Shown: piece by piece, positions 1 to 64,000 of the stretch
Position numbering within the stretch: position 1 is the stretch's first letter
Layout of the letters: each line of letters starts with the position of its first letter
Assembly: GCA_035652395.1 (NCBI GenBank)
Contig: DASRDX010000013.1
Span: 3,255-67,254 of the forward strand
DNA from: Minisyncoccota bacterium
Lineage (GTDB): Bacteria > Patescibacteriota > Minisyncoccia > Phycocordibacterales > CAJBRS01
Reading direction: 5' to 3'
Length of the DNA: 64,000 bases
Program-made: the position numbers and the translations under genes
Notes under the pieces: model-generated
What the model was told of the DNA's origin: nothing
Databases searched by the model: none
What the model saw: only the letters and a program-made list of their open reading frames with translations

Positions 1-359
1 TCAAGAATTGTCTGATAGTTAGGAGCAACTCCGGCTGCAACGTTGCTCAAATACAACCCAACCTTACCAGTTGTAGAAGCTTCGCCCGCACCGAATAAAA
101 TATTTCCAGATGCCGTAACACGGAACAATTGGCCGTTCAACTCGTTATTACCCGGAACCTGCAAACCTCCGGCATTGCTGGTAGAACTTGGAGTTTGACC
201 CTGAGTCTGCGCTCCGCTCACTCCAGCATTAACTCCGCTGACTCCGCTGTTCCAATTGGCCGCGCCGGGAACGTTAGCGAAATACTTAATCGCCGTTCCT
301 ACTCCGCCAACAGTTACGGGGTTGCCGCCGTTAATAAGATACGATTTAATTACACCCAT
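1..359 (-). CDS. hypothetical structural protein, partial (continues past window start)
   Basis: ORF with ATG at 359-357 preceded by AAGGAGAAAAACAA RBS; Gly/Ala/Asn/Ser-rich, fibre-like composition. Confidence 0.45.
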   Translation of the reverse strand, partial: MGVIKSYLINGGNPVTVGGVGTAIKYFANVPGAANWNSGVSGVNAGVSGAQTQGQTPSSTSNAGGLQVPGNNELNGQLFRVTASGNILFGAGEASTTGKVGLYLSNVAAGVAPNYQTIL

Positions 360-527
360 TTTGTTTTTCTCCTTTATATACGAACAAGGCTACGATATTC
401 GAGTTACGATGTTCGCTCCCTGCCGCTTTAATAGAAAATGCCCTAAATGGGCATAATCTAAAGCACACTGTCTAAGTGCTCAATGTTTAAAGACAGTTGA
501 TTTTCTTCGGTTAAACCGAAAGAATAA

Positions 528-908
528 TTATGCGTATGTAATAGAAACGGACACGGAAAGGGCTGGCGATGTAGTTCCAGCCGTTCCTCCCGAAGTTACA
601 CAAGCCGCCGTAAGGGCCGTTGCAAAAGTCACTCCAACCGAAGCGCCAGTAAAATATGTACGAGTTACAACTGAGTTGGCTGGGACATAAATAATTTCAT
701 CGGGCGCAGTAGTGCCCACAACAACGCTTCCTGAAGTCGCATTATACAATTTCACATAAACGGGAGTTCCGTTAGCCGAATTATCGGCGCGAACCCCATA
801 CAAAACCGCACTAGATGCTTTAACTCCATCGGGAGAATTTCCCATCACGGAATCAGTGAATACAAACTGATTCGTTGGAGTTGACATATTCACTTGTGAT
901 ATAGCCAT
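528..908 (-). CDS. hypothetical protein (structural, Ig-like composition)
   Basis: 126-aa ORF in the minus-strand structural block. Confidence 0.4.
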   Translation of the reverse strand: MAISQVNMSTPTNQFVFTDSVMGNSPDGVKASSAVLYGVRADNSANGTPVYVKLYNATSGSVVVGTTAPDEIIYVPANSVVTRTYFTGASVGVTFATALTAACVTSGGTAGTTSPALSVSVSITYA

Positions 909-920
909 AATAAATCCTCT

Positions 921-1193
921 TTATTGAACAAAAGTTCCGGTTGGTAATTGAACTGGCTGCTGCGGCGGAGGCGGATTATTAATAAGTGCCTGATTTAACA
1001 TAATTGGCGCAATTAAATTTTTTACGGCTGCCATACCGCCCGATTGCGCCGCCTGTTTTATGGCACTCAACCAAATTTGAACTGTAACATCCACACCGTC
1101 TACAGTACCCACGATAGTTACTAGAGGGTCCGCATTAGGGTCGTTCAAAGGAACATAAGAAGCCGAACTAACTACATATGTATGTGTAGCCAT
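921..1193 (-). CDS. hypothetical protein
   Basis: 90-aa ORF packed between neighbouring ORFs. Confidence 0.35.
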   Translation of the reverse strand: MATHTYVVSSASYVPLNDPNADPLVTIVGTVDGVDVTVQIWLSAIKQAAQSGGMAAVKNLIAPIMLNQALINNPPPPQQPVQLPTGTFVQ

Positions 1194-1195
1194 TA

Positions 1196-2488
1196 TTATT
1201 CCTCTGTTCCCATTGCAATAATACGAACATGCCCTGATGTAAGAGCGGCGCTAAGATTAATGTTCAAAACATTGTTAGCCGCTGCCGATAAAATTCCATT
1301 ACCAAGGTCAAGATACGTATAATGGTCATCAGTAAATGTTATTCCGCCAGTACTCGGAACAAACGCACTAAAAGTGATATTTGTTGAAGTTACATTGTCT
1401 CGTAAATCTATTGTTAATATGCCTGCTGCGGCTTGCGCCGCATTTCCAGTAAGCTGAAAAACCAATCGCATCAAACGAAATTTCTTTCCGGCTGTTGGAG
1501 TCCAAAGAGCGGTATTTCCTGCCGCCGTGGCGATTGCGGTCTTAAATGTACTAGGCGTTCGGGCTTCAATCCAAGTGGGAGTTCCAACTGCGGATTGTAA
1601 AAGCATTTGCGCCGAACCCATAGGGCGGGCCGCGCCCCCTGAATTTTGAACATCTTCTCTAATATTATCAGGCGTGGCCCCAGAAACATTCGTTCCGGCT
1701 GCCACGACAATGGCGCCGGTTGTCGAAATTGATAAAGTGCCTTGATTTGGACTAATTTGAGGTTGGCTTCCATTTCCGCCAATTACTAAATTTGGAGGAA
1801 CTGTTGCCTCAAAGGCCGTCAAATTAAATGTGGTTTGCGGACTGCCGCCATTAATATAGTTAACACGCCAATACCTAGTTGGAATATAGGTTCCCCAAGT
1901 ATAAGTAGTGTTTGGAACCGCACTTCCGCCAGGTCCTAAAGTATTAAGAGTTGCTGTAAAATTTGGAACAGATGTATCATTTGTTCCCTGAATCGAAACC
2001 GTCCCGCTGGCAACATCAGCACGGTGCTGCAAAACAACCCAATTACCTCCAGTTGCCTGAGTATCCACCCAAGCCGACACAAAACTTGCTCCCGCTCCTA
2101 AAGGAGTAGAAGTAGAGATAGAGGCATATCTTCTCGGAATGGGCCTGTAAAATGGGGCAACCTGTGAGCCATCTCCTGAAATATTCGACGCCGCACCTAC
2201 TGCGGCTCCGCCCCATTGGGCCATGTTTTCACTAATGGGATTTGAAGGATTACCAAATAAATTTGTTCCATCCGAAAGTTCTACGGGCAGAGCATTTGAT
2301 ATTGTAACAGGCGACCCCGCAATTTCAGATATATTTACATTTGTAACAGCCGCACTGCTAGCGTTTGTAATCAATTTGCCGTCTTGCGTCACCTGCAACG
2401 GACAAACTTCTCCGTCTTGTAAATTAACGCCTGCGGCCTGATACTGCCCCAAAAATGCGATAGCTCTCAATTTATTATCGGTTGACAT
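1196..2488 (-). CDS. putative tail fibre / receptor-binding structural protein
   Basis: 430-aa ORF rich in Gly/Asn/Thr/Ser, typical of phage fibre proteins; no enzyme motifs. Confidence 0.45.
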   Translation of the reverse strand: MSTDNKLRAIAFLGQYQAAGVNLQDGEVCPLQVTQDGKLITNASSAAVTNVNISEIAGSPVTISNALPVELSDGTNLFGNPSNPISENMAQWGGAAVGAASNISGDGSQVAPFYRPIPRRYASISTSTPLGAGASFVSAWVDTQATGGNWVVLQHRADVASGTVSIQGTNDTSVPNFTATLNTLGPGGSAVPNTTYTWGTYIPTRYWRVNYINGGSPQTTFNLTAFEATVPPNLVIGGNGSQPQISPNQGTLSISTTGAIVVAAGTNVSGATPDNIREDVQNSGGAARPMGSAQMLLQSAVGTPTWIEARTPSTFKTAIATAAGNTALWTPTAGKKFRLMRLVFQLTGNAAQAAAGILTIDLRDNVTSTNITFSAFVPSTGGITFTDDHYTYLDLGNGILSAAANNVLNINLSAALTSGHVRIIAMGTEE

Positions 2489-2616
2489 TTACTTCCAAAT
2501 CCATCCGCATACACATTTAACTTCTTGACCGTGTTCGCGCTGTTCTAAAACACGTCCGCAACGAGGGCAAAGCCTTGTTGCTATAAAACGTAAAAGGCTC
2601 ATAAAAGCCTCACAGA

Positions 2617-2994
2617 TTAACTGCCGTGAGCTACACCCAAATAATCCAAATAATAGTGAATATTTCCGCCAGAGTTTATGACCTGCAAAATATCAAGTTT
2701 TGACGGATTAGAAAAAGCATCTGCGAACAACTGAGCGGTAGTGGCCGTCGAACTTAGGTGGGTTAAAAACTGTCCGATGCGGGTGCCATTTGTAAAGTTA
2801 GATGCAGGGTTATGAACCGTTCCTGTATAATCAACATTTAAGAGAACTTTACCGCCATTATTATCCACAATCTGAAGCAAATCCAAATTCTGCCCGCCAA
2901 CAGCATTGGGAGTGACTTGAGGCCACGCAGTAGCCACCGTCGAGCCGTTCTGAGAACTATTTTGTGAATACAAAGCCTGTTGTGTTGCTGTCAT
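2617..2994 (-). CDS. hypothetical structural protein
   Basis: ORF trimmed to ATG at 2994 (RBS GCGGAGAAAAC) so that it does not overlap tRNA 1. Confidence 0.4.
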   Translation of the reverse strand: MTATQQALYSQNSSQNGSTVATAWPQVTPNAVGGQNLDLLQIVDNNGGKVLLNVDYTGTVHNPASNFTNGTRIGQFLTHLSSTATTAQLFADAFSNPSKLDILQVINSGGNIHYYLDYLGVAHGS

Positions 2995-3013
2995 GTTTTC
3001 TCCGCTATAAATA

Positions 3014-3042
3014 CAAAACCCCGCCGTTTGAAACAGCGGGGT
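3014..3042 (-). terminator. intrinsic terminator downstream of the tRNA array
   Basis: minus-strand hairpin CCCCGCTG-TTTCAAA-CGGCGGGG followed by TTTTGTAT. Confidence 0.55.
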
Positions 3043-3049
3043 CAGAAAT

Positions 3050-3128
3050 TGGTCGAGAATCAAGGATTTGAACCTTGGACCTCCTGCTTCCGAAGCAGGC
3101 GAGAACAACCAGGCTTCTCTAATTCTCG
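3050..3128 (-). tRNA. tRNA-Pro (anticodon CGG)
   Basis: cloverleaf on minus strand: T-arm CAAGG-TTCAAAT-CCTTG, acceptor CGAGAAT/ATTCTCG, encoded CCA, anticodon loop TTCGGAA. Confidence 0.7.
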
Positions 3129-3137
3129 ATTAAAAAT

Positions 3138-3225
3138 TGGTCGAATCAGCAGGACTCGAACCTGCAAGGCCGTTAGGCACTGGTTTCCAAAACCAGAGGG
3201 CTTCCATTTACCCGCCTATGACTCG
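3138..3225 (-). tRNA. tRNA, anticodon UGG (Pro-like) with a long variable arm
   Basis: T-arm GCAGG-TTCGAGT-CCTGC, acceptor CGAGTCA/TGATTCG, A73, CCA, anticodon loop TTTGGAA; 14-nt variable arm is atypical for Pro. Confidence 0.55.
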
Positions 3226-3228
3226 AAA

Positions 3229-3519
3229 TTATTGCATTAAAGGAACCCAATATGTAGTTCCCGACAAAACTATTTTCAAAAAACCAACTATATCGCGTGG
3301 ATTAGACGGCCCGTCGCCAGTTCCTTTCTGAGGAGCACGTACTGTCTGAATACCCCCATTACCTACACCCAACTGATGCAACAAAACTAACTGATTTCCA
3401 GACGAAGTTCCGACATAAAGCTGAGCTTCATCTGTTGCAAAATACAACTCTCCCGTTTGCAATATGGGCATATTTGCTTTAATGCCGCGCAAAACTTGAA
3501 TACCTACATTTCTAGCCAT
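3229..3519 (-). CDS. tail-fibre-like protein (paralog of 3519-4040)
   Basis: N-terminal motif IQVLRG.K...L.TGE.YFATD...LYVGTSSG shared with the next ORF. Confidence 0.45.
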   Translation of the reverse strand: MARNVGIQVLRGIKANMPILQTGELYFATDEAQLYVGTSSGNQLVLLHQLGVGNGGIQTVRAPQKGTGDGPSNPRDIVGFLKIVLSGTTYWVPLMQ

Positions 3520-4040
3520 TAGAAGCTACCGCAATCTATATTCGTTAGGCTTGAGCCTGCTCCAATCGAAGTCGGTAATTGAGTTTGAGCGAGTAAGCCT
3601 GAAATATCAGCAAATGAAGGTTGTGCTAAATGCTGAACACCGTTATTATCAATATATGTCACAAACTGATGAGTTACAGGTGCCGATAAACCCTGAATAG
3701 TCGTTCCCGATGTAACTCCTATGGCTGTCCAATTTACATTATTCGACGCTGGCTCGTCAGTTAAAATGTATGTACGATTGTTATCGGCTTGTAAACACAA
3801 ATCTCCGATAAGAACACCAGTTAGCGCCAACCTAGATGTTTGGTCGGCTGCCGTAAAAACTTTTACATCATTGGCTAATCTAGACCAAGCGGCAGGTATT
3901 CCAGTTCCGCTTCCAGTATCAACATAAATTTCATTAGTGTCTGTTGTCCACGCAAGTACACCCGCAAAACCCGTGGACGGCAAAGTTGACAAACTAGATT
4001 TCGTTCCTCGATAAAGCTGAATAGATACATTAAGACTCAT
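3519..4040 (-). CDS. tail-fibre-like protein (paralog)
   Basis: N-terminal motif IQLYRGTK...TG...TTDTNEIYVDTGSG; 173 aa. Confidence 0.45.
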   Translation of the reverse strand: MSLNVSIQLYRGTKSSLSTLPSTGFAGVLAWTTDTNEIYVDTGSGTGIPAAWSRLANDVKVFTAADQTSRLALTGVLIGDLCLQADNNRTYILTDEPASNNVNWTAIGVTSGTTIQGLSAPVTHQFVTYIDNNGVQHLAQPSFADISGLLAQTQLPTSIGAGSSLTNIDCGSF

Positions 4041-4246
4041 TAAAAAGTACCCGCATCAATTGAAGTTTCGGTTATGGCAGCCGCCGATATTTGAGTAGTT
4101 CCGTCAAAAAACGTAATTCTTGGAGTGTGTACTGTGCCTTTTCCATCAATTGAGAAAAGTATTTCTCCATTCCTATTTATCAAATGAAGAAAATCCTCGC
4201 CATGAGAAAGATACTTTCCCATTGATGCTTGTTTTGATATGTTCAT
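4040..4246 (-). CDS. hypothetical protein
   Basis: ORF trimmed to ATG at 4246 to avoid overlapping tRNA-Gln. Confidence 0.3.
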   Translation of the reverse strand: MNISKQASMGKYLSHGEDFLHLINRNGEILFSIDGKGTVHTPRITFFDGTTQISAAAITETSIDAGTF

Positions 4247-4265
4247 CTGCTTAAAACTCAAATAT

Positions 4266-4339
4266 GGTTGCGGCGCTTGGACTCGAACCAAGATGACTAG
4301 TTTCAGAGACTAGCATCCTACCAATTGAATGACATCGCA
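4266..4339 (-). tRNA. tRNA-Gln (anticodon CUG)
   Basis: T-arm CTTGG-TTCGAGT-CCAAG, anticodon stem CTAGT/ACTAG with loop CTCTGAA, CCA encoded. Confidence 0.65.
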
Positions 4340-4355
4340 ATAAAATTTCAAAATT

Positions 4356-4429
4356 TGGTTGCTTCGTCAGGACTCGAACCTGAATAACAAGTTTCAAAGA
4401 CTTGCGAATTGCCAATTATTCGACAAAGC
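4356..4429 (-). tRNA. tRNA-Gln (anticodon UUG)
   Basis: T-arm TCAGG-TTCGAGT-CCTGA, acceptor TGCTTTG/CGAAGCA, loop CTTTGAA. Confidence 0.7.
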
Positions 4430-4431
4430 AA

Positions 4432-4509
4432 TTGGAGCACAAGGAGGGAATCGAACCCTTCGTATATTCGTTTTGCAGACGAATGCCTTGCCACTTGGCT
4501 ACTCGTGCT
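4432..4509 (-). tRNA. tRNA-Cys (anticodon GCA)
   Basis: acceptor GCACGAG/CTTGTGC, T-loop TTCGATT, anticodon stem TTCGT/ACGAA with loop CTGCAAA. Confidence 0.65.
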
Positions 4510-4512
4510 TAA

Positions 4513-4559
4513 GTGTCACATATTTCACTGTAAAACGCTTATGGTAAAATATGTGACAC
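4513..4559. repeat. 11-bp perfect inverted repeat GTGTCACATAT / ATATGTGACAC (25-nt spacer)
   Basis: seen directly between tRNA-Cys and tRNA-Ser; spacer contains TGGTAAAAT (extended -10-like). Confidence 0.8.
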
Positions 4560-4566
4560 TATAAAA

Positions 4567-4652
4567 TGGCAGAGGATAACCGAGTCGAACGATTAACCTT
4601 TCGGTTAGCCTAGTTTTCAAGACTAGTTGGGAACCATCTCCCGCTACCCTCT
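4567..4652 (-). tRNA. tRNA-Ser (anticodon UGA)
   Basis: type II: acceptor AGAGGGT/ATCCTCT, G73, 3-bp D-stem, loop CTTGAAA, variable arm TAACC-GAAA-GGTTA. Confidence 0.75.
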
Positions 4653-4657
4653 AAAAT

Positions 4658-4744
4658 TGGCGGAGTGCGAAGGATTTGAACCTCCACAACCTTTCGGTCG
4701 CTTGTTTAGCAAACAAGTGCGGCTACCAATTTCGCCAGCACTCC
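4658..4744 (-). tRNA. tRNA-Ser (anticodon GCU)
   Basis: type II: acceptor GGAGTGC/GCACTCC, G73, loop TTGCTAA, long variable arm, T-loop TTCAAAT. Confidence 0.75.
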
Positions 4745-4751
4745 GTATAAT

Positions 4752-5080
4752 GTGGTGAACAATAGCCAGGATTCTGTATAACGGCCATCATCCATCTAAG
4801 CTGCCTACCCGGCGTTCTGCGTGCTCAACTCACTCCCGCCCTATTTGGCATTGCACTCAGAGGGAGTTTCTCGACTCCAATGATTCTAACTATCCGCCAA
4901 TAATTAGAATATCGAGGCTTACCCGTCCAATTACTCGGCCCGCAACTTCCACGGTCTGATGTTGAGATGTGTCCTGAACTTCCTCGGAATTTCGCCCCCT
5001 GTAATACGATGCTCAAGGTACGCCTTGACGACACCTTACGGTTTGAGGGAGCCACCGTTCCGCGATAGCCTAGTTCACCA
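4752..5080 (-). ncRNA. rnpB: RNase P RNA, bacterial type A-like
   Basis: minus-strand sequence contains GCCAAATAGGG, CCGGGTAGGCAGCTTAGATGGATGA and ACAGAATCCTGGCTATTG...TTCACCA; these are collinear with E. coli M1 RNA blocks GCCAAATAGGGG, CCGGGTAGGCTGCTTGAG, CTAGATGAATGA and ACAGAACCCGGCTTATCGG...TTTCACCT; P4-like GAGGAAGTTCAGGAC; P1 pairing GGTGAAC/GTTCACC. Confidence 0.75.
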
Positions 5081-5411
5081 AATTCAATTTATTCTTTACG
5101 GCTTTTCCAATAAGATATGTAGCCACAAGAAAAGAAACAATCAGTCCCAAGAATCCTAAAACCAATAAAACGTCTCCGGGACTTGCTATCGTATCTCCGA
5201 TTGAAATATAGTCACATAAAATCTTCAAATGACTGTATGTTGCCATTGAAACGTGCTCATTGTCAAGAAAAATTTCTTGATTCGTCAATTTTCCTACATA
5301 AACGGGCATCATACCGTTGTTTGCCGATATGGCGGCAACGTTTAATAAACCACCTAATATATAACTCACGATAGACACGAGAGCACAAAGCATTACTTTT
5401 AACGGCCTCAT
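5070..5411 (-). CDS. small membrane protein
   Basis: 113-aa ORF with two hydrophobic segments; its stop abuts the rnpB 5' end. Confidence 0.4.
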   Translation of the reverse strand: MRPLKVMLCALVSIVSYILGGLLNVAAISANNGMMPVYVGKLTNQEIFLDNEHVSMATYSHLKILCDYISIGDTIASPGDVLLVLGFLGLIVSFLVATYLIGKAVKNKLNLVN

Positions 5412-5427
5412 ATTTGTGCCTCGATTT

Positions 5428-5503
5428 TGGACGACTCGGCGGGACTCGAACCCGCATAAGAAGTTTAGGAAACTTCTGTCTTATCCGATTAAACGACAAA
5501 TCG
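5428..5503 (-). tRNA. tRNA-Arg (anticodon CCU)
   Basis: T-arm GCGGG-TTCGAGT-CCCGC, acceptor CGATTTG/CGAGTCG, loop TTCCTAA. Confidence 0.6.
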
Positions 5504-5581
5504 TGGAGGCCCCGGCGAGAATCGAACTCGCATACGCTGATTAGAAGTCAGCGGTCCTGTCCGTTGAACGACAGAGCCTTA
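5504..5581 (-). tRNA. tRNA-Arg (anticodon UCU)
   Basis: T-arm GCGAG-TTCGATT-CTCGC, acceptor GGCTCTG/CGGGGCC, loop CTTCTAA. Confidence 0.65.
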
Positions 5582-5593
5582 AAAACTTTTTGG

Positions 5594-5666
5594 CGAGACA
5601 TGAGGGACTTGAACCCCCACCCTACGGTTTTGGAGACCGATATGCTGCCACTAACACCTATGACTC
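5594..5666 (-). tRNA. tRNA-Trp (anticodon CCA)
   Basis: anticodon arm CGGT-CTCCAAA-ACCG identical to the canonical tRNA-Trp arm; T-loop TTCAAGT; one acceptor mismatch. Confidence 0.6.
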
Positions 5667-5676
5667 GCGTTAAACT

Positions 5677-5751
5677 TGGAGCGGTCGGCGGGACTCGAAC
5701 CCGTCTTCTTCAGCTTGGAAGGCTGAGGCACAACCTTTATACCACGCCCGC
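5677..5751 (-). tRNA. tRNA-Gly (anticodon UCC)
   Basis: T-loop TTCGAGT, anticodon stem TCAGC/GCTGA with loop CTTCCAA. Confidence 0.6.
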
Positions 5752-5874
5752 TCGAAAAATTATTTTCTTGTCGGCACGTTCCTTTTCCAGACAAAAAATA
5801 GCGACGTAGAAAGTCAGCGTTCGACGACATTGTAACAAAGTCAGCGATTGGCGACTCGAAAAATTATTTTCTTG
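5751..5874. repeat. 21-bp direct repeat CTCGAAAAATTATTTTCTTG (5751-5770 and 5855-5874)
   Basis: two identical copies bracket a 100-bp spacer immediately upstream of tRNA-Gly; a 10-mer AAAGTCAGCG is also duplicated inside. Confidence 0.8.
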
Positions 5875-6298
5875 AAAGCCTAGCAATCCAATTGTCGGTA
5901 TGTTTCTGTCTTTCCAACATACAGTTTACAGCGAACTCAAAATCCCCATAATTCACATAAGCAAAAGGATTATTATACTGTGAATCCTTGGCCATGTAAA
6001 CTTGCTTTCCATCGCGGCTCCAATCCCAAACATCGTTATGACTGCACTCATACCTGTCGGGAATCAAAAACTCGTCCCAATCGCCACTCGATAAAACTTT
6101 CTTAATGGCTTGGTTTTGAGTGCGACGAACGGCTCTCGCTGCTTGTGTTTTATCCCAACGAGCACTATTGGAGCCGCAAACAAAACTAGCATACGGCTTT
6201 CTATATGAACGACTCATCAGAGACCTCACGGTTAAATCTAATGAATACTCATATACTACAAAAATGGAGCGAAGTACGATAATCGAAATCGTACTCAA
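5864..6298 (-). CDS. hypothetical protein embedded in the tRNA array
   Basis: 144-aa ORF (alternative start MSRSYRK at 6217); no recognisable motifs. Confidence 0.4.
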   Translation of the reverse strand: MSTISIIVLRSIFVVYEYSLDLTVRSLMSRSYRKPYASFVCGSNSARWDKTQAARAVRRTQNQAIKKVLSSGDWDEFLIPDRYECSHNDVWDWSRDGKQVYMAKDSQYNNPFAYVNYGDFEFAVNCMLERQKHTDNWIARLSRK

Positions 6299-6344
6299 AC
6301 CTTGGCAAGGTTTTGTTCTGCCACTAAACTAACTTCGCTAAAAT

Positions 6345-6426
6345 TGGTTGCGGGGGAGGGAATCGAACCCACTTTGGACAAGCCACAAGGTTATGAGTCT
6401 TGTGTGCACCCGGAGCACATCCCCGC
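6345..6426 (-). tRNA. tRNA with CAU anticodon (Met/Ile2-like), atypical
   Basis: acceptor GCGGGGA, T-loop TTCGATT, anticodon loop CTCATAA closed by an A.C pair, 13-nt variable segment; irregular. Confidence 0.5.
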
Positions 6427-6432
6427 TTCAAT

Positions 6433-6507
6433 TGGTCGTTCGGGTTGGAATCGAACCAACCATGCACGCTTTATGAGAACGCCGCCTAGCCGATTAGCTT
6501 CCGAACG
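6433..6507 (-). tRNA. tRNA-Met/fMet/Ile2 (anticodon CAU)
   Basis: acceptor CGTTCGG/CCGAACG perfect, T-arm GTTGG-TTCGATT-CCAAC, loop CTCATAA. Confidence 0.65.
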
Positions 6508-6519
6508 AAATCATAAATT

Positions 6520-6605
6520 TGGTGCGCCTGACAGGACTCGAACCTGTACGCCCGAAGGCACCAGTTTCTAAGACTGGCGTGTCTGCCCAATTCCATCCAC
6601 AGACG
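6520..6605 (-). tRNA. tRNA-Leu (anticodon UAG)
   Basis: type II: acceptor GCGTCTG/CAGGCGC, A73, loop CTTAGAA, variable arm TGCCTTCGGGCGT. Confidence 0.75.
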
Positions 6606-6609
6606 CAAA

Positions 6610-6685
6610 ATGGAGGCGTAGAAGGGAGTCGAACCCTCGTTCTCAGCTTGAAAGGCTGATGTCCTGGCCATTAGACGACTTCGCC
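6610..6685 (-). tRNA. tRNA-Glu (anticodon UUC)
   Basis: T-arm GAGGG-TTCGACT-CCCTT, anticodon stem TCAGC/GCTGA with loop CTTTCAA. Confidence 0.65.
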
Positions 6686-6695
6686 ATTATCCAAT

Positions 6696-6769
6696 TGGTG
6701 ACCCTGAGCGGTACTGACCCGCTGTTCTTAGATTGAGAATCTAATGTCCTGCCTTTAGACGACAGGGCC
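6696..6769 (-). tRNA. tRNA-Glu (anticodon CUC)
   Basis: acceptor GGCCCTG/CAGGGTC, D-arm TCGTCTAAAGGCAGGAC (Glu-like), loop TTCTCAA; unusual T-loop GTCAGTA. Confidence 0.55.
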
Positions 6770-6770
6770 T

Positions 6771-6845
6771 TGGCGGTGCTACTGGGAATCGAACCCAGAC
6801 TTCAGCCGTGACAGGGCCGTGTCGTTACCAACTGACCCTAGCACC
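6771..6845 (-). tRNA. tRNA-Asp (anticodon GUC)
   Basis: acceptor GGTGCTA/TAGCACC perfect, T-arm CTGGG-TTCGATT-CCCAG, loop CTGTCAC. Confidence 0.7.
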
Positions 6846-6847
6846 GT

Positions 6848-6923
6848 TGGAGCTTCGTGAAAGAATCGAACTTTCACTTCACCCTTACCAAGGGCGCGTT
6901 CTACCATTGAACTAACAAAGCGT
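6848..6923 (-). tRNA. tRNA-Thr (anticodon GGU)
   Basis: acceptor GCTTTGT/ACGAAGC, D-arm GTTC-AATGGTA-GAAC, loop TTGGTAA. Confidence 0.7.
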
Positions 6924-6966
6924 ACCATGAAACTTTTATTTTGTCAACTAAAAACTTAGCGATTTT

Positions 6967-7040
6967 TGGAGCTTCGTCGTGGAATCGAACCACGGCTCGC
7001 GGTTTACGAAACCGCTGTCATGCCACTAGACCAACAAAGC
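6967..7040 (-). tRNA. tRNA-Thr (anticodon CGU)
   Basis: acceptor GCTTTGT/ACGAAGC, T-arm CGTGG-TTCGATT-CCACG, loop TTCGTAA. Confidence 0.7.
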
Positions 7041-7052
7041 AAACTTAAAAAT

Positions 7053-7127
7053 TGGAGCACAATGTTGGATTTGAACCAACTCCCGCCGTTTACAAAACGG
7101 CCATTCTACCAATTAAACTAATCGTGC
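7053..7127 (-). tRNA. tRNA-Thr (anticodon UGU)
   Basis: acceptor GCACGAT/ATTGTGC, T-arm GTTGG-TTCAAAT-CCAAC, loop TTTGTAA. Confidence 0.7.
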
Positions 7128-7160
7128 ATTATTTTACGACACTTTAAAAATTTCAAAATT

Positions 7161-7237
7161 TGGCTCCAGCCCTGGGACTCGAACCCAGACCTTCATGGTT
7201 AACAGCCAAGCGTCCTGCCAAATTGGACCAGACTGGA
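7161..7237 (-). tRNA. tRNA-Asn (anticodon GUU)
   Basis: acceptor TCCAGTC/GGCTGGA, D-arm GTCC-AATTTGGCA-GGAC, T-arm CTGGG-TTCGAGT-CCCAG, loop CTGTTAA. Confidence 0.65.
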
Positions 7238-7341
7238 ATAAAAAGCAAGGCAACAAGCGTTATAAGTCTTTTTTCACACTAGAAGAAGTATCTCATAACT
7301 ACGGCACTTGCTATTTCTCTGCACTGCTGCATTATAACTAT

Positions 7342-7416
7342 TGGAGGACCGCAAGGGATTTGAACCCTTAATTATGCGTTCGAAGCGCATTGGTTTATCC
7401 GTTAGCCTAACAGTCC
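7342..7416 (-). tRNA. tRNA-Arg (anticodon UCG)
   Basis: acceptor GGACTGT/GCGGTCC, T-arm AAGGG-TTCAAAT-CCCTT, anticodon stem ATGCG/CGCAT with loop CTTCGAA. Confidence 0.65.
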
Positions 7417-7423
7417 TAAAAAT

Positions 7424-7498
7424 TGGAAGGCCGTGCGGGAGTCGGACCCGCGTCTGCGGATTCGTAGTCCGCTGTCTTTTCCTCTAAACGAACAGCCT
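7424..7498 (-). tRNA. tRNA-Arg (anticodon ACG)
   Basis: acceptor AGGCTGT/ACGGCCT, T-arm GCGGG-TCCGACT-CCCGC, loop CTACGAA. Confidence 0.6.
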
Positions 7499-7500
7499 TT

Positions 7501-7576
7501 TGGTACGCCGTAATGGAATCGAACCATTCCTTCTGGTTTGTAGGACCAGCGCATACTACCAGTTTGCTAACAGCGT
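7501..7576 (-). tRNA. tRNA-Val (anticodon UAC)
   Basis: acceptor ACGCTGT/ACGGCGT, T-arm AATGG-TTCGATT-CCATT, loop CCTACAA (C33 is unusual). Confidence 0.55.
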
Positions 7577-7577
7577 A

Positions 7578-7653
7578 TGGTGGACGAAACAGGCTCTGCC
7601 CCTGCCGCCTCCGCATTGCAAGTGCGGCGCTCTCCTGAATGAGCTACTCGCCC
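7578..7653 (-). tRNA. tRNA-Ala (anticodon UGC) with non-canonical T-loop
   Basis: perfect 76-nt cloverleaf: acceptor GGGCGAG/TTCGTCC with G3:U70, D-arm GCTC-ATTCAGGA-GAGC, anticodon arm CCGCA-CTTGCAA-TGCGG, T-arm GCAGG-GGCAGAG-CCTGT, A73, CCA; no GTTCGA motif. Confidence 0.6.
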
Positions 7654-7762
7654 AAAATGAATCTCCTCTATAATAAGCTTGAGTCCCAAACAACAAGATT
7701 CGGACTCTCCACACCTAACACAAGAATACGCCCGTTTGTATTCCTGAGTGTAATCCCAAACT

Positions 7763-7836
7763 TGGTACTCCACCAAGGACTCGAACCTTGACGAGACGCT
7801 AATCAGGCATCCATGCTACCACTACATCAGCGGAGT
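7763..7836 (-). tRNA. tRNA-Ile (anticodon GAU)
   Basis: acceptor ACTCCGC/GTGGAGT, T-arm CAAGG-TTCGAGT-CCTTG, anticodon stem GATGC/GCGTC with loop CTGATTA. Confidence 0.65.
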
Positions 7837-7965
7837 ACGAAAAATTCAAGCCGATACTTTTTACGCCTCGGACTAATTGAACGACTTCCTCTCAACGGGC
7901 GCTGCGCGGTCTGCACACTAACTTTCTCAAAAAATATTTAATCAAGCAAACCCAACGCCAGAATA

Positions 7966-8280
7966 TTACTGGCCAAGGAAACGGGCGTTGGTTACAGGGT
8001 TTGGGACTGGCTGTGTCAGCGTAAAAGTCAAAAACACCGGACTTGATTTCTGAGCCAGATTATCAACCGCATAAATAGCGACCGCCTTACCGCCTGGGTT
8101 CGCGTATTGAAGAACCAACGGCGCGGCATCGGTAGGAGTAGTTTTTACGTCCGCTCCGTCAGGTCTCGGCGCTGTTCCTACAACATTATTTGACAAATCC
8201 GCATCCCAAACTTCAAAATGGTCAAAAACAATTTGCGGGTCGGATGCGGTCCAATCCCACGCTATTTTAGCATTTAACAT
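7966..8280 (-). CDS. hypothetical protein embedded in the tRNA array
   Basis: 104-aa ORF with RBS GAGGGAAAC; hairpin CCAACGCC...GGCGTTGG plus T-run downstream. Confidence 0.4.
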   Translation of the reverse strand: MLNAKIAWDWTASDPQIVFDHFEVWDADLSNNVVGTAPRPDGADVKTTPTDAAPLVLQYANPGGKAVAIYAVDNLAQKSSPVFLTFTLTQPVPNPVTNARFLGQ

Positions 8281-8335
8281 GTTTCCCTCAGCCCTTTTGT
8301 AAAGGGGACTTTTTAAAAATGACTGCGAAACAAAT

Positions 8336-8427
8336 TGGTGGAGAAGGCAGGATTCGAACCTACAGTATCCACATTGGGATGCCGGGGGTTACAGCCCGGT
8401 AGGGCGACCTGTTGCCCCAACCTCTCC
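8336..8427 (-). tRNA. tRNA-Tyr (anticodon GUA)
   Basis: type II, 92 nt: acceptor GGAGAGG/CTTCTCC, A73, T-arm GTAGG-TTCGAAT-CCTGC, loop CTGTAAC. Confidence 0.65.
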
Positions 8428-8498
8428 ATTAAACTTGCTTTACGTAAATTTTATAAACCAAAGTTCCATTCGGAATATAACGGCTCGCGCTTAAAATT

Positions 8499-8578
8499 TG
8501 GTCGCCCTGGGAAGATTTGGATACTTCCAACCCCGACGCTTAAAAGGCGTGTGCTCTTACCAATTGAGCTACAAGGCG
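8499..8578 (-). tRNA. tRNA-Lys (anticodon UUU)
   Basis: acceptor CGCCTTG/CAGGGCG, D-arm GCTC-AATTGGTAA-GAGC, loop CTTTTAA; enlarged T-loop. Confidence 0.55.
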
Positions 8579-8584
8579 AAAAAT

Positions 8585-8659
8585 TGGTAGTCCGCGACGG
8601 ATTCAAACCGTCACCTATCTCCTTAAGAGGGAGTAATGCCGTCATAACACCTGCGGACT
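8585..8659 (-). tRNA. tRNA-Lys (anticodon CUU)
   Basis: acceptor AGTCCGC/GCGGACT perfect, T-arm GACGG-TTTGAAT-CCGTC, loop CTCTTAA. Confidence 0.65.
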
Positions 8660-8710
8660 AAAAATTTTGTTGGGAACAACTCTCCGTTTGTTCCTTCTAT
8701 CACACAAAAT

Positions 8711-8799
8711 TGGTACTCGATGAAGGAATCGAACCTTCCAGCAAGGGTAATCTGCCCCGACGCTTTATAAGAGCGTGCTGCGGACCGCCGCTATCGAGT
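8711..8799 (-). tRNA. type II tRNA with anticodon UAU (atypical; identity unclear)
   Basis: acceptor ACTCGAT/ATCGAGT perfect, A73, T-arm GAAGG-TTCGATT-CCTTC, perfect anticodon stem ACGCT/AGCGT with loop CTTATAA, about 21-nt variable arm. Confidence 0.55.
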
Positions 8800-8803
8800 A
8801 AAC

Positions 8804-9040
8804 TTAAATTTGCTGTACAGGAGCGGGCTTACCGCGCAAAATTCCTTTCTGAATCATCTGCTCCGGCGTAAAAACATTTGGGTCAAATCTATTTTCATGG
8901 CCCAATAAATACTTCGGAGTTAAAGTGTGCCTGTCCGATTCGGGCAACTTACCCGACCTCATTTGCCTGGGTATATTGTAATGCGGCATATTGCCTCTTG
9001 ATAATCGAATTGGTGCGCTGCGAGAGAATCGAACTCCCAC
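8804..9040 (-). CDS. hypothetical protein
   Basis: 78-aa ORF between tRNAs; start uncertain (internal ATG at 8989). Confidence 0.25.
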   Translation of the reverse strand: MGVRFSRSAPIRLSRGNMPHYNIPRQMRSGKLPESDRHTLTPKYLLGHENRFDPNVFTPEQMIQKGILRGKPAPVQQI

Positions 9041-9098
9041 GCCGTTTTAAGGCCGAAGATTTTAAGTCTCCTGCGTCTGCCTGTTCCGCCAGCAGCGC
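9011..9098 (-). tRNA. tRNA-Leu (anticodon UAA)
   Basis: type II: acceptor GCGCTGC/GCAGCGC perfect, A73, T-arm GGGAG-TTCGATT-CTCTC, loop CTTAAAA. Confidence 0.75.
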
Positions 9099-9104
9099 AA
9101 AATT

Positions 9105-9191
9105 TGGTGCCTTTGGAGGGAATCGAACCCCCACGGGACTGTGCCCACCGCGTTTTGAGTGCGGCGCGTCTGCCTGTTCCACCACAAAAGC
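9105..9191 (-). tRNA. tRNA-Leu (anticodon CAA)
   Basis: type II: acceptor GCTTTTG/CAAAGGC, A73, T-arm GGGGG-TTCGATT-CCCTC, loop CTCAAAA. Confidence 0.65.
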
Positions 9192-9192
9192 A

Positions 9193-9266
9193 TGGCCCCT
9201 ATCCGTGGAATCGAACCACGACTACCTGTTCTTCAGACAGGGGTGCGGCCACTACACCAAACAGGG
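9193..9266 (-). tRNA. tRNA-Phe (anticodon GAA)
   Basis: acceptor CCCTGTT/GATAGGG, T-arm CGTGG-TTCGATT-CCACG, anticodon stem CCTGT/ACAGG with loop CTGAAGA. Confidence 0.65.
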
Positions 9267-9336
9267 ACAGAAACTTTGACTTTCTGAGAATCTAGAATGG
9301 CCCGCTTCATGCAGCAAGCCGAATACGGGCGACTGC

Positions 9337-9564
9337 TTAAAGCTTTCTTCGGGCCTTTCTTCCACCATATAATTCCGCATGGCCTCCCCAAACACTTTCG
9401 CGTGCCTCATGTGCCCCAAGGCCCGTTTCCAAAAGACGGCAGTACTTACGAAGGGCAACAATTGCTACTGCCGCGCTCTCTGGGTCATCCATGATTTCCG
9501 ACTCTAACGCCGATGCTTCTTGACGTTCTTCAAAATCAAGCTCAGCTACGGATTCCGTAATCAT
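9337..9564 (-). CDS. hypothetical acidic protein
   Basis: 75-aa ORF with RBS AAGGGG; preceded by a 26-aa ORF (9574-9651) with RBS AAGGAAG. Confidence 0.3.
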   Translation of the reverse strand: MITESVAELDFEERQEASALESEIMDDPESAAVAIVALRKYCRLLETGLGAHEARESVWGGHAELYGGRKARRKL

Positions 9565-9895
9565 CATTGGCCCCTTAACTCTTTTCCTTCAAAAGGCGAA
9601 CCAACTCCGAGTCCGACGTTGGAACGTGCTCGAATTGTTTACGGTCTGCCATGCCTTAAACTTCCTTAACGCTGTAATTATCAGGCTCGAACTTGCGGCC
9701 CTCAACCTGAGATTTTGCTTGCTGCAAAGCGGCTTGAGGGGTTTCGGCCTCGGCTTCAATCTTTATCTTCTGAGTCAAGGTAATTTTATACGTTTTCAAT
9801 TTTTTATCCTTTCAGCCTTGAGGGCCGTGGGTTGAAGGTAAGGAGTAGTAGAAAACCTCACGGCCCTCACTCTGCGCTTTACTTTACCACGCAAC

Positions 9896-9937
9896 CCGAA
9901 AACTTGTCAAGAACTATTTTCGGGTTTTTTCCCGCTG
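9896..9937 (+). terminator. intrinsic terminator-like hairpin
   Basis: ACCCGAAAA-loop-TTTTCGGGT followed by TTTTTT; a second hairpin CCCGCTGGCGCGGG and a T10 run lie just downstream. Confidence 0.4.
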
Positions 9938-10040
9938 GCGCGGGCTTAAACCGGGCATGTTTTTTTTTTAATTGTAGCCTCGACTACGCCCAGCATAACT
10001 CTTCGATAAAAAATCTACAACAACTCTTAAAATTTGTCAA

Positions 10041-10116
10041 CAGTTTTTTTTGGGGTGAAGAGTGGGAATCGAACCCTACACTGACTCTTTCACAGAGAGC
10101 CATGCTGCCGTTACAT
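10041..10116 (-). tRNA. tRNA-His-like (anticodon GUG), degenerate
   Basis: T-loop GGG-TTCGATT-CCC, anticodon stem GCTCT/AGAGT with loop CTGTGAA, C at discriminator as expected for His; weak T-stem and acceptor pairing. Confidence 0.45.
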
Positions 10117-10137
10117 CATCCACACCTCGGTTTAATT

Positions 10138-10314
10138 AAATGTGCTGCTTAATTTTATTTATAACGCTTTTCGCGTCGGCTATAAGACCCGATTCAAATT
10201 TTGAAACAACTTCACGTATTTTTGAAAGCTTGGCCGCGTTCTTGATACGACCCACGCCAAAACCGACAGCAAAACCTACCACAACTAGAACAAATTTTAG
10301 CATGCTCATGTTCT
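10138..10314 (-). CDS. small membrane-anchored protein
   Basis: 58-aa ORF MSMLKFVLVVVGFAVGFGVG..., not in the supplied track because it is under 60 aa. Confidence 0.35.
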
Positions 10315-10349
10315 CCTGTCAACCAATTTTTCAAAACTCAATTGCTTTC

Positions 10350-10775
10350 TTAGTTTCTTCCTGCCGTGCCATACTGCTTTTCGGCTGCCTTAAGAGCGGC
10401 GTTTGGCCGAACCGTGGCTTCGCCATGATTAGATTTAAGCGGCATGGGGCGCTGTGGATATGCCTCATCCGAACACATATCCGTTTTCTTTTCGGCGGGA
10501 ATTACTTTTTCTCCGGCATGTAATTTATATAAGCCTGTGCGAGGAACCGTGCCGCCATGCTTATAAGAACCTAAGACTTGGCCTAAAGCCTGTTTTGTTT
10601 CCTCGCCTTGAGTCTTTTGCATCAATTCGGCGTAGTCGGTGTCTTTTCCGCCCCTTCTATCTACTTCGCCTTGTTCGGCAATAAATTTTCGGCGCTGTTC
10701 GGGGTCTTTAATTCCTGCGGCCAATCTGCCGCGAGTTTTAGATAGAGCGGCTTTTTCTTGTTCGTTTAGAGGCAT
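10350..10775 (-). CDS. hypothetical protein
   Basis: ORF trimmed to MPLNEQEK start; basic, no motifs. Confidence 0.4.
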   Translation of the reverse strand: MPLNEQEKAALSKTRGRLAAGIKDPEQRRKFIAEQGEVDRRGGKDTDYAELMQKTQGEETKQALGQVLGSYKHGGTVPRTGLYKLHAGEKVIPAEKKTDMCSDEAYPQRPMPLKSNHGEATVRPNAALKAAEKQYGTAGRN

Positions 10776-10776
10776 G

Positions 10777-11061
10777 TTACTCTCCGAAAAACTTTCTTGT
10801 ATCAAGTCCCAAATGTTTGAACGCTTTTATTACTTGCTGCCGAAACTCAAGGTCTTTGGCCGATTTTTTAAAATCAATAAACGACCTCAAATCTTTTTCC
10901 ATATCGGTATAAGCCGTTGGGTCTATATCGGGTTCGGTTAAGGCGGCTAAATCGGCTTGGTCGGACGCCGAATCAGTTGTGTCTTTGTCCTCTTCTTTTA
11001 AAAGATTGGCTTCTTTCATCATACCCCAACTTGGACGTGTTTTATTTATTATGTCGGTCAT
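10777..11061 (-). CDS. hypothetical acidic protein
   Basis: 94-aa ORF tightly packed with neighbours. Confidence 0.4.
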   Translation of the reverse strand: MTDIINKTRPSWGMMKEANLLKEEDKDTTDSASDQADLAALTEPDIDPTAYTDMEKDLRSFIDFKKSAKDLEFRQQVIKAFKHLGLDTRKFFGE

Positions 11062-11704
11062 TAAGTTTCCTTTGAATTTGTATTAATTCCAAAGCAGGCG
11101 ACAACAAACACATCTCATCAAATGTAAGGTTGTGTATGTGTCTAATTTCACGGCAGCGTTGGCATGCCGCAATAGCATTATAGGCCATTCCGACTTCCGA
11201 ATCAATCCAATCTACGGAACAGCCTTCGGGTTCTAGCTCGGCTTTACAATAATAACAGCCGTCCTTTAAAAGTTGCTCATAAAAGTTAATGTGCCAAAGC
11301 AAGTCAGTTTTAGGGGTATGCTTTTCTATGAGGACTGACTTTAATAGCCTATGCTTATACCCTATAGAACCCGTCCGAAAGGAATTAGACTTTTTAATTG
11401 TGGTCCTTAAAGTCCTAAGTTTAAAGTCAACCTGCTTCTGACGTTCGGCCAATCGGTCTAATTTCTCTAAATGCCTTTTCAAATTAAGTTCGGCCCGCAA
11501 ACAGCCGCAACTCTTCTTTCGGCCCGATACAAGTTTATCTTCACGGGCCAATACAAGTTTATTCTGACCTGTCTCATTTGAGCAATCACAGTCGCAAAGC
11601 CAATACCGCTTATTCTTCTCACTATGAGAAAACTGTCTCACTTTGAGACGCCCATAGGTGTTGCCAATTAAAGTCTGTGTCATAATGAGAACTGTTTGTC
11701 TCAA
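11042..11704 (-). CDS. HNH homing-endonuclease-like protein
   Basis: N-terminal YGRLKV...W.CDCDC...L.SG...SCGC block typical of phage HNH endonucleases, plus a C-terminal Cys/His cluster. Confidence 0.55.
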   Translation of the reverse strand: MRQTVLIMTQTLIGNTYGRLKVRQFSHSEKNKRYWLCDCDCSNETGQNKLVLAREDKLVSGRKKSCGCLRAELNLKRHLEKLDRLAERQKQVDFKLRTLRTTIKKSNSFRTGSIGYKHRLLKSVLIEKHTPKTDLLWHINFYEQLLKDGCYYCKAELEPEGCSVDWIDSEVGMAYNAIAACQRCREIRHIHNLTFDEMCLLSPALELIQIQRKLNDRHNK

Positions 11705-11712
11705 ATTGAGAC
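11607..11712. promoter_or_regulatory. operator-like palindromes GTCTCA-N3/4-TGAGAC (three copies)
   Basis: TCTCActaTGAGA 11607-11619, GTCTCActtTGAGAC 11635-11650, GTCTCAAATTGAGAC 11698-11712, straddling the HNH gene start. Confidence 0.5.
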
Positions 11713-12252
11713 GATTTTCGGTTCGTTCTAAAATCGGGTGTGGTTCTTTTACAACACCGAGTCATATACCCCATTTTTAGAAACAGGTCTGTTTGGTCAG
11801 TTGGGAAGGGTCATTTACCCCTAGTACCTTTGTTTTCTGTAATTTATGAACCAACGTCCACGTCCACGGCCACGAAGGGGCCTTGGGGCGTTTCACACCC
11901 CCTTAAAAGCCGCCTCGTACTATGAGTACTAGTAATACTATGAGTACTATTACCATTGAAAATAAAGGACTTATGTCGTCTCGATTTGCGGCCTGGACTG
12001 CCGTTCGGACTCACTTGCAGCGCGCTACTTTTCCGCCGTTTTTCTTGCTCGTTTTTCTTGCAAATTATTGTAAATACTAGACTTGTAAGCTTGAAATGTA
12101 AGGTTATCTTACATGTCAATGATTAGTACTAGTACCGCAAAACCGAATTTTGTAACATTTTTACCCGTTTTGTGGTAAAAATACAACATTTTTTGCGAAA
12201 TTGTGGCAAAAATGCCACAAAAAATGAGAATCGTCGCAAGTGTCGAGCATAT

Positions 12253-12313
12253 GTCTCAATTATGAGACTATCTCAGTATCATATTGAGACTGTCTCAATC
12301 TAATATTGAGAGA
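12253..12313. promoter_or_regulatory. second cluster of the same palindrome (three copies)
   Basis: GTCTCAattaTGAGAC 12253-12268, ATTGAGACtGTCTCAAT 12283-12299, CTCAATctaatATTGAG 12294-12313; then palindrome GAACGTGttcgcgCACGTTC. Confidence 0.5.
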
Positions 12314-12455
12314 ACGTGTTCGCGCACGTTCCCGTAAGGTCCGAATCCTAAACCGTCCACCAGGGCCGTCTCTTACCAGCCGCATTGTTTCCTCAGTCTC
12401 CAGCGGCCCCGCATGGACTCTCTCTCATAAGATGACTGTATGGCCCCGCAAGTAT

Positions 12456-12470
12456 TGACAAAAAGTGTCA
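12456..12470. promoter_or_regulatory. palindrome TGACAaaaagTGTCA (copy 1; second copy at 13321-13335)
   Basis: TTGACAAAAAGTGTCA occurs twice; copy 1 doubles as a -35 TTGACA followed 18 bp later by TAAATT. Confidence 0.45.
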
Positions 12471-12539
12471 CTTTTAGCTAAATTTTTATCATAACTATAA
12501 TAAAATCAATAACTTAATAAAATGCATATTCCGCGTTTC

Positions 12540-12620
12540 TTCGGGTTTTATGCCTGTTTCGTCCGCAACCTATAAGGTCAATATATAGGCTTTTTATAGG
12601 TGTTTCGTCGGACCTTACGG
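12540..12620. repeat. iteron-like direct repeats TTT(T)AT.GG.GTTTCGTC(C/G)G
   Basis: two to three imperfect copies in an AT-rich stretch of the non-coding region. Confidence 0.35.
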
Positions 12621-12654
12621 GCTTTTATTGGGTTTTGCAGGAAATTGACTGCAA

Positions 12655-12710
12655 GGTAGTAACTAGAAAATTAACAGTGGTGGCCAACTAGTAATTTTCT
12701 AGTTACTACC
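12655..12710. repeat. 19-bp perfect inverted repeat GGTAGTAACTAGAAAATTA / TAATTTTCTAGTTACTACC (18-nt spacer)
   Basis: seen directly; the largest perfect palindrome in the window, inside the 1.7-kb non-coding region. Confidence 0.85.
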
Positions 12711-13381
12711 CACTCCGACCGCGCCAGTGACAGCATTTTGATGTTAAGTCTTTTATTTTCAGTAACCGAATTCTGTCACAAAATGCCGTCAGTAGTGTGG
12801 GAGACACACTTTCCAATATCCCTATCATCATTTATTAATAGGCGAAGAAAAAACGAAAATAATAGTAAACATATTTATTTGCAATTACTTACAGACGATA
12901 AAATTTGCATATGGGTGCCATTTTTATATAAAAAATAATTGATTTTTTGGTCAAAAAATAGGTGTCTGTCTCCCTCTTAGGACAGAATCTTGGGACAGAA
13001 TTTGTACGTTGAAAACAAAAGACTTAATTCTGTCCAAGCATTTCCAAAAATTGACCAATTTTCGCAATCAGAAAATTTCACATTTTTCTATCGAAGGGCG
13101 GTCTCGATTCGATGTGGCAAAACTCGCCACCAAATTAGTAACCGTTTAGACACATTCGTTATCCACCGATTGCTGCGCTTCGCCTAACAGCGGGCATCAG
13201 GATGTTCGCCAGGACGGGCACCATCGGCCAAAAGAGCGCCTAGGACGTTCGTAATTCTGTTTTAAGCGCTCTCCCTTCATTCGCCTGTCGCAATCGTTCT
13301 AATAGGCTCTAATTGCGTTTTGACAAAAAGTGTCATGTTCGGGAAATAGAAGTACTATCAAAAATCAGTACCAAAGTACTA

Positions 13382-13410
13382 TTTACAATTAAATCTTCCT
13401 ACGATATTCT
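13382..13410 (+). promoter_or_regulatory. sigma70-like promoter TTTACA-17-TATTCT with upstream AGTACT elements
   Basis: hexamers spaced 17 bp; AAGTACTAT...AAAGTACTATT at 13351-13384; drives the first plus-strand gene. Confidence 0.5.
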
Positions 13411-13452
13411 CAGCGCAGAAGGAATGGAAACCGTGGAAAAAGGAGGGAGTCA

Positions 13453-13674
13453 ATGAAAGAATCTCAGTACACGCAAGATTATCTTGAGACGACCGCATCA
13501 GGCCGTTTTTACACCATCCAGACCTACTTGCACTATCAATTAAAGGGCACGGCCAAGTCTTATGCTGGTCGCTATGCCGAGGCGCTACGCAATTCCGTCA
13601 TTCGTCGCGGCGCAGTGCCCGTCCGTTCTTTGCATGGTGGCGTAGCCTACCGCATGCCCGAAGGGACGCGATAG
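13453..13674 (+). CDS. hypothetical protein
   Basis: 73-aa ORF with RBS AAGGAGGGAG. Confidence 0.45.
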   Translation: MKESQYTQDYLETTASGRFYTIQTYLHYQLKGTAKSYAGRYAEALRNSVIRRGAVPVRSLHGGVAYRMPEGTR

Positions 13675-13867
13675 CACGCTCTGCCGCGTCTGTGTTTTAT
13701 CCATCTTTAATAAGCCGTTTTGGCACGGACGCTTATTATACGCATAGACCGATATGTAAAATAAGCGACAGGACACGGCAGAAGTACCACCAAAAAATCG
13801 GTACCAAAGTACTATTTACAAAATTAAATTCCTATCGCATCATTCACATCGGCAGGGAGAAACAGCA

Positions 13868-14071
13868 ATGAACAAGGAAAAGTATATCAAGATTTTGGTG
13901 CTTTTGGATAGGTCAAGGGAATTATGCGCAAGAGAGGACAAGCATCTTTGGGAAGAACTCTTCTATGTGAGCATGGTAGTAGAGAAAAAGATTGATTCAT
14001 ACGGTGGATTCACCAAAAAAGAATACCGCAAAGTAAGCGAAGAGCTCGCCGCGACCGTCATGCCATTCTGA
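13868..14071 (+). CDS. hypothetical protein
   Basis: 67-aa ORF with RBS GGGAGAAAC, preceded by a promoter-like AGTACT module at 13783-13830. Confidence 0.4.
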   Translation: MNKEKYIKILVLLDRSRELCAREDKHLWEELFYVSMVVEKKIDSYGGFTKKEYRKVSEELAATVMPF

Positions 14072-14145
14072 CGGACCTTGGACTCAAGCGCGTCCGTGGT
14101 GCTTTGGGCGGAGTTTATTACGAGTAAAAAAAGGATGGGCGGCAA

Positions 14146-14355
14146 ATGAAAACCTATACGCTAAATCCAATTGATAATGTCGTTGAAAGAGTAGTAGGCG
14201 AGTACGACGAGATTATCCCCGATGTTGAATTATCGGACTTGCTTGCGGAAGAGTATGCTCAGGTTTTTCATAGGGATTACAGCCAATCAACCTATGCAAA
14301 GGTCTGCCAAAGGCTGAACGGCCTAGGCATTCGTGTTGTAAGGTCTGCTGGATAA
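14146..14355 (+). CDS. hypothetical protein
   Basis: 69-aa ORF. Confidence 0.4.
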   Translation: MKTYTLNPIDNVVERVVGEYDEIIPDVELSDLLAEEYAQVFHRDYSQSTYAKVCQRLNGLGIRVVRSAG

Positions 14356-14376
14356 AAACCTAGAAAGGATAGAACA

Positions 14377-14631
14377 ATGCAAGCAAAACCTGCCGTTGAA
14401 GTGATTCGTGAAGCCTACAGCAATCCTGCCAATCCTCAAAATCTGAGGCTTGCGCATAACGGCAAGCAAAATGCGATTGCTGCGTGGGACGCGGAACTTA
14501 ACCGTTTCGTGATGGTTGCGTCTGCCACCATAGATGGAAAGTGGGTGACCGTGCCTTACGAACTGCTTGTTAACGGCGAGCGTGTTGTTAGCGAGTGGTT
14601 TGAAGTAGAAAGGCAGGATGAAGCGCGATAG
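14377..14631 (+). CDS. hypothetical protein
   Basis: 84-aa ORF with RBS AAAGGATAGAACA. Confidence 0.4.
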   Translation: MQAKPAVEVIREAYSNPANPQNLRLAHNGKQNAIAAWDAELNRFVMVASATIDGKWVTVPYELLVNGERVVSEWFEVERQDEAR

Positions 14632-14683
14632 CCGTACTATCGCGTCCACGGAGTCCTAGACAAGAGTCCGACAGGAGGAACAA

Positions 14684-14977
14684 ATGAAAGTAGAAGTAGT
14701 CAAGAAAGTCAAGACCATACCTCCAGCGCACAAGTTGAGCGTGCTGTCAGCGGATGGCACGCTCAGCACAGTTGACATCACGTGGGAGAAACTCCGCTTT
14801 TCGCCTATTGGTGAGAAGTGGAGCGCCAAGGGAGTTGGCATGACGTGGAACGAGATGCTCACGGCAACGCTAGTCTATCGTGATGAGCATCAGGCCGTGA
14901 TTCTTGAATCGCGCGAGTACTTGCAAGAGGGGCACGACGCGCACTACGAGCATTGCTTGCTAGGCTTCGTGTTCTAG
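14684..14977 (+). CDS. hypothetical protein
   Basis: 97-aa ORF with RBS ACAGGAGGAACA. Confidence 0.45.
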   Translation: MKVEVVKKVKTIPPAHKLSVLSADGTLSTVDITWEKLRFSPIGEKWSAKGVGMTWNEMLTATLVYRDEHQAVILESREYLQEGHDAHYEHCLLGFVF

Positions 14978-15094
14978 GCTGATGAGTGGAAGGTATCTTT
15001 GTCCGTTTGTCGCGGCTGAAATGAATGCGATTCAAAAGGCAGGTCCCAGAAACATTTGGCTTCTTTTGGCCTATTAGACGCGAAAGGCAATAAG

Positions 15095-15313
15095 ATGACA
15101 TACGGCGAATCTGTCAGAATTTTGGTAGAAGCCGATTGCGTTGAACGCGGTCAAGCCGGACGCGGCGGCAAACCTTGTGGAACGGTCGAACCTGGACAAT
15201 TGGGATTATATCTGTATCCATGTCCAGGTACGTTTAAGCGCAGCGGCTGGCACGTTATTGCTTTCGGAGGATGGGACGTTTGTTTGCGCGAAGGACAATT
15301 TGAAAAAATTTAG
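15095..15313 (+). CDS. hypothetical protein
   Basis: ORF; start ambiguous (15056 or 15095). Confidence 0.3.
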   Translation: MTYGESVRILVEADCVERGQAGRGGKPCGTVEPGQLGLYLYPCPGTFKRSGWHVIAFGGWDVCLREGQFEKI

Positions 15314-15369
15314 TAATAGAACTTTCGTACCATTGACTATTTTCCTGAAGAATTGCTAAACTGCCAGCT

Positions 15370-17241
15370 ATGAAATTAACCTATCACGCGGAACGCAATC
15401 GCTTTGAGGCCGTGCTTGCCACGGGCAATGCTTGGCGAGCGGACTATCAGGCAGTCAAGGGTGCTGGTTTTCGGTGGGACGCGAATATAAAGAGCGTGTG
15501 GTTTACCACGGATTACAACGTGGCGGCGAAGATGGCGAAATATGCCGACGCGGCGGCGGCTAAAATTCTTAATGAAATGTCGCAGCGGGCCGCCGAAAGC
15601 CAAAAAGCCAGCCGTGCCACCGACGCGGCCGTTGAAATTCCTTCGCCTAGCGGTCTTAATTATCTTTCTTATCAAAAAGCGGGCATAGCCTACGCCATCC
15701 ATCGGCCACATACGCTCATTGCGGACGAGATGGGACTCGGCAAGACCATTCAAGCCATCGGCATTGCAAACGCCACTGAAGCAAAGCGTGTCCTAGTTGT
15801 TTGTCCCGCTAGTCTCAAACTTAATTGGATGCGTGAATTTACGAAATGGAACACGATTCCCAATCGAACGATTGCGGTCGCTAACGGTGAATTTCCTTCG
15901 GCTGACGTTGTTATAATCAATTACGACATTCTGAGAAAGCACGAATTCGCTATCCGCTCTATCAATTGGGATTTGCTAATTTGCGATGAGTGCCACTATC
16001 TCAAGAACTACAAAGCGGCGCGAACCCGTCAGGTTTTAGGCGGTGGCAAAGGTGGTGACCGCATAGAACCTATACCAGCGAAACGCAAAATTTTTCTGAC
16101 CGGTACCCCGATTGTCAATCGGCCAATCGAACTGTGGCCACTATTAAAATCTCTAGAACCAAACGGACTAGGACGAAATTGGAAGTACTACGTTTCACGT
16201 TATTGCGACGCGCACCATAATGGCTTTGCGTTGGACGTTTCTGGCGCGAGCAATCTAGAGGAATTGCAGCAAAAGCTTCGGTCGTCCATTATGATTCGTC
16301 GGCTGAAAAAGGATGTATTGGCAGACTTGCCTCCGAAGCGCCGTCAAATCATTGTGCTGGCGTCCGATGGTTTGGATGAAATTATCGAGCGTGAGAAAAA
16401 AGCCTACGAAGCTTTCGAACAGGCTGAATTGGAGTCCAAAACGGCGGCTTTCTCCGTATTGGCCAATCTTCGCCATGACACGGCGAAAGCAAAAATCCCG
16501 TTTGTCTTGGAGCACATTGAGCAAACTTTGGACGAGACAGACAAATTGGTGGTGATGTGCCATCATCATGATGTGGTGGACGCGATTGCCCAAAAATTCT
16601 CCGGTCAATGTGTAACGGTAGATGGCCGTACAGCGGCAGAAGATAGACAAATTGCCGTGGACAAATTTCAAAATGACAAGTCTTGCCGTTTGTTCGTCGG
16701 AACCATTAAAGCGGCTGGCGTCGGATTAACCTTGACGGCTGCATCTACCGTAATATTTGCGGAACTGGATTGGGTGCCCGGCAATGTCACACAGGCTGAA
16801 GACAGATTGCATCGCATCGGGCAAACCAACCCTGTATTGGTGCAACATCTTGTTTTGGACAAATCCTTGGACGCCAGAATGGTCGAAATAATCGTAGAGA
16901 AGCAAGCCAACATCGAACAGGCTCTCGATAAAGTAATTCCTTCGGAGCCACAAATTTATTCGTTCGCGCCAACAGAGAATAATGCTGCTCCAAAGCAAGA
17001 TACGCCAAATTTAACGGATGCCCAAATTGATGCTATTCATCGAGCACTCAAAATATTGGCTAATGCGTGTGACGGGGCACATTTGCTTGATGAATGTGGT
17101 TTTAACAAATTGGACAGCGCGTTTGGCAAGTCTTTGGCAAATGCGCCTCGCCTCACGCAAAAGATGGCACATTGTGGACTTAAGCTAGTTCGTAAATATC
17201 ATCGTCAAATACCACAAGATATTTTGTGTGTACTAGCTTGA
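15370..17241 (+). CDS. SNF2/RAD54-family DEAD-like helicase
   Basis: motifs LIADEMGLGKTIQAIG (I), DECHYLKN (II), LTGTP (III) and a helicase-C block with QAEDRLHRIGQ. Confidence 0.85.
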   Translation: MKLTYHAERNRFEAVLATGNAWRADYQAVKGAGFRWDANIKSVWFTTDYNVAAKMAKYADAAAAKILNEMSQRAAESQKASRATDAAVEIPSPSGLNYLSYQKAGIAYAIHRPHTLIADEMGLGKTIQAIGIANATEAKRVLVVCPASLKLNWMREFTKWNTIPNRTIAVANGEFPSADVVIINYDILRKHEFAIRSINWDLLICDECHYLKNYKAARTRQVLGGGKGGDRIEPIPAKRKIFLTGTPIVNRPIELWPLLKSLEPNGLGRNWKYYVSRYCDAHHNGFALDVSGASNLEELQQKLRSSIMIRRLKKDVLADLPPKRRQIIVLASDGLDEIIEREKKAYEAFEQAELESKTAAFSVLANLRHDTAKAKIPFVLEHIEQTLDETDKLVVMCHHHDVVDAIAQKFSGQCVTVDGRTAAEDRQIAVDKFQNDKSCRLFVGTIKAAGVGLTLTAASTVIFAELDWVPGNVTQAEDRLHRIGQTNPVLVQHLVLDKSLDARMVEIIVEKQANIEQALDKVIPSEPQIYSFAPTENNAAPKQDTPNLTDAQIDAIHRALKILANACDGAHLLDECGFNKLDSAFGKSLANAPRLTQKMAHCGLKLVRKYHRQIPQDILCVLA

Positions 17242-17308
17242 CAAGCGTGGGGCATTGCGCGAAGTTATGTACAATGGCGAATCCACACAGGAGATTATAT
17301 AACACGAA

Positions 17309-17521
17309 ATGGCTAAAACGGAAACCGCCTTGAAAATTGCATTCGATTCCAATCCGAATGGCTGGACACTACAATCTTTTGTTAATGCTGTACGAGAGGG
17401 TTACAAACTTATTTATAAGAATCGGCTGAAATTTGGAGTGTGGGGGCATTCTATCGCAGATTTGGCATTAGAAGGTTTCCGCAGGAGAGGCAATAAATTT
17501 TTTCTTTTTGTAGGGTCGTAA
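17309..17521 (+). CDS. hypothetical protein
   Basis: 70-aa ORF. Confidence 0.35.
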   Translation: MAKTETALKIAFDSNPNGWTLQSFVNAVREGYKLIYKNRLKFGVWGHSIADLALEGFRRRGNKFFLFVGS

Positions 17522-17555
17522 AAGAGCCGAACAGGTTGGAAAAAGGCAAAGAGGT

Positions 17556-17861
17556 TTGACAATGAGCGCAGATAACGGAATTTATATCGGGTGTTTTGCT
17601 GACGGTGAAATTCGAGTGATTCATGCTCAGGCAATCGAGAACCTTTGGTATCCTGACGGAGAGAATCCGAAGTATATAGTGGATTACTTTAGGCACGCGC
17701 CTGTTTTCCATAATATCGGAAAAGCCCGTCAAAAAGCTTTTGAGATGGAACAAGAGATTTTGTCGGATGATTTTTGCCCCGTCCTTGAGTACGGTATTAG
17801 TACTTTGAGATTTTCAAAATCTTTTGCGGAATACGCTAGATTGGAGCGCGAGGCGCGGTAA
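17556..17861 (+). CDS. hypothetical protein
   Basis: 101-aa ORF with RBS AAAGAGG. Confidence 0.4.
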   Translation: MTMSADNGIYIGCFADGEIRVIHAQAIENLWYPDGENPKYIVDYFRHAPVFHNIGKARQKAFEMEQEILSDDFCPVLEYGISTLRFSKSFAEYARLEREAR

Positions 17862-17898
17862 TTTCGGAAAGGGCCTAAAAATCAGTACTAAAGTACTA

Positions 17899-17927
17899 TT
17901 GATTTTAATCGAGAATCGGTTTATTCT
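17899..17927 (+). promoter_or_regulatory. promoter TTGATT-17-TATTCT with upstream AGTACT pair
   Basis: same architecture as the other AGTACT-associated promoters; upstream of the DUF932 gene. Confidence 0.5.
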
Positions 17928-17994
17928 TGTTTCACCACGCAGGGAAGCGGAAAAACATTGAAAGAGCCGAACAGGCTGGAAAGGAAGTTAAAAA

Positions 17995-18798
17995 ATGATT
18001 AGAAACGGCAACCGCAATTACACCCCACTGACCGACGAACAGATACAGGTATTCGCTCCGAGTGCTTTTGCTGGGCAAGCTTGGCGGGAGCGTAGTGAGC
18101 GGTATGCATTTATTCCCACTTCCGAAGTGATTGACGCGATGCGAAATAACGGGTTTTATCCTATTCAAGCCAGCCAATCTAATTCTCGCATCGAAGAAAA
18201 GCATTTTTTCACAAAACATATGATACGTTTCCAATCCCAAGCCGGCGATATGACAAAGGTCGGTGATTCCAAGTTAGAGTTGGTTTTGGTCAATTCCCAT
18301 GACGGTACTTCAGCGTATAAGCTTATGCTTGGGGTATTTCGTCTAGTTTGTTCTAATGGAATGATTGTAAGTGATGGTATGGCGGAATCAATCCATGTTC
18401 GTCACATGGGGAATATCGTCCAAGATGTTTTGACGGGAAGCTTTGAGTTGATTAAGCGTGCTCCTATAGTTGAATCGGCAATTGCGGCATGGCGGCAAAT
18501 TACATTGACTGAAGCAGAACAGCAATCCTTTGCCGAACAAGCCTTGACACTTCGTTATCCCGAAGGTTCGCCTATTACAGCGGAAAAAGCCCTTCGCGTT
18601 CGCCGTTATGACGACAACGGCAGCGACCTGTGGCATGTGTTTAATCGTGTGCAAGAGGCGGTCGTTCGTGGCGGAGACCGTTACTATAATAATGGCCGAC
18701 GCAATAAAACAAGAGAAGTTCGCGGCATAGACCAAAATATCAACCTTAACAGGTCCCTTTGGTCCTTGGCTGAGCAAGTAGCCATATCGAAAATGTAA
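17995..18798 (+). CDS. DUF932 (phage/plasmid-like) protein
   Basis: motifs LVNSHDGTSAYKL and FRLVCSNGM characteristic of the DUF932/TIGR03299 family. Confidence 0.65.
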   Translation: MIRNGNRNYTPLTDEQIQVFAPSAFAGQAWRERSERYAFIPTSEVIDAMRNNGFYPIQASQSNSRIEEKHFFTKHMIRFQSQAGDMTKVGDSKLELVLVNSHDGTSAYKLMLGVFRLVCSNGMIVSDGMAESIHVRHMGNIVQDVLTGSFELIKRAPIVESAIAAWRQITLTEAEQQSFAEQALTLRYPEGSPITAEKALRVRRYDDNGSDLWHVFNRVQEAVVRGGDRYYNNGRRNKTREVRGIDQNINLNRSLWSLAEQVAISKM

Positions 18799-18859
18799 CT
18801 CTCTTCTCACGGCAGGCGCTAGCCGAGAATAGTGCCAAAAAATTTTAGGAATAAAAAAT

Positions 18860-19057
18860 ATGAATAACGGAACTTTTTGTGGTCTTTTAACCTTATTGTT
18901 TATTGCGCTTAAAATTCTTGGGTACATTCATTGGAGTTGGTGGTGGGTGCTCTCCCCATTGTGGATTCCGTTGGTGCTTTTCGTTGTGGTTACGGTTATA
19001 ACACTCGTCTTTATGGGCGTAAGTGTCTCTAAATTACACAAATGGATGAAAAAATGA
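18860..19057 (+). CDS. small two-TM membrane protein
   Basis: 65 aa, two hydrophobic helices, Trp-rich. Confidence 0.45.
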   Translation: MNNGTFCGLLTLLFIALKILGYIHWSWWWVLSPLWIPLVLFVVVTVITLVFMGVSVSKLHKWMKK

Positions 19058-19491
19058 AGATTACAATCAAATCCCAAACAGGCGAAGTGCTCTATACATG
19101 CGAAGCTGAAAGTGTACGGGATGCAGTAGAAGACGCGATTAAGGCGGGTGTGAAATTTGCTAATGCAAATTTTAGGGGCGCAAACTTCAGGGGTGCGGAC
19201 CTTAGCGGCGCACACTTCAAGGGTGCGGACTTCAGGAACGCAAATCTTAGGGGCACAAACTTCAGGGGTGCGGACCTTAGAGACGCGGACATCAGAGGCG
19301 CAAACCTTATCGGCGCAAACCTTAGCGATGCAAATCTCAGAGATGCGGACCTCAGTGACTCGAATCTCATTGGCGCAAACCTTATTGGCGCAAATCTTAG
19401 CGGTGTATATTTCAGGTTTGCGAACCTCAGTGGTGCAAATCTCAGTGACGCAGACCTTAGCGACGCAGACTTCAGCGGCGCAGACTTTTAG
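19042..19491 (+). CDS. pentapeptide-repeat protein
   Basis: about 20 tandem A(N/D)(L/F)xx pentapeptides (ANFRGANFRGADLSGAHFKGADFRNANLRG...). Confidence 0.85.
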   Translation: MDEKMKITIKSQTGEVLYTCEAESVRDAVEDAIKAGVKFANANFRGANFRGADLSGAHFKGADFRNANLRGTNFRGADLRDADIRGANLIGANLSDANLRDADLSDSNLIGANLIGANLSGVYFRFANLSGANLSDADLSDADFSGADF

Positions 19492-19518
19492 GCGCATATT
19501 TTTTGAAAGAGACGAAAA

Positions 19519-19824
19519 ATGAAGATTACAATTAAATCTCAAACGGGTGAAGTGCTCTATACATGCAAAGCTGAGAATATACGGGACGCAGTAGAGACCG
19601 CCATTAAGGCGGGTGTGAAATTAGTTAATGCAAACCTTAGAGGCACACATTTAAATGGTGCGGACCTAAGCGGTGCAAATCTTAGAGGCGTAAATCTCAG
19701 CGGCACATATCTCAGTGGGGCAATCGTCGAAATTGTTCCGCGCATTTCCGTGTTGGAATTAATCATCCACGGTAAGCGGATTGGAGAAGGGCAGATTGCA
19801 TCGGCTTTAAAGCAATTGCGTTAA
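19519..19824 (+). CDS. pentapeptide-repeat protein (shorter paralog)
   Basis: N-terminus MKITIKSQTGEVLYTC.AE..RDAVE.AIKAGVK is nearly identical to the previous ORF, followed by pentapeptide repeats. Confidence 0.8.
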   Translation: MKITIKSQTGEVLYTCKAENIRDAVETAIKAGVKLVNANLRGTHLNGADLSGANLRGVNLSGTYLSGAIVEIVPRISVLELIIHGKRIGEGQIASALKQLR

Positions 19825-19834
19825 GGAAAGGCGG

Positions 19835-20059
19835 ATGGTAAAAATGCGTTCAAGAAACATGAAAAGTCTGATTGGTATGGCGAAGCTTATTCGGGCCGAA
19901 AGGATGCGATTTGAGAGCGAGTATCGGGAAAGATTGCGGCAAATTCGTGAGCGGCAGATAGCCGCCGAACTTCGAGAAGAGGGAGACGATTGCACGGCAA
20001 GCGTAAGTGAAATGACACGCGAATTTATTGAAGCGGACCATTTTGGGAGAGACCATTGA
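19835..20059 (+). CDS. hypothetical protein
   Basis: 74-aa charged, coiled-coil-like ORF. Confidence 0.4.
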   Translation: MVKMRSRNMKSLIGMAKLIRAERMRFESEYRERLRQIRERQIAAELREEGDDCTASVSEMTREFIEADHFGRDH

Positions 20060-20316
20060 TTACTTCTGAAAGAGTACAAGAATGGTTAGAGGAGTACGGC
20101 GAAGTTGATTTGCTAAACGAAGCAGCTTGCCGTTCTTTGGCCGAAAAATTGGCCAAACGCATTAACAGCGAGATTTTGCATCTTGAGAATGATAATAAGA
20201 AAAAACACATTCAAGAGAGCGGACCTAGGTGTAAAAATTGTGGGGCATTTACAACCTATATGCGTGTTTATACACACGGGTTGTGTATGCGATGTGAAAA
20301 TTTCAAAGGAAAGTAG
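20056..20316 (+). CDS. hypothetical zinc-ribbon protein
   Basis: C-terminal CKNCG...CMRC. Confidence 0.4.
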   Translation: MITSERVQEWLEEYGEVDLLNEAACRSLAEKLAKRINSEILHLENDNKKKHIQESGPRCKNCGAFTTYMRVYTHGLCMRCENFKGK

Positions 20317-20336
20317 GTATTGGTTTTGGGAGGAAA

Positions 20337-20832
20337 AGTACTATTAAAAAATGAAACTAAAGTACTATTGTATTTAATCCTAGATTGGTGTACTATGGTT
20401 TTAATAAGTGGTATCAACCCGCTAGACCTCGTACGAGTCATAAGTGCGGGATATGATGGCCGGAAGCGGAAGGCCCAAGACCGCTTATTAAGTGGGGCGG
20501 GGTAGATGCCCGCCCTACTTAAAATGGGAAAAATGTAAAAGTCTGATTGGGTATGCGTATTTATTGTGTATATGCGATGGGATGAAAAGTACTATTAAAA
20601 AATGAAACTAAAGTACTATTGTATTTAATTCGAGATTGATATATTATGGTTTTTGAGAACGACACCTTTACCGAAATTCAAAGGGGTTTTCGGACGCTAC
20701 TTAAAAGTACCGAAACGCGGGCGTAGCGTTGGATGCGGGTTCGACTCCCGCCGTTCTTAAAAAATTTTTGCTGTGACGCGTTTTAGTAGGGTGGGGACGC
20801 TCACCCTACTTAAAATGGGAAAAATATAAAAG
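20337..20832 (+). promoter_or_regulatory. tandemly duplicated promoter-leader module (two copies of about 250 bp)
   Basis: near-identical 55-bp AAAAGTACTATTAAAAAATGAAACTAAAGTACTATTGTATTTAAT at 20337 and 20586; promoters TTGTAT-17-TACTAT (20368-20396) and TTGTAT-17-TATTAT (20619-20647); each leader ends in a covarying hairpin (20490-20520, 20785-20810) followed by CTTAAAATGGGAAAAATNTAAAAG. Confidence 0.55.
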
Positions 20833-20839
20833 AGGTGAA

Positions 20840-21085
20840 ATGAAAACTCAATATAGCGTATCAGAAGAAGTTAGAGCCGCCGTGGAACATTTAATTCAAG
20901 TAGGCGTTAAGCACAAAATGCTAGTGGCAGGTTTTGTTTTTTCGGCTAATCCGCCGTCCATCATAAACTTTGGTAATTGTACAGATTACAGTAAGGCGAG
21001 CCTATATAATTCACTTTGCGAATTGGCGGAACGCCAACGCAATTCCGGCCATTTTTGTACGGAAACGGTTGGTGTGGTACAATAA
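20840..21085 (+). CDS. hypothetical protein
   Basis: 81-aa ORF with RBS AAAGAGGTGAA. Confidence 0.45.
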   Translation: MKTQYSVSEEVRAAVEHLIQVGVKHKMLVAGFVFSANPPSIINFGNCTDYSKASLYNSLCELAERQRNSGHFCTETVGVVQ

Positions 21086-21116
21086 GTTTGTAAAAAATGA
21101 AGGGAGATAAAAGAAA

Positions 21117-21800
21117 ATGTTGAATAAGCATAATTTGAATGTGGCTAAGTTCATATGCAAAGATTCTTCTAGATATAATCTTAGTGCAATTTATGTGAAG
21201 CCCGAAGCTACGGTAGCCACCAATGGGCATTATTTGGTGTGGTGTTCGTCCGATTCTGTTTCGAGCAAGCATTTTCCTGTTGTTCCGAATTTTGCTGGTG
21301 CACAGGATACTTTCAAGCCTTTTTTGCTCGACGCGGCAAAAGCCAATGAGATTGCCAAGGCTGTTCCGAAGAAGTCAAAGATTGAGAATGTCGCGGTTAA
21401 CGTGGAACAAAACGAATTAGGAGAGACGCAAGCAACATTTGCTGTAACCGATTTAGAGAGTCCTCAAGTGTTTTCGGCTAAGTCTGAATCAGGCCAATTT
21501 CCAAATTATGATACGGTTGTGCCGAAGTGGGAAAACGCAAAATTTCGCATTGCGTTAAATGCGGCGTATCTTGCTAAAATTGCGAAGGCTTTCGAACAGT
21601 TTTCTGAAAAGCCGTCAAATTTAGTTGTGTTGTCATTCTATGGAAGCGACGAAGCAATGCGCTTTGACGGTACGCGGAACGGGCAAGGTATGACGGCTGT
21701 ATTTGATGCCCATCCGTGGGGCCGACGACCAACCCGGAACATACGGTTGGGCCGAAAGAGAGGAGCAACGGAAAGCCGAGGCACAAAGAAAAAAGCCTAA
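21117..21800 (+). CDS. hypothetical protein, possible sliding-clamp-like fold
   Basis: segment TVATNGHYLVW resembles the beta-clamp ATDGHRLAV motif (weak); basic C-terminal tail. Confidence 0.3.
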   Translation: MLNKHNLNVAKFICKDSSRYNLSAIYVKPEATVATNGHYLVWCSSDSVSSKHFPVVPNFAGAQDTFKPFLLDAAKANEIAKAVPKKSKIENVAVNVEQNELGETQATFAVTDLESPQVFSAKSESGQFPNYDTVVPKWENAKFRIALNAAYLAKIAKAFEQFSEKPSNLVVLSFYGSDEAMRFDGTRNGQGMTAVFDAHPWGRRPTRNIRLGRKRGATESRGTKKKA

Positions 21801-21903
21801 TAATAAGGCAAATAAAGAGTAAAAATGGCCCCAATTATTTTAATTTTTTGCTTGCTTTTTCTGATTCCTTTGAGTAGAATATTGGAAGTTTTAGGGAGGC
21901 GAA

Positions 21904-22299
21904 ATGACAGAATACGAAAACGTTAAATGCCAATTGCAATTTAAGGGCTGCAAAGGCCCGGCGGGATATTTACGTCGCAGGCAGTTTGCTCAATCGGGAC
22001 CTTGGTTGGATGCTTGCGAAAATTGTGCGCGGGTGCCATATGAAGTGCCGAAGCAGTTTCAGCAAACCGAGCCTACGGCGGAGCCTAATACGGCAGAGCC
22101 TAATACGGCAGAGCCTAACACGGCAGAGCCTAACACGGCAGAGCCTAACACTACAGAGCCTAACACGGCGGAGCCTAATACTAGTCCTACTTCTAAACTT
22201 ATCCAATGTTCTGTGGAGGGGTGCAAAAATCAGTTTCCGCGCAGTCGGGGCAGGTATCCTCAAAAATTTTGTCTCGAACATAGGAGTATGCCGCGATGA
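21904..22299 (+). CDS. Cys-rich (zinc-finger-like) protein with internal (TAEPN)n repeat
   Basis: CxxC pairs at both ends; central 7.5 x 15-bp tandem repeat. Confidence 0.5.
   Translation: MTEYENVKCQLQFKGCKGPAGYLRRRQFAQSGPWLDACENCARVPYEVPKQFQQTEPTAEPNTAEPNTAEPNTAEPNTAEPNTTEPNTAEPNTSPTSKLIQCSVEGCKNQFPRSRGRYPQKFCLEHRSMPR
22069..22182 (+). repeat. 15-bp tandem repeat GAGCCTAA(T/C)ACGGCA, about 7.5 copies
   Basis: seen directly; in-frame within CDS 21904-22299. Confidence 0.9.
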
Positions 22300-22529
22300 A
22301 ATTTCGTTTGATAGATGTGCACAACGCTCGAATTATCGGGCGCGCTCAAACGAAAATTAAAGAGCCGCAACCTCTAAGTGTGCCGCCGTCGGGTTTGACC
22401 GACCTTGTTATTAACGGCGAAAAATGTACTCACGGAGTTTACATTCCAGAAAATTCGAAATTTCCGCGCGGCATTGCACCTTATTGTTCGATTTGCAGAC
22501 CGTTTGAAATTATCTCTAAAGAGCGTTGA
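22296..22529 (+). CDS. hypothetical protein
   Basis: 77-aa ORF. Confidence 0.35.
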   Translation: MKFRLIDVHNARIIGRAQTKIKEPQPLSVPPSGLTDLVINGEKCTHGVYIPENSKFPRGIAPYCSICRPFEIISKER

Positions 22530-22559
22530 AAATTCTTAACCGAGGGAGAGAGGGAGGAC

Positions 22560-22754
22560 GTGCCAACATACGAACAAACATACGAACGGTACAAGGCATT
22601 CAAATACTTTACTGTTGGTGTGTTTGGATATAATAATAAACGACCTGATAAAGTAATAATTGAAGATATTGATTATTATATAAGTTGCGACAAGCGGCCT
22701 AAGGCTGCGGCAAAGGAATTGAGACGTATTGCAGATTGGTTGGATACTCTATGA
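22560..22754 (+). CDS. hypothetical protein
   Basis: 64-aa ORF with RBS GAGGGAGGACG. Confidence 0.4.
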   Translation: MPTYEQTYERYKAFKYFTVGVFGYNNKRPDKVIIEDIDYYISCDKRPKAAAKELRRIADWLDTL

Positions 22755-22939
22755 AAAATAATGTTGATGACGGGTTGGAAATTAAAGTTATAAATTTTTT
22801 TCGGCTATTTCCTGACGGAGCGTCCAAAGAAGAATTGGATGCCTTACGACGTATTACTGATTATGCCGTGGAACAGGACAGGAAAGGACGAGATGATTAC
22901 AATCTTGGAAAAAATACTTTCAAGACTGTTTCCTCCTAA
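22736..22939 (+). CDS. hypothetical protein
   Basis: 67-aa ORF. Confidence 0.3.
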   Translation: MVGYSMKNNVDDGLEIKVINFFRLFPDGASKEELDALRRITDYAVEQDRKGRDDYNLGKNTFKTVSS

Positions 22940-23170
22940 ATTGGGCGCTATTTTACATTATAGAGATGTTCAAAGAAGTCTAGATTTTCAGACACGATGT
23001 GCTAGACATGGAAACGGTATTGTTTATTCGTCCATTGGAAATATTAAAGAGTACCCAAAGGTTGAACCGACGACGCCAAAAGAAAGAAGGTTGTATGCGA
23101 TTTATTCTGATAGATGCCAAAAAGCTACTAAAGTTATATAGCTCGAAATGTACGGGCTTGCGGTGATGCG

Positions 23171-23491
23171 GTGAATTTCCCATTCTCCACGCAACACTGC
23201 ATAGCACCGTCCGTTGTGATGGGAGCAGGTGGTCATTGTAAGTCACGGCTCGTTTCGTTTCCCGCCAAGGACACGCTAAAGGAAGCAAAGAAACACGAAC
23301 GTCCAAAAGCACAAGGCAGTTTGTGGTTTACTGCTAGAAAACTTAAAATAGAACGAATATTAGTCGGCCTTATAGGTGTAATGATTTGTTCGCTTGCGAT
23401 GGCGGAGGCCAAGCCAATTCAAAAAATGCCCGATGCAAAGCGAAGAAATGAAATAAGGCAAGCTCTTATAAGCAAGGGCTACGACCCCTGA
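23171..23491 (+). CDS. hypothetical protein
   Basis: 106-aa ORF with one TM-like segment. Confidence 0.35.
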   Translation: MNFPFSTQHCIAPSVVMGAGGHCKSRLVSFPAKDTLKEAKKHERPKAQGSLWFTARKLKIERILVGLIGVMICSLAMAEAKPIQKMPDAKRRNEIRQALISKGYDP

Positions 23492-23672
23492 AAAGATTGG
23501 AAAGATACATTAATCGTGCTGCGACGAATTGCTGAAGAACACCATTGGCAGCATCATTACGTGCCCGATGCGCGTGTTTTGATTCTCTTGGGTTTGGGAA
23601 ACGAACATTCGGATTCAAGCATATTAAATGAACCGCTTTCTCGTTTGGAGAAACCAAATTAAGGAGAATGTG

Positions 23673-24371
23673 ATGACGCTCTACAAAGTTCTGAATGAGG
23701 ACGGAACTCCGTTTTGGGGTGGCAGAGGCAGGTGGCATCTGCCTAGTGGCAAACGAAAGGGCAAATGGATGCCGCCCATCAAGCGTCTTTTGCCGTGCAG
23801 GCGTGGGTATCACGTTCTGAAGCCGGAGCAACTAATTGAGTGGCTTGGTCCTGCCATCTTTGAGGCGGAAGTACGAGGCAAGCAAATTTGGAGGGACGAC
23901 AAAGGTGTGGTGGAACAGGCTAGATTGGTCCGTAAGCTAAAATGGGACGAACAGATAGCGAGACTTTTCGCATGCGATTGCGCCGAATCGGTTGTACACT
24001 TAGTTAAAGATGAGCGCAGCATTAACGCAATTCGCGTATCACGTAGATTTGCGTTCGGTTTGGCTAGCGAAGAAGAATTGGCGGCGTCTCACGAAGGGGC
24101 GTGGAAGGCAGCGTGTGGTGCGGCGGGGGCGGCATGGGAGGCAGCGCGGTTGGCGGGGGAGGCGTGCGCGTCGGCATGGGCAGCGTGGTCGGCGGCGCGC
24201 GCCGCCAGAGAGGCGGCGCATGCCGCAAGGACGGCGTTGCCGTTGGGGGATGCGATGTTGGCGGCATCCCGCGCCGCATCGGCGGCGTTGGTGGATGCAC
24301 AAACAAAGCGTTTATTTCAGTATCTGAATGGCGAAGTGGACTTGAAAGAAATTCGTAGGAGTGTGGCATGA
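23673..24371 (+). CDS. hypothetical protein with Ala/Trp-rich C-terminal low-complexity region
   Basis: start set at MTLYKV (RBS AAGGAGAATGTG); the C-terminus is encoded by a GC-rich island. Confidence 0.45.
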   Translation: MTLYKVLNEDGTPFWGGRGRWHLPSGKRKGKWMPPIKRLLPCRRGYHVLKPEQLIEWLGPAIFEAEVRGKQIWRDDKGVVEQARLVRKLKWDEQIARLFACDCAESVVHLVKDERSINAIRVSRRFAFGLASEEELAASHEGAWKAACGAAGAAWEAARLAGEACASAWAAWSAARAAREAAHAARTALPLGDAMLAASRAASAALVDAQTKRLFQYLNGEVDLKEIRRSVA

Positions 24372-24586
24372 GGGATGGTGCGGCGTAGGTTGCCCAAATC
24401 GAGAGAGCACACAAAAAGAAAATGGGTTCGACATTTGAAAAGATTATGCGTTTTCTATTACAAAGCTGGCAGATGATAATGAGAGGGTTAGTCTATGTCC
24501 TGTACATTCTTGGAAGTCTTTGCTTTCTTGCAGGAAGCATTATTAGTCTTGTCAAAAATGTTAAAAGAAATTGAGAGAGCATCCGA

Positions 24587-24973
24587 ATGACTAAACCTAA
24601 GAAACGAGCCGACCAATTACAAGCAAAAGATAGAAGACTGAAAAGAAAATATGGAATTACTCTCGATGAAATGATAAAAATTTACAAATATCAAAAAGGT
24701 TTGTGTGCCATTTGTAAAAAACCATTAAGAGCCGTAATTCCAAGCTCTAAATCAGAAAATGGGTTGAGAATCGAAATAGACCATGACCACCGAAAAAAAT
24801 CGAAAGAGGCAGTGAGAGGATTGCTTTGCGGCGGAAGGTGGGCAGGCTGTAACAGGAAATTAGGGCGCATTGACCGACCTGATTGGCTCAGAGCGGTCAT
24901 TGCTTACTTAGAGAATCCGCCTGCACAAGCAGTATTAAATAGCGAGGCCAACGGAGATAAAAATGAAATTTGA
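24587..24973 (+). CDS. recombination endonuclease VII (Holliday-junction resolvase)
   Basis: YGITLDEM...QKGLCAIC...IDHDH...VRGLLC..CN..LG matches the T4 gp49 / Endonuclease_7 family. Confidence 0.8.
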   Translation: MTKPKKRADQLQAKDRRLKRKYGITLDEMIKIYKYQKGLCAICKKPLRAVIPSSKSENGLRIEIDHDHRKKSKEAVRGLLCGGRWAGCNRKLGRIDRPDWLRAVIAYLENPPAQAVLNSEANGDKNEI

Positions 24974-25685
24974 TTATTATACGTGGTTTAAGACTCACGA
25001 GCGTTTGGTCTTATTTTTAGTTATCGGCTTTTTTGTCGTGCATTTTTATAATAGAGGCTTAGATTATATGATAAGCCGAGACCGAACAGCGGCAGAGGCG
25101 GCTAAACAAAATGCCTTAGAAGCCTCCAATAAATTCAATCAAGATGACCAAAAAAATAAAGTTTTGTTGGCGCAATTAGACGTGCTGCGACAGCAATTCA
25201 TTACGCAACAAAAGCAATTAGACCAAATTAGACAACAACGCGCAGAACAAACTCAAAAACAAAAACAAATTAACGACCAAAGTGCCCCAACGGAATTAGC
25301 CGAGAGAATCCGGCAGTTGTTAGGTGTTGGAACTATAACAGTTCAAACCCAAGAATCACCACTGCCTGACACTTTGGTTTTCTCTTTGGATGCGGCTCAT
25401 GCCGATGCGGACATGCTAGAGGACATGCAGCAGCTTCGTGGGGATGTTAAAGATTTGAATACGGAATTAGTTAGTTGTAAGGCTTTAACGGACAAACAAG
25501 CGGACACTATAACGGGATTAAATGCTCAAATATTAAGCGGAAAAGAAGCGTTAACGGCAGAACAGAAGAGTCACGAAAAAGACGTAAAAGAACTGAAGGC
25601 CGAAAAAAGAAAGTCTTGGCTAAACGGATTTAAGTGGGGTAGTATAGCGGGATTTGTCGGTGGTTTGTTCGCGCACAAATTATAA
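24963..25685 (+). CDS. coiled-coil membrane protein
   Basis: N-terminal TM, long Q/K-rich coiled coil, C-terminal hydrophobic segment. Confidence 0.45.
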   Translation: MKFDYYTWFKTHERLVLFLVIGFFVVHFYNRGLDYMISRDRTAAEAAKQNALEASNKFNQDDQKNKVLLAQLDVLRQQFITQQKQLDQIRQQRAEQTQKQKQINDQSAPTELAERIRQLLGVGTITVQTQESPLPDTLVFSLDAAHADADMLEDMQQLRGDVKDLNTELVSCKALTDKQADTITGLNAQILSGKEALTAEQKSHEKDVKELKAEKRKSWLNGFKWGSIAGFVGGLFAHKL

Positions 25686-25694
25686 AAAAGAGGG

Positions 25695-26342
25695 TTGGGA
25701 ATGTTAATAATTGGTTTTGGGAATAAAGCCCGTCAGGGCAAGGATACCGCCGTCGCCGCAATTAAGCAATGGCACGATGCTCAGAATAGTTTGAGACAAA
25801 AACACGGAATAAAACACGTGACTAGGTGTGAAATAACTAGATTTGCGGAAGGCTTATATAAGGAAGTCAGCGATTGGTTAAAAACCGAGCAAGGCCAATT
25901 ATGGCTAGGCGGCAGCCGGGGCTTCACGGAAGGCCGAGAAATACCGTCCAATATTAGTCGGAGTCACGACAACGGAAAATATTCTCATCTTTTGCAATGG
26001 TGGGGAACCGAATTCAGGCGTTCTCAAAATCCGAATTATTGGGCGGATAAGACATTTGAAAACATTTCTAAAGATACGGATTTTTTGCTAATATCGGATG
26101 TTAGATTTTTGAACGAAGCCGAAGCAATAAAAAAGCGCGGAGGGTATTTGGTTAATGTACAAAGATATTATCCCGATGGCTCTTTGTTTGTGACCAAAGA
26201 CCGTGACCCCAAACATATTTCAGAAACAGAGTTGGATGATTATAATTGGGATTTTTATTTGCGAATACCGGACGGCCACGCCGCATTAACTTCGGAGTTT
26301 GCCATAACCCTTTTCGAGTATTTGAGGAAATTGCATGAGTAA
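25695..26342 (+). CDS. deoxynucleoside monophosphate kinase-like (P-loop)
   Basis: IGFGNKARQGKDT P-loop and LISDVRFLNEAEAIKKRGG resemble T4 Dnk. Confidence 0.55.
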   Translation: MGMLIIGFGNKARQGKDTAVAAIKQWHDAQNSLRQKHGIKHVTRCEITRFAEGLYKEVSDWLKTEQGQLWLGGSRGFTEGREIPSNISRSHDNGKYSHLLQWWGTEFRRSQNPNYWADKTFENISKDTDFLLISDVRFLNEAEAIKKRGGYLVNVQRYYPDGSLFVTKDRDPKHISETELDDYNWDFYLRIPDGHAALTSEFAITLFEYLRKLHE

Positions 26343-26499
26343 ACAAACGTCTTTAGACGGAATGATTAAATGTGCGAACGGTCACGTTTGGGAAGTTAAA
26401 GTTTTGAATCCTAAAAGAATTACCGTTTTGTGTCCCGTATGCGGAACGCGCACGGCAATTAAAGATGGAGTATATTCGGTAACGGGAACTAAAAAATGA
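26335..26499 (+). CDS. small zinc-ribbon protein
   Basis: 54-aa ORF with CANGH...CPVCG, absent from the supplied track; start overlaps the previous stop. Confidence 0.35.
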   Translation: MSKQTSLDGMIKCANGHVWEVKVLNPKRITVLCPVCGTRTAIKDGVYSVTGTKK

Positions 26500-27050
26500 A
26501 TAATCTTGAAAAAGCTTACATAATAACTTATGTGGGTAGGCAGTTCTTTCTTTTGAAGCCAAATATAGAAGATATAAATATTTTAGACATTGGGCACTCT
26601 TTAGCCATGCAATGTCGTTGGACGGGGCACACGAAATATCATTATAGTATAGCGCAACACAGTTGGTATTGCAGTTACATAGGTTCCGAAGAAGAGGCTT
26701 TGTACAGATTGTTGCACGATGCTTCTGAGGCATATCTTGGGGATATGAACAGACCTTTAAAGCATTTTACGGAAGCGGGAGATGCGTATAGAGAAGTTGA
26801 AAAACCCCTTCAAAGTATGATATATAAAAAATTTGGGCTAGAAGAGACCGAACCCGAATCAGTTAAAATAGCTGATAACATGATGTTATATGCTGAGAAA
26901 GCCCAATTATTAAATACGAAGTGCCCGGAGGCTGAGATTTGGCTTCCCGGCGAAATATCGGCAGATGTTTGTATTCATAAGTGGTTACCCGAACAGGCCG
27001 AAGAAAAATTTTTGCAGCGTTTTTACGAACTATATACAAAGGAGAAATAA
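26496..27050 (+). CDS. HD-domain phosphohydrolase (YfbR-like 5'-deoxynucleotidase)
   Basis: H...HS...LLHDASEAYLGD motif set. Confidence 0.6.
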   Translation: MNNLEKAYIITYVGRQFFLLKPNIEDINILDIGHSLAMQCRWTGHTKYHYSIAQHSWYCSYIGSEEEALYRLLHDASEAYLGDMNRPLKHFTEAGDAYREVEKPLQSMIYKKFGLEETEPESVKIADNMMLYAEKAQLLNTKCPEAEIWLPGEISADVCIHKWLPEQAEEKFLQRFYELYTKEK

Positions 27051-27391
27051 TGATTACTAAAATTACTTTTGTCACGATAAAATGCGATGGTCCCGACTGC
27101 GAAAGAGAAGCAACATTTCAAGCCGACCAAGAATCTGAGAAGGACGCAACGCGGCAAAATCCTTGGATAGCCGCAGTGCGAAATGTTGGTACTTTGGATA
27201 ATCGTACCTTTACCTACTGTTCCGATGAATGTGAGATAAAGGGAGCGGCGGAAGGAAGGCACAATAAAGAAGAACGGAGAGTAATTTCAGCCGCATCTCC
27301 CCAACAAATTGATTTAGCCGCTAAGGCAGCGGAAGCGGCAAGGAAAGCAAACAAGGCGTTGCATGATGGGGCGTCTGTAACTTTAGGTTAA
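27050..27391 (+). CDS. hypothetical Cys-containing protein
   Basis: start ATGA overlaps the preceding stop; CDGPDCE...CSDEC. Confidence 0.4.
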   Translation: MITKITFVTIKCDGPDCEREATFQADQESEKDATRQNPWIAAVRNVGTLDNRTFTYCSDECEIKGAAEGRHNKEERRVISAASPQQIDLAAKAAEAARKANKALHDGASVTLG

Positions 27392-27397
27392 AAAATA

Positions 27398-27646
27398 ATG
27401 GCAAATGTTGAAGAATTTACCAAACGGTGCGCGGAAAATGGAATTGAGGCTCGCGTACAATTTTTTCCGAATCCTGGAAACCCTATGCAGGCTCTGCAAA
27501 TTTTTTCTTTGAAAAACTATAACAAAACAATTGTTACTGTTACTCAAAGAAATAAAAAGTTTCAAAAAATTATTATTCCTGAAGGTGGAACCGCAGAAAT
27601 AATGATTACGCCAGACGAAGAAATACCCGAAATCATAAAAGGATAA
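27398..27646 (+). CDS. hypothetical protein
   Basis: 82-aa ORF. Confidence 0.4.
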   Translation: MANVEEFTKRCAENGIEARVQFFPNPGNPMQALQIFSLKNYNKTIVTVTQRNKKFQKIIIPEGGTAEIMITPDEEIPEIIKG

Positions 27647-27653
27647 AACTAAA

Positions 27654-27992
27654 GTGGACTACCTAATCGAGTTTGAGGCACATATTGATGAGCGAAAAAG
27701 ACCCGACGGTTTCCCGCACTCGGTATTCGTCAGGGAAACATATCCTGAAATTTCTTCCGAACAGGAACTGAAAGAAATTTTTAATTCCCGATTTAAGAAT
27801 CTTGTTATGAATCCCGGCCTAGTTGTCTTTCGAGACGATTCTATAATAGATAAAAACGATTATGGCCAAAGAATGTATGTTCCGTGGCATATGATAACCC
27901 ATCTTCATGGTAGAATTAGTCCGATTACTTCTACGAAATCAGAGTTTATAGACCCTGATTTAGAGATGAAAAAGAATGGTGTAGTCACATGA
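27654..27992 (+). CDS. hypothetical protein
   Basis: 112-aa ORF. Confidence 0.4.
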   Translation: MDYLIEFEAHIDERKRPDGFPHSVFVRETYPEISSEQELKEIFNSRFKNLVMNPGLVVFRDDSIIDKNDYGQRMYVPWHMITHLHGRISPITSTKSEFIDPDLEMKKNGVVT

Positions 27993-28702
27993 TATTGTGT
28001 TCATTGGATTTTGAGACGACTGGAACGGAGCCTTTGAGAGACGAACCAACGGAATTTGGAGGCGTATTATATAGTACTAAACAACATAGGTGTTTAGATA
28101 GTTTAGGCGTACTACTTAAAACAGAGGTGCCGATTTCATCAGAGATTACGGAGAAGACGGGAATCACAAAACAGGCATTGAATAGGTTCGGATACGTTCC
28201 AAGTGAGATTCTTCCAACAATAGTAGAAATGATAGAATCGGCAGACGCGGTTATTGGATATAACTGCCGAAGATTCGACCAAAAAGTTCTTATTGAATGG
28301 GCAAAACGAGAAAATGTAGAAATCCCAAACAAACCTTGGATTGATTTGTATTATGATTTACCGTATAATGTACCCGTGGGTAAGCTTAGTCACGTCATGG
28401 CCGACCACGGTTTTCTTAATTATTTTCCTCACAGCGCGTTATCCGATGCTATGGGGGTACTTTTGATAGCAAGTAAGTACGATTCTAATTTATTGCTGCA
28501 ACGGTCGCAATCACCAACGGTAATTATTAGGAGTTTAGTGGATAGAAGTCAAAACGACCTAGTAAAACAGGCAAAATTCAGGTGGAATCCATCATTTAAG
28601 ATTTGGTGGAAGGCCGTTAAGGAACAGGATATAGAAGAGTTTACAAAATCTTTGCCATTCAAAACAGAATTGAGCAATTTGACACAGGAGGAACTAGAAT
28701 AG
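27989..28702 (+). CDS. DnaQ-like 3'-5' exonuclease (DEDDh)
   Basis: Exo I LDFETTG, Exo II GYNCRRFD, Exo III HSALSDAMG. Confidence 0.8.
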   Translation: MILCSLDFETTGTEPLRDEPTEFGGVLYSTKQHRCLDSLGVLLKTEVPISSEITEKTGITKQALNRFGYVPSEILPTIVEMIESADAVIGYNCRRFDQKVLIEWAKRENVEIPNKPWIDLYYDLPYNVPVGKLSHVMADHGFLNYFPHSALSDAMGVLLIASKYDSNLLLQRSQSPTVIIRSLVDRSQNDLVKQAKFRWNPSFKIWWKAVKEQDIEEFTKSLPFKTELSNLTQEELE

Positions 28703-29265
28703 TGACAAATAGTGGTGGTGATGTATTGGCTCGCGGAGGTATTTCGGCGCAATTCCGCGCATCGGAATCTACCGTTAGTCAAGAAAAATGGAATGAGGCT
28801 TTCGGAGACCAACTTTCTGCTTTTGAAGAAAGACTTAGGCAGAAGGCCATTGCCGAAGGCTTGACGGAAGAACAATTTAGAGAAATGAAACAGCAGGTTG
28901 ACCAACGTTTGCAGCAAGAAATAGAAGAGAAAAAACGTGAATCAAAAGAAGTGCAATTGAAGAATTTGAAGATTCGACCGATACAAGATAGGATTATCGT
29001 GTGTCGGGAGGAAATTCAAGAAAAAAGCGGCGATGTTTATCTGCCCGATGAGGCGAAAGAAAAGCCAGCCGAAGGAATCGTAATTGCGGTAGGACCCGGA
29101 CGATTTCTTGCAAATGGGGAGTTTGTCCCCACCAGCGTAAAAGTTGGAGAACGAGTCCTGTTCGGAAAATATTCAGGAGCGGAAGTAAGAGTTGGATTGG
29201 TTGATTTAACCGTCCTGAGAGAAGAAGATATATTTTTTGTAAAGGAGAAAGAAAACAATGAGTGA
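28702..29265 (+). CDS. GroES-like co-chaperonin fused to an N-terminal extension
   Basis: C-terminal 95 aa (IRPIQDRIIV...SGDVYLPDEAKEKPAEGIVIAVGPGRFLANGEFVP..VKVGERVLFGKYSGAEV) aligns with Cpn10. Confidence 0.75.
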   Translation: MTNSGGDVLARGGISAQFRASESTVSQEKWNEAFGDQLSAFEERLRQKAIAEGLTEEQFREMKQQVDQRLQQEIEEKKRESKEVQLKNLKIRPIQDRIIVCREEIQEKSGDVYLPDEAKEKPAEGIVIAVGPGRFLANGEFVPTSVKVGERVLFGKYSGAEVRVGLVDLTVLREEDIFFVKEKENNE

Positions 29266-29824
29266 ATTAATGTTTACTACCCGAAGCGGCGGAAATTTTG
29301 AGAAGCCGAAAACTGGGATGTATAACGCGGTGTTAGCAGATATTGTTGATTTGGGCGAAGTAACTACCGTTTATAATGGCCAAGCAAAAGTTCAGCCTAT
29401 GGTCAGGTTTGTTTGGATTTTGGATGCAAAAGGCAAAGACGGTCGGCCTTTGTTGGTCACGGCAAGATACTCAACTAATTTGCACGAGCGTTCTAATCTT
29501 TATAAGGCCGTGAAACAAATTTTGAACGCCCCGCCTCCGACCGTTCTTAATCCAGAAAGTTTAATTGGATTAACCCGTCGTTTATTTATCCAAACCGACG
29601 TTGTTATGGTTGGGCAAGAGCAGCGCGAATATGCTAATATTTTGGGCATTACCCCAGCAGACCCTGGTGTTGTTGTGAAAGTTCCGAGCGATTTTGTTCG
29701 AGACCGTAACAAGCCAGTGGCGGAACAGGCCAAGAACCGACGAAAAACTCAGAATCAGGCCGTCAATTCCGCGTCAGCGCCGCCCGTTTCGTCGTCGCAA
29801 GCAACCCCTGACGTTGTATTTTGA
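29258..29824 (+). CDS. hypothetical protein
   Basis: 188-aa ORF; no motif recognised. Confidence 0.4.
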   Translation: MSELMFTTRSGGNFEKPKTGMYNAVLADIVDLGEVTTVYNGQAKVQPMVRFVWILDAKGKDGRPLLVTARYSTNLHERSNLYKAVKQILNAPPPTVLNPESLIGLTRRLFIQTDVVMVGQEQREYANILGITPADPGVVVKVPSDFVRDRNKPVAEQAKNRRKTQNQAVNSASAPPVSSSQATPDVVF

Positions 29825-29940
29825 GAGTGAACAGGCCGCAGAAAGAAAATTCAAAAAATTTTTGCGGCTTGTTCTTTTTTTTTGTTGATAAAAAAGTAAA
29901 TGATGTACACAAATCTCGCAGTTCAAAAAGGAACACGACG

Positions 29941-30324
29941 ATGCGAGAACTCGTCAGAAATCCTGTTGTGATTGATTATGGAAGTTTAGAGGGTGTGCTG
30001 CCAGGCCCTAATTTATTTCCTTGCGACATTGACGGAATTTTGGAAGTTAGTGGAAATTTTCTTCTCATAGAAACTAAATTTCACGATGGTCCTTTGCCGA
30101 TTGGACAGAGATTATGGTTGGAGCGATTATCTAAATTACCCAATACGACAGTTTTAATTGTAGTTATAGAAGAAGTAAAAACATCAAAAAAAGGTTGTTA
30201 TTTTTTCCTCCCTAAAAAGTATATGAAAGTCGGCAGAGATTTAATGTATAAGAATATAAGTCTAGAAGAATTCAAAGCTTTATACAAAGATTGGTACTTT
30301 GCATCACGGAGAAACCCAAAATAA
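29941..30324 (+). CDS. hypothetical protein, possible PD-(D/E)XK fold
   Basis: start at MRELV (RBS AAAGGAA); CDIDGILE...LLIETK resembles a D..E.K nuclease core. Confidence 0.35.
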   Translation: MRELVRNPVVIDYGSLEGVLPGPNLFPCDIDGILEVSGNFLLIETKFHDGPLPIGQRLWLERLSKLPNTTVLIVVIEEVKTSKKGCYFFLPKKYMKVGRDLMYKNISLEEFKALYKDWYFASRRNPK

Positions 30325-30328
30325 AAAG

Positions 30329-32341
30329 ATGGGACTATTAAAAGAAATTGCGGCTCCTCTCATTTCGCGTGGTGTCCCTGTAATCCCTCTGCGGCCCAAA
30401 ACAAAAGTAGCTTTTCTGTCTAATTGGCAAGACTTGGCTACGACCGACGAAAAAATAATAGAGGAATGGGACCGTCAAGACGAAAATTACAATGCAGCGT
30501 GTGTTGCATTTGCTAAGATAGGAGGAGTGTGGTTCCTCGAAATAGACCAAGCAGGATTTGCCAAAAAAATCGAAGAACAAACAGGACAAAAGATACCTCC
30601 TACTTTTGCTGTTCGTAGCTCTCCCGGAAGAGGCCATTTTTATTTTCGGCAGACTCCTGCCAGCATACGACTAGGAAACGTCCAAGGAAAGGACGCTTCA
30701 GGAAAAGAATGTTGGTCAGCCAGAGTTGATAATCGTTATGTTGTAGCGCCGGGAAGCTATCATCCCACGTCGGGCGGACGTTATGAGATATTGCGAGACT
30801 CAGAGATATTAGAAGCCCCAAATTGGCTAGTAGAATGGTGCGCGAAATCTAGCAAAGAAGAAAAAATTAAAGTTGCCGCCGACAGCGACGAGATTTTTTT
30901 TGAGGGAAACCGAAATGTGGCATTAACTAGTATTCTGGGAAAAGCCAGACAAACCCTGAAAATGGGCTACGATGAGTTGTTTGCTTACGGAATGGCCGTA
31001 AATCAGCGTAAGTGTCGGCCTCCTCTATCAGAACAAGAAGTTAGGACAATAGCGAATTCCATAAGTAAATATGTTATAAAAGAATCGGGAAGTCTTGTTT
31101 TTCCTCCTGTTTCTGTGTCGGAGACGGAGCCTTTAGAGATACCTAGAATTCCATACCCAATGTTTCCGAGATGGGCTATGGAAGGCACTAGTATTTACGA
31201 GGGTTTTGTCAAGCCAATTTGTGATGCTAACAGCAGGTATCCAGAATTTATGTTTATTCCTGCTATGGTTATAGTATTAAATTATTTGGCTCTCAAGGTC
31301 AGAGTTGAAGACAAACAAATAATACCCAGTTTCTATACAATTAACATAGGAAGAAAAGGCCGAGTCATAAAGTCTAGCAGCGTATTGGACGCGATAGACT
31401 ATTTACAGTCGGCTGGAATTGTGGAGCACGGCGGCGCAGCGACTAGGAACGCTTCCGGTAAATCTTTAATTTGGACTCCTGGCTCTCCTGAAGGTTTGGG
31501 GTTGGAGATGTCTAGAACAAATAATAGAAATGCTGTAATGTTCTACGATGAATTGAGTAATCTAACGAATAAAGCCAGTATTGAAAGCAGCACTCTAGTT
31601 TCTAGTCTTCTTACTATGTATGAATCGGGTAAATTTTCCAATACCATTAAAAGTCGTAGAGAGAGTTACAGCTTCGAGCCTAGAACATACTGTGCATCGT
31701 TGATTGCCTGTACCACCGATAAAAATTTTCATTCTTTGTGGTCAAAAATGTCGGCGGGAAGCAGCGGATTAGATGAGCGGTTTTTCTTTCTATATCAACC
31801 TGAAATTTTGGTTGATTTAACTCCATATAAGTTTGTTAATACCGTACAGGCCGCGCAAAAGACGCGGCAGCTAATTGAAAGGGCTGTGCAGAAAGGATTG
31901 TATAAGATTGTTGACGATACTTTGTTTGAAATGAATATCAATCGTTTGGGAAATCGCGTTGAGAATCGAGCAGAGAAAATGTCCCTATTTTTTGCTGTGG
32001 ACTTAGGAAAAGACGAAATAGACGAAAGCTGCATGGAGCGGGCATTGGCTATAGCTAACTATGAGTTGGCAGTTAAGAAATATTTGGCTGCTTTTGAAAG
32101 TACCACCAAAGAAGGCGCGTTGCAGGGTGAAATCATTCAGATTTTGCAGCGCAACGGCGGAAAGCTTAATTTGCGTGATTTGGAGAGGGCTTTACGACCT
32201 TTGAAGCACGGCACATATTTATGGGACCGAGTTTATAAAGGGCTGCTCAATGCAGGATGGATTTGTGAATCTGGTTCAGGCGTAAAAGGCGACCCGAAAC
32301 AGGTTATATTGATGAGAATACCTCCAGAGGAAGACGAATGA
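30329..32341 (+). CDS. DNA primase/helicase (PrimPol-type N-terminus, PriCT/D5-like C-terminus)
   Basis: bifunctional primase-polymerase N-terminal region (VIPL..K.K...W, SSPGRGHFYF, RYVVAPGSYHPTSG) and a large C-terminal region. Confidence 0.6.
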   Translation: MGLLKEIAAPLISRGVPVIPLRPKTKVAFLSNWQDLATTDEKIIEEWDRQDENYNAACVAFAKIGGVWFLEIDQAGFAKKIEEQTGQKIPPTFAVRSSPGRGHFYFRQTPASIRLGNVQGKDASGKECWSARVDNRYVVAPGSYHPTSGGRYEILRDSEILEAPNWLVEWCAKSSKEEKIKVAADSDEIFFEGNRNVALTSILGKARQTLKMGYDELFAYGMAVNQRKCRPPLSEQEVRTIANSISKYVIKESGSLVFPPVSVSETEPLEIPRIPYPMFPRWAMEGTSIYEGFVKPICDANSRYPEFMFIPAMVIVLNYLALKVRVEDKQIIPSFYTINIGRKGRVIKSSSVLDAIDYLQSAGIVEHGGAATRNASGKSLIWTPGSPEGLGLEMSRTNNRNAVMFYDELSNLTNKASIESSTLVSSLLTMYESGKFSNTIKSRRESYSFEPRTYCASLIACTTDKNFHSLWSKMSAGSSGLDERFFFLYQPEILVDLTPYKFVNTVQAAQKTRQLIERAVQKGLYKIVDDTLFEMNINRLGNRVENRAEKMSLFFAVDLGKDEIDESCMERALAIANYELAVKKYLAAFESTTKEGALQGEIIQILQRNGGKLNLRDLERALRPLKHGTYLWDRVYKGLLNAGWICESGSGVKGDPKQVILMRIPPEEDE

Positions 32342-33000
32342 AGATTATAGAGCCTAATTTTTATCTACTTAATCCATATAGCGGGGAAAAATTAACTCCA
32401 GAAGACGGCATAAAATTGCTTTGGCACATAGAATCAATGGCTAGAATAAGTCATAGAAGCGAAAGTAAGCAAACACCGGAGTCTTGGCGCAGGTTCATTG
32501 AGGCTGTTGTAATAAGTCACGGGGATTGGTCTGTTACAGAACACGCATCTGTGACGGCGGTTATTAGGACAGATAGGGGAGTTACACACGAGTTAGTTCG
32601 CCATAGGCTATTTTCTTTTACACAAGAAAGTACTAGATTCGTTCGTTATGGCGAAATTGAATTTATTCGTCCCGTTGAATTGAATCAAACCACAGAAGTA
32701 GCTTGGCTTCGTTCTGTACAACAAGCGGAAGAAAATTATTTTGATATGCTTGAATGGGGGGCGAAACCGCAAACGGCTCGTGCCGTATTGCCTAATTCGA
32801 TGGCCGCAACAATTGCCGTAACAGGAAATTTGAGGAATTGGAGAAATTTTTTCTTGATGAGGACTTCCAAAGAAACGCATCCTGATTTTAGAAGAATATC
32901 CATATCAATGTTAGAGGAATTCAAGCGAATCATTCCGATATTGTATGACGATATTGTGCCAGAACAAAGACAGATAGACAATTTAAGGAAAGGGAAATAA
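32338..33000 (+). CDS. thyX: FAD-dependent thymidylate synthase
   Basis: ThyX signature ELVRHRLFSFTQESTRF (RHR...S.R). Confidence 0.85.
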   Translation: MKIIEPNFYLLNPYSGEKLTPEDGIKLLWHIESMARISHRSESKQTPESWRRFIEAVVISHGDWSVTEHASVTAVIRTDRGVTHELVRHRLFSFTQESTRFVRYGEIEFIRPVELNQTTEVAWLRSVQQAEENYFDMLEWGAKPQTARAVLPNSMAATIAVTGNLRNWRNFFLMRTSKETHPDFRRISISMLEEFKRIIPILYDDIVPEQRQIDNLRKGK

Positions 33001-33003
33001 AAA

Positions 33004-33285
33004 ATGTGTGAAATTTGCAATAACGAATCAGGCGGAATAGACGTAGGAGTTGCAAGTATTCCGGGCGTTCCTTGTTCTATTGAATGGTGCTCGGAATGTC
33101 TAAAGCAGAACGCGGCCCCTGTTTGGGTATTCGAGCATGATTTTATTTTCGTGGCCGAAGGAAATTTAGAAAATCTCGCGCCGTGGGCGCGAGAACGAGT
33201 TACGTGGTGCGATGGAAAATACGTTCCTTTCTCAAGAAAGGGTATCAGAAGAATTAAGCAAGTACGAAAAATATATGCGGGGTGA
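33004..33285 (+). CDS. hypothetical Cys-cluster protein
   Basis: MCEICNNE...CSIEWCSEC. Confidence 0.4.
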   Translation: MCEICNNESGGIDVGVASIPGVPCSIEWCSECLKQNAAPVWVFEHDFIFVAEGNLENLAPWARERVTWCDGKYVPFSRKGIRRIKQVRKIYAG

Positions 33286-33291
33286 GACTGC

Positions 33292-36200
33292 ATGACTGTT
33301 GAAATGAGTAAATTCGCAAGCGATATAATGAAGCAAAAATACAGCCATCTTAATAAAGAAGGCGAGGTGGAAAATTGGCAAAACATTGCTTATCGAGTGA
33401 GCAAAAAAGTTTTACAAGCTGTTCGTGCGCCTCATAGCCAAATAGAGGCTACTAGGAAGATAATTGAAAACCGAAAGTTTATTCCCGGCGGCAGGTATTT
33501 GGCTAGTACTGGCAGACTCTTTCACCAAGTGAATAATTGCGGCGCAGGAGAAACTAGGGTAGTTACCAAAGAAGGAGTCAAGACCCTTAAAGAATTGTCA
33601 GGAACTAAACCTACTCTTATGACCACAAATGGGACATGGGTAGAGGCAGACGTGAAAAGTTTTGGAAAGCAGCCTTTACTTAGAGTGCGTATTCGCAGAG
33701 ACAAGTATGAAAAAGATTTGTACATGACCCCCGAACATTCTTGGAGAATAGCCAAGTATTATAGCAATGGTAGGTGTGCCCACAAGGTAGAAGTATTGAC
33801 AAAAGACCTGAAACCAGGAGATATGTTGTGGCAGGTTTTCGGATACGGAGCGAAAAGAACGCCGATTAGTATTGATGGAATTAGGCACGGCATTGTTTTC
33901 GGGAGTAGCGGTTCTGAAGTCGTGTTATGTGGAAAGAAGAACCTTGAGATTTTGAAGTTTTTCAAGGGTTATAAATTAAAAAAACACGAATCGGGAGTGA
34001 AAGTTTCGGGACTCCCAAAAACTTATAAGGATTTACCGTCTCTTCAAAATGATAGGTCATATCTTTTAGGCTGGCTGTGTGGATACTTTGCCGCAGACGG
34101 ATGCGTGTCTAAAGACGGGAAAATTGAATTAGCTTCTACAAATCTAAAAAATTTGGAGCGTGTTAGAGAAATTTGTTACGTTATCGGCATCGGCACTAAA
34201 AATATTAGGAAGCAGGTAAGAATTTCTAATCTAACTAAAAAGACATCTGTTATTTATTATTTACCATTTATACCTAGTACACTTTCAAAAAAATTCTTTT
34301 TAATTTCTAAGCACAGGGAAAATTTCAAAATTAAAAAGACCCCAATTTGGTCTGTTGTTTCAGTAAATAAAACCAACAGATTTGAAGAAGTGTTCTGTGC
34401 AATTGTTCCTGAAACTCACGAGTTTGTGCTAGAAGATAACATCCTTACGGGTAATTGTTTCTTGTTCAGGGCTGAAGATTCGCGCGAAGGTTGGGCGGAT
34501 TTAATGCACAAAATTACCTTAGCTCTAATGACAGGCGGAGGAATCGGAGTTGACTATTCCGATGTGCGGGAAGAAGGACGTATAATCAGAAAAACAGGCG
34601 GTAAGTCAACAGGCCCGTTGGCTCTTATGCAAATGGTCAATGAAGCTGGGCGATTTATTATGCAAGGCGGAAGCCGACGTTCGGCTATTTGGGCTGGACT
34701 TAATTGGAAACATCCCGACATACAGAAGTTTATAAGAATGAAAGATTGGTCAGAAGTTGTAAAGTTGGAAAAAACTAAAAATTTCAATTTTCCGGCTGTC
34801 TTGGATATGACCAATATATCAGTTCTTTTGGATGATGAGTTTTTTGAGGCTTACCATAATGAAAAACACGAACAACATGTTTTGGCAACGTCGGTATATT
34901 GGTCAGCAATCAGGCACATGCTTGAAACGGGCGAGCCTGGATTTTCAATTGACGTCGGAAAAAATTCCCGCGAAACGCTTCGTAACGCGCCAATATGCGG
35001 GGATGTTTGGGTTCTGACTTCCGAAGGATATAAAGAAGTAAAAGCCATAATAAATAAGCCAGTGACAATATGGACAGGAAAGCGGTGGGCGTTGAATGTC
35101 GTGTTTCAAAAAACAAAGTCCGATGCTCCCATTGTTAAAGTAAAAATGACTGGCGGGCGATATATTCGTTGCGATGAAAGCCATGAATTTCTAACGGGCA
35201 GCGAAGGATTTTTTAGGGTTCCTGCCAAGGACCTCAAACCCGGAGATGTTTTGTACACAGCCTTGAACTATCCCGAACAAAAAACTAAGTTTCATTTAGA
35301 TTCTTATATTTTGGGTTATATGTATGGAGACGGAACATTTAATAAAAATGGAACGGCAGAGATAACTTTTTGCACTGAAAAGTCCATAAAATGTGCTAAA
35401 CCCATGTCGCGGTCTAGTATTTTTTCGAGCATGAACCGCAACTCCAAAGGATATTTAAGAGCTTATTTTAAGAAAAGTGATTTTTGGTCGGGCAGAAACA
35501 AATCAACATTTCCAAAGGATGTGTACGCTTATGACCAACATAAGGCATTAAGTTTCGTGGCTGGTTTGTTTGATTCTGATGGAAATTATGAATCTAAACA
35601 GAATCGTATTCGATTAGCATCTAAGCACGAAAGTTTTTTGAGGGGCGTAGCTAGATTATTGGAACAATTTGGAATTTTTGCTGGAGTTACAAAAGCGGGC
35701 ATTTCTACTTTTGGCAAGTCTCAAGGCTATCAGCTTGTGGTAATGTCTGAGTACAATGATATGTTTTCTAAATTGATTCCCACAATTAGAGTAAGGCCGA
35801 GAAAACAGAAACAGAGCAACCGCCACTCTGTTATTAAAGTAGTGAGTGTCGAATCGGATGGAGTGGAGGATGTATATTGCGCCGATGTTCGTGTGGATGA
35901 ACACAGTTTTCAAGCCGAGGGTGTTATAATTTCCAATTGTACGGAGATTACTAGCTCTGACGATTCCGACGTTTGTAATTTAGGTTCAATTAACATGGCT
36001 AGAATTGAATCGCTAGAGGAAATGGAGCGTGTAGTTGAACTTGGTTCGGCATTTCTCTTGGCGGGAACTGTGTATTCCGACGTTCCATTTGCTGCTATAG
36101 ATAAAGTGCGCAGCAAGAATCGTCGTCTTGGCCTAGGACTTATGGGGCTGCACGAATGGCTCCTAAAGAAAGGAAAGAAGTACGGGCCGGATGAAGAATT

Positions 36201-36801
36201 AGCAAAATATTTGGAAATTTATGCGAAATCAGGAAAGATGGTAGCACCTTATGTCAAAAAATGGGAGCTAAGTCAGCCTGTAAAAACTAGAGCAATAGCG
36301 CCGAACGGGACGATAGGAATCATAGCTGAAACTACTACAGGCATCGAACCTATATTTTGTGCCGCCTATAAGCGACGATATTTGAAAGGGGATGTTTGGC
36401 ACTTTCAATATGTCGTTGACCCGACAGCCAAGAGGCTCTTAGATTCAGGAGTGCCGTTGGAATTGATTGAAGATGCTTACGACTTGGCTAAAGATGTCGA
36501 AAGAAGAGTGGCATTTCAAGCATGGGTTCAAGAGTATGTGGACCATAGTATCAGTAGTACAATTAATCTTCCAAAATGGGGTTCTGAACTAAACAATGAA
36601 AATAAAGTCAGGAATTTTGGTGACATGCTAATAAAATATCTTCCGAAATTAAGAGGAATAACAGTGTATCCCGACGGCTCAAGACCGGGACAACCGTTAA
36701 ATCCTGTTCCTTTGGCTGTTGCTTTGTCTCAAGAAGGACATGTATTCGAGGAATCTGGCAGTACAGTTTGCGACATAACAAAAGGAGGAGAATGCGGATG
36801 A
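33292..36801 (+). CDS. ribonucleotide reductase catalytic subunit (class II-like) interrupted by two inteins
   Basis: extein blocks GGGIGVDYS, catalytic Cys (NAPIC|...|TEI) and CNLGSINMA; 1169 aa is about 549 aa after intein removal. Confidence 0.75.
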   Translation: MTVEMSKFASDIMKQKYSHLNKEGEVENWQNIAYRVSKKVLQAVRAPHSQIEATRKIIENRKFIPGGRYLASTGRLFHQVNNCGAGETRVVTKEGVKTLKELSGTKPTLMTTNGTWVEADVKSFGKQPLLRVRIRRDKYEKDLYMTPEHSWRIAKYYSNGRCAHKVEVLTKDLKPGDMLWQVFGYGAKRTPISIDGIRHGIVFGSSGSEVVLCGKKNLEILKFFKGYKLKKHESGVKVSGLPKTYKDLPSLQNDRSYLLGWLCGYFAADGCVSKDGKIELASTNLKNLERVREICYVIGIGTKNIRKQVRISNLTKKTSVIYYLPFIPSTLSKKFFLISKHRENFKIKKTPIWSVVSVNKTNRFEEVFCAIVPETHEFVLEDNILTGNCFLFRAEDSREGWADLMHKITLALMTGGGIGVDYSDVREEGRIIRKTGGKSTGPLALMQMVNEAGRFIMQGGSRRSAIWAGLNWKHPDIQKFIRMKDWSEVVKLEKTKNFNFPAVLDMTNISVLLDDEFFEAYHNEKHEQHVLATSVYWSAIRHMLETGEPGFSIDVGKNSRETLRNAPICGDVWVLTSEGYKEVKAIINKPVTIWTGKRWALNVVFQKTKSDAPIVKVKMTGGRYIRCDESHEFLTGSEGFFRVPAKDLKPGDVLYTALNYPEQKTKFHLDSYILGYMYGDGTFNKNGTAEITFCTEKSIKCAKPMSRSSIFSSMNRNSKGYLRAYFKKSDFWSGRNKSTFPKDVYAYDQHKALSFVAGLFDSDGNYESKQNRIRLASKHESFLRGVARLLEQFGIFAGVTKAGISTFGKSQGYQLVVMSEYNDMFSKLIPTIRVRPRKQKQSNRHSVIKVVSVESDGVEDVYCADVRVDEHSFQAEGVIISNCTEITSSDDSDVCNLGSINMARIESLEEMERVVELGSAFLLAGTVYSDVPFAAIDKVRSKNRRLGLGLMGLHEWLLKKGKKYGPDEELAKYLEIYAKSGKMVAPYVKKWELSQPVKTRAIAPNGTIGIIAETTTGIEPIFCAAYKRRYLKGDVWHFQYVVDPTAKRLLDSGVPLELIEDAYDLAKDVERRVAFQAWVQEYVDHSISSTINLPKWGSELNNENKVRNFGDMLIKYLPKLRGITVYPDGSRPGQPLNPVPLAVALSQEGHVFEESGSTVCDITKGGECG
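33538..34455 (+). mobile_element. intein 1 (306 aa) with LAGLIDADG-type block
   Basis: begins with Cys after FHQVNN, ends ...ILTGN followed by Cys; internal LLGWLCGYFAADGCV. Confidence 0.6.
34996..35937 (+). mobile_element. intein 2 (314 aa) with two LAGLIDADG motifs, inserted at the catalytic cysteine
   Basis: begins with Cys after NAPI, ends ...VIISN followed by CTEI; motifs ILGYMYGDGTF and VAGLFDSDGNY. Confidence 0.65.
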
Positions 36802-37202
36802 ACATTAATGAGTATCAAAAATTAGCGGAAACAACCGAATCTAAGGATTTCGATAAGATTTCCGAACGGCTGACAGTGGATAACATACGTTTTCTTCACG
36901 CAATTTTGGGTTTGGCTAGCGAATTGGGGGAGCTAGCGGACCAATTGAAGAAACATATTTTCTACGGCAGGCCACTAGATAAAATCAATCTGTCGGAAGA
37001 AGCGGGGGACCTTGTGTGGTATTTGGCTCTTGTGTCCAATGTGCCCGGTATGCTATCATTGGAAGAAACACTAGAAAGAAATATAGCGAAGCTAAAGGCT
37101 AGATATGGAGAGAAATTCTCTGAATTTTATGCCGCGAACAGAAATTTAGATAGTGAAAGAAAAATTCTAGAAGGTGGCAATCGAGGAATCTGCGTAAGAT
37201 AG
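36798..37202 (+). CDS. MazG-like nucleotide pyrophosphohydrolase
   Basis: LGLASELGELADQLKK and EEAGDLVWYL motifs; RBS AGGAGGA. Confidence 0.75.
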   Translation: MNINEYQKLAETTESKDFDKISERLTVDNIRFLHAILGLASELGELADQLKKHIFYGRPLDKINLSEEAGDLVWYLALVSNVPGMLSLEETLERNIAKLKARYGEKFSEFYAANRNLDSERKILEGGNRGICVR

Positions 37203-37205
37203 AAA

Positions 37206-39446
37206 ATGTGCCTATATATTGACTTCGAGACTAAATCGGAAGCAGACTTAGAAGAAGTCGGCTTGCACAACTATGCCACACACAAAAGTACTAGTGTGTT
37301 AATGTTGGCATGGGCTGTCGGTGATGAAGAACCGAATATTTGGGAGCCTCCATCAGATATGCCCGAACGGCTCCGTTCCATGTTGTTAGACCCGAAAGTT
37401 GATATTGTGGCATATAATTCTTCGTTTGAACGGTATATTCTGAAGTATGTTCTTGGAATCGAGATTCCGATTTCTCGGTTCCAAGACCCCCAAGCCAGTG
37501 CTAGATATTTATCATTACCCGCGTCCTTGGAAGACGTGGGAATCGTTTTAAATCTACCAGCAGAACTTCAAAAAAATAAGCGCGGAGAAGCCTTGATTGA
37601 ACTATTCTCATATCCCAAAAAGAAAAAGAAAAGCGACGCGGTGTTTTTTTATGACAAAACAACTCATCCTAACGAATGGGAAGAATTTAAGAATTATGCC
37701 AAACAGGATATACGAGCGGAACGAGAGATAGCACGTCGAGAGTCTTTGTTGGGAGCCTATCCGCTACCTAAAAAAGAAAGAGAAGTGTGGATATTGGACC
37801 AAAAAATAAACGACCGAGGTATTCCCTTAGATTTGAATTTTGTGTCCAATGCTTTTTCCATAGCCGAAAAAGATAAACAGAAAAAAATCGAAGAACAAAA
37901 TAGATTAACTGGACTAGAGAACGCCAATTCGCCTATACAACTTCTTAAATGGGTGCAAAATCTTGGCTATCCTTTGAATAATCTCAGAAAATCTAACATA
38001 GAAATTATTCTTAAAAATAAACAGGAACGCGCTCCAAATTTACAGCCGTTAGCGGAAAAAGTGTTGCAGGCAAGAATGGAAGCGGGGAGCACAACCTATA
38101 AAAAACTGCAATCCATGATTAGAAATGTTTCATCGGATGGTGTTTTAAGAAATCAATTTGTCTATATGGGCAGTTCTAGATGCGGAAGATGGTCGGGAAA
38201 TTCTGTTCAGCTTCAAAATTTAGCTAGACCTGATTCGGTATTTGAGAACATAGACAACGTAAATAAAGCCAGAAAATATATTTACGACAACGACTATGAG
38301 TCTCTTCTAAAGGAGTTTCCGTCGCATACGCCCCTTCTAGTGATAAAAAATCTTATTAGAACGGTATTTTCTGCTCCCGACGGATACAGATTTAATGTAT
38401 GCGACCTTAATGCTATTGAAACTAGAGTGGCTGCATGGGTGTCTCAATGTTCGCCTCTTTTGAAAGTTTTTGAAGATAAAAGAGACCCGTATATAGATTT
38501 CGCAAGTAAAATTTTTAACGTGACATATGATAGTATTTGGCATGATTTGAAGATTCTTCCAAAAACACCTGAAGGACAAACATCCGACGGAAAGGCTAGA
38601 ACCGCTAAGGCAAAACAAATGCGGCAAATTGCCAAGCCAGGCGTATTGGGTGCCGTATATCGTTTGAGCGGAGGGGATTGGGGAGAAGATAAAAATGGCG
38701 ACGTGATTAAGATGGGACTTTGGGGATACGCCGAAAATATGGGCGTTGATATGACCAAAGAGCAGGCCCAACAAGTCGTGAAAGTGTTTAGGGAAGCCTA
38801 TAAGGAAATAGGCGGCCAACCCGACCTTAACATTGGCTTTTCTGGCGGCATATGGTACTTGCTAGAAAACGCGGTTCGGGACGTTCTAAAAGGAAGTAGG
38901 ACAGTTCGTAAACTTGGACCCGATGACTGTATTGTAATTGATAAACTAACCATAAAAAACCGAAATCCTATTCTTAGAATTAAACTTCCTTCGGGTAGAT
39001 ACTTACATTATTTTGACTCGTCTTTGCAAGAAGTTAAAATGCCGTGGAAAAAGAAAAAAGAAATCGCGGTTGAGTTTGATGAAAGTGGCGAAGGAACAAA
39101 ATTTGAAATTAAAGATGTGGATGTATATAAATTAGGGTTTACCTATTACGGAAAAAATCAGCAAACAGGACAATGGGGTTTAATAATCAGTCACGGAGGG
39201 AAGATTTTTGAAAATATTGTACAAGCTATCGCAAGGGACGTTTTGGCCGAGAAGCTGCTAGAACTCGACGCTAAGGGGTTAAATATAATCGGTCATGTAC
39301 ATGACGAAGGCATTAGCTTAACTTCTGCCGACCCATTTTCTCCGGGGGCCGCCGAAATGGAAAAAATAATGAGTCGTCCTGTATCTTGGGCACTAAGTCT
39401 GCCGTTAGGCGCTGAAGGTTTTGAAGATACATTTTATCACAAATAA
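37206..39446 (+). CDS. family A DNA polymerase
   Basis: exo-like DFETKS, motif A CDLNAIETRVAAW, motif B RQIAKPGVLGAVYRLSG, motif C HVHDE. Confidence 0.85.
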   Translation: MCLYIDFETKSEADLEEVGLHNYATHKSTSVLMLAWAVGDEEPNIWEPPSDMPERLRSMLLDPKVDIVAYNSSFERYILKYVLGIEIPISRFQDPQASARYLSLPASLEDVGIVLNLPAELQKNKRGEALIELFSYPKKKKKSDAVFFYDKTTHPNEWEEFKNYAKQDIRAEREIARRESLLGAYPLPKKEREVWILDQKINDRGIPLDLNFVSNAFSIAEKDKQKKIEEQNRLTGLENANSPIQLLKWVQNLGYPLNNLRKSNIEIILKNKQERAPNLQPLAEKVLQARMEAGSTTYKKLQSMIRNVSSDGVLRNQFVYMGSSRCGRWSGNSVQLQNLARPDSVFENIDNVNKARKYIYDNDYESLLKEFPSHTPLLVIKNLIRTVFSAPDGYRFNVCDLNAIETRVAAWVSQCSPLLKVFEDKRDPYIDFASKIFNVTYDSIWHDLKILPKTPEGQTSDGKARTAKAKQMRQIAKPGVLGAVYRLSGGDWGEDKNGDVIKMGLWGYAENMGVDMTKEQAQQVVKVFREAYKEIGGQPDLNIGFSGGIWYLLENAVRDVLKGSRTVRKLGPDDCIVIDKLTIKNRNPILRIKLPSGRYLHYFDSSLQEVKMPWKKKKEIAVEFDESGEGTKFEIKDVDVYKLGFTYYGKNQQTGQWGLIISHGGKIFENIVQAIARDVLAEKLLELDAKGLNIIGHVHDEGISLTSADPFSPGAAEMEKIMSRPVSWALSLPLGAEGFEDTFYHK

Positions 39447-39498
39447 AATCTTGACAATAATATTAACATTATGATATTATTATGTTTTGAGGAGCGTT

Positions 39499-40470
39499 AT
39501 GCTAGACAGTCCTGAGTTTATTCCCATATATAACCTTGATGCTTTGAGTGAACAGCAAAGACAAGATTATATAAAAGCAGTTTGTAATTACATCGGCGTG
39601 CCGCCAGAACTTAATTTAGTTATGTTGGCGTATATTGATGAGGGCGACGGCCCCAAGCGTCTAGTCGCTTATGCTAAAAGAGGCGCAACCGAAATTATAC
39701 GGAACAGCAGAGGTATTAACATCATAAATCTTACGCATGATGTGGTGGGCGGCTCTATCGTGTTTACCGCCACGGCAAAAGACAGCAACGGACGCCAAGA
39801 AATATCCACTGGGGCGAAATGGATTAAAGACCTCAGCGGAAAAGCCCTAGACGATGCGATTATGACGGCACAAACAAGGGCATGCCGCAGAGTAACTTTG
39901 CAGTTTGTTGGCGCTGGAATTTTGGATGAGTCCGAAATTAATCCTAGTATATCAGTATCATCAATCGAGACTAAATTCGGTGAAATGTCAAATTTTTCTC
40001 AACCCACTTTAGCCCCTAATTCCGAACCAGCAAAAGCAACGCGACACGATGATTCGGAATTTGAAAGAAAAACGGAAAGCAAAAAACGCGGACGTAAGCC
40101 TCGGATAGTGGATATGGAGTCGTCTTCTGTTTCGTCTCCTGTTCCGCCAATTCCGCCTCCGTCCGTTCCGCCTCCGTCCGTTCCGAAATCTAATCTTAAA
40201 TTATCTGTAGAACAAGTTAAGCCTTTCCGGCAACGTTTATTTAGGATTATAAATGATTATTTGGAGCCAAACGGATTTTTGCCTAAGCTTGGGATGGGCA
40301 ATTCGGATAAAATGAGATTATTTGCATCTTCTATGTTTCCTGAAGTAGAAAATTTATCGGAATTAACAGCCGAACAATGGGAAAGTTTTTTGTCGGCGCT
40401 AGAAAATAAAATTAAAAGTGAGGGAACTGAATCTACAATCAAATACATAGAGAGTGTGGTCGGGCTATGA
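39499..40470 (+). CDS. hypothetical protein with Pro-rich linker, possible single-strand annealing protein
   Basis: start at MLDSPEF (RBS GAGGAGCG); no diagnostic motif; PPIPPPSVPPPSVP linker. Confidence 0.35.
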   Translation: MLDSPEFIPIYNLDALSEQQRQDYIKAVCNYIGVPPELNLVMLAYIDEGDGPKRLVAYAKRGATEIIRNSRGINIINLTHDVVGGSIVFTATAKDSNGRQEISTGAKWIKDLSGKALDDAIMTAQTRACRRVTLQFVGAGILDESEINPSISVSSIETKFGEMSNFSQPTLAPNSEPAKATRHDDSEFERKTESKKRGRKPRIVDMESSSVSSPVPPIPPPSVPPPSVPKSNLKLSVEQVKPFRQRLFRIINDYLEPNGFLPKLGMGNSDKMRLFASSMFPEVENLSELTAEQWESFLSALENKIKSEGTESTIKYIESVVGL

Positions 40471-42077
40471 AATTAAACGTCCAACAACAAGCCGTTGTAG
40501 AAGCGATAGACGGAGTTTGGGTTGTCATAGCAGGCCCTGGCTCAGGAAAAACTCATTGCTTAGTTGAGCGGCACCTAAATATGTTGTCAAAGGGAATATC
40601 TCATAAAGATATTCTTAATCTTTCTTTCACTAATGCGGCAGCCACGGAAATGGTAAACCGTGTAGGACTTGTGAACGCGGAACAGATTTTTCGCACATTT
40701 CATAGTTATGCGTTGGATTTAATGAAGCGTGAAAGAAGATTCGTTCCATTCCAAATGACAGATGAAATAATTCCCGTCAGAGGAGAAGATTATCAACTGC
40801 TTTTCGAGTTAGTGGATATTTATAAATCAAGAGGAGTAACTAATTTTAGAACTCTGCAAACAGCCATATCTTCATGGAAAAGAGACGGAATAGAGCCTGA
40901 ACAAGCTCTGCGAGAAGCCGTAGGACGTGAGTATTATTTGGCGTTGGCTTACGAAGAGTATGAAAAAAAGTGTCGAGAACGCGGTTGGTTGGATTTCGAT
41001 TCTTTGATTAGAGAAGCGGTTCGCCTTTTGGAAACGAATGAAGAGGTGCGAAATCGAAATAAAAAGAAGTATATTTCCGTGGATGAATGTCAAGATACGG
41101 ATGTGCTTCAGTTTCGGCTCTTGCAACTATTATTTAATGGCAACATTCTTGTAGTAGGAGACGAAAATCAATGCATCTACGAATGGCGTTCGGCCCAATC
41201 AGGAAATTTAAGCAACTTTGCAAGGCTTTTTCCTGGAGCCAAAACGTTGTACCTAGGAAAAAATTATAGAAGCACAAAGAGACTTGTAGAGTTTTTTAAG
41301 TTCATTCTTCCGGTTGATAACGGTATCGCGTCTCATATGATAACCGAAAACGATGAAGGCAAAGACCCAATTCTTATACAATATCCTGATACCGACATAG
41401 AAATAAGAAGAGTATTGGATAAGGCAGTAGAGGACCCTGAAAATTCGGTAATCATAGCTCGAACTAACAGACAGCTTTTTGACGTTCAAAGAATAGCTGC
41501 CGCTAGAAACATAAAATATAAGAATCTAGGCAAAAAAGATTTTTGGGAGCAGAACGAAGTTAAAGTTTTATTGAATTTGGCTAAGACGGTGAACCAACAA
41601 CAAGACGCAAGTTCTGCTTTGAGACAAATTATTGCCGATAACAATTTGTATTACCGATATAGAGATACGGGCGATTTAATGAATAGCGACCCCATAGAAA
41701 ATCTTAATAACGTGGTAAAATTAGCGGCTCAGAAAAACATGAATGTGACCGAATTTCTTAATTACATACGAAAGTTAACGTATGGAAGAAAGAGCCGAAA
41801 AGAAAAAGATTTAACTTTGGCCACCGTCCATCAAGCTAAGGGACGGGAATGGGATAATGTTTTCATTATCGGAGCGGAACAGGGTATAATGCCCCATAAA
41901 AACGGAGAATTGCCCGAAGAAAAACGAATTTTCTTCGTTGCTTGTAGTCGCGCCGCCAAGCATTTGCATATAAGTTGGAGCGGAAGTAAAAGCATGTTTT
42001 TGGAAGATGTGCCGTTCAAATTTTATGAGCCCGAAGAAGATTCGGTAGAGAGGAGTAATGCCTTATTTATACATTAA
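40467..42077 (+). CDS. UvrD/PcrA/Rep-family SF1 DNA helicase
   Basis: motif I AGPGSGKT, motif II VDECQDT, motif VI TVHQAKGREWD. Confidence 0.85.
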   Translation: MKLNVQQQAVVEAIDGVWVVIAGPGSGKTHCLVERHLNMLSKGISHKDILNLSFTNAAATEMVNRVGLVNAEQIFRTFHSYALDLMKRERRFVPFQMTDEIIPVRGEDYQLLFELVDIYKSRGVTNFRTLQTAISSWKRDGIEPEQALREAVGREYYLALAYEEYEKKCRERGWLDFDSLIREAVRLLETNEEVRNRNKKKYISVDECQDTDVLQFRLLQLLFNGNILVVGDENQCIYEWRSAQSGNLSNFARLFPGAKTLYLGKNYRSTKRLVEFFKFILPVDNGIASHMITENDEGKDPILIQYPDTDIEIRRVLDKAVEDPENSVIIARTNRQLFDVQRIAAARNIKYKNLGKKDFWEQNEVKVLLNLAKTVNQQQDASSALRQIIADNNLYYRYRDTGDLMNSDPIENLNNVVKLAAQKNMNVTEFLNYIRKLTYGRKSRKEKDLTLATVHQAKGREWDNVFIIGAEQGIMPHKNGELPEEKRIFFVACSRAAKHLHISWSGSKSMFLEDVPFKFYEPEEDSVERSNALFIH

Positions 42078-43194
42078 TTCAAAAGGTGTACCTTGGAAAA
42101 AACACAGTTATTCGGCGGGGAACGATTTCGACCAATGCCCCTACAAATATTATTTACGCCGAGTTTTAGGATGGAAGGAAAAAGATAATAAGGCTAGATT
42201 TTTATTTGGCCGAGCGTTAGAAGAAAGTATTGAATTTTATCATAGCCATAATGGAGAAGGCGCGGTTCAAGATTTTTCTCGACGTTGGGCTGAATATAAA
42301 GATGCCCAAAATATAGCCTACACTGATGTTGAAAAAAATTGGGAGACTTGCCTGAAAATTGGAACGGATATGATTAGGTTGTACTCAGCCGTTCAACCAA
42401 AACTTCCGATACCGATAGGGGCAAATTCTATTTTCCAACGTGAATATGCAAAAGAAGTCTTTCCAGGAGACCCGAATTACGGAGAAATTGAAGATGCGGG
42501 CAAAGTTGATATAGTATGCTATACCGACCCGAAACATCCCGCTCTTATTGATAATGGGTGCCAAGCCGCCGTCAGGCCGCTTATTGTTGACATTAAAACA
42601 AGCGCAGTAGATTTTCCCGAGCAGCAAGGAATCGCCGCCTTCGACTCTCAACTTAGAAGGTATTCTTGGCTAACAGGCATTCGGGATGTGGCGTTCCTTT
42701 GGTTCAAGAAATCGCCATTGGGGATAAAACGAGGAAGTAATGTTACACTTTTAGAATCTTTCGGAAATTTGGAAGTCGGAAAAGAATACATCACAGCTAA
42801 AATTGATGACGATTTCGTTTGGCTAGTTATGGCGGATTTCCTAATCAGGGAAACGGATAAAGTTAAAGCCGACGAACAGCAGGCTTGGCTAGAAAAAAAT
42901 GCCGTTCGTGTTCCCAAATCTTCCGTGACCAAACAACGGCTGCAATTTAATTCGGGAATTGTTACAGAGCAATCCGCTGAAGATGCGGGCCGAAACGCGG
43001 CTCGACAGATTGTTCAAATTGTAAACTGTTGGAAAACTGGAAATTGGCCACAAACTTTTGGAATTAGATACCCACGAAACGATAGAGATGACGCATATTT
43101 TAGAGCGTTCGTGCTTGGGGACGAAGTTTTCAAACAGCATAATTTCGTCAAATTAGATGAACAATCATTTGACGAACTGTTTCAAGAGGATTAG
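42058..43194 (+). CDS. PD-(D/E)XK family nuclease (RecB/Cas4-like)
   Basis: GKVDIVCYT...IVDIKTS core; co-oriented and overlapping with the UvrD helicase gene. Confidence 0.55.
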   Translation: MPYLYINSKGVPWKKHSYSAGNDFDQCPYKYYLRRVLGWKEKDNKARFLFGRALEESIEFYHSHNGEGAVQDFSRRWAEYKDAQNIAYTDVEKNWETCLKIGTDMIRLYSAVQPKLPIPIGANSIFQREYAKEVFPGDPNYGEIEDAGKVDIVCYTDPKHPALIDNGCQAAVRPLIVDIKTSAVDFPEQQGIAAFDSQLRRYSWLTGIRDVAFLWFKKSPLGIKRGSNVTLLESFGNLEVGKEYITAKIDDDFVWLVMADFLIRETDKVKADEQQAWLEKNAVRVPKSSVTKQRLQFNSGIVTEQSAEDAGRNAARQIVQIVNCWKTGNWPQTFGIRYPRNDRDDAYFRAFVLGDEVFKQHNFVKLDEQSFDELFQED

Positions 43195-43459
43195 CAATAA
43201 AATGAAAATGAACACTTTTGTAGTATTCCCTACAGGCGAAAAATTATCAGGGAACGCTCCACATAGTTCTGTATTGGGGGAGACCGTTTTTGGGCCGCGG
43301 TGCGCCGAAGATGAGCTTATAGAATCCATTGACGAAGAAATTATAATCAAAAAATTTCTTGAGTTTTTGGTTAATTGTGGGTATGATTGGGAATCTTTTC
43401 AATTTCTTTCTAAGACAGAACAAAATAAATTAAAAACGGAGTTTTTTAGAGATGTCTAA
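43157..43459 (+). CDS. hypothetical protein
   Basis: 100-aa ORF. Confidence 0.35.
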   Translation: MNNHLTNCFKRISNKMKMNTFVVFPTGEKLSGNAPHSSVLGETVFGPRCAEDELIESIDEEIIIKKFLEFLVNCGYDWESFQFLSKTEQNKLKTEFFRDV

Positions 43460-43835
43460 AGAAAGAGAGGCTCTTTCTAAACTTAGAACGTCTTTAGATG
43501 GCGCAGACTCATTCGTAAATGGCGGCCACAGCATTATTAATGTAGGAGGGGCCACGAAACATGCAGAAAGAATGATGAAGGTGCCGACTTGGGTATTAAG
43601 CGATACAAAAGTGAAAGAGTTAATACAGAAACGATTTCCTAGATTAAATACTAATCGTCGTGAGCATAAAGCGGCCCGTAAAACTGTTTGCGTCATTTAC
43701 TTATATTATCGAGTAGGACTGACCGCTGCCGCCACAGCCGAAGTAATGGGGATGTCAAGAAAAGCAGTAAAGAGGATATTAGAAAGACTAAATGGGTGGA
43801 TAAAAAGTAACAAAACTACACGGTCCGCCTATTGA
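43452..43835 (+). CDS. sigma-70 region-4-like / HTH transcription regulator
   Basis: C-terminal HTH TAAATAEVMGMSRKAVKRILERL. Confidence 0.5.
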   Translation: MSKEREALSKLRTSLDGADSFVNGGHSIINVGGATKHAERMMKVPTWVLSDTKVKELIQKRFPRLNTNRREHKAARKTVCVIYLYYRVGLTAAATAEVMGMSRKAVKRILERLNGWIKSNKTTRSAY

Positions 43836-43889
43836 AGATTTAATTTTTGGGGCGCGAAATTTACGTCCAAAGGAGCTATTTGGGGATAA

Positions 43890-44528
43890 ATGGAAAAAGA
43901 TACTGTACTTGTGCATACATGTTTTCAGCACAAGAAAGGTTTTGAAAAAGATACGCCTGCAAGTCCTGAGAAATGCCGATGCCGCAAGCGTATATCATCG
44001 GAAAAAGCCGCTGAAGAAGTGAAACTCGGCTTGGCCAAATACACAGAAGTTAAAAAGACAATAGAAAAAATTGTTGTCTGCTTAAATTGTTGTTTGGACG
44101 GAAAAAGTTTCAAAAAATCTTGTAAAAATTGTTTGGGTACTGGGCGAGTCATTGTTAAAAAATTTACTAAGATTTTTGGCCCCGATATAATACGCACAAT
44201 TTCACGAGATGGAAAAAGAAACATAACTACGGTTAAAGTCAAGAAGTCTCCAACTATAGAAGCTAAGCACATTCTCAGAGCGTTGGGACTTTACGGTGGC
44301 GGCCAAAACGCGGCAAGAGAGAGATGGGAAGAGTATAATCTTCTCACCAAAAAGTGTTTTGTCCAACTTTTGACTGATTATATTAATGTTAAGGAATTCG
44401 ACCGAATATGGGCCGAGTGGATAAAATCTCCCGATGAAACTCCGTTTCCTCTTTCATTGAGATTAGAGCCAAAAAATGATTTGACAACAATGGTTGGACG
44501 GAAGTACGATTATGGCAGGTCCGTATGA
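43890..44528 (+). CDS. hypothetical protein with CxxC..CxxC zinc-finger
   Basis: LNCCLDGKSFKKSCKNCLGTG. Confidence 0.4.
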   Translation: MEKDTVLVHTCFQHKKGFEKDTPASPEKCRCRKRISSEKAAEEVKLGLAKYTEVKKTIEKIVVCLNCCLDGKSFKKSCKNCLGTGRVIVKKFTKIFGPDIIRTISRDGKRNITTVKVKKSPTIEAKHILRALGLYGGGQNAARERWEEYNLLTKKCFVQLLTDYINVKEFDRIWAEWIKSPDETPFPLSLRLEPKNDLTTMVGRKYDYGRSV

Positions 44529-44694
44529 ATGAAGATAAGACAAAAGTGAAGATTGTGGCGGATATAGCATTAAAAGAAATCAGGTCTCGTTCTTTTTCGG
44601 GCAGACACCCAGAATTGGGAAAAATGATAAAGTGTCAAATTTGCGGAACGCGCCACAGAAGCAGTAAAATTTGTAAATTTAGGTACGCAAAATA

Positions 44695-45530
44695 ATGGAT
44701 ATAATTATATATCATAATAACTGTCCAGACGGTTTTTCTGCCGCTTACGTGGCGAAAATGAAATATCCCGAAGCGGAATTATTACCATTAGACTACGGTA
44801 CGGAGCCTCCGTATAATCGAGTCTCTGGAAGAGATGTTTTAGTTGTGGATTTTTCTTGGAGAAAAAGAGAACAAAATAGAAAATTAGCCGAATTGTCGAA
44901 AAGCTTTCTTATTCTTGACCACCATAAAACCGCACAGGCGGAACTCGAAAATGAACCGTATGCTGTTTTTGACATGAATAAGAGCGGAGTCGGAATTACT
45001 TGGGATTATTTTTTAATGGGCCGCGCCCTTGGTGGGTGAATTATGTCGAAGACAGAGATTTGTGGAGATGGAAACTTCCGTATTCACGATATGTAAATGC
45101 TTTTATTATGACATTTCCGCGCTCGTTGGAAGCTTGGGACCGTCTTGTAAAATACGACGAGGAACAAGCAATTTTTATAGGAAGATACATAACTTTACAA
45201 ATAGAACATTATGTTAATGATGTAGCAAAACAATCTAAGCGAGGAAAAATTAAGGTCGGAGAAAACGAACTAGATTTGATGATTCTGAATGTCCCTTATA
45301 TAAATTGCAGTGAAGTAGGAGAAAAATTAACTGAAGAGACGGGATTAAGTTTGACTTGGTTTGAACGGGCCGACAATAAAATTCAATTTTCATTGAGAAG
45401 CAGGGGAGATTTAGACGTTAGCGAAATTGCAAGACAGTTTGGTGGCGGCGGGCATAAAAATGCCGCTGGATTCGTACTACCGATTTCGGAAGGCCGCGCT
45501 GTAATTGATGGAATTAGTTATGGCCGTTGA
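44695..45530 (+). pseudogene. DHH-family phosphoesterase (NrnA/RecJ-like) split by a frameshift near a T6 run
   Basis: DHH motif LILDHHKT in the first frame (44695-45039), DHHA1 GGGHKNAAG in the second frame (45000-45530); frames overlap at TTTTTT 45009-45014. Confidence 0.6.
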
Positions 45531-46206
45531 ACACATGTTGATAGCCGTTAAAAGCTGTCAACAGCATCAATCGTACCATCAAGCTATCAGGGATACTTGG
45601 GGCAAACAAGTATCCCGAATGGTATTTTTTATGGGTGGTTTAACGGGGGTGGTTCCCTCTTCCGATGAGGTTCTGCTTGATTGTCCTGACGATTATCTTA
45701 GTTTGCCGCTCAAGACAAAGAAAATTTTAGAATGGGCGGGAGATAGATTTGAATATATTTATCTCTGTGATAACGACACTTTTATAATACCAACACGATT
45801 AATGTCCTTGGATTATGATAGGTATGACTATTCGGGTTCAATGGATAGACACTGCCCCATAGGGCAGACAAAAGATTATAGAGACCATATAGGATATTAT
45901 CCAAATTGCCATCCTTGGGCTAGTGGTGGAGTCGGATATTTTTTGTCTAAAAAAGCAGCGCAATTTATAGCGAAGAAAACTCCCGATGTTTGGGCGGAAG
46001 ATTTATGGGTAGGCCAAGTTCTAGGTCCTGAGATACAATCGGGAAGAATGACGGCGGCTCATCTTCCCAAATTAGAAAATTATTCCGCTTGGCATTTTAA
46101 GAGAACGCGGAAATACAGATTTTATTGTCCTGAAATGATGTACCGAAGTTTTCGCTTGGGGAATCCAGATTTAATGTATAAGGAAGATAATGACAATAGT
46201 AACTAG
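45505..46206 (+). CDS. GT-A fold glycosyltransferase (Fringe/beta-1,3-galactosyltransferase-like)
   Basis: DxD-like LCDNDTFI, hydrophobic core, 233 aa. Confidence 0.45.
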   Translation: MMELVMAVEHMLIAVKSCQQHQSYHQAIRDTWGKQVSRMVFFMGGLTGVVPSSDEVLLDCPDDYLSLPLKTKKILEWAGDRFEYIYLCDNDTFIIPTRLMSLDYDRYDYSGSMDRHCPIGQTKDYRDHIGYYPNCHPWASGGVGYFLSKKAAQFIAKKTPDVWAEDLWVGQVLGPEIQSGRMTAAHLPKLENYSAWHFKRTRKYRFYCPEMMYRSFRLGNPDLMYKEDNDNSN

Positions 46207-47038
46207 ACTGCGGGGCGGCATTGGAAATCAAATGTTCCAATATGCTATGGGATTGGCCCAAGCAAAAAGGTGGCAGACTGATTTATTGTTGGATATTTCA
46301 TCATTTGTGGGAGATTCTTTAAGGCGTTTCAATCTTAATTTGTTTCCACGAGTGAATGAAAAAACGGTAATAGGATACGTGAAGGCCACAATTTCCGAAT
46401 CGGGCATGCCGTATAATAAAGCCATAGTTGATTCCATAAAGTGCGACGAAATTTTAAGCGGATATTGGCAAACCGAAAAGTATTTTTCTTGGGATGCGCT
46501 CGGTTCGTCCGTTCCTTTTGGGGACATAAAGCAAGATTTGTTTTCAATTTTTACTGATGTTTCTATACAAGGAGATTATTATCACAGGCTAAACCGAATA
46601 AAAAGCGTTGAAAACAGCATCGCAGTTTGCATACGCCGCACGGATTATTTGAAATCTGATTTTCACGGCGTCTTACCCGCCGAATACTACAGGACAGCAG
46701 CCAAATTTATAAATGCCGAAAATCCTACGTTTTTCGTGTTCTCTGACGAACCGAAATGGTGCGAACAAAATTTTACGAATATTATTCCCGATGTTCCGTT
46801 TGAAATCATGGGTAGCTTTGACCAAACAACGCCGGAACATTTAGGCACTGAACATTTAGACATTAATTTAATGTCTTGGTGTAGGCATCACATTATAGCT
46901 AATTCTACATTTGCTTGGTGGGGCGCATGGCTCGGAGAAATCAGACAAAAAGGAATTATTTGTGCCCCGTCCCAATGGTTCTTAAATGCGCCAGAAAATC
47001 CAAAAGATATAATTCCTGAAAGGTGGATTAAACTATGA
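46190..47038 (+). CDS. alpha-1,2-fucosyltransferase (GT11, FutC-like)
   Basis: GT11 motifs RLRGGIGNQMFQYA and CIRRTDY, C-terminal IANSTFAWWGAWL. Confidence 0.7.
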   Translation: MTIVTRLRGGIGNQMFQYAMGLAQAKRWQTDLLLDISSFVGDSLRRFNLNLFPRVNEKTVIGYVKATISESGMPYNKAIVDSIKCDEILSGYWQTEKYFSWDALGSSVPFGDIKQDLFSIFTDVSIQGDYYHRLNRIKSVENSIAVCIRRTDYLKSDFHGVLPAEYYRTAAKFINAENPTFFVFSDEPKWCEQNFTNIIPDVPFEIMGSFDQTTPEHLGTEHLDINLMSWCRHHIIANSTFAWWGAWLGEIRQKGIICAPSQWFLNAPENPKDIIPERWIKL

Positions 47039-47586
47039 TTGATTTGAATAATCCTAAATTTGTGTCGTTTTTATCCCCGCAAGCTGAGTGGAAGCACGCT
47101 CTACTTATAGAATTGGGGGAAAGATTCAATCTTCAGATTCTAGTGGAAACTGGAACGTGTTATGGCGGCACAATTAATGCGGTTAAACATTGCTTTTCTG
47201 AGATACACAGTATTGAGATTCAAAAATCCATATATGATAGTGTTGTGAGACGGTTTGCGGAAGACAGACATGTTAAATTGTATCATGGTTCTAGTCGGCG
47301 TATTTTAAGAGGCGTATTATCAAATGTTCCCTCAGGACCTCTGCTATTTTGGCTAGATGCTCATATAACAGGCGGAACAACCGAAAACGACGGAGACCAA
47401 ATAAACGAGGAATTGAAAATCATTACTGAGGAACGGCCCGATTCTTTAATTGTGATAGACGACGTGAAACCTGACCGATGCAATGGATACGAAGGACCCG
47501 ATGCGGCTATTACAATACCTGAAGGTTATAAAGCTGTATTTTTACACGGCGTATTAATTGTGCACGATGGTAGATATAATATCTAA
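47035..47586 (+). CDS. class I SAM-dependent methyltransferase (sugar O-methyltransferase-like)
   Basis: motif I LVETGTCYGG, acidic motif II, LFWLDAH. Confidence 0.45.
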   Translation: MIDLNNPKFVSFLSPQAEWKHALLIELGERFNLQILVETGTCYGGTINAVKHCFSEIHSIEIQKSIYDSVVRRFAEDRHVKLYHGSSRRILRGVLSNVPSGPLLFWLDAHITGGTTENDGDQINEELKIITEERPDSLIVIDDVKPDRCNGYEGPDAAITIPEGYKAVFLHGVLIVHDGRYNI

Positions 47587-47603
47587 TACCGGAGAAATTC
47601 TAA

Positions 47604-49235
47604 ATGAAAATTTTAGTGACGGGAAGCGGCGGATTAATTGGAGGCGAAGCAGTAGAATATTTTGGTTCTCGCGGCCACGAAATCGTAGGTGTGGACAATA
47701 ACATGCGAAAGAAGTTTTTCGGAGATTCGGCGGATATTTTATGGAATTTGCATCGCGTGGTTCATAAAGTTATCAGATATGCACATCACGAAGCCGATAT
47801 TCAGGATATGAATGCGCTGCAAAATTATGTTTTTCAAGGCGCACCATACGACGCGGTTATTCATTGCGCCGCTCAGCCTTCGCATGATTATGCCGAAAAG
47901 AATCCTGAAATAGATTACGGCGTCAACGTTCAGGGCACCAAGAATTTATTGGAATGTACGTTAAAGCATAGTCCGAACGCTGTCTTTATATTTATGAGCA
48001 CCAATAAAGTTTACGATAATGCCGTTAACAGTATGGAATTTGAAGAATTTCAAACTCGTTTTGATAAAAGAGCGTGGCGAGGATTCGATGAGACGACTTC
48101 AATCGGAGCCAATAATACATTTGGACGGCATAAACTCGAAGCAGATTTAACGGTTCAAATTTATGCGGCGAAAGGCTTAAAAACCGTAGTTCTTAGAGGC
48201 GGTTGTTTGACGGGTCCGGGGCATTCGGGTGTTGAAATGCACGGCTTTCTTTCGCACTTAATTAAAACAGCCGCTACAGACGGCGTGTATAAAATTTTTG
48301 GTTATGAAGGAAAGCAAGTTCGAGATAATATCCATTCCTATGACGTTATGCGAGCCGTGGAAGAGATAATCAAAAATCCTATAGCAGGAGAAATTTATAA
48401 TATTGGCGGAGGCAGAGGAAACAGCATATCAATACTTGAGGCCATTGCCAAGGTGGAAGGCATCATAGGAAAACCCGTAAAACGAGAATATGTAAATGTT
48501 CCTCGTTCGGGAGACCACAAATGCTACATTACGGATTTTTCCAAATTAAAAAAACATTATCCGAATTGGGGCATAACAAAGAATTTAGATTATATATTCG
48601 ATGACATATTAAGGCAGATTTATTGGGGGCAGTATTCCGACCACGAAGATACGAAAAACTATCCTCTTAATGAAAACAGTGTCGTGATAGATGTTGGTGG
48701 ATATAGAGGAGCGTTTACGGACGATATTGTAAAAAGATATAATTGTTTTGTTCACGTAATAGAACCAATAGAGGATTTTTATCATGCATGCGTTTTTAGA
48801 TTCAAAAACAATCCTAAAGTGACGCTGCATAATATAGGATTGTCGCATAAAAATGGAAATAGAACCATTGCTAGCCAAGGTCAAAACAGCAGCTTGTTTC
48901 GCGGCGGACAAAATCAACCGGAGCTTCCGCCGGACCCTGTTTACGGAAAACCCGTTCCGATAATTGCTAATGTTGTAGATGCAGCCGAATTTTTTGAACG
49001 AAACATAATTGAAGCCGATTTGATAAGTCTTAACGCAGAAGGCGCGGAGTTTGAGATATTGCCTCGTCTCATAGAAACGGGATACATTCAAAAGTGCCGA
49101 AATGTTCAAATTCAATTTCACAAATTTTACCCTAATGCCGAGATTCTTAGAGAAGCAATTAGAACAGAGCTTAGAAAAACCCATGTCGAGAGTTTCAATT
49201 ATCCTTGGGTGTGGGAGTCGTGGAAATTAAAATGA
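47604..49235 (+). CDS. NAD-dependent sugar epimerase/dehydratase fused to FkbM-family methyltransferase
   Basis: N-terminal Rossmann MKILVTGSGGLIGGEAVEYF and YxxxK-type core; C-terminal about 190 aa VVIDVGGYRGAFTDDI...FkbM-like. Confidence 0.65.
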   Translation: MKILVTGSGGLIGGEAVEYFGSRGHEIVGVDNNMRKKFFGDSADILWNLHRVVHKVIRYAHHEADIQDMNALQNYVFQGAPYDAVIHCAAQPSHDYAEKNPEIDYGVNVQGTKNLLECTLKHSPNAVFIFMSTNKVYDNAVNSMEFEEFQTRFDKRAWRGFDETTSIGANNTFGRHKLEADLTVQIYAAKGLKTVVLRGGCLTGPGHSGVEMHGFLSHLIKTAATDGVYKIFGYEGKQVRDNIHSYDVMRAVEEIIKNPIAGEIYNIGGGRGNSISILEAIAKVEGIIGKPVKREYVNVPRSGDHKCYITDFSKLKKHYPNWGITKNLDYIFDDILRQIYWGQYSDHEDTKNYPLNENSVVIDVGGYRGAFTDDIVKRYNCFVHVIEPIEDFYHACVFRFKNNPKVTLHNIGLSHKNGNRTIASQGQNSSLFRGGQNQPELPPDPVYGKPVPIIANVVDAAEFFERNIIEADLISLNAEGAEFEILPRLIETGYIQKCRNVQIQFHKFYPNAEILREAIRTELRKTHVESFNYPWVWESWKLK

Positions 49236-49975
49236 ATCTTTCTAATATAACTATAGGCATAACATCATTTCTTCGTCACGGATATTTGCGACAATCTTTG
49301 CATGGTATCAGAATAAATTTCTCTGATTGCAGGTGGCTTGTGGCGGACGATTCAGACGTTCCGCCGCCTTTGTCTAGTGAAGAAATGGTACGTTTAAGCT
49401 TCGATTCGGGCTTAGGCGCAAAAAGAAACGCTCTAATTGAAAATACCAAGACTGAATATTTACTTCTAGCGAGCGACGATTTTGTTTTCGATGAAGAATC
49501 TAGAATGGGCGTTGAGTTACTCAAAATGACTTTAGACCGAAATCCCGAAGTGAGCGTAGCGGCAGGCAGAGTAAATGATAGACCGTATGAGGGGTTTCTT
49601 GAGTATTCTAGAGGAACTTACCTAAAAGAGATTTTGTTTGATGGCGATAAAAATCCGCTTTACAATACCGACCCCAACTGCTATAAGGTAGATATTGCAG
49701 CTAACTATTTTTTGGCGCGAACGCATCGGTTGATTCATTGGCCCGAATCAATTAAAATAGGCGGAGAGCATGGTCTGTGGTTTTTAAGAATGAAGCAGGC
49801 GGGCAGAATAGTTGTTTGGGTTCCCGGAGTGAACATACAAACACAGGAAAATAATCCTAGCAAAAAAGATTCAAGATATGATATGCTTCGTCGTAGATGT
49901 TGGGACGGCCACAATAAAATGAAGCAAATTTTGGAGATAAAGAAATACATAGATTTTTTTGGTATCGAGACATAG
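49232..49975 (+). CDS. glycosyltransferase (GT2-like)
   Basis: ITIGITSF.R...L and LVADDSD (DxD) pattern. Confidence 0.45.
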   Translation: MNLSNITIGITSFLRHGYLRQSLHGIRINFSDCRWLVADDSDVPPPLSSEEMVRLSFDSGLGAKRNALIENTKTEYLLLASDDFVFDEESRMGVELLKMTLDRNPEVSVAAGRVNDRPYEGFLEYSRGTYLKEILFDGDKNPLYNTDPNCYKVDIAANYFLARTHRLIHWPESIKIGGEHGLWFLRMKQAGRIVVWVPGVNIQTQENNPSKKDSRYDMLRRRCWDGHNKMKQILEIKKYIDFFGIET

Positions 49976-49982
49976 AAAAAAA

Positions 49983-50537
49983 ATGAAAACTTGGCTAATT
50001 ACTGATACTCACTTGAACCACAACAATATTAAGACCTATTGTCAGCGACCGGATGACCATACGGAACGTATTGATGCCAACATTCGTCGAATGGTGAGTC
50101 CGAATGATATTTTGATTCATTTGGGCGATATAGGAATAGGCAAAACTGACGTATTTATGCCGACTGTGCAAAAATGGCCGGGCAAGAAGTGGCTCATTCG
50201 CGGGAACCACGACACAAAATCGTGCCAATGGTATGTACAAAATGGATTCGATATGGCTTGCGACGGACTGATTTATCGCGGCGCTTGGCTTACGCATAAA
50301 CCGTGGCGAGCGCCTTTGCCTCGCGGTACTCATATCAATATTCACGGACATTTACACAATGTTTGGGATGGATTTCTTGCCGACGACCCCGAAAAACAAA
50401 AAGATGAGTTTTTTATTTCGGCCAAAAAAGGAAAACTTTTATATCCTTGGCAAAGATTGCTTGCCGTGGAGTACACCAATTATATGCCCGTAGAATTTGA
50501 TAAATTCGTGGCGAAAGGATGGGCGTGGAGAAGATGA
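49983..50537 (+). CDS. calcineurin-like metallophosphoesterase
   Basis: ITDTHLNH, HLGDIGIGK, GNHD, HGHLH motif series. Confidence 0.75.
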   Translation: MKTWLITDTHLNHNNIKTYCQRPDDHTERIDANIRRMVSPNDILIHLGDIGIGKTDVFMPTVQKWPGKKWLIRGNHDTKSCQWYVQNGFDMACDGLIYRGAWLTHKPWRAPLPRGTHINIHGHLHNVWDGFLADDPEKQKDEFFISAKKGKLLYPWQRLLAVEYTNYMPVEFDKFVAKGWAWRR

Positions 50538-51077
50538 ATGGCCGACTTTGAACCTATTGTTAGGTGGGTTCTTTTCCAAGAAGACGATAAAAAAGAACCA
50601 GGTAAAATCGTGGATTTAGGGGACGGGGCAGGATTAACTCGGCTTGGAATTACTCAGCGTTATCATGCTAATGATGTTCCTTCCGAATACTTTACTACAA
50701 TGCCGTTTGCCCAAGCCGTAGCTTACGCCAAATCGGTGTACAAGAAATTTTATTGGGTGCCCATACGAGGAGATGAAATTCAATCCGATATTGTGGCCGC
50801 TCCCGTGTTTAGTTTGGCTGTAAATAATTCTCCATCCGGTGCCGTTCGTGTTTTACAAAAAGTTTTGGACATAAAACAGGATGGAATTTGCGGACCGATT
50901 ACCATTAACACTTGTAACTCCAAACAGCCTGAAATAGTGGCTTCAATGTTTCGAGCGGAGTGGGAGGATTTTTATAGACAGATAGCCGCATATAATAATC
51001 AAAATAAATTTTTATCGGGTTGGCTTGCCAGAGTTTATTTTCCGTATCCGTCGCCCGTGCCCCAAATTTATGATTAA
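50538..51077 (+). CDS. GH108-family lysozyme with peptidoglycan-binding domain (putative endolysin)
   Basis: N-terminal GH108-like region and C-terminal PG_binding_3-like segment (GICGPIT). Confidence 0.5.
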   Translation: MADFEPIVRWVLFQEDDKKEPGKIVDLGDGAGLTRLGITQRYHANDVPSEYFTTMPFAQAVAYAKSVYKKFYWVPIRGDEIQSDIVAAPVFSLAVNNSPSGAVRVLQKVLDIKQDGICGPITINTCNSKQPEIVASMFRAEWEDFYRQIAAYNNQNKFLSGWLARVYFPYPSPVPQIYD

Positions 51078-51348
51078 ATTTTGTTACATGTGTCGCCATA
51101 AAGGTTGCCCCAATCCTTACTTTTGGAGTTATAGCGAAAAAGGTTTGGACATTTTGATTCGCCTGCATGAGGCGGACCATTTTCTTGAAATTCAAGAAAG
51201 CATGAAAAGATATGATGAACAGAACAAATTTAAAAACAAGGATTATAATAAATTATACTGTAATTGGCAGGACATACTTTTTCTGAAGACGAGGGGAATT
51301 TCCATAGACGAGGATATTATTTATGTCGGTAAAGGTAGTGAACATTAA
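51070..51348 (+). CDS. hypothetical Cys-rich protein
   Basis: MIKFCYMCRHKGC... Confidence 0.35.
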   Translation: MIKFCYMCRHKGCPNPYFWSYSEKGLDILIRLHEADHFLEIQESMKRYDEQNKFKNKDYNKLYCNWQDILFLKTRGISIDEDIIYVGKGSEH

Positions 51349-51634
51349 AAAAGAGTCTTGCGATATTCCCGTGTGCCGACCCACAATTTTTGGTAATTTT
51401 ATGGGTTTTGGAAACCCTAGAAAAAACGCGGTGGAAGCCTTTGCTTTATACTTTTATTCGGAAGACGGACGTAAATTGCGAGAAAAGGCATTAAAGGAAA
51501 TACCGGAAAATGCCAAAATAGGGTGCTACTGTTCGCCGGAACCGTGTCATGCCGACATCATTGCGGGCTATTTAAATTGGAAGCGGAGCCTTCAGTTCTT
51601 TTGTTATGCCCTAAGAGGACGATTGGAGAAATAA
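51323..51634 (+). CDS. DUF4326 domain protein
   Basis: GCYCSPEPCHADII signature of DUF4326. Confidence 0.55.
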   Translation: MSVKVVNIKKESCDIPVCRPTIFGNFMGFGNPRKNAVEAFALYFYSEDGRKLREKALKEIPENAKIGCYCSPEPCHADIIAGYLNWKRSLQFFCYALRGRLEK

Positions 51635-51639
51635 TAAAT

Positions 51640-51975
51640 ATGGAAGTCGAAGAGAAAGATTTTGCCTATAGTTTGGGTTTTTTGGAAGAATGGTTAAAAG
51701 GACATCCGAAACAAGTGTCGGAACATTTGAAGACCGTGGCCGATGCCATATCTTTTTATAGAAATCGGTATCAAGCTGTTAAAGATAAATTTGACGAACT
51801 AATACAAGAAAACAACCAATTAAAGAAACAATATAACGAAACCGTGGCAAGTGCCGCGAAACTTTTGGATTTTGCTCGCTCGCAGGCCGAAAGAATTTCT
51901 GAAACGGAGCAATTAATAGAAGAACAGCGGCCTTTTTATCGGGTACACAAGGAAGGGCTTGACAAGCCACAGTAA
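51640..51975 (+). CDS. hypothetical coiled-coil protein
   Basis: start at MEVEEKD (RBS GGAGAAATAA). Confidence 0.4.
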   Translation: MEVEEKDFAYSLGFLEEWLKGHPKQVSEHLKTVADAISFYRNRYQAVKDKFDELIQENNQLKKQYNETVASAAKLLDFARSQAERISETEQLIEEQRPFYRVHKEGLDKPQ

Positions 51976-52457
51976 ATATGAGATTATTTTGAAGCAAAAG
52001 GAGGCTTTCGGCGTGATTTTTGAAATTAGTATTTATGCTCCCGGAATTTCGGATTTTCATCCAAAAACGGATGAACCGGTTCCATTCCCTCCAATTGTGG
52101 AGACTTTTGAGGCTAGTTGCAATCAAGAAGCGAAAGCAATCGCTGAAAAAATTTATGGTCAATATGGATTCGGCCATGTCGGACATTACAACATCTTCCG
52201 AGCATAATTGCTTTTCGCAAGGAAAAGGCGGAGAATATTTATTTCTCTGCTCTCGTTGTGGAGGATGTTATGCATGTAATCACCGAGCGGTATTCATTGG
52301 AAAGAAATGGTGGTGGATTTCAGGATTGACAAATAAATACGAGCGCATCATAAATGACGGCAGATTATACGAGCTTCAGGCCGTGCCTGCCCCGTTCGTC
52401 GCGGCAGGGGCGAAGATGGCGACTTAATCTGGCGCGGCCTGAGGAAATGAGGATAAT

Positions 52458-52697
52458 ATGAAAAATAAATCTGAAATTACAGAAAAGAATATTCAAACGA
52501 TGCCCGCCAAACAGCTTCGCGGTCGCTTGCGAAGGAAGGCCCGACAGAAAACGGGAGCTTTAATTGACCAAGCTTGGGCCGTTATTCTAAATGTCATTTA
52601 CGAAAATACCGCGCCTCAAAAATTTGATGACAATAATAAATTTATGAAAACCGAGGCATCGAAAAATTTTGGAACTGTAAATCCTGGAATACGATAA
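52458..52697 (+). CDS. hypothetical basic protein
   Basis: 79-aa ORF with RBS GAGGAAATGAGGA. Confidence 0.4.
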   Translation: MKNKSEITEKNIQTMPAKQLRGRLRRKARQKTGALIDQAWAVILNVIYENTAPQKFDDNNKFMKTEASKNFGTVNPGIR

Positions 52698-52746
52698 TAG
52701 GAGTTTATCGCATGATGTCGAAAGCAAGAAAAGCCTTCTTCTTAAT

Positions 52747-53238
52747 ATGGTTTTTGTTAGACGTATTATTGTTTATAACTTTATATTTATTGTCATTATA
52801 TGGGATTTTATGAACTTAATCAAGAAAATCATAATCATATTCGGATTGGCCTTAATAACATCGTATTTATTGGGGGCGTCTCCGAAGTACAATCTTCAAA
52901 ACGATTTCGATTATTATAACGAACAATACTTTTACGGAGCGTTGCCAAACAACACAAAAGTTATATGGTCGGATTTGTCGCGCTATAATGATATGGCTAG
53001 AATGGATAAAAGACCCGACGGCTCAGTTCTTATATCCATAGACCCTCGGCTCAATCCTGACTTAAGAGAAGCCGACATGAGTCTATTGCACGAAATGTGC
53101 CACGAGAAATTGGAATTACGCATAAACGTTCCTGCGGGTTATACGGCAATCGAATCTAGCCTAGACCCTCATGGGCCTGCCCACGAACAATGCATGATTG
53201 ATTTGGCAGAGCGACACGCTTTCCATGATTTGTGGTGA
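52747..53238 (+). CDS. secreted/membrane HExxH metallopeptidase-like protein
   Basis: N-terminal hydrophobic helix; LLHEMCHE zinc-binding motif. Confidence 0.45.
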   Translation: MVFVRRIIVYNFIFIVIIWDFMNLIKKIIIIFGLALITSYLLGASPKYNLQNDFDYYNEQYFYGALPNNTKVIWSDLSRYNDMARMDKRPDGSVLISIDPRLNPDLREADMSLLHEMCHEKLELRINVPAGYTAIESSLDPHGPAHEQCMIDLAERHAFHDLW

Positions 53239-53260
53239 ATTAATTGAAATGAGATAAAAA

Positions 53261-54016
53261 ATGGAGACCCTTAATGAGTTGGCACTTTTCGCGGGCGCTG
53301 GTGGAGGAATACTTGGCGGAAAACTCCTGGGATGGAAAACTGTCTGCGCTGTTGAAATCGAACCCTACCCTGCAAGTATTCTTATCAAAAGACAGAATGA
53401 AGGATTTCTCAAATCCTTCCCTATTTGGGACGACGTTAGAAGTTTTGACGGACGACCTTGGAAAGAAATTGTTGACGTGGTTTCTGCGGGCTTCCCGTGT
53501 CAGGATATTAGTGTCGCAGGAAAAGGAGCGGGAATCTCAGGAAAACAAAGCGGCTTGTGGAAAGAAGCAGCCAGAATTGTTGGTGAAGTACGACCTGGAT
53601 TCGCGTTCTTGGAAAACAGTCCCGCGCTTACCAGTCGAGGACTCGACGTTGTTCTTGGGGACTTGGCCGAAATGGGGTACGATGCGGAATGGTGTGTGCT
53701 CGGAGGCTCCGATGTTGGAGCTTGGCATCAAAGAAAACGCATCTGGATTCTCGCTGCCGACAATAGGCAAGAACGAGTTCAAAGGTTCGTCTCGAAAAAG
53801 ATACCGTGGAAGCACAGAGTACCGTGGTGCCAAGATGTCCGAGGGATTGAGGATTTGCGAAAACGAACCGATATATACTCACCCCAACTTTGCAGAGGAA
53901 GCAATGGGGTGGCCGATTACGTGGACAGAATCTCGGCCATTGGAAACGGACAGATTCCAACAGTGGCTGCGAGCGCATTCAGTATTTTAATCAATAGATT
54001 TGTCAGGGAACGGTGA
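53261..54016 (+). CDS. C-5 cytosine DNA methyltransferase
   Basis: motif I FAGAGGG, motif IV GFPCQDIS, motif VI ENSPAL. Confidence 0.8.
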   Translation: METLNELALFAGAGGGILGGKLLGWKTVCAVEIEPYPASILIKRQNEGFLKSFPIWDDVRSFDGRPWKEIVDVVSAGFPCQDISVAGKGAGISGKQSGLWKEAARIVGEVRPGFAFLENSPALTSRGLDVVLGDLAEMGYDAEWCVLGGSDVGAWHQRKRIWILAADNRQERVQRFVSKKIPWKHRVPWCQDVRGIEDLRKRTDIYSPQLCRGSNGVADYVDRISAIGNGQIPTVAASAFSILINRFVRER

Positions 54017-54410
54017 GTATATGCTGTACTGTGAAGATTGTCGAATATACAACAATTTGAAATTACCGCCGTCCTATCCCTATGTTGACATATTTAAGGC
54101 CACGTGTGAGCTATGCCATAAGATGAAGGATTGCTACGATATTCCCGCCATTTACGCCAAACACAGATATAATTGGACGACAGAAGAAAAAATACTTGAC
54201 ACAATGCTCCAAAAAGAGTATCGTGGTAAAGCCGAGGAAATGATTATTCCTATAACAAAGGGAAAGCATGCCGGGGCCGTGAATCACGAATATACCGATA
54301 TGCTCTTAGGCGTCCTAGTGCAAGTTGAAGGTCAAATAGATTGGTTTGCAACGTATGAAATGAGAAGAAAACTCCGAGATGCGATTGTTAAAAAACAGAA
54401 AGGAGGATAG
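54000..54410 (+). CDS. hypothetical Cys-containing protein
   Basis: 136-aa ORF. Confidence 0.4.
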   Translation: MSGNGEYMLYCEDCRIYNNLKLPPSYPYVDIFKATCELCHKMKDCYDIPAIYAKHRYNWTTEEKILDTMLQKEYRGKAEEMIIPITKGKHAGAVNHEYTDMLLGVLVQVEGQIDWFATYEMRRKLRDAIVKKQKGG

Positions 54411-54411
54411 C

Positions 54412-54636
54412 GTGGGATTTATTGGGTTTGATAAAAACGGCGAAGCTTTGTACGACACAAAAGATGCCGCCATAGAAAGGGCACTTATGATGGCCAAATT
54501 CCGAAATTTCAAGGGAAAAATTCTAATACAAAGAAATGTTCCGATGTGGTTTGCTCATTTGGTCAAAGGCACGATATTTGAAAAATTAGGGTATAGATGT
54601 TTGAATTTGAACGAACAGAAAGGAAAACTTGCATGA
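54412..54636 (+). CDS. hypothetical protein
   Basis: GTG start 4-5 nt after AGGAGGA. Confidence 0.4.
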   Translation: MGFIGFDKNGEALYDTKDAAIERALMMAKFRNFKGKILIQRNVPMWFAHLVKGTIFEKLGYRCLNLNEQKGKLA

Positions 54637-55127
54637 AAAACACATTAAAAGTGGGTGACGAAGTTTACGTGACACGAAAGGCCAAAAGCTATGAAAATGG
54701 TTGGAACAATGTTTGGGTTCCGAGCGCGATGAATTGTTACGTAGGTAAGATTGGGCGCGTTAAAGCAATTTATGAAGATATAGGAATCGAGCTAGATTTC
54801 GGAGATGGCATGCCTGAATATTTGTTCCCCTCTTTTGTTTTAAAGAAAATTTCTCCAATTCAGGAAGCCAGAGACATTGCTAAAAAAATATCTAAACGAA
54901 ACGGCTTTGTTACAATTGATGAAGTCCAATCGGCCATGAAAGAGACTAAATTCGGGCCTATAACGAAGGGAGCGGCTGGAGCGGTTTTTAATACGCCCGA
55001 ATTTATAAATACGGGAGTGACGGTCAAGAGCGTCAGACCCGAAAATCGGGGCAGGAGAATTTCTATTTGGAAGCTTAAAACAAGGGATAGGCATGGAAAA
55101 AAGACAGCTTTACGTAGTGGTGGCTAA
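54633..55127 (+). CDS. hypothetical protein
   Basis: start at MKNTLKV (RBS GGAAAAC). Confidence 0.4.
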   Translation: MKNTLKVGDEVYVTRKAKSYENGWNNVWVPSAMNCYVGKIGRVKAIYEDIGIELDFGDGMPEYLFPSFVLKKISPIQEARDIAKKISKRNGFVTIDEVQSAMKETKFGPITKGAAGAVFNTPEFINTGVTVKSVRPENRGRRISIWKLKTRDRHGKKTALRSGG

Positions 55128-55452
55128 TTCAATAGAAACGGATTTCGGGAAGATAAAGCAACCCAAAGGACGGCAAACGGCTCAGGCCGCGCATGCCGCT
55201 GCGGCTTTTTGTTTTGAATATGGTAAATTATTAAATGCTTATACTACAACAATAATAATTTTACAAGCAAGAGATTCGGCAGAATTGCAGCATATTATGC
55301 GTTTAGCCAAAACAAAAAAGCTGCGTCACGTCGCATTTTATGACGAAAATTTATCCGCCTACGGCGACGGACAGTTTTTAACTGCCGTGGCCATATGCGG
55401 ATTGCCAAAACAGGTTCAGGGTGTCATCGATTATTTGCCGCTTTGGAGTTAA
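55093..55452 (+). CDS. PTH2-family peptidyl-tRNA hydrolase-like protein
   Basis: LYVVVANSIETDFGKIKQPKGRQTAQAAHAAAA parallels the PTH2 VVR.DL.MGKGKIAAQCAHAA motif. Confidence 0.55.
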   Translation: MEKRQLYVVVANSIETDFGKIKQPKGRQTAQAAHAAAAFCFEYGKLLNAYTTTIIILQARDSAELQHIMRLAKTKKLRHVAFYDENLSAYGDGQFLTAVAICGLPKQVQGVIDYLPLWS

Positions 55453-55454
55453 AG

Positions 55455-56423
55455 GTGAGATTAATACAAGACACAAAATTGGATTTTCAAGATGTGCTTC
55501 TAGTTCCGAAACGCTCTACAATTCAGAGTCGGAAAGAAATAAATCTGTTGCGAACCTTTAAATTTCGCTACGTTGATTGGACGTGGACAGGAGTGCCAAT
55601 CATTTCGTCCAATATGACTTCGGTCACGACTATTGAAGTTGCGCGGGTTATGTCGGAGCGCGGCATGTTAGCCTGTATGCCGAAGAATTTTAACGGCTCA
55701 TCTTCGATTAATTCGGATTTTCTAATCAAAAGTATAGGTCTCAATTCCTTTGTTTCTAATATTAATTACGATTGTTGTTTTTTATGTTTGGATGTACCGA
55801 ACGGCTACATAGAATCGGTTGTGGATAAAGTTCGTGAAATCAGGTCTGAATTTAGAGATGTTGTAATCATGGCTGGAAATGTCGTCACTCCAGAAATGAC
55901 CGAAGCCTTAATTCTAGCGGGAGCCGACATCGTGAAAGTAGGAATAGGAAGCGGAGCAGCTTGTTCGACCCGTATTAAAACTGGCGTCGGGTACCCACAA
56001 TTAAGCGCAGTAATTGAATGTGCCGATGCGGCCCACGGTCTCGGCGGCCACATCATCTCGGACGGCGGATGTGGTACACCAGGAGATGTCGTGAAAGCTT
56101 TTGCCGCTGGAGCGGATTTTGTTATGCTTGGCGCAATGCTGGCCAGTCACGATGAAAACGGCACCGAATTTTACGGTATGGCATCAGAAAAAGGCGCTAC
56201 CGAGATAGCTGGTGGCCTTAAAAACTACAGGGCTTCGGAAGGATGGGAATTTAATTTACCTCGGCGCGGTCCGCTAGAAAACACTCTTCAAGAAATTACA
56301 GGCGGCATTCGGTCGGCCTGTGCCTATGTCGGGGCTAAAAACATAAAAGACTTGCCTAAATGCGCGACATTTGTTAGGGTAAATAGGATAGCCAACAGCA
56401 GTTTGTGGGAACACCGAATTTAA
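55455..56423 (+). CDS. guaC: GMP reductase (IMPDH/GMPR family)
   Basis: GTG start after GGAG; N-terminus RLIQDTKLDFQDVLLVPKRST and the GSGAACSTR / GGCGTPGDVVKA core. Confidence 0.75.
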   Translation: MRLIQDTKLDFQDVLLVPKRSTIQSRKEINLLRTFKFRYVDWTWTGVPIISSNMTSVTTIEVARVMSERGMLACMPKNFNGSSSINSDFLIKSIGLNSFVSNINYDCCFLCLDVPNGYIESVVDKVREIRSEFRDVVIMAGNVVTPEMTEALILAGADIVKVGIGSGAACSTRIKTGVGYPQLSAVIECADAAHGLGGHIISDGGCGTPGDVVKAFAAGADFVMLGAMLASHDENGTEFYGMASEKGATEIAGGLKNYRASEGWEFNLPRRGPLENTLQEITGGIRSACAYVGAKNIKDLPKCATFVRVNRIANSSLWEHRI

Positions 56424-56426
56424 GAG

Positions 56427-56520
56427 TTGACAAACAATTGCCGCTCAAGTACACTTTCAGAATTGCCAGTTTGCTTAGGAACGCGCTAGGGTTGGCGGAC
56501 AATTGCCGCTCAAGTACACT
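56427..56520 (+). promoter_or_regulatory. promoter TTGACA-17-TACACT embedded in a 21-bp direct repeat CAATTGCCGCTCAAGTACACT (56435-56455, 56500-56520)
   Basis: seen directly, upstream of CDS 56583-57206. Confidence 0.5.
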
Positions 56521-56582
56521 GCTCAGCCCGCAACTCCTTTTTGACTAAGGTGTTGGGGGCTGAGCCGCTGACTAATACAAAA

Positions 56583-57206
56583 ATGAAACTATATAAATTA
56601 ACAAACGAAAACGGCTATACTTACAATAAAACCCTGTGGGGCGAAGGCGTATCACATTCAGGAACGGGAAAGGGACCGATTTGTAGCGAGGGATGGATTC
56701 ACGCTTACGAACACCCATTTATTGCCGTATTTCTTAACCCGATACACGCATACTTTAAAAATCCTAGAATGTGGGAAGCGGAAGGCAAAATTGACATACG
56801 CGACGGACAATTAAAAGTAGGATGTAAAACTTTAAAGACCATAAAAGAAATCCCGCTGCCTAAGGTACAAGACAAACATTTTATTATTTTCGGAGCTTTA
56901 GCCCTCGTCCAAGCTAGCAGTACTGTGTTTAATAGTGATGAAATAGTACGGTTTAACAACGGCGAACTTTTAAATCTTCTTTTAAATTATTTCACGACGA
57001 TTTCCTCTAATTCTCGACTACGTATGCCAGCGTCATTATTATATCAAGCGGCATCTGCACTACGCAATTCTTCTTCTACATTCGACAAGTCTTTAATAAT
57101 TAGATATATGTCCGCTAAAGCCGTATATTATTGTAATACGGCCAGACCTCCTTTGGATTTAATTTCGATTGCCGAAAAGAACCGCGAATATCTGACCGAT
57201 GCATAA
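56583..57206 (+). CDS. hypothetical protein
   Basis: start at MKLYKLT. Confidence 0.4.
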   Translation: MKLYKLTNENGYTYNKTLWGEGVSHSGTGKGPICSEGWIHAYEHPFIAVFLNPIHAYFKNPRMWEAEGKIDIRDGQLKVGCKTLKTIKEIPLPKVQDKHFIIFGALALVQASSTVFNSDEIVRFNNGELLNLLLNYFTTISSNSRLRMPASLLYQAASALRNSSSTFDKSLIIRYMSAKAVYYCNTARPPLDLISIAEKNREYLTDA

Positions 57207-57334
57207 AATTGTATCGAGCCTGAGAAACAATGTAAAAAAGAACATCGAATCCGTCCTTAAAAATGATAATGTAATATAGCATTACTTTCAAAATGTATAA
57301 AACTCATCGAGTAGTACTAAAACTTTTTTTGGTC

Positions 57335-57363
57335 TTGACAGCCATGATTTTTTACGGTATGCT
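57335..57363 (+). promoter_or_regulatory. integrase promoter TTGACA-17-TATGCT overlapped by an imperfect inverted repeat
   Basis: TTTTACGGTAT...TATCGTAAAA flanks the -10 element. Confidence 0.5.
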
Positions 57364-57405
57364 GCTGTATCGTAAAATCAAAAACAGACTGAAAGGGTTT
57401 GTCCG

Positions 57406-58383
57406 ATGATAACAAAAGTAAAGAACAAGACAACTCCTTCATTCAGGGAACAGGCCGAAGTGTGGCTACGAAATGGACAAAAGCGTAAAAGAAATCCGCT
57501 TCGTCCCGAAACAGTCAAGACCTATAAATCGCAAATTGAAACCAATTTGAATCCGAATATAGGCGTACTTGCCGTAGATTCCGTTGGAAATAAAGAAGTT
57601 AAAGAACTTGTGGCAATCTTGGCCGCCAAAGGACTATCGGCCAGCACGATTCAGCTTAACGTCAATATTATCAAGCAGATACGAAGTTCTATCGTTAATT
57701 CAGAGGGTGAGCAAGTCTATCCGTATAAATGGAACACGGAATTTATGGACTTGCCCATTGTAGATAAGAATCAACAGAAAAGGCCCGTGGCTAGCGCACA
57801 GACGGTTCAAGACGCATTTAAATGCACTTCCAAGGCCCCAAGCCATACCCAAGCCCTTTTGGTCGTTCTAGCGGGTTCTGGGCTGCGAATTCAAGAGGCT
57901 TTGGCATTGACTATGGCCACGAATGAGGAAAGACTGCCTAATTTTAATTATTGGGTGCCGTCCGAATCAAAAATAGTCGTATTCGGACAACGAGATGGCC
58001 AAAGAATGATGCCGCCGAAAACGAAGGCAGGAATTAGAGAAGTAGACTTGCCTAGCGAGCTTAATGACTATCTAAAGCGGCATTTTAGGATTGAAAACGG
58101 ATTAATGTTTCCTGAATCCGAAAGCTTTTACCGACGTGAATTTGCAAAATGCGGCATTTTAGGCGGATTCCACAGTCTACGGCGATTCAGGGTTACACAT
58201 TTGCGTATGCAGGGGGTTCCCGACAGTCTAGTTCATTTTTGGATTGGACATGAAGATTCTACCGTAACAGGCAGGTACACCGAAGTCGGAACAGAAATCG
58301 AAGCAAGAAGAGAAGCGGCCAATAAAGCAGGTTTAGGTTTTAATTTGGATGAACCGATACGCGGGCGCAATCCCGGACTTTAG
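57406..58383 (+). CDS. int: tyrosine site-specific integrase
   Basis: catalytic box HSLRRFRVTHL...HFWIGHEDSTVTGRYTEV (R..H.R.Y); N-terminal SAM-like domain. Confidence 0.85.
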   Translation: MITKVKNKTTPSFREQAEVWLRNGQKRKRNPLRPETVKTYKSQIETNLNPNIGVLAVDSVGNKEVKELVAILAAKGLSASTIQLNVNIIKQIRSSIVNSEGEQVYPYKWNTEFMDLPIVDKNQQKRPVASAQTVQDAFKCTSKAPSHTQALLVVLAGSGLRIQEALALTMATNEERLPNFNYWVPSESKIVVFGQRDGQRMMPPKTKAGIREVDLPSELNDYLKRHFRIENGLMFPESESFYRREFAKCGILGGFHSLRRFRVTHLRMQGVPDSLVHFWIGHEDSTVTGRYTEVGTEIEARREAANKAGLGFNLDEPIRGRNPGL

Positions 58384-58389
58384 TCTGGG

Positions 58390-58860
58390 TTAGCCGCGTC
58401 CTTGTTGACTGACATACGTTTTGAGAATTTCTAACGTCGCTCCACCTACGGAGCAAAGGAAGAAACCGCTAGACCAAAGAGTACGAGCATGACGACCCCA
58501 ATAGAAGGAACCAAATCGGCTGAGATAGGCGGAAGCACTCTTACTTTTGAGAGTGCCAACAACTGCGCTCAAGTTAGCCGTGGGAGGGTAGCGGAGAAGA
58601 AAGTGGATGTGGTCGGCATCGCCACCAAACTCAACAACCGCACAGCCGATGCTATCAACAACGCCAGTAAGCATCTCACGAATAAACGGAAGGTCGGCAA
58701 GAAGCTTCCTGCGGAACTTCGTGCAAAAGACGACGCGCACACAAAGATGGTAGACACAGTGACTTGCTGTATCAAAATCAAGTGCCCCGATTTTCTTCGT
58801 CCCGTACTTGATTCCTTGGTACCCAAGGCTCGTGCCTGCGTTGATAGAATGCTCGCTCAT
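58390..58860 (-). CDS. tnpA: IS200-like transposase TnpA (HuH, Y1)
   Basis: HuH motif DHIHFLL, conserved CVYHLCVRVVFCTKFRRK block; start trimmed to the MSEHS Met. Confidence 0.7.
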   Translation of the reverse strand: MSEHSINAGTSLGYQGIKYGTKKIGALDFDTASHCVYHLCVRVVFCTKFRRKLLADLPFIREMLTGVVDSIGCAVVEFGGDADHIHFLLRYPPTANLSAVVGTLKSKSASAYLSRFGSFYWGRHARTLWSSGFFLCSVGGATLEILKTYVSQQGRG

Positions 58861-59811
58861 CGCGACCAGTCCTCTAGTAAATATTATCACGAGATACCGA
58901 GCGCAATCAGCAAGAGTCTGATTGCGAAGTACCAAAGAAATAAGAAATGCAAATCGGTAACCAACCTCGTGTTGCCTATCTCCGGAGACAAAGGCAGGCA
59001 GATTAAGTTGGAAGCAGGCGGGTTGAGAATCCCTGCACTATTCAAAAAAGAAATTCTGCCCGTTATATGGTTGCGACTGCCTGTAGGATTCATCCGTAGT
59101 GCAGAATTTTTTATGCGCAAAGGCGGGTGGTACGCAGCAGTTTGCTACAACGCAAAAGCGGATAAGCAGTTCGTGTGCACGGGAACAGTGGGCGTTGACC
59201 GTAACTCGGTTGGTGCTGTCGCAACGTTGGCAGACCCACAAAGCGGGAAAGTTTTGCATCTTGGTTTCAACCCAGCAAAGACAAAAGAAGTCTGGAGGGG
59301 GCGGAAAGCAAATTTGCAGGGTCTTGGGAAGAAGCGTCTTCTTCACGAGATTCGTAATAAGCAATCAAGACGCACGAAGTACGAAAATCATGTCGTGTCC
59401 AAGCAGATTGTGGACTACGCCGCGAAACATCGTCGGTGCATTAACGTAGAGAAATTGGAGAACGTCAGGAAGGGGAAGATTCGCCGTTATAGCGAGTCGT
59501 CTCAGTGGTCTTTCTATCAGTTGCTTCAATTCATTCTCTACAAAGCCGCTTTGCGCGGGGTAATGGTGCTGGAAGTAGATTCTGCGTATACATCGCAGGA
59601 GTGCTCCCGATGCCATCAGTTAACCAAGCCCAACGGTAAGTCATATCGTTGTGGACATTGCGGACACAATGACCACCGAGACGCTAACGCGGCATTTAAC
59701 GTCGCAGGACGCGCGATGCCTATCGGTGGAGTAGTCGGAGACTCAGTGCGCTCCGATTCGGGCCTATTGGTAGTCCCGTTTCTGGGAACCGAGGTGCAGC
59801 AATGCAACTAG
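58852..59811 (+). CDS. tnpB: TnpB (OrfB) RuvC-like protein with zinc finger
   Basis: RuvC-I GVDRNSV, C-terminal CSRCH...CGHCGH zinc finger; start uncertain (58489, 58744 or 58852). Confidence 0.65.
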   Translation, partial: LAHRDQSSSKYYHEIPSAISKSLIAKYQRNKKCKSVTNLVLPISGDKGRQIKLEAGGLRIPALFKKEILPVIWLRLPVGFIRSAEFFMRKGGWYAAVCYNAKADKQFVCTGTVGVDRNSVGAVATLADPQSGKVLHLGFNPAKTKEVWRGRKANLQGLGKKRLLHEIRNKQSRRTKYENHVVSKQIVDYAAKHRRCINVEKLENVRKGKIRRYSESSQWSFYQLLQFILYKAALRGVMVLEVDSAYTSQECSRCHQLTKPNGKSYRCGHCGHNDHRDANAAFNVAGRAMPIGGVVGDSVRSDSGLLVVPFLGTEVQQCN

Positions 59812-60202
59812 GCAAACAGAATCCCAGGGTTTGCCCTGGGAGTATCAAACTAACTGTGCCTAAAAAACAAAATGGAGACGGTTTTTGTAAAATTTTTTAC
59901 GTGTCGTCCGAATCCGACCCTACGGAAGTTCACATTGTGACTCGCGTAGGCCATCTTTTTGCTAGATATTTCTGCGATTGCAAAGATTTTATGGTTCGTA
60001 AATTAACTGACTCGTCCACTGTGCCCGGAATCGTACTTATGCAAACACGGCAGCTTCGTAAAAAATTTTGAGAATCGTAAAAGAAAGAAAAATGAAAAAA
60101 CAAGAAGAATCAAACGCAACGGTTGAAGAGCAGACTACGCTTTTAAACCCAACGCCAAATAAGGCTTGGGACGAAATCGAAACCGAGCCGCTTTTAGAGC
60201 AC

Positions 60203-60994
60203 TCAAGAGAGTAAAATCGGCTCAAAGTCTCCGGTAAACCTGTTATTGGGGTCTATTTCAGATAGCATGGTCCTGAGTTTTGAAATTCTTTGCTCTATGT
60301 TCCCTGTATTAACCCAATCCATGTAATGATTATATGCTCTGAACCCGATATGCGCGCATTGTGGCGTGTCGGGGTAAAGAACGGATAGGCCATAAAATTT
60401 AGCTATGCGTCTAATCAATCCGTCATCTAAATCGGATACTTCAGGCATCGGCCCAAAGGTGCGGTCCATATAGGCTTGCCTGTTTTCAAATAGACTGTCA
60501 TTTATGTGTTCCACTACCAAAGACAAAGAACCGCGCTTAAAACAACTTCCAGGATTAGTGTACTGATTATAGCTTGGCAGATGCCGCATTCTTCGACCGC
60601 ACGTAGCAAAATAATCATTGGCGGCCTGCGCCGTAAAATGCCAATTGAAAAAATTTCGGCCCACCAATACGTCTTCTTCAATAAGAAACACGTATTCGGC
60701 TTTAGTCTCGTATCCAGCTTTTAGGGCTTGAAGTATGTTCCACATTCCCGAAGGAACGGAAACATGCGGACGGGCATGAAAAATTAACGCTCTTGGACAA
60801 TACTCATCTCTGACAAATTCTACTTCCTCAATATTACAGTCAGTATCTGCAAATATTCTTACGTCATCAACTTGATTTTCCGAATTAGAGATTTTCTCCA
60901 AGGCCAAGGCCAACATTTCGGGTCGTTTGTGAGTCGGCATAACGACGCAAGAGACGCTCGAATTCTTCTGTAGCCAACTGCTGTCGCTGTTCAT
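60203..60994 (-). CDS. glycosyltransferase-like protein (GT-A fold)
   Basis: 263 aa with an E-E-D acidic motif after a hydrophobic beta-strand. Confidence 0.4.
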   Translation of the reverse strand: MNSDSSWLQKNSSVSCVVMPTHKRPEMLALALEKISNSENQVDDVRIFADTDCNIEEVEFVRDEYCPRALIFHARPHVSVPSGMWNILQALKAGYETKAEYVFLIEEDVLVGRNFFNWHFTAQAANDYFATCGRRMRHLPSYNQYTNPGSCFKRGSLSLVVEHINDSLFENRQAYMDRTFGPMPEVSDLDDGLIRRIAKFYGLSVLYPDTPQCAHIGFRAYNHYMDWVNTGNIEQRISKLRTMLSEIDPNNRFTGDFEPILLS

Positions 60995-61235
60995 TGGTTA
61001 AATCCTCTATGGGAACGGCTATTTTTCCAGGAATAATTTTCGCATCCACATAAGCAAAGTCACTCATCTGAATTCTCCTCCGACATTTTTCTAAATTGTT
61101 CGGGCAATTCGGCCTCTTCTTCGGCACTTAATTCATCTGGCGGATTACCAAAATAAGCTAATTCCAAATAGTTTTTACGAGTAAGAGGAATTTTGTCTTG
61201 CTTCATTTTTTTTTCAAGAACAATGTCTTTTTCCA

Positions 61236-61424
61236 TTATTTTAATCCTTTCGACAGAGTTTCTAGTCCTGTTTTAGTATATTTGGTTTCAGGCTGTTTGT
61301 CAATATTTGCTTTTCGGGCCATATCCATAATTTTTTGTCGGGTGGTTTCCGCAGACTGTTTGCCGTCTTCGTACTTTTCCCATTCCTTTTTAACCGCTTT
61401 TTTAAGTTTTGTTTTGTCTTCCAC
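61236..61424 (-). CDS. hypothetical Lys/Glu-rich protein
   Basis: 62-aa ORF followed in tandem by two more small minus-strand ORFs (61068-61238 and 60885-61076). Confidence 0.35.
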   Translation of the reverse strand: MEDKTKLKKAVKKEWEKYEDGKQSAETTRQKIMDMARKANIDKQPETKYTKTGLETLSKGLK

Positions 61425-61458
61425 TCAGTCGGAAATAATTTCCTTATTTTTTCCCATA

Positions 61459-61650
61459 CTACGGATTGCAATTCAGAAGGCCAAGTTCTTTAGCGGCTCG
61501 GCGATATGCTTCAACGTATAACGGATAATTTCCGACAACACCAGTGTAATTAGATTCTCCCGCAGCGCCGAAGTTATCTTTAACTTCCGGGGAATCAGCA
61601 CCTAAAGGCATCAGCGTGGCCGCAGCAACCGCATGAGTATCCACGGTCAC
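61459..61650 (-). CDS. hypothetical protein
   Basis: 63-aa ORF. Confidence 0.3.
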   Translation of the reverse strand: MTVDTHAVAAATLMPLGADSPEVKDNFGAAGESNYTGVVGNYPLYVEAYRRAAKELGLLNCNP

Positions 61651-61767
61651 GTCATCAGGATTTTAGACGGGTCTATAATATTGTTATAAAAACTTCTTAC
61701 TTTGTGACCATTTCCTATATTGCGGCGGCTTGGTCATATTTGCTCAATTCACTAATTTTCTTTTCTT

Positions 61768-64000
61768 CTATTTTTTCGCATATTGGGCACGGCTGTCTTC
61801 TAGTTTTCGACGTACTTTTTCAGAGTCTATTCCATCCGCCGTTTTCAGGGCTAAGGTAGTTCCTGTTTGCGGGTCGTGGAATAAGGTTAATTCAGGAAGT
61901 CCTATCTGAGGGTCGCCGCGCATAACTCCAGCAGGCACGCCTCCGCCTTCCTTAATTGCAGCGTCGTGTTCGGGGTTTCCCGTGGTTCTTTCTTTTGGAA
62001 TTGAAAAAGCAGGAGACTCAGGTCTTACCGATTCAGTTCTTTGTCTATTTGCTGCCTCACTTGCCGCTTCTGTTCGGGCGACATCCGTTTTGCGCTCTCT
62101 ATCGCCTTCTCCATTAGTTCTTCCGTAGTCAGCGTTTTGTTCTGCTGGTCCTGCTGCTTGTTCTGCATTCTGCCTCCTCACAATTTCATTATACATCTGT
62201 TGTATGCGTTGCGGGCTGTAATGATATTGCTCGGATAAGCCCTCTTCTCTTACTCCTGCATTCTCATTAATTATGTCCGATACGTGCTTGTTTGTCAAGA
62301 ACTGTTTATTTTCATCTATGGCTTTATTTATTACATCTAGGGCTGAGGTATTATCGTATCCTACCTCTTTTAGAAATCTTAGAGCCATGCCTCCATCAGA
62401 ATCCTGTCTCGTAAGCATTGAATTAAAATTATGATTTTCATTTCGTGGAATGTTGTTAAAAACTTCATCCGCAGCTATGCCGCCCATAACGGCCCTTATT
62501 ACAGGCATAACCTTGTCAGGTTTTAATATAGGGCCGTGCGGGCCGGGTTCAAAAAGACCTTCGGTTTTCCAATCAACGGCGGCGATAAAATTCTTGCCCA
62601 TTTTTGGATACGTATGCCTTAGCATGCCATTTAAACCCACGCCTTCTTTAGTTCCCACAAGAGCATGACCTAGTTCGTGTTTTATAATTTCTATTGGGAT
62701 TCTTGAGGGAATACGATGCATAGGCAACGAAAGAATTTTTTTCTTAGGTACCGCGTATTTATCTTCAAATGCTGGTGGCTTCGGCTCTCCCACATCAATA
62801 GCTACGGCATCGGGATATTTTTCTCTAGCAATATCAAATACTTCATGGCTAGAATGGGCAGGAATAATTTCAATTATGGGTTTTTCTTCTCCCTGCCTTT
62901 TTATCTGCGCTCGATACTCGTGCTTCAACGGAAGTTCCGCTACTCTAGAAAAGGCGGGTTGTTCGGGCTTGGCAATGCTGGCGCTGGGGCCTCCTGTTGT
63001 TTCAGCAGTCCCTTCTCCTGTCCTAGAGGTTTCGGGAGATTGGTCTGACTCTTCAGTAGGGCGTCCTTGAACACCTGTTTCTGCTTCGGCTCCGCCTGTT
63101 TTAGTTGTTGGCTCAACTTTTTCAGCATGTCGCTCAGGCTGCCCTGCAAGCTGCTTGTTACTTGGTTCATTTTTCTCTCCTAATCCCAAATCTTTGTAAA
63201 TTTGATTCATTCTATCTTTGCTGATATGTAAACTTCTGTCAAGGCCGGGTTCTCTTACTGATGCGTGGCTTTCAACGAATTCTTTCATTCCCGGTCTAGA
63301 CAAGTCAGCACGAACCCTTTCCGCAGCAGCCGCTATAACTCTAGAAGCTTCCGCATCTGACAATCCCGCGTCTTGAAGAAATTTTCTCAAAGCCGCTATA
63401 TCTGCGCCAGCATGTTCGTTCTCTGTAAACGGAACGTCATGCCACAAATCATTGGCTACAGCGCCCGCCACATACACATCTGCGATGTCGTCTATTCTCT
63501 TAGCGGCTTTTTCTAAGTCGAAGCCGCCTTGCCTGTCCCCGAATTCCGCGTCCCAATCAACGGGCGCAAGCATTACATTGTCCCCAATTTCGGGATGCTC
63601 GTGCGACCAAACTTCATCGAGCATAGGAATACCGCGCATTTTCGCAATGATATTATGCACTATATCATGCGCTAACGCAGATTGAGTATCAAGATTGTTA
63701 TGAAATTCAATATCAGGATGCAATAACGGTTCGGCGTTCTTAGGCAGCGTAGCAGTAGGAACGGTCTGTTCAGCGGCATTTTCTTGTGCTTTTTGTGTGG
63801 CCTTTCTAATCAGTTCGTCATCCGCCAAATTTTGATTATTGAAATTTGACAGCAATTTTTTCTCGGCAGAATCTAACTCGACGCCGTGTAATTTTTTGTT
63901 GGCTACATCCTCTAAAAATCTCTGTTCTAAATCTGCGTAACTAGTATCTCCGACATATTCGCCATAATGAGATGCTAAATCCGCGTGTAATTGAGAGGAT
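61768..64000 (-). CDS. large multidomain protein with HExxH metallopeptidase motif, partial (continues past window end)
   Basis: reading frame stays open upstream of the TTG at 63855 to the window edge; IIKHELGHALVG zinc-binding motif; Pro/Glu/Thr-rich linkers. Confidence 0.55.
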   Translation of the reverse strand, partial: SSQLHADLASHYGEYVGDTSYADLEQRFLEDVANKKLHGVELDSAEKKLLSNFNNQNLADDELIRKATQKAQENAAEQTVPTATLPKNAEPLLHPDIEFHNNLDTQSALAHDIVHNIIAKMRGIPMLDEVWSHEHPEIGDNVMLAPVDWDAEFGDRQGGFDLEKAAKRIDDIADVYVAGAVANDLWHDVPFTENEHAGADIAALRKFLQDAGLSDAEASRVIAAAAERVRADLSRPGMKEFVESHASVREPGLDRSLHISKDRMNQIYKDLGLGEKNEPSNKQLAGQPERHAEKVEPTTKTGGAEAETGVQGRPTEESDQSPETSRTGEGTAETTGGPSASIAKPEQPAFSRVAELPLKHEYRAQIKRQGEEKPIIEIIPAHSSHEVFDIAREKYPDAVAIDVGEPKPPAFEDKYAVPKKKILSLPMHRIPSRIPIEIIKHELGHALVGTKEGVGLNGMLRHTYPKMGKNFIAAVDWKTEGLFEPGPHGPILKPDKVMPVIRAVMGGIAADEVFNNIPRNENHNFNSMLTRQDSDGGMALRFLKEVGYDNTSALDVINKAIDENKQFLTNKHVSDIINENAGVREEGLSEQYHYSPQRIQQMYNEIVRRQNAEQAAGPAEQNADYGRTNGEGDRERKTDVARTEAASEAANRQRTESVRPESPAFSIPKERTTGNPEHDAAIKEGGGVPAGVMRGDPQIGLPELTLFHDPQTGTTLALKTADGIDSEKVRRKLEDSRAQYAKK

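Follow-up and report, generated by a model that had tools for sequence, protein, structure and literature searches.

The locus raises a simple question: what is repeated here, and what would the repeated units make? It lies in a window of 64,000 nucleotides, the whole stretch of DNA that was analysed. An earlier note on this DNA described two tandem modules of about 250 bp, each carrying paired boxes, a promoter, a leader of about 190 nt and a hairpin with an invariant tail. We interpret the region as two tandem early transcription units that arose by duplication of a promoter, a small RNA, a hairpin, a ribosome-binding site (RBS) and a gene, and we put the probability of this reading at about 0.6. 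The tandem repeat is real and biologically meaningful, but represents a variation on known regulatory cassettes and no new mechanism. Coordinates of the features are given in Table 1.

Table 1. Features of the tandem unit and of related promoters in the window
Feature	Position	Strand	Details
Sister promoter	13350..13410	+	Three GTAC cores; TTTACA-17-TATTCT; 35-nt leader to ORF
Sister promoter	13782..13843	+	TTTACA-17-CATCAT
Sister promoter before DUF932 gene	17872..17927	+	CAGTACTAAAGTACTA-TTGATT-17-TATTCT
Copy 1 distal AAGTACTATT box	20336..20345	+	About -68 to -59 from predicted start
Copy 1 core promoter	20360..20396	+	Proximal box 20360-69; -35 TTGTAT 20368-73; 17-nt spacer; -10 TACTAT 20391-96
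RNA1, predicted three-way junction	20403..20489	+	From predicted +1; fold z = -3.4
Hairpin 1	20488..20522	+	14-bp GC-rich stem, 7-nt loop; adjoins P1; -26.0 kcal/mol; no U-tract
Tail 1 and gene remnants	20518..20582	+	Putative ancestral RBS/start UGGGAAAAAUG, now AUGUAA
Copy 2 promoter	20587..20647	+	Boxes 20587-96 and 20611-20; -35 TTGTAT 20619-24; 17-nt spacer; -10 TATTAT 20642-47
RNA2, predicted tRNA-like cloverleaf	20655..20759	+	Homologues in two phages, compensatory changes
Hairpin 2	20781..20814	+	AGUAGGGUGGG / CUCACCCUACU; lengthened by U/A pairs; -23.2 kcal/mol; no U-tract
Tail 2	20809..20842	+	Followed by live RBS GAGGTG 20832-37 and ATG of 81-aa ORF at 20840

Anatomy of the tandem unit

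Two blocks of sequence are shared between the copies. The 76-nt promoter block (D1) occurs at 20327-20402 and 20578-20653 with 92% identity and a spacing of 251, and the 37-nt hairpin and tail block (D2) occurs at 20505-20541 and 20796-20832 with 89% identity and a spacing of 291. The roughly 100 nt between these blocks show no relation between copy 1 and copy 2, and the interiors are two unrelated RNAs, which we call RNA1 and RNA2. The elements all lie where they had been placed, but the modules are not simple tandem copies, as only their ends are homologous. The leader length given earlier likewise suits copy 2 (about 186 nt) and not copy 1 (about 120-140 nt).

The tail CTTAAAATGGGAAAAAT lies at 20518-34 and 20809-25. 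It had been taken for a separate functional motif; its sequence reads instead as a fossil RBS and start codon, with apparent pseudogene remnants after it. After the AUGUAA of copy 1 comes a vestige of the start of the MKSLIG gene, as found at 19859. Comparison with 19850-19880 identifies decayed pieces of two flanking genes inside the duplication unit, namely an ORF74-like 5′ end (D5, 20537-50) and an ORF86-like 3′ end (D4, 20567-82). These scars at 20537-82 are compatible with recombination between cassettes. The 76-nt promoter repeats would serve as recombination substrates; exchange between them would explain how the unit was duplicated, why deletion scars remain and why some strains but not others have a third copy. 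A 2.35-kb strain indel at window position 17348/49 does contain a third promoter copy, and the promoter repeats do not bound it. The module is 100% identical among sister-strain contigs, which is uninformative on selection because these contigs are about 99.7-100% identical genome-wide. The region and the neighbouring 227-aa gene have no DNA match to cultured phages; homologues of the 227-aa and 81-aa ORFs occur in other phages, but in none of them is the module present. Exact-pattern scans of IMG/VR and JGI with the tail returned chance matches or none.

The two hairpins were reported to have arms that differ between copies yet stay complementary. This is real covariation, though thin (n = 2): one difference between the stems is compensatory (C-G to U-A), two are one-sided and wobble-compatible, and one terminal pair is lost. 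Strong, non-homologous hairpins occupy the equivalent relative position in two other phages, L126 and L140. Both hairpins of the window are followed by AAAAUGGGAAAAAU, and a terminator role for them is doubtful because they have no U-tracts. A terminator scan lists neither, while a canonical terminator is present elsewhere in the window (3017-3043, minus strand). A downstream hairpin would block 3′ exonucleases or attenuate read-through and, after cleavage of the transcript, would cap and stabilise the 5′ end of the remaining mRNA.

A sigma-70-type promoter with an adjoining palindrome

The two boxes and the TTGTAT-17-TACTAT or TTGTAT-17-TATTAT hexamers of each copy are located as first described. 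Their spacing falls within the 16-18 bp that separates -35-like and -10-like hexamers in sigma-70-type promoters. Judged by its sequence, the promoter of each unit is of sigma-70 type, with the -35 element adjoined by the right arm of a palindrome centred at about -43.5. The proximal box of copy 1 is this right arm, that of AGTAC-N4-GTACT; in both promoters of the tandem unit the left arm is degenerate (GAAAC) and the right arm alone is retained. Predicted starts lie 7±1 nt past the -10 element, at A20403 in copy 1 and at T20654 or G20655 in copy 2. Each falls on or beside the first base of a compact RNA with paired 5′ and 3′ ends.

The same architecture recurs in the window, as had been noticed, at 13350, 13782 and 17872; each of these sites has the two hexamers 17 bp apart and stands upstream of a gene. 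Five promoter copies lie at 13.3-20.7 kb, and sister strains have a sixth. Allowing up to one mismatch, AAGTACTATT boxes number 16 in the window against 4.3 expected, a count reached by 0/100 shuffles, and all seven exact copies (13374 to 20620) are on the plus strand.

The element is also found well beyond this phage. A 16-mer, GTACYAAAGTACTATT, matches 79 IMG/VR loci, and a longer version matches 8 JGI contigs; of 81 unique instances, 49 have G as the next base, which gives TTG. A -10-like hexamer follows at a spacer of exactly 17 in 28/49 viral and metagenomic instances, against 0-5 at other spacings, and in 43/107 genomic instances. The palindrome keeps the same register to the -35 and -10 elements in dozens of uncultivated phage contigs, several of which are related to this phage, as protein similarity and tRNA-array layout show. 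Many promoters of related phages carry a box (A/G)GTACTAYC at the distal position, followed by an A-run, and in the clade it is usual for a distal AGTACTA box to lie about 24 bp further upstream. In relatives, the promoter type drives a tmRNA (L193, 69 bits) and a tRNA with a 95-nt insert (L123, 38 bits), and in L134 the order is promoter, ncRNA, promoter, gene. Among genome matches to the upstream palindrome, 42/109 are labelled Chloroflexota and 14/109 Acidobacteriota. A 31-nt promoter query against cultured phage DNA gave only jumbo-phage matches at chance level, exact-pattern scans of IMG/VR and JGI for the two-box promoter gave chance matches or none, and the motif string had no literature match.

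We next consider which protein would read these promoters. The earlier note proposed a phage-specific promoter family recognised with a sigma-like protein encoded at 43452-43835, and a related possibility is that the boxes are operators of a phage repressor. The boxes are confined to the early region and to a single strand, the element is conserved across related but otherwise very divergent phages, and the phage has genes for a small HTH protein and an integrase-like protein, all of which would suit a phage factor. Against this, the hexamers with their 17-bp spacer are of the standard host type, and early promoters have to fire before phage proteins are made. The 127-aa product of 43452-43835 has HTH and sigma region 4 matches that fall below the Pfam cut-offs. 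An identical 17-mer in the same register stands at conserved chromosomal genes on Acidobacteriota and Chloroflexota contigs of 0.2-1.2 Mb. Because it also occurs at chromosomal promoters of metagenome-assembled genomes from these phyla, the promoter element is not phage-specific, and we regard a phage-specific class, or operators of a phage repressor, as decidedly unlikely. The suggested likeness to T4 late promoters is unsupported too, since a -35 element is present at a fixed spacing of 17 bp. A dimeric host DNA-binding protein, either an activator or a repressor, would read the palindrome rather than a phage sigma factor, and a phage protein may act at the boxes as a repressor for shut-off.

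The palindrome resembles LexA operators. The cyanobacterial LexA consensus is RGTACNNNDGTWCB (PMC3091678), and AGTAC-TAAA-GTACT fits it at every letter and has the same 5-4-5 geometry as LexA/Cheo-type boxes. The consensus is also matched by AGTAC(C/T)AAAGTACT at 13367-80 and 17885-98 and, with R = G, by GGTACCAAAGTACT at 13800-13; the promoters of the tandem unit fit by half only, because their left arm is GAAAC. One exact genomic match, in Nostoc flagelliforme, is upstream of dinB. Unlike LexA boxes, the palindrome here stands upstream of the -35 element and not across the promoter core, and most of its genomic matches are in Chloroflexota and Acidobacteriota before non-SOS genes, such as those for TonB-C-like and S8 protease/repeat proteins. 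A LexA-regulon reading seems improbable, as most genomic matches are at non-SOS genes.

RNA1, a predicted three-way junction seen in one lineage

The note had argued for a functional structure in the leaders, and the RNA between promoter and hairpin is indeed folded and under structural constraint, as compensatory pairs in a paralogue of RNA1 and in homologues of RNA2 indicate. On its predicted fold, RNA1 is a lineage-specific three-way junction. P1 pairs 20403-12 with 20480-89, P2 pairs 20418-22 with 20446-50 and encloses an inner hairpin, and P3 pairs GGCC at 20458-61 with 20472-75. The paralogue, at L002:5917-6027 in sister strains, keeps 27/27 pairs, four of them through compensatory changes, compared with 33-44% paired in slid controls; this support comes from paralogues of one species, and the 65-nt identical core may reflect gene conversion. 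A covariance model of RNA1 found no homologue beyond this species, and exact-pattern scans of IMG/VR and JGI with pieces of its core gave chance matches or none.

RNA2, a predicted tRNA-shaped RNA shared by three phages

A tRNA-like T-arm had been recognised in copy 2, GCGGG-TTCGACT-CCCGC at 20735-20751. It holds up as one arm of a complete cloverleaf, in which the 5′ strand of the acceptor stem had gone unnoticed. The acceptor stem pairs 20655-61 with 20752-58 and leaves A20759 as the discriminator. H1, at the position of the D-arm, pairs 20671-76 with 20688-93 (a 6-bp stem with an 11-nt loop), and H2, at the position of the anticodon arm, pairs 20695-700 with 20723-28 around a 22-nt loop. 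A linker at 20729-34 leads to the T-arm. No CCA is encoded, and the 3′ end reads A-AAAAAUUUUU.

A covariance model applied to related phages, a check that the note had named, found homologues of RNA2 at L126:6682-6902 (83.9 bits) and, independently, at L140:10067-10179 (55.1 bits). Proteins of these two phages are only 30-60% identical to those of this phage. Compensatory pairs number 7/23 with two sequences and 11/23 with three, and 100% of cells pair; the three-sequence alignment was fitted to the model, and the family comprises three RNAs, two of which come from a single metagenome. The pair support was reached by 0/500 shuffles, and slid controls gave 31-52%. True tRNAs align to the model end to end at 14-23 bits. 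All three phages have the RNA directly after the promoter, with 7-8 nt from the -10 element to G1 of RNA2, then a strong non-homologous hairpin and then a gene. The H2 loops are 22, 65 and 31 nt long. Comparative evidence thus describes RNA2 as a four-helix, tRNA-shaped RNA that appears conserved, with compensatory changes, in two other phages. Motif scans for RNA2 found nothing past L126 and L140, the L126 homologue has no Rfam match, and a further candidate, in L202, proved to be a chance match in coding sequence.

We suggest that RNA2 would be a non-decoding tRNA mimic. An RNase P cut would be needless because RNA2 is predicted to start at +1, and host enzymes of tRNA 3′ processing (RNase Z or RNase E) would cut it from the nascent early transcript in the A/U-rich trailer past discriminator A. 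The freed RNAs are candidates for a decoy or competitor of tRNA-recognising enzymes or defence nucleases; the functions of both RNA1 and RNA2 are inferred.

Other identities for the two RNAs

Instead of small RNA genes, both RNAs could be cis-acting 5′ leaders that control the downstream ORFs in the manner of a riboswitch, attenuator or thermosensor. An ORF follows RNA2 and each of its homologues, the RNA1 paralogue in sister strains runs directly into a 106-aa ORF, and the hairpins of the window and of L140 lie 20-30 nt upstream of the Shine-Dalgarno sequence (SD). However, RNA1 is intact in copy 1 though no ORF follows it there, where decayed gene fragments give way to the next promoter, and the ORFs after the RNA2 homologues are not mutually homologous. 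The missing U-tract, the tRNA shape of RNA2 and the fact that no alternative terminator/antiterminator pairing was seen and no cis-regulatory family was matched in Rfam also speak against leaders, which we consider unlikely. Still less probable is a decoding tRNA, for example tRNA-Leu(UAA), with an anticodon loop interrupted by a short insertion or intron. RNA2 does have a cloverleaf with a 7-bp acceptor stem, a 5-bp T-stem with a loop (UUCGACU) of the form UUCRANY, and discriminator A; its large loop opens with a canonical-looking CUUAAAA containing the anticodon UAA, and the insert-bearing tRNA of L123 stands behind the same promoter type. It lacks a 5-bp anticodon stem with a 7-nt loop, and H1 does not form a canonical D-arm. 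The putative anticodon varies along with loop length (UAA versus AGA) while acceptor identity positions stay constant. ARAGORN makes no call by default and mutually inconsistent calls at relaxed thresholds, and no Rfam tRNA match is reported, with same-clan overlaps below the 16.7-bit tmRNA match hidden. Nearly all inspected phage tRNA genes (20 with a canonical T-loop motif) encode CCA, in contrast to RNA2, and we know of no bacterial or phage mechanism for the removal of such short tRNA inserts.

The least credible readings, to which we give hardly any weight, are that RNA2 is a minimal tmRNA-like molecule or that its T-arm and acceptor segment derives from a host tRNA gene and serves as an attP core. 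Rfam at E ≤ 10 gives a weak tmRNA match and otherwise noise. That match (16.7 bits, E = 1.3e-4 in a 751-nt search) falls far below the cut-off of 47, even though related phages have real tmRNAs, one of them after this promoter type. The G3·U70 pair is absent (3:70 is G-C in 3/3 homologues), as are a pseudoknot and a tag frame, since reading the sequence gives no ORF past Ala-Thr-stop, and the body of RNA2 consists of two hairpins at tRNA positions. The attachment-site idea, also raised in the note, is favoured by the presence of an integrase-family gene at 57406-58383, but this sole such gene in the window is 37 kb away. The segment forms the 3′-terminal part of an RNA predicted to begin at the promoter +1, and its stems covary among three phages, which is unexpected for a sequence bound to match a host tRNA gene. 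A YrlA Y RNA was rejected on separate grounds: there is no Rfam match at E ≤ 10, and the two ends of RNA2 pair as an acceptor stem and not as the stem that binds Ro. The ORFs scanned include no TROVE/Ro protein.

Implications

The tandem early units offer a promoter architecture that can be tested in a large clade of phages, uncultivated, about 95-105 kb in size and equipped with tRNA arrays, and in their probable host phyla, Chloroflexota and Acidobacteriota, in which promoters are barely characterised. A palindrome common to phage and chromosomes is in addition a clue to host assignment. RNA genes, among them a tmRNA, tRNAs with inserts and further ncRNAs, often stand behind early promoters in these phages, and RNA2 represents a small, covariation-backed family of tRNA-shaped RNAs that escapes standard tRNA and Rfam tools. 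A bolder proposal, tentative and on balance rather unlikely, has two parts. The RNA2 family would be an undescribed class of phage tRNA mimic, placed at the very start of the early transcript, in which an acceptor/T-arm elbow with a non-decoding body decoys or titrates tRNA-directed host factors or defences, for example anticodon nucleases, other tRNA-cleaving toxins and CCA-adding or processing enzymes. The AATAGTAC-N4-GTACTATT palindrome fused to the -35 element would be a global Chloroflexota/Acidobacteriota promoter element, read by a dimeric factor and copied by their phages for early genes. If the mimic does counter tRNA-targeting defences, or punctuates or stabilises early mRNAs, it would be a new tool of phage takeover.

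Comparison with known systems

The closest known counterparts of the tandem unit are the promoter-early stem-loop (PeSL) regulatory cassettes of T4-type phages (Arbiol et al. 2010, PMC2839356; Comeau et al. 2014, PMC4122927). As with PeSLs, composite repeats of about 100 bp lie in a plastic early region of a lytic-type phage genome, accompanied by duplications, deletion scars and strain-level indels. Both combine a strong sigma-70-like promoter, A/T-rich on its upstream side, with a stem-loop of a G-run and a C-run (GGGGCGGG/CCCGCCC here), an SD and a start codon. In PeSLs the stem-loop is inside or adjacent to the promoter and acts as a terminator, whereas here it is 100-150 nt downstream of the -10 element, about 65 nt short of the boxes of the next promoter, and has no U-tract. 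The cargo here is a structured RNA rather than an ORFan, the upstream region carries a specific palindrome common to host chromosomes, the strain indel examined is not bounded by repeats, and terminator activity is doubtful.

Known tRNA mimics include the tRNA-like domain of tmRNA, the 3′ tRNA-like structures (TLSs) of plant viruses, mascRNA and the YrlA Y RNAs, and T4 encodes the stable RNAs C and D beside its tRNA genes. As in such mimics, the two ends of RNA2 form an acceptor stem with discriminator A, its T-arm is canonical with a UUCGAMU loop, and a GG-containing loop at the D position could form a tRNA elbow; recognition by tRNA-processing enzymes is likely. RNA2 differs from them in matching no Rfam family and in its anticodon-position loop of 22-65 nt, from tmRNA in having neither tag nor pseudoknots, and from viral TLSs in standing first on an early transcript of a DNA phage, from the predicted +1. 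In tRNA-linked mRNAs, the tRNA punctuation mode, transcripts are processed by release of the tRNA. RNA2 is not a decoding tRNA, unlike the elements of that mode, but like them it would share a transcript with a message downstream and has an A/U-rich trailer after it, and a tRNA-shaped element with such a trailer is therefore predicted to be released by tRNA 3′ processing.

Two cassettes in a mosaic repeat

The repeat at 20337-20832 is real, yet mosaic. A 76-nt block occurs twice with 92% identity (20327-20402 and 20578-20653, spacing 251 nt), as does a 37-nt block with 89% identity (20505-20541 and 20796-20832, spacing 291 nt). The earlier note had described tandem copies of one module; a repeat is present, but only its ends are homologous, the two spacings are unequal, and the interiors between the duplicated blocks are unrelated. 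The AAGTACTATT boxes, the TTGTAT-17-TACTAT/TATTAT hexamers, both hairpins, the tail, and the T-arm all lie where that note had placed them. The AAGTACTATT box is strongly over-represented (16 matches with at most one mismatch, against 4.3 expected; 0/100 shuffles gave as many), and every one of the seven exact boxes lies at 13.4-20.6 kb, on the plus strand.

Our comparisons show two host-type promoter cassettes in which, judged from sequence, transcription is placed to begin at the first base of a compact RNA of conserved structure. These are RNA1, a three-way-junction RNA in the upstream copy 1 (20403-20489), and RNA2, a tRNA-like cloverleaf in copy 2 (20655-20759). A strong hairpin that lacks a U-tract comes after each (-26.0 kcal/mol for hairpin 1, -23.2 kcal/mol for hairpin 2). 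Between the two hairpins there is one compensatory change (C-G to U-A); two other single changes are wobble-compatible, and one terminal pair has been lost. The claim that they covary is correct, but on a very slender basis of one true compensatory change between two copies. Canonical U-tract terminators are found elsewhere in the phage, for example at 3017-3043 on the minus strand.

Two gene remnants persist after hairpin 1: a 14/14-nt match to the start of a 74-aa ORF (AAAAGTCTGATTGG at 19862) and 16 nt with 88% identity to the end of the 86-aa ORF. They imply an ancestral unit of promoter, RNA, hairpin, RBS, and gene(s), from which the genes of copy 1 have since been deleted. The supposed invariant tail, UGGGAAAAAUG, is present but reads as a former RBS and start codon that has become AUGUAA (copy 1) or AUAUAA (copy 2); copy 2 employs a new SD, GAGGUG, at 20832. 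The motif CTACTTAAAA occurs three times (20514-20523, 20697-20706, and 20805-20814), in the 3' arms and tails of both hairpins and within RNA2, where it runs from the 5' strand of H2 into the beginning of the large loop. It is missing from the RNA2 homologues in two related phages, L126 and L140.

Genomic setting

The window belongs to a phage genome of about 92-95 kb, of which ten near-identical contigs were retrieved, all from soil-type metagenomes. No cultured phage resembling it at the DNA level was found, and its family-A DNA polymerase shares no more than 40% identity with Xylella and Xanthomonas siphophage counterparts. Principal features are collected in the table. The divergent gene-poor region may be a control region or origin. 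It contains TGAGAC/GTCTCA repeats, AGTACT-rich stretches (11920-11955), and near-consensus promoters (e.g., at 12455). Plus-strand early and replication genes come next (SNF2 helicase, DUF932, pentapeptide proteins, prim-pol, RNR, and PolA), and the cassettes are located in this early block between an 86-aa ORF (end 20316) and an 81-aa ORF (start 20840).

The protein of the latter (ORF81, 20840-21085) is assigned by NCBI to a MAG labelled Candidatus Paceibacterota, which is probably a mis-binned phage contig. Two further contigs bearing the promoter motif (L290 and L311) are in a bin labelled "uncultured archaeon LFW-28". The integrase-like and TnpB-type pair may represent an element of the IS/OMEGA type, or else point to a temperate lifestyle. 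The row of four hairpins overlaps small ORFs called in sister contigs and could be further structured RNA.

Features of the window and of retrieved contigs (window positions unless a contig handle is given; L002, sister strain)
Feature	Position	Strand	Detail
tRNA array	3050-10125	minus	32 genes; ARAGORN
Divergent gene-poor region	11700-13350		1.6 kb; between minus-strand block (two ORFs and tRNA array) and plus-strand early genes
Four consecutive strong hairpins	14559-14602, 14623-45, 14734-67, 14792-14823	plus	stems 9-20 bp
Strain indel	L002:3881-6232; gap in window at 17348/17349		2.35 kb; three ORFs and third promoter-RNA1 cassette
Ribonucleotide reductase large subunit	33292-36801	plus	split by intein with LAGLIDADG homing endonuclease
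Phage_integrase-domain ORF	57406-58383	plus	325 aa; 31.8 bits
ORF with Cas12f1-like TNB domain (TnpB-type nuclease)	58489-59811	plus	440 aa; directly after integrase-like ORF
RNA2 family acceptor stem			7 bp; n = 3 members
RNA2 family D-position stem			6 bp, GG in loop; n = 3 members
RNA2 family anticodon-position stem			5-7 bp; n = 3 members
RNA2 family T-stem			5 bp, UUCGAMU loop; n = 3 members
Standard tmRNA	L193:1061-1390	minus	directly behind promoter
Circularly permuted tmRNA	L134:1156-1567	plus	tag AKRKLAQVIAF...ALAA; contig with same promoter motif
Circularly permuted tmRNA	L115:11829-12249	minus	tag AKRKLAQVIAF...ALAA; contig with same promoter motif
tRNA with ~95-nt anticodon-loop insertion	L123:1270-1427	plus	38.3 bits; behind same-type promoter

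RNA1 and a third cassette

Taken from its predicted start at A20403, RNA1 has the fold of a three-way junction (z = -3.4), with a closing stem of 10-13 bp. Six sister-strain contigs hold a third cassette, within the segment missing from the window, in which the same promoter block is followed by an RNA1 paralogue that runs into a 106-aa ORF. All 27 pairs are kept across copy 1 and three paralogue variants, as against 33-44% in slid controls. Four pairs are altered on both sides, one of them, in P3, passing from G-C through G·U to A-U; this support is within one species. The paralogues have an identical 65-nt core, a pattern that either selection or gene conversion could explain. Strain variation in the RNA1 paralogue is far above the genome average of ~0.1%. 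Neither an RNA1 homologue outside these paralogues nor an Rfam match was found, the covariance search covering sequence retrieved around pattern matches.

RNA2 is a tRNA-shaped RNA

The T-arm with its acceptor-like 3' strand, picked out in the earlier note, proved to be part of a tRNA-shaped RNA. The CGUUCUU directly after the T-arm pairs with GAGAACG at 20655-61. This is the first run of purines beyond the -10, 7-8 nt from it. A homologous RNA lies straight after the same kind of promoter in L126 (a 98.5-kb contig), and a covariance model built from these two RNAs then picked up, independently, a third one in L140 (55.1 bits, E about 1e-14), at the same position relative to the DUF932 gene. 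The proposed covariance search of related phages thus returned homologues with covarying stems; it covered sequence fetched around pattern matches. All three members, two of them from one metagenome, share acceptor, D-position, anticodon-position, and T helices, together with a 5-6-nt linker before the T-arm and a discriminator A. Both sides are changed in 7/23 pairs with two sequences and in 11/23 with three, the latter in an alignment fitted to the covariance model. Every cell of the three-sequence alignment pairs; 0/500 shuffles equal this, and slid partners pair at 31-52%. Downstream of the RNA, each of the three phages has an A/U-rich trailer, a strong but non-homologous hairpin, and an SD with ATG, in that order; in L126 further structured RNA intervenes between hairpin and SD.

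RNA2 falls within the broad class of tRNA-like RNAs, and genuine tRNAs align with its model over the whole length, at 14-23 bits. As an ordinary tRNA it was rejected: ARAGORN and Rfam call no tRNA, the "anticodon" loop has 22 nt (65 and 31 nt in the homologues), the D-position arm is atypical, the putative anticodon varies (UAA in RNA2, AGA in the homologues), and CCA is not encoded, as it is in nearly all inspected bona fide tRNA genes of the phage. A tmRNA was also rejected (16.7 bits against a cut-off of 47, a G-C pair at 3:70, and no tag ORF), and no match to a curated RNA family was found. The suggestion that the T-arm is the core of an attachment site is disfavoured because the stems covary and the sole integrase-like gene in the window is 37 kb distant. 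L140 also has an odd ARAGORN tRNA-like gene (10468-10540, plus strand) with a 2-nt "anticodon" and a CCA-like end, in the early region ~290 nt downstream of its RNA2 homologue.

A promoter element shared with bacterial chromosomes

The same promoter design recurs, as the earlier note had observed, at 13350-13410, 13782-13843, and 17872-17927, with short leaders (17-60 nt) to ORFs. We queried public collections with GTACYAAAGTACTATT, the proximal part of the element, which matched 79 IMG/VR loci; a longer version matched eight JGI contigs. The next base is G, giving TTG, in 49/81 unique instances (typically TTGACA, TTGCAA, or TTGCAT), and 28 of these 49 have a -10-like hexamer at a spacer of exactly 17; the remaining spacings between 12 and 23 give 0-5 each. 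As a rule an SD and an ATG come next, within 10-45 nt. Comparison across instances identifies the boxes as arms of a palindrome, AGTAC-N4-GTACT, centred at about -43.5 and often longer (AATAGTAC-YAAA-GTACTATT), whose final two T's double as bases 1 and 2 of the -35. The "first box" of the earlier note corresponds to an extra distal (A/G)GTACTAYC box with an A-run, seen in many phage instances. Both cassette promoters keep the right arm and the distal box and have a degenerate left arm (GAAAC).

Several matching contigs are true relatives: their proteins are 30-60% identical to those of the window phage, and they match it in the minus-strand tRNA array and the divergent early region, so the element is much better conserved than the proteins. 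In relatives the same-type promoter drives a tmRNA in L193 (69 bits) and a tRNA with an insert in L123 (38 bits), as well as other long non-coding leaders. The L123 insert, at ~95 nt, is too short for a group I intron. Leaders of ~190-340 nt sharing a 3' motif, AUAUCGUCCCA, follow the promoter on the minus strands of L134 (motif at 1090) and L191 (motif at 7228). L134 has the order promoter, ncRNA, promoter, gene, the same tandem layout as the window.

A 17-mer including the TTG matched 109 loci in one-genome-per-species bacterial collections, 42 labelled Chloroflexota (mostly Anaerolineae) and 14 Acidobacteriota, and the -10-like hexamer again peaks at spacer 17 (43/107 unique). About ten Acidobacteriota matches are one orthologous promoter, on contigs of up to 1.2 Mb, before a ~600-aa protein whose C-terminus, judged by eye, is TonB-like; several Anaerolineae and Chloroflexia matches precede S8-protease or SFDSWAD-repeat proteins. 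Palindrome, -35, and -10 are conserved in MAGs of Acidobacteriota (L216, L221, L231, L251, L256, L258, L264, L284, and L297) and Chloroflexota (L205, L235, L298, and L306). The presence of the same promoter on these chromosomes speaks for a host factor as the reader of the element, and for hosts of the phage clade within these two phyla. The same element and register at chromosomal loci argue against the phage-specific promoter class proposed earlier, and also against reading by the HTH/sigma-like 127-aa protein (43452-43835), whose Pfam hits are sub-threshold. The palindrome shares the 5-4-5 geometry of Cheo/LexA boxes and fits the cyanobacterial LexA consensus, RGTACNNNDGTWCB (PMC3091678), and one match (Nostoc) precedes dinB. 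LexA is a lead only, since the Chloroflexota and Acidobacteriota matches precede non-SOS genes.

Proposed mechanism and comparison with known systems

We infer that RNA2 is a non-decoding tRNA mimic. Host tRNA 3'-processing enzymes would release it by cutting in the A/U-rich trailer; since RNA2 starts at +1, no RNase P cut would be needed. The hairpin would then stabilise any upstream RNA at its 3' end and the downstream message at its new 5' end. Attenuation of read-through is a further possible role, though the phage has U-tract terminators elsewhere. The most attractive guess for a role in trans is that RNA1 and RNA2 act as decoys or competitors for tRNA-recognising enzymes or defence nucleases.

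The wider value lies in a promoter/operator element common to uncultivated phages and Chloroflexota and Acidobacteriota chromosomes, and in a new tRNA-shaped RNA family. The closest likeness is to the PeSLs (promoter-early stem-loop cassettes) of T4-type phages, which are also repeated promoter and stem-loop cassettes in a plastic early region (PMC2839356; PMC4122927). The window cassettes differ in that the one indel examined is not bounded by repeats, in the position of the stem-loop, and in carrying an RNA cargo.

Follow-up and report, generated by a model that had tools for sequence, protein, structure and literature searches.

The window (the whole 64,000-nucleotide stretch analysed, from contig DASRDX010000013.1 of a Minisyncoccota bacterium assembly) belongs to a large uncultured phage and carries a gene cassette that quite probably directs, during the lytic cycle, the synthesis of a methylated glycan with a fucose-type cap. 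More tentatively, we favour a fuller interpretation in which genes g1–g5 form a portable viral glycan cassette, expressed within a lytic operon, whose acceptor is a virion protein. The observed basis is provided by enzyme families and folds, synteny, domain fusions, operon structure and the lack of membrane or export components.

Organisation of the gene cluster

Six tightly packed genes occupy positions 45505–50537, all on the + strand, as the initial annotation had reported, in an arrangement far beyond chance. That annotation had assigned all six to glycan synthesis; five are indeed glycan-enzyme genes (g1–g5), whereas the sixth, a metallophosphoesterase gene (g6), has no ortholog in related cassettes, and the cluster therefore comprises five glycan genes plus a phosphoesterase.

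45520..46206 (ORF 45505–46206), + strand: g1, GT31-like GT-A glycosyltransferase (Pfam PF01762)
46190..47038, + strand: g2, GT11 glycosyltransferase (Pfam PF01531, phrog_2644)
47035..47586, + strand: g3, class-I SAM-dependent O-methyltransferase-like protein, 183 aa (AF2 fold, Foldseek, profile)
47604..48623, + strand: g4 N-terminal SDR domain, aa 1 to about 340 (PDB matches)
48657..49235, + strand: g4 C-terminal FkbM domain, aa about 352–543 (PF05050, TIGR01444)
49232..49975 (ORF 49205–49975), + strand: g5, accessory GT-A glycosyltransferase, GT2/GT12-like (ortholog profile)
49983..50537 (ORF 49959–50537), + strand: g6, metallophosphoesterase (PF00149, phrog_547)

The upstream DHH gene overlaps g1 by 11 nt, ATGA overlaps join g2 to g3 and g4 to g5, and the endolysin gene (GH108 + PG_binding_3) follows g6 with a spacing of 0 nt. 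In a scan of the region, promoter-like and terminator-like sites were no more frequent than expected. Sequence prediction finds no transmembrane or signal segments in the cassette proteins, none of the genes encodes a membrane, flippase or export protein, and all of the g1–g5 enzymes are predicted to be soluble and cytoplasmic.

The cassette lies among replication genes, with about 45 kb separating it from the terminase/portal module, and the neighbours named previously (ThyX, MazG, dNMP kinase, YfbR-like HD hydrolase, DUF4326 and an integrase) are all present. The identical phage has been recovered from different samples, as more than 22 contigs.

g6 matches PF00149 (E = 4.9e-8) and phrog_547 (E = 8.8e-29), with a likely start at 49983. 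Neither g6 nor the DHH gene has an ortholog in any related cassette locus; comparison of these loci indicates that g6 is an adjacent, co-transcribed neighbour rather than part of the conserved glycan module, and that the DHH gene likewise lies outside it.

The cassette enzymes

Searches of Pfam, PHROG and NCBIfam, together with profile and Foldseek comparisons, bear out the earlier enzyme assignments at the level of family or fold, and the families found uphold the earlier proposal of a methylated, fucosylated glycan.

g1 had been described as a Fringe-like GT-A enzyme. The GT-A assignment stands, with a match above cutoff to Galactosyl_T/GT31 (PF01762, E = 2.5e-8), whereas the Fringe model falls below its cutoff (E = 1.5e-3). 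An ortholog profile matches C1GalT1 (7q4i, 1.2e-7), B3GalT5 and B3GNT2, and the DxD motif (D89, D91) is invariant among orthologs, which were present in all five of the divergent loci first examined. We predict that g1 is a small soluble GT31-family enzyme resembling β-1,3-Gal/GlcNAc-transferases. Its ORF opens at TTG 45505, but the ATG at 45520, chosen by gene callers, is likely to be the true start.

The GT11 assignment of g2 is secure at the family level (PF01531, E = 2.8e-17; phrog_2644, E = 1.5e-41). Its sequence contains GGIGNQMFQYA, CIRRTDY and NSTFAWWGAWL, which we take to be GT11 signature motifs, and orthologs with 41–45% identity occur in all related cassettes; the protein is predicted to be an α-1,2-fucosyltransferase-like enzyme.

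g3 has no match in Pfam, PHROG or NCBIfam and belongs to a family without Pfam coverage. Its modelled fold (AF2, pLDDT 93) is nevertheless that of a class-I SAM methyltransferase, as originally suggested, and resembles the cation-dependent O-methyltransferase family 3: the best Foldseek matches are TrmR/YrrM (5zw3), PaMTH1, the CCoAOMT-like 3ntv and an Anaplasma OMT (E about 1e-6, TM 0.6–0.65), and a profile search against the PDB finds class-I methyltransferases at 6e-5. Invariant residues include ETGT (38–41), E61, LDAH (107–110) and DD (142–143).

Both domains of the epimerase–FkbM fusion proposed for g4 (47604–49235) are present. The protein matches Pfam Epimerase with E = 1.6e-35, and its FkbM domain exceeds the cutoffs of both PF05050 (30.6 bits against 22.7) and TIGR01444 (41.7 bits against 37.7). 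The N-terminal domain is an extended SDR closest to CDP-tyvelose 2-epimerase, TyvE (PDB 9rl0/1orr, E about 1e-29; GalE/RmlB about 1e-14), with which it shares the catalytic lysine, K177, the TNK segment (T133-N134-K135) and the NAD-binding GxxGxxG motif. TyvE can also interconvert GDP-Glc and GDP-Man, feeding GDP-fucose synthesis. The g4 subfamily differs from TyvE in its fused methyltransferase, in having Pro-Ser-His (P92-S93-H94) in place of the VAM segment, and in having Phe (F173), invariant in 26 members of the family, in place of Tyr164. Because this catalytic tyrosine is replaced, epimerase activity, which the earlier description implied, is only putative.

g5, previously called GT2-like, falls below the GT2 cutoff as a single sequence (E = 6e-3), but its ortholog profile reaches human B4GALNT1 (9h6j, E = 1.9e-12) and PglI (9jma, E = 4e-4). 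The ORF opens at TTG 49205, and the ATG at 49232 selected by gene callers is likely to be the true start. Among related loci, orthologs are found only in L001, L002, L005, L011 and L013; g5 is an accessory gene, outside the conserved module.

Conservation and domain fusions in related loci

Only g1–g4, on the evidence of sequence comparison, constitute the conserved, portable module. At least eight divergent viral contigs keep the order g1-g2-g3-g4, with 36–64% amino-acid identity (L001, L002, L003/L012, L005, L006 and L013 among the loci), and g1-g2-g3 linkage extends to L011, L014, L017/18, L024 and L025. The carriers are unrelated, non-T4-like phages; contigs with the fusion bear phage hallmarks such as tail genes, terminase and HNH/T5orf172. 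The L001 and L002 cassettes come immediately after the tail-fibre region of the late operon and are enlarged to 7–15 GT/MTase genes; an initiating phosphoglycosyl transferase, a flippase, a polymerase and a transporter are all absent from them. In L013 the cassette lies among replication genes and in L006/L018 near the terminase, so that adjacency to structural genes is no rule.

FkbM-type domains homologous to that of g4 are found in the fusions FkbM-GT25-GT11-GT2 (L029), g3-FkbM (L044) and, in Rhizobium (L067), GT10-FkbM. Other fusions are g3-GT2 and GT31-GT6 (both L014) and MTase-GT2-g3 (L023). Such Rosetta-stone fusions suggest that the methyltransferases and glycosyltransferases act in one glycan-level pathway. 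Since GT6 enzymes act on Fuc-α1,2-Gal, the GT31-GT6 fusion fits an H-antigen-like product of GT31 and GT11.

Proposed pathway

The cassette product is likely to be an O-methylated Fuc-α1,2-Gal-type cap; its linkages, the identity of its sugars and its acceptor are the parts of the mechanism that we infer. A GT-A enzyme (g5 or g1) would place or lengthen a hexose or HexNAc on the acceptor, the GT31-like g1 would attach a β-1,3-linked Gal- or GlcNAc-type residue, and the GT11 enzyme g2 would cap this with an α-1,2-linked L-fucose-type 6-deoxyhexose from a GDP-sugar donor. Two positions of the cap would then be O-methylated by g3 and the g4 FkbM domain, which are distinct SAM methyltransferases, while the Tyr-less TyvE-like SDR may provide or tailor the nucleotide-sugar donor; no GDP-fucose synthesis genes are present. 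The acceptor would most likely be a phage-made protein, namely a capsid, tail or fibre subunit of the virion, by analogy with the cytoplasmic, virus-encoded glycosylation of chloroviruses and mycobacteriophages.

Comparison with known systems

Gene sets of this kind had been considered foreign to phage cores. Clusters of GT11, GT10, GT2, GT25 and nucleotide-sugar epimerase genes, likewise without export machinery, are however documented as "LPS / cell-wall modification" clusters in the T4-like cyanomyoviruses P-SSM2, S-SCSM1, S-SCSM2R and S-T4 and in huge uncultured phages, and phage glycan-gene clusters are thus an already known kind of locus. These carriers hold the only cultured-phage homologues of g2 (30–33% identity) and g3, and the SDR and GT11 homologues of the 635-kb phage LR745206.1 lie side by side. 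As here, the target of these clusters is only putative. Neither a fusion of SDR with FkbM nor a fixed g1-g2-g3-g4 order has been described for cyanophages, and the small GT31-like g1 further distinguishes this cassette, having no tblastn match among 50,697 phage records.

Chloroviruses use soluble cytoplasmic glycosyltransferases and sugar O-methyltransferases of their own to make fucose-containing, methylated glycans. The PBCV-1 protein A064R combines two glycosyltransferase domains and a methyltransferase domain as part of the capsid glycosylation machinery, and the multidomain proteins of L029, L014, L023 and L044 resemble it in design. Genes resembling g3 are also found in giant-virus MAG contigs. 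The hosts of the cassette phages, unlike those of chloroviruses, are bacterial.

Virion glycosylation by phage-encoded enzymes is established in mycobacteriophages: in Che8, Corndog and Myrna, soluble phage glycosyltransferases reportedly modify capsid and tail-tube subunits in the cytoplasm (Freeman et al. 2023). The position of the L001 and L002 cassettes after tail genes is compatible with such a role, and virion glycosylation is a plausible target option here. Against it stand the distance of the present cassette from the terminase/portal genes and, for the fucose-type cap, the lack of GDP-fucose synthesis genes and of the SDR's catalytic tyrosine. The type of host differs, as the endolysin indicates. 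Because g1 has no match among the 50,697 phage records and g5 a single weak one, neither shows detectable homology to the validated enzymes, nor to any mycobacteriophage protein.

Alternative targets

Glycosylation of modified bases in phage DNA, blocking restriction, was an earlier option and suits the location among replication and nucleotide-metabolism genes (ThyX, MazG, HD hydrolase, dNMP kinase); multi-sugar glycans placed on DNA by phage glycosyltransferases have been reported (Pyle et al. 2024). We consider it the most improbable target, since the window has no dCMP/dUMP hydroxymethylase, and no T4-type α/β-glucosyltransferase or other base-modification gene is found there either. ThyX implies ordinary dTMP synthesis, and a DNA methyltransferase (53261–54016) is the visible anti-restriction device. 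GT31, GT11 and GT6 enzymes use sugar acceptors, the bacterial homologues lie in polysaccharide loci, and small siphophage-like contigs carry this cassette after their tail genes. Serotype conversion, in which a prophage-expressed moron alters the O-antigen of the lysogen, was previously preferred as fitting the integrase. This is a tyrosine integrase (57406–58383) on the same strand about 7 kb downstream, and related enzymes do occur in O-antigen loci. Such conversion is very unlikely, because the cassette overlaps the lytic genes on either side and includes no membrane, flippase or export proteins: translational coupling to replication, phosphoesterase and endolysin genes leaves no space for a promoter or terminator of its own, and proteins of Gtr, Oac or Wzy type are missing. 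A search of 185,579 representative bacterial genomes gave 25 FkbM-type matches, none of them fused to an SDR, so that the phage-type cassette was not seen in integrated prophages there. The phage moreover encodes a 32-tRNA array together with its own PolA, RNR and helicases. By PolA, the cultured phages closest to it are virulent siphophages, and the integrase, which adjoins a TnpB element, may have no part in lysogeny.

The main rival to a virion-protein acceptor, to which we give a lower but appreciable probability, is lytic-phase remodelling of a host envelope glycan by soluble enzymes at the cytoplasmic face. The substrate would be an undecaprenyl-linked O-polysaccharide or another polymer of an ABC-transporter-dependent pathway, and the methyl-fucose cap would alter the chain or end it early. 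In such pathways non-reducing-end methylation ends chains, as is established for WbdD-type systems, and Rhizobium etli CE3 has a tri-O-methyl-fucose cap. Because soluble glycosyltransferases and terminal methylation are normal in these loci, the missing membrane proteins still allow a host-glycan acceptor. The resemblance to O-antigen loci noted initially is real: in Rhizobium sp. F40D2, which has the nearest non-viral homologues, a GT10-FkbM fusion and its GT11 and GT2 neighbours are flanked by Wzm/Wzt on one side and the O-antigen ligase on the other, as a capping module with soluble cytoplasmic assembly, and 11 of the 25 bacterial FkbM-type loci have GT11, sometimes also g3-like, neighbours. 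Bacterial loci, however, carry Wzm/Wzt, ligase and GT4 genes, whereas the phage cassette has none for export or ligation, and in them the FkbM domain, either attached to GT10 or free-standing, is never joined to an SDR. Cell-surface modification is also the standard putative reading of similar cyanophage clusters, and phage cassettes without an initiating transferase fit a host-made primer. Against this, the core is 36–64% identical across phages with presumably different hosts and O-antigens, which a phage-supplied acceptor explains more easily; cassettes of up to about 15 GT/MTase genes resemble de novo synthesis rather than editing; and a surface change made within a lytic cycle would have limited time to act. 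If a host glycan were nevertheless the target, the benefit to the phage could be superinfection exclusion, or progeny kept from adsorbing to debris.

Gene and domain assignments

Six co-oriented open reading frames, here g1 to g6, occupy positions 45505–50537 of the forward strand, as the initial annotation had it. The first, g1, had been called a Fringe-like GT-A glycosyltransferase. It matches the Pfam family PF01762 (Galactosyl_T, GT31) at 34.4 bits against a cutoff of 23 (E = 2.5e-8) and carries an invariant GT-A DxD motif (D89-x-D91), whereas the Fringe model itself reaches 18.4 bits, under its cutoff of 21. A profile of its orthologs matches C1GalT1, B3GalT5 and B3GNT2; family GT31 takes in Fringe, C1GalT1 and the B3GalT/B3GNT enzymes. 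The GT-A assignment is therefore retained, within GT31 and not as Fringe in particular.

The product of g2 belongs to the GT11 family (PF01531, 63.4 bits against a cutoff of 23.9, E = 2.8e-17). GT11 enzymes are recognised by an N-terminal GNQMFQYA, by H-x-R-R-x-D and by STF-x-WW, and the translation of g2 contains GGIGNQMFQYA, CIRRTDY, with Cys replacing the usual His, and NSTFAWWGAWL. Its identification as a putative α-1,2-fucosyltransferase is thus upheld, with fucosyl transfer predicted from sequence. No genes for GDP-fucose synthesis were found in the window.

The small protein encoded by g3 has no match in Pfam, NCBIfam or PHROGs. Nearly all of its 142 homologues are labelled hypothetical, and PF13578 is found on one of 120 among those listed. 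Profile–profile comparison with Methyltransf_24 paralogues (hhalign) gave a probability of 1.6%, which is not significant, and the fold was therefore taken from structure prediction. The AF2 model (pLDDT 93) is matched by Foldseek to TrmR/YrrM, CCoAOMT-like enzymes and PaMTH1 with probability 1.0 and TM 0.6–0.65, and a motif I of the form E-T-G-T-C-x-G and residue E61 are invariant. The predicted fold is that of a class-I SAM methyltransferase resembling the cation-dependent O-methyltransferase family 3, so that the earlier description as a class I methyltransferase is right at the level of fold, without a sequence match to any curated family.

The fusion of an epimerase-like domain to an FkbM methyltransferase in g4 is confirmed in its architecture: an extended SDR domain is followed by a C-terminal FkbM domain that passes both curated cutoffs (PF05050, 30.6 against 22.7; TIGR01444, 41.7 against 37.7). 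An antisense reading frame of 191 residues (48609–49184, reverse strand) lies wholly within g4 and is most likely spurious, since the sense frame is strongly homologous to other proteins. The g5 product is a GT-A enzyme whose ortholog profile matches B4GALNT1 (1.9e-12) and PglI, and g6 encodes a metallophosphoesterase. None of the six proteins has a transmembrane or signal-like segment, the maximum 19-residue Kyte-Doolittle hydropathy being ≤1.3.

The SDR domain of g4

The SDR domain is closest to CDP-tyvelose 2-epimerase (TyvE), with E of about 1e-29 compared with 1e-14 for GalE/RmlB. In TaTyvE the catalytic triad is Thr124/Tyr164/Lys168, and the TNK and VAM segments that position the substrate are conserved (PMC13098431). 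In g4 the Thr (T133) and Lys (K177) are kept, but the Tyr position is occupied by F173, leaving the triad incomplete, and this Phe is invariant in 26 sequences, standalone bacterial homologues included. The TNK segment is also kept (T133-N134-K135), with P92-S93-H94 where TyvE has VAM. The name NAD-epimerase given to this domain describes its nearest relative, TyvE; with the catalytic Tyr missing, any epimerase activity is putative.

Members of this SDR subfamily, bacterial and viral alike, are labelled 'CDP-paratose 2-epimerase' by JGI. Throughout the subfamily an invariant Phe replaces the catalytic Tyr, and Pro-Ser-His replaces VAM. Judged by these residues the label is probably wrong, or at the least unproven. 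An invariant Tyr-to-Phe change in a subfamily so widely annotated by automatic means calls the annotation into question and may point to new sugar-nucleotide chemistry.

A second set of proteins joins the same SDR to a class-I methyltransferase instead of FkbM, one of them in a same-order cassette on another contig (L081), and the genes for the SDR and GT11 homologues of the 635-kb phage LR745206.1 are direct neighbours. These methyltransferase fusions and the adjoining GT11 tie the SDR functionally to the fucosylation and methylation steps. The gene context of P0052, a standalone bacterial homologue, gave no clue to the substrate. TyvE enzymes can convert GDP-Glc to GDP-Man for GDP-fucose synthesis (PMC12188384); by analogy, such a role for the g4 SDR would be a lead only.

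A portable four-gene core

Full-length homologues of g4 number about 35 proteins, at 48–64% identity, from metagenomic contigs; those contigs that were examined share the gene order of the window and show hallmarks of phages. The surroundings of the cassette in these loci are as follows.

L001 and L002: directly 3′ of tape-measure, DUF2460, BR0599, NlpC and host-specificity tail genes
L003, L004 and L012: amid small HNH and T5orf172 genes
L006: 5 kb away from terminase
L013: flanked by helicase/clamp and DNA ligase genes

Ortholog mapping places g1, g2, g3 and g4 in all of these loci and g5 in some, and scanning IMG/VR with a g3 profile recovered 44 loci, many with g1, g2 and g3 linked. In some loci the cassette has grown to 7–15 glycosyltransferase and methyltransferase genes. 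We conclude that the unit is a portable core of four genes, g1 to g4, accompanied by variable accessory transferases. Both g6 and the DHH phosphoesterase gene upstream of g1 are absent from all the related loci by the same mapping, and we have ruled them out as members of the pathway acting in sugar-phosphate or nucleotide handling, as neither is conserved with the cassette.

The genome position of the cassette is variable. Since its neighbours are tail genes in one locus, replication genes or terminase in another, adjacency to structural genes was rejected as a fixed rule for virion glycosylation.

A protein of about 330 residues with no Pfam match is a frequent accessory in these cassettes, at 45–73% identity between loci, and is absent from the window. 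Its genes lie at:

L002, 11644–12648
L005, 4276–5271
L006, 8472–9443
L013, 8979–9992

Glycan clusters with GT11, GT10, GT2 and epimerase genes have already been documented in cyanomyoviruses, where they have been read as putative cell-surface modification. The new element here is that a conserved, portable core has been delimited, with three distinctive components: the GT31-like g1, apparently absent from all cultured phages as judged by tblastn of 50,697 phage records; an O-methyltransferase family (g3) without Pfam coverage; and a fusion, restricted to phages, that joins a Tyr-less, TyvE-like SDR to FkbM.

The phage and its genome

The window covers part of the genome of a large uncultured phage. 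Sequence comparisons show cultured phages to be distant relatives only: the identity of its PolA to those of virulent Xylella/Xanthomonas siphophages does not exceed 40%, and its TerL match has 29% identity over 22% of the length. Assemblies of Logan, NCBI and ENA samples contain the same phage on more than 22 contigs, with a g4 protein 100% identical and the same gene order. A nucleotide search with 45000–51100 against the 50,697 phage records and a peptide-pattern scan of IMG/VR with the single g4 protein both gave no match, which made profile-based scans necessary.

The cassette lies within one long block of genes:

about 14.6 to 59.8 kb, forward strand: co-oriented replication and late genes with the cassette among them

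On its 5′ side this block encodes helicases, dNMP kinase, exonuclease, primase/helicase, ThyX, RNR, MazG, family-A DNA polymerase, a UvrD-type helicase and a PD-(D/E)XK exonuclease. Downstream of the six genes are a GH108/PG_binding_3 endolysin, DUF4326, a DNA methyltransferase and PTH2, and further on an IMPDH/FMN-type dehydrogenase, a tyrosine integrase and a TnpB-type gene. The virion genes are outside the window. Extension past the left edge reached terminase and an SU10-type portal, on the reverse strand, and no capsid gene; at the right edge, extension by way of a 695-aa reading frame found no such gene on record. In another contig of the same phage (L010) a His_Phos_1 phosphatase gene is followed by the terminase large subunit (15705–18473, 922 aa, with a weak Terminase_6C match only) and then by the SU10-type portal.

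Several other features of the genome deserve record. An array of 32 tRNA genes on the reverse strand (3050–10125) covers most amino acids and includes a call with a four-base anticodon (gtaa, 8336–8427) and a tRNA-Ile(tat) (8711–8799). The DHH/DHHA1 phosphoesterase (44695–45530) consists of two overlapping reading frames, 44695–45039 and 45000–45530, that match adjoining stretches of phrog_4771 (profile positions 18–130 and 131–292); the frame changes at T_TTT_TTA (45010–45016), a classical −1 slippery heptamer, and the split recurs in three independent assemblies (L007–L009), making it a candidate for either a programmed frameshift or a fixed homopolymer indel. The RNR large subunit (33292–36801) is unusually long at 1169 aa; RNR profiles match three separate stretches of it and an endonuclease-like match falls at residues 668–688, which suggests an intein or homing-endonuclease insertion. 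The tyrosine integrase is directly followed by a 440-aa TnpB/Cas12f-like gene (PF07282), and this stretch (57406–59811), of raised GC (0.48–0.49), is possibly an inserted mobile element and not the phage's own lysogeny module. The products encoded in the segments 28702–29265 and 55093–56423 are a protein of 187 aa whose C-terminal domain is of the Cpn10/GroES kind, a peptidyl-tRNA hydrolase of the PTH2 type and a protein resembling IMPDH/FMN dehydrogenases (phrog_9582).

A probable common glycan pathway

Domains of the kinds found in the cassette are joined in single proteins in related loci:

L029, 11687–15967: FkbM-GT25-GT11-GT2 fusion of 1426 aa
L044: g3-like domain fused to FkbM
L014: g3-like domain fused to GT2
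L023: class-I methyltransferase fused to GT2 and a g3-like domain
L014, 13827–15554: GT31-like domain fused to GT6, the blood-group A/B-transferase family

The acceptors of GT6 enzymes are Fuc-α1,2-Gal. The pair of GT31-like and GT11 enzymes would most simply yield an H-antigen-like cap, Fuc-α1,2-Gal-β1,3-R, which the two methyltransferases would then O-methylate.

Bacterial genomes bring similar enzymes together. Searching 185,579 representative genomes with a profile of the FkbM domain gave 25 loci, with a GT11 gene nearby in 11 and a g3-like gene in four. In Rhizobium sp. F40D2 an FkbM-type domain is fused to a GT10 fucosyltransferase; the gene has Wzm/Wzt on one side and an O-antigen ligase on the other, and GT2, GT11 and GT4 genes share the locus. 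Cultured Rhizobium and Chelatococcus strains carry FkbM-type methyltransferase and GT11 homologues, but not the intact phage module.

A related cassette at 1–12000 of the 80-kb contig L081 comprises GT11, proteins of about 330 and 183 aa, an SDR–class-I methyltransferase fusion and a GT31-like gene. It also has a GT29 sialyltransferase-like gene, NeuB and a CMP-sugar synthetase, implying a sialic-acid-type sugar in its glycan.

The acceptor of the glycan

Glycosylation of virion proteins is the reading we favour, tentatively and at somewhat short of an even chance. It is favoured by the portability of the core across phages, by self-contained cassettes that are in some cases very large yet lack initiation and export genes, by the location of the cassette 3′ of tail fibre genes in two lineages, and by a multidomain design of glycosyltransferases and methyltransferases that the cassette relatives and the chloroviruses share. 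Against it, the cassette is distant from the structural genes in this phage, and tblastn of the 50,697 phage records gave no match for g1 and one weak match, in a Salinibacter phage, for g5. By these results g1 and g5 lack homology to the validated mycobacteriophage enzymes, Che8 gp110, Corndog gp38 and the Myrna glycosyltransferase, and to the glycosyltransferases of other cultured phages. Virion glycosylation as such is documented in mycobacteriophages.

The glycan could instead cap or remodel the O-polysaccharide of the host during lytic growth, which we consider rather unlikely, if a serious competitor. The Rhizobium sp. F40D2 locus, in which homologous enzymes serve an ABC-transporter-dependent O-antigen pathway, speaks for it, and because of that locus we have dropped the argument that a cassette without membrane proteins cannot act on a host glycan. 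The bacterial locus has Wzm/Wzt and a ligase; neither the window nor any of the viral loci has them. Serotype conversion in the lysogen, which the initial annotation preferred, is disfavoured and appears very unlikely. Cassette genes overlap or abut lytic genes (overlaps of 11, 17 and 4 nt, with g6 and the endolysin gene separated by 0 nt), and the SDR-FkbM fusion occurs in none of the 25 bacterial loci. Gtr-, Oac- and Wzy-type membrane proteins are also lacking: none of the six proteins has a Pfam domain of an integral-membrane flippase, bactoprenol transferase, acetyltransferase or polymerase (GtrABC, Oac, Wzy/Iap). A scan for promoters and terminators gave counts near the shuffled expectation and was uninformative. 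Glycosylation or other modification of the phage DNA, kept in play earlier by the nucleotide-metabolism genes, gains no positive support and is more improbable still. A scan of the 30 larger window proteins outside the six (small reading frames being covered only in part) revealed ThyX, MazG, an HD hydrolase, dNMP kinase, RNR and a DNA methyltransferase; neither a hydroxymethylase nor a T4-type glycosyltransferase was among them.

Returning to virion glycosylation, its fullest form would be a four-gene module, mobile among unrelated uncultured phages and giant-virus-like contigs, that coats virions with an O-methyl-fucose-capped, histo-blood-group-H-like glycan. Its parts are the GT31-like enzyme, GT11, an unclassified family-3-like O-methyltransferase and the Tyr-less TyvE-like SDR-FkbM, whose SDR has been fused independently to two types of methyltransferase. 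We regard this complete scenario as possible, and doubtful as a whole.

Significance

To our knowledge, glycan genes of phages are common in metagenomes while what they act on is hardly ever known, and virion glycosylation has been demonstrated solely in chloroviruses and a few mycobacteriophages. Being compact, recurrent and sharply bounded, the module offers a tractable experimental unit, with five soluble enzymes and a cap predicted to be methyl-fucose. If it is the O-polysaccharide of the host that is capped, this would be a new route by which a lytic phage edits the host surface. If virions are decorated, the modification would bear on phage stability, adhesion, recognition by immune systems or predators, and phage engineering. 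Should the complete scenario hold, virion glycosylation would reach well past actinophages and chloroviruses, and the Tyr-less SDR would be a previously uncharacterised nucleotide-sugar enzyme, functionally linked to sugar methylation.
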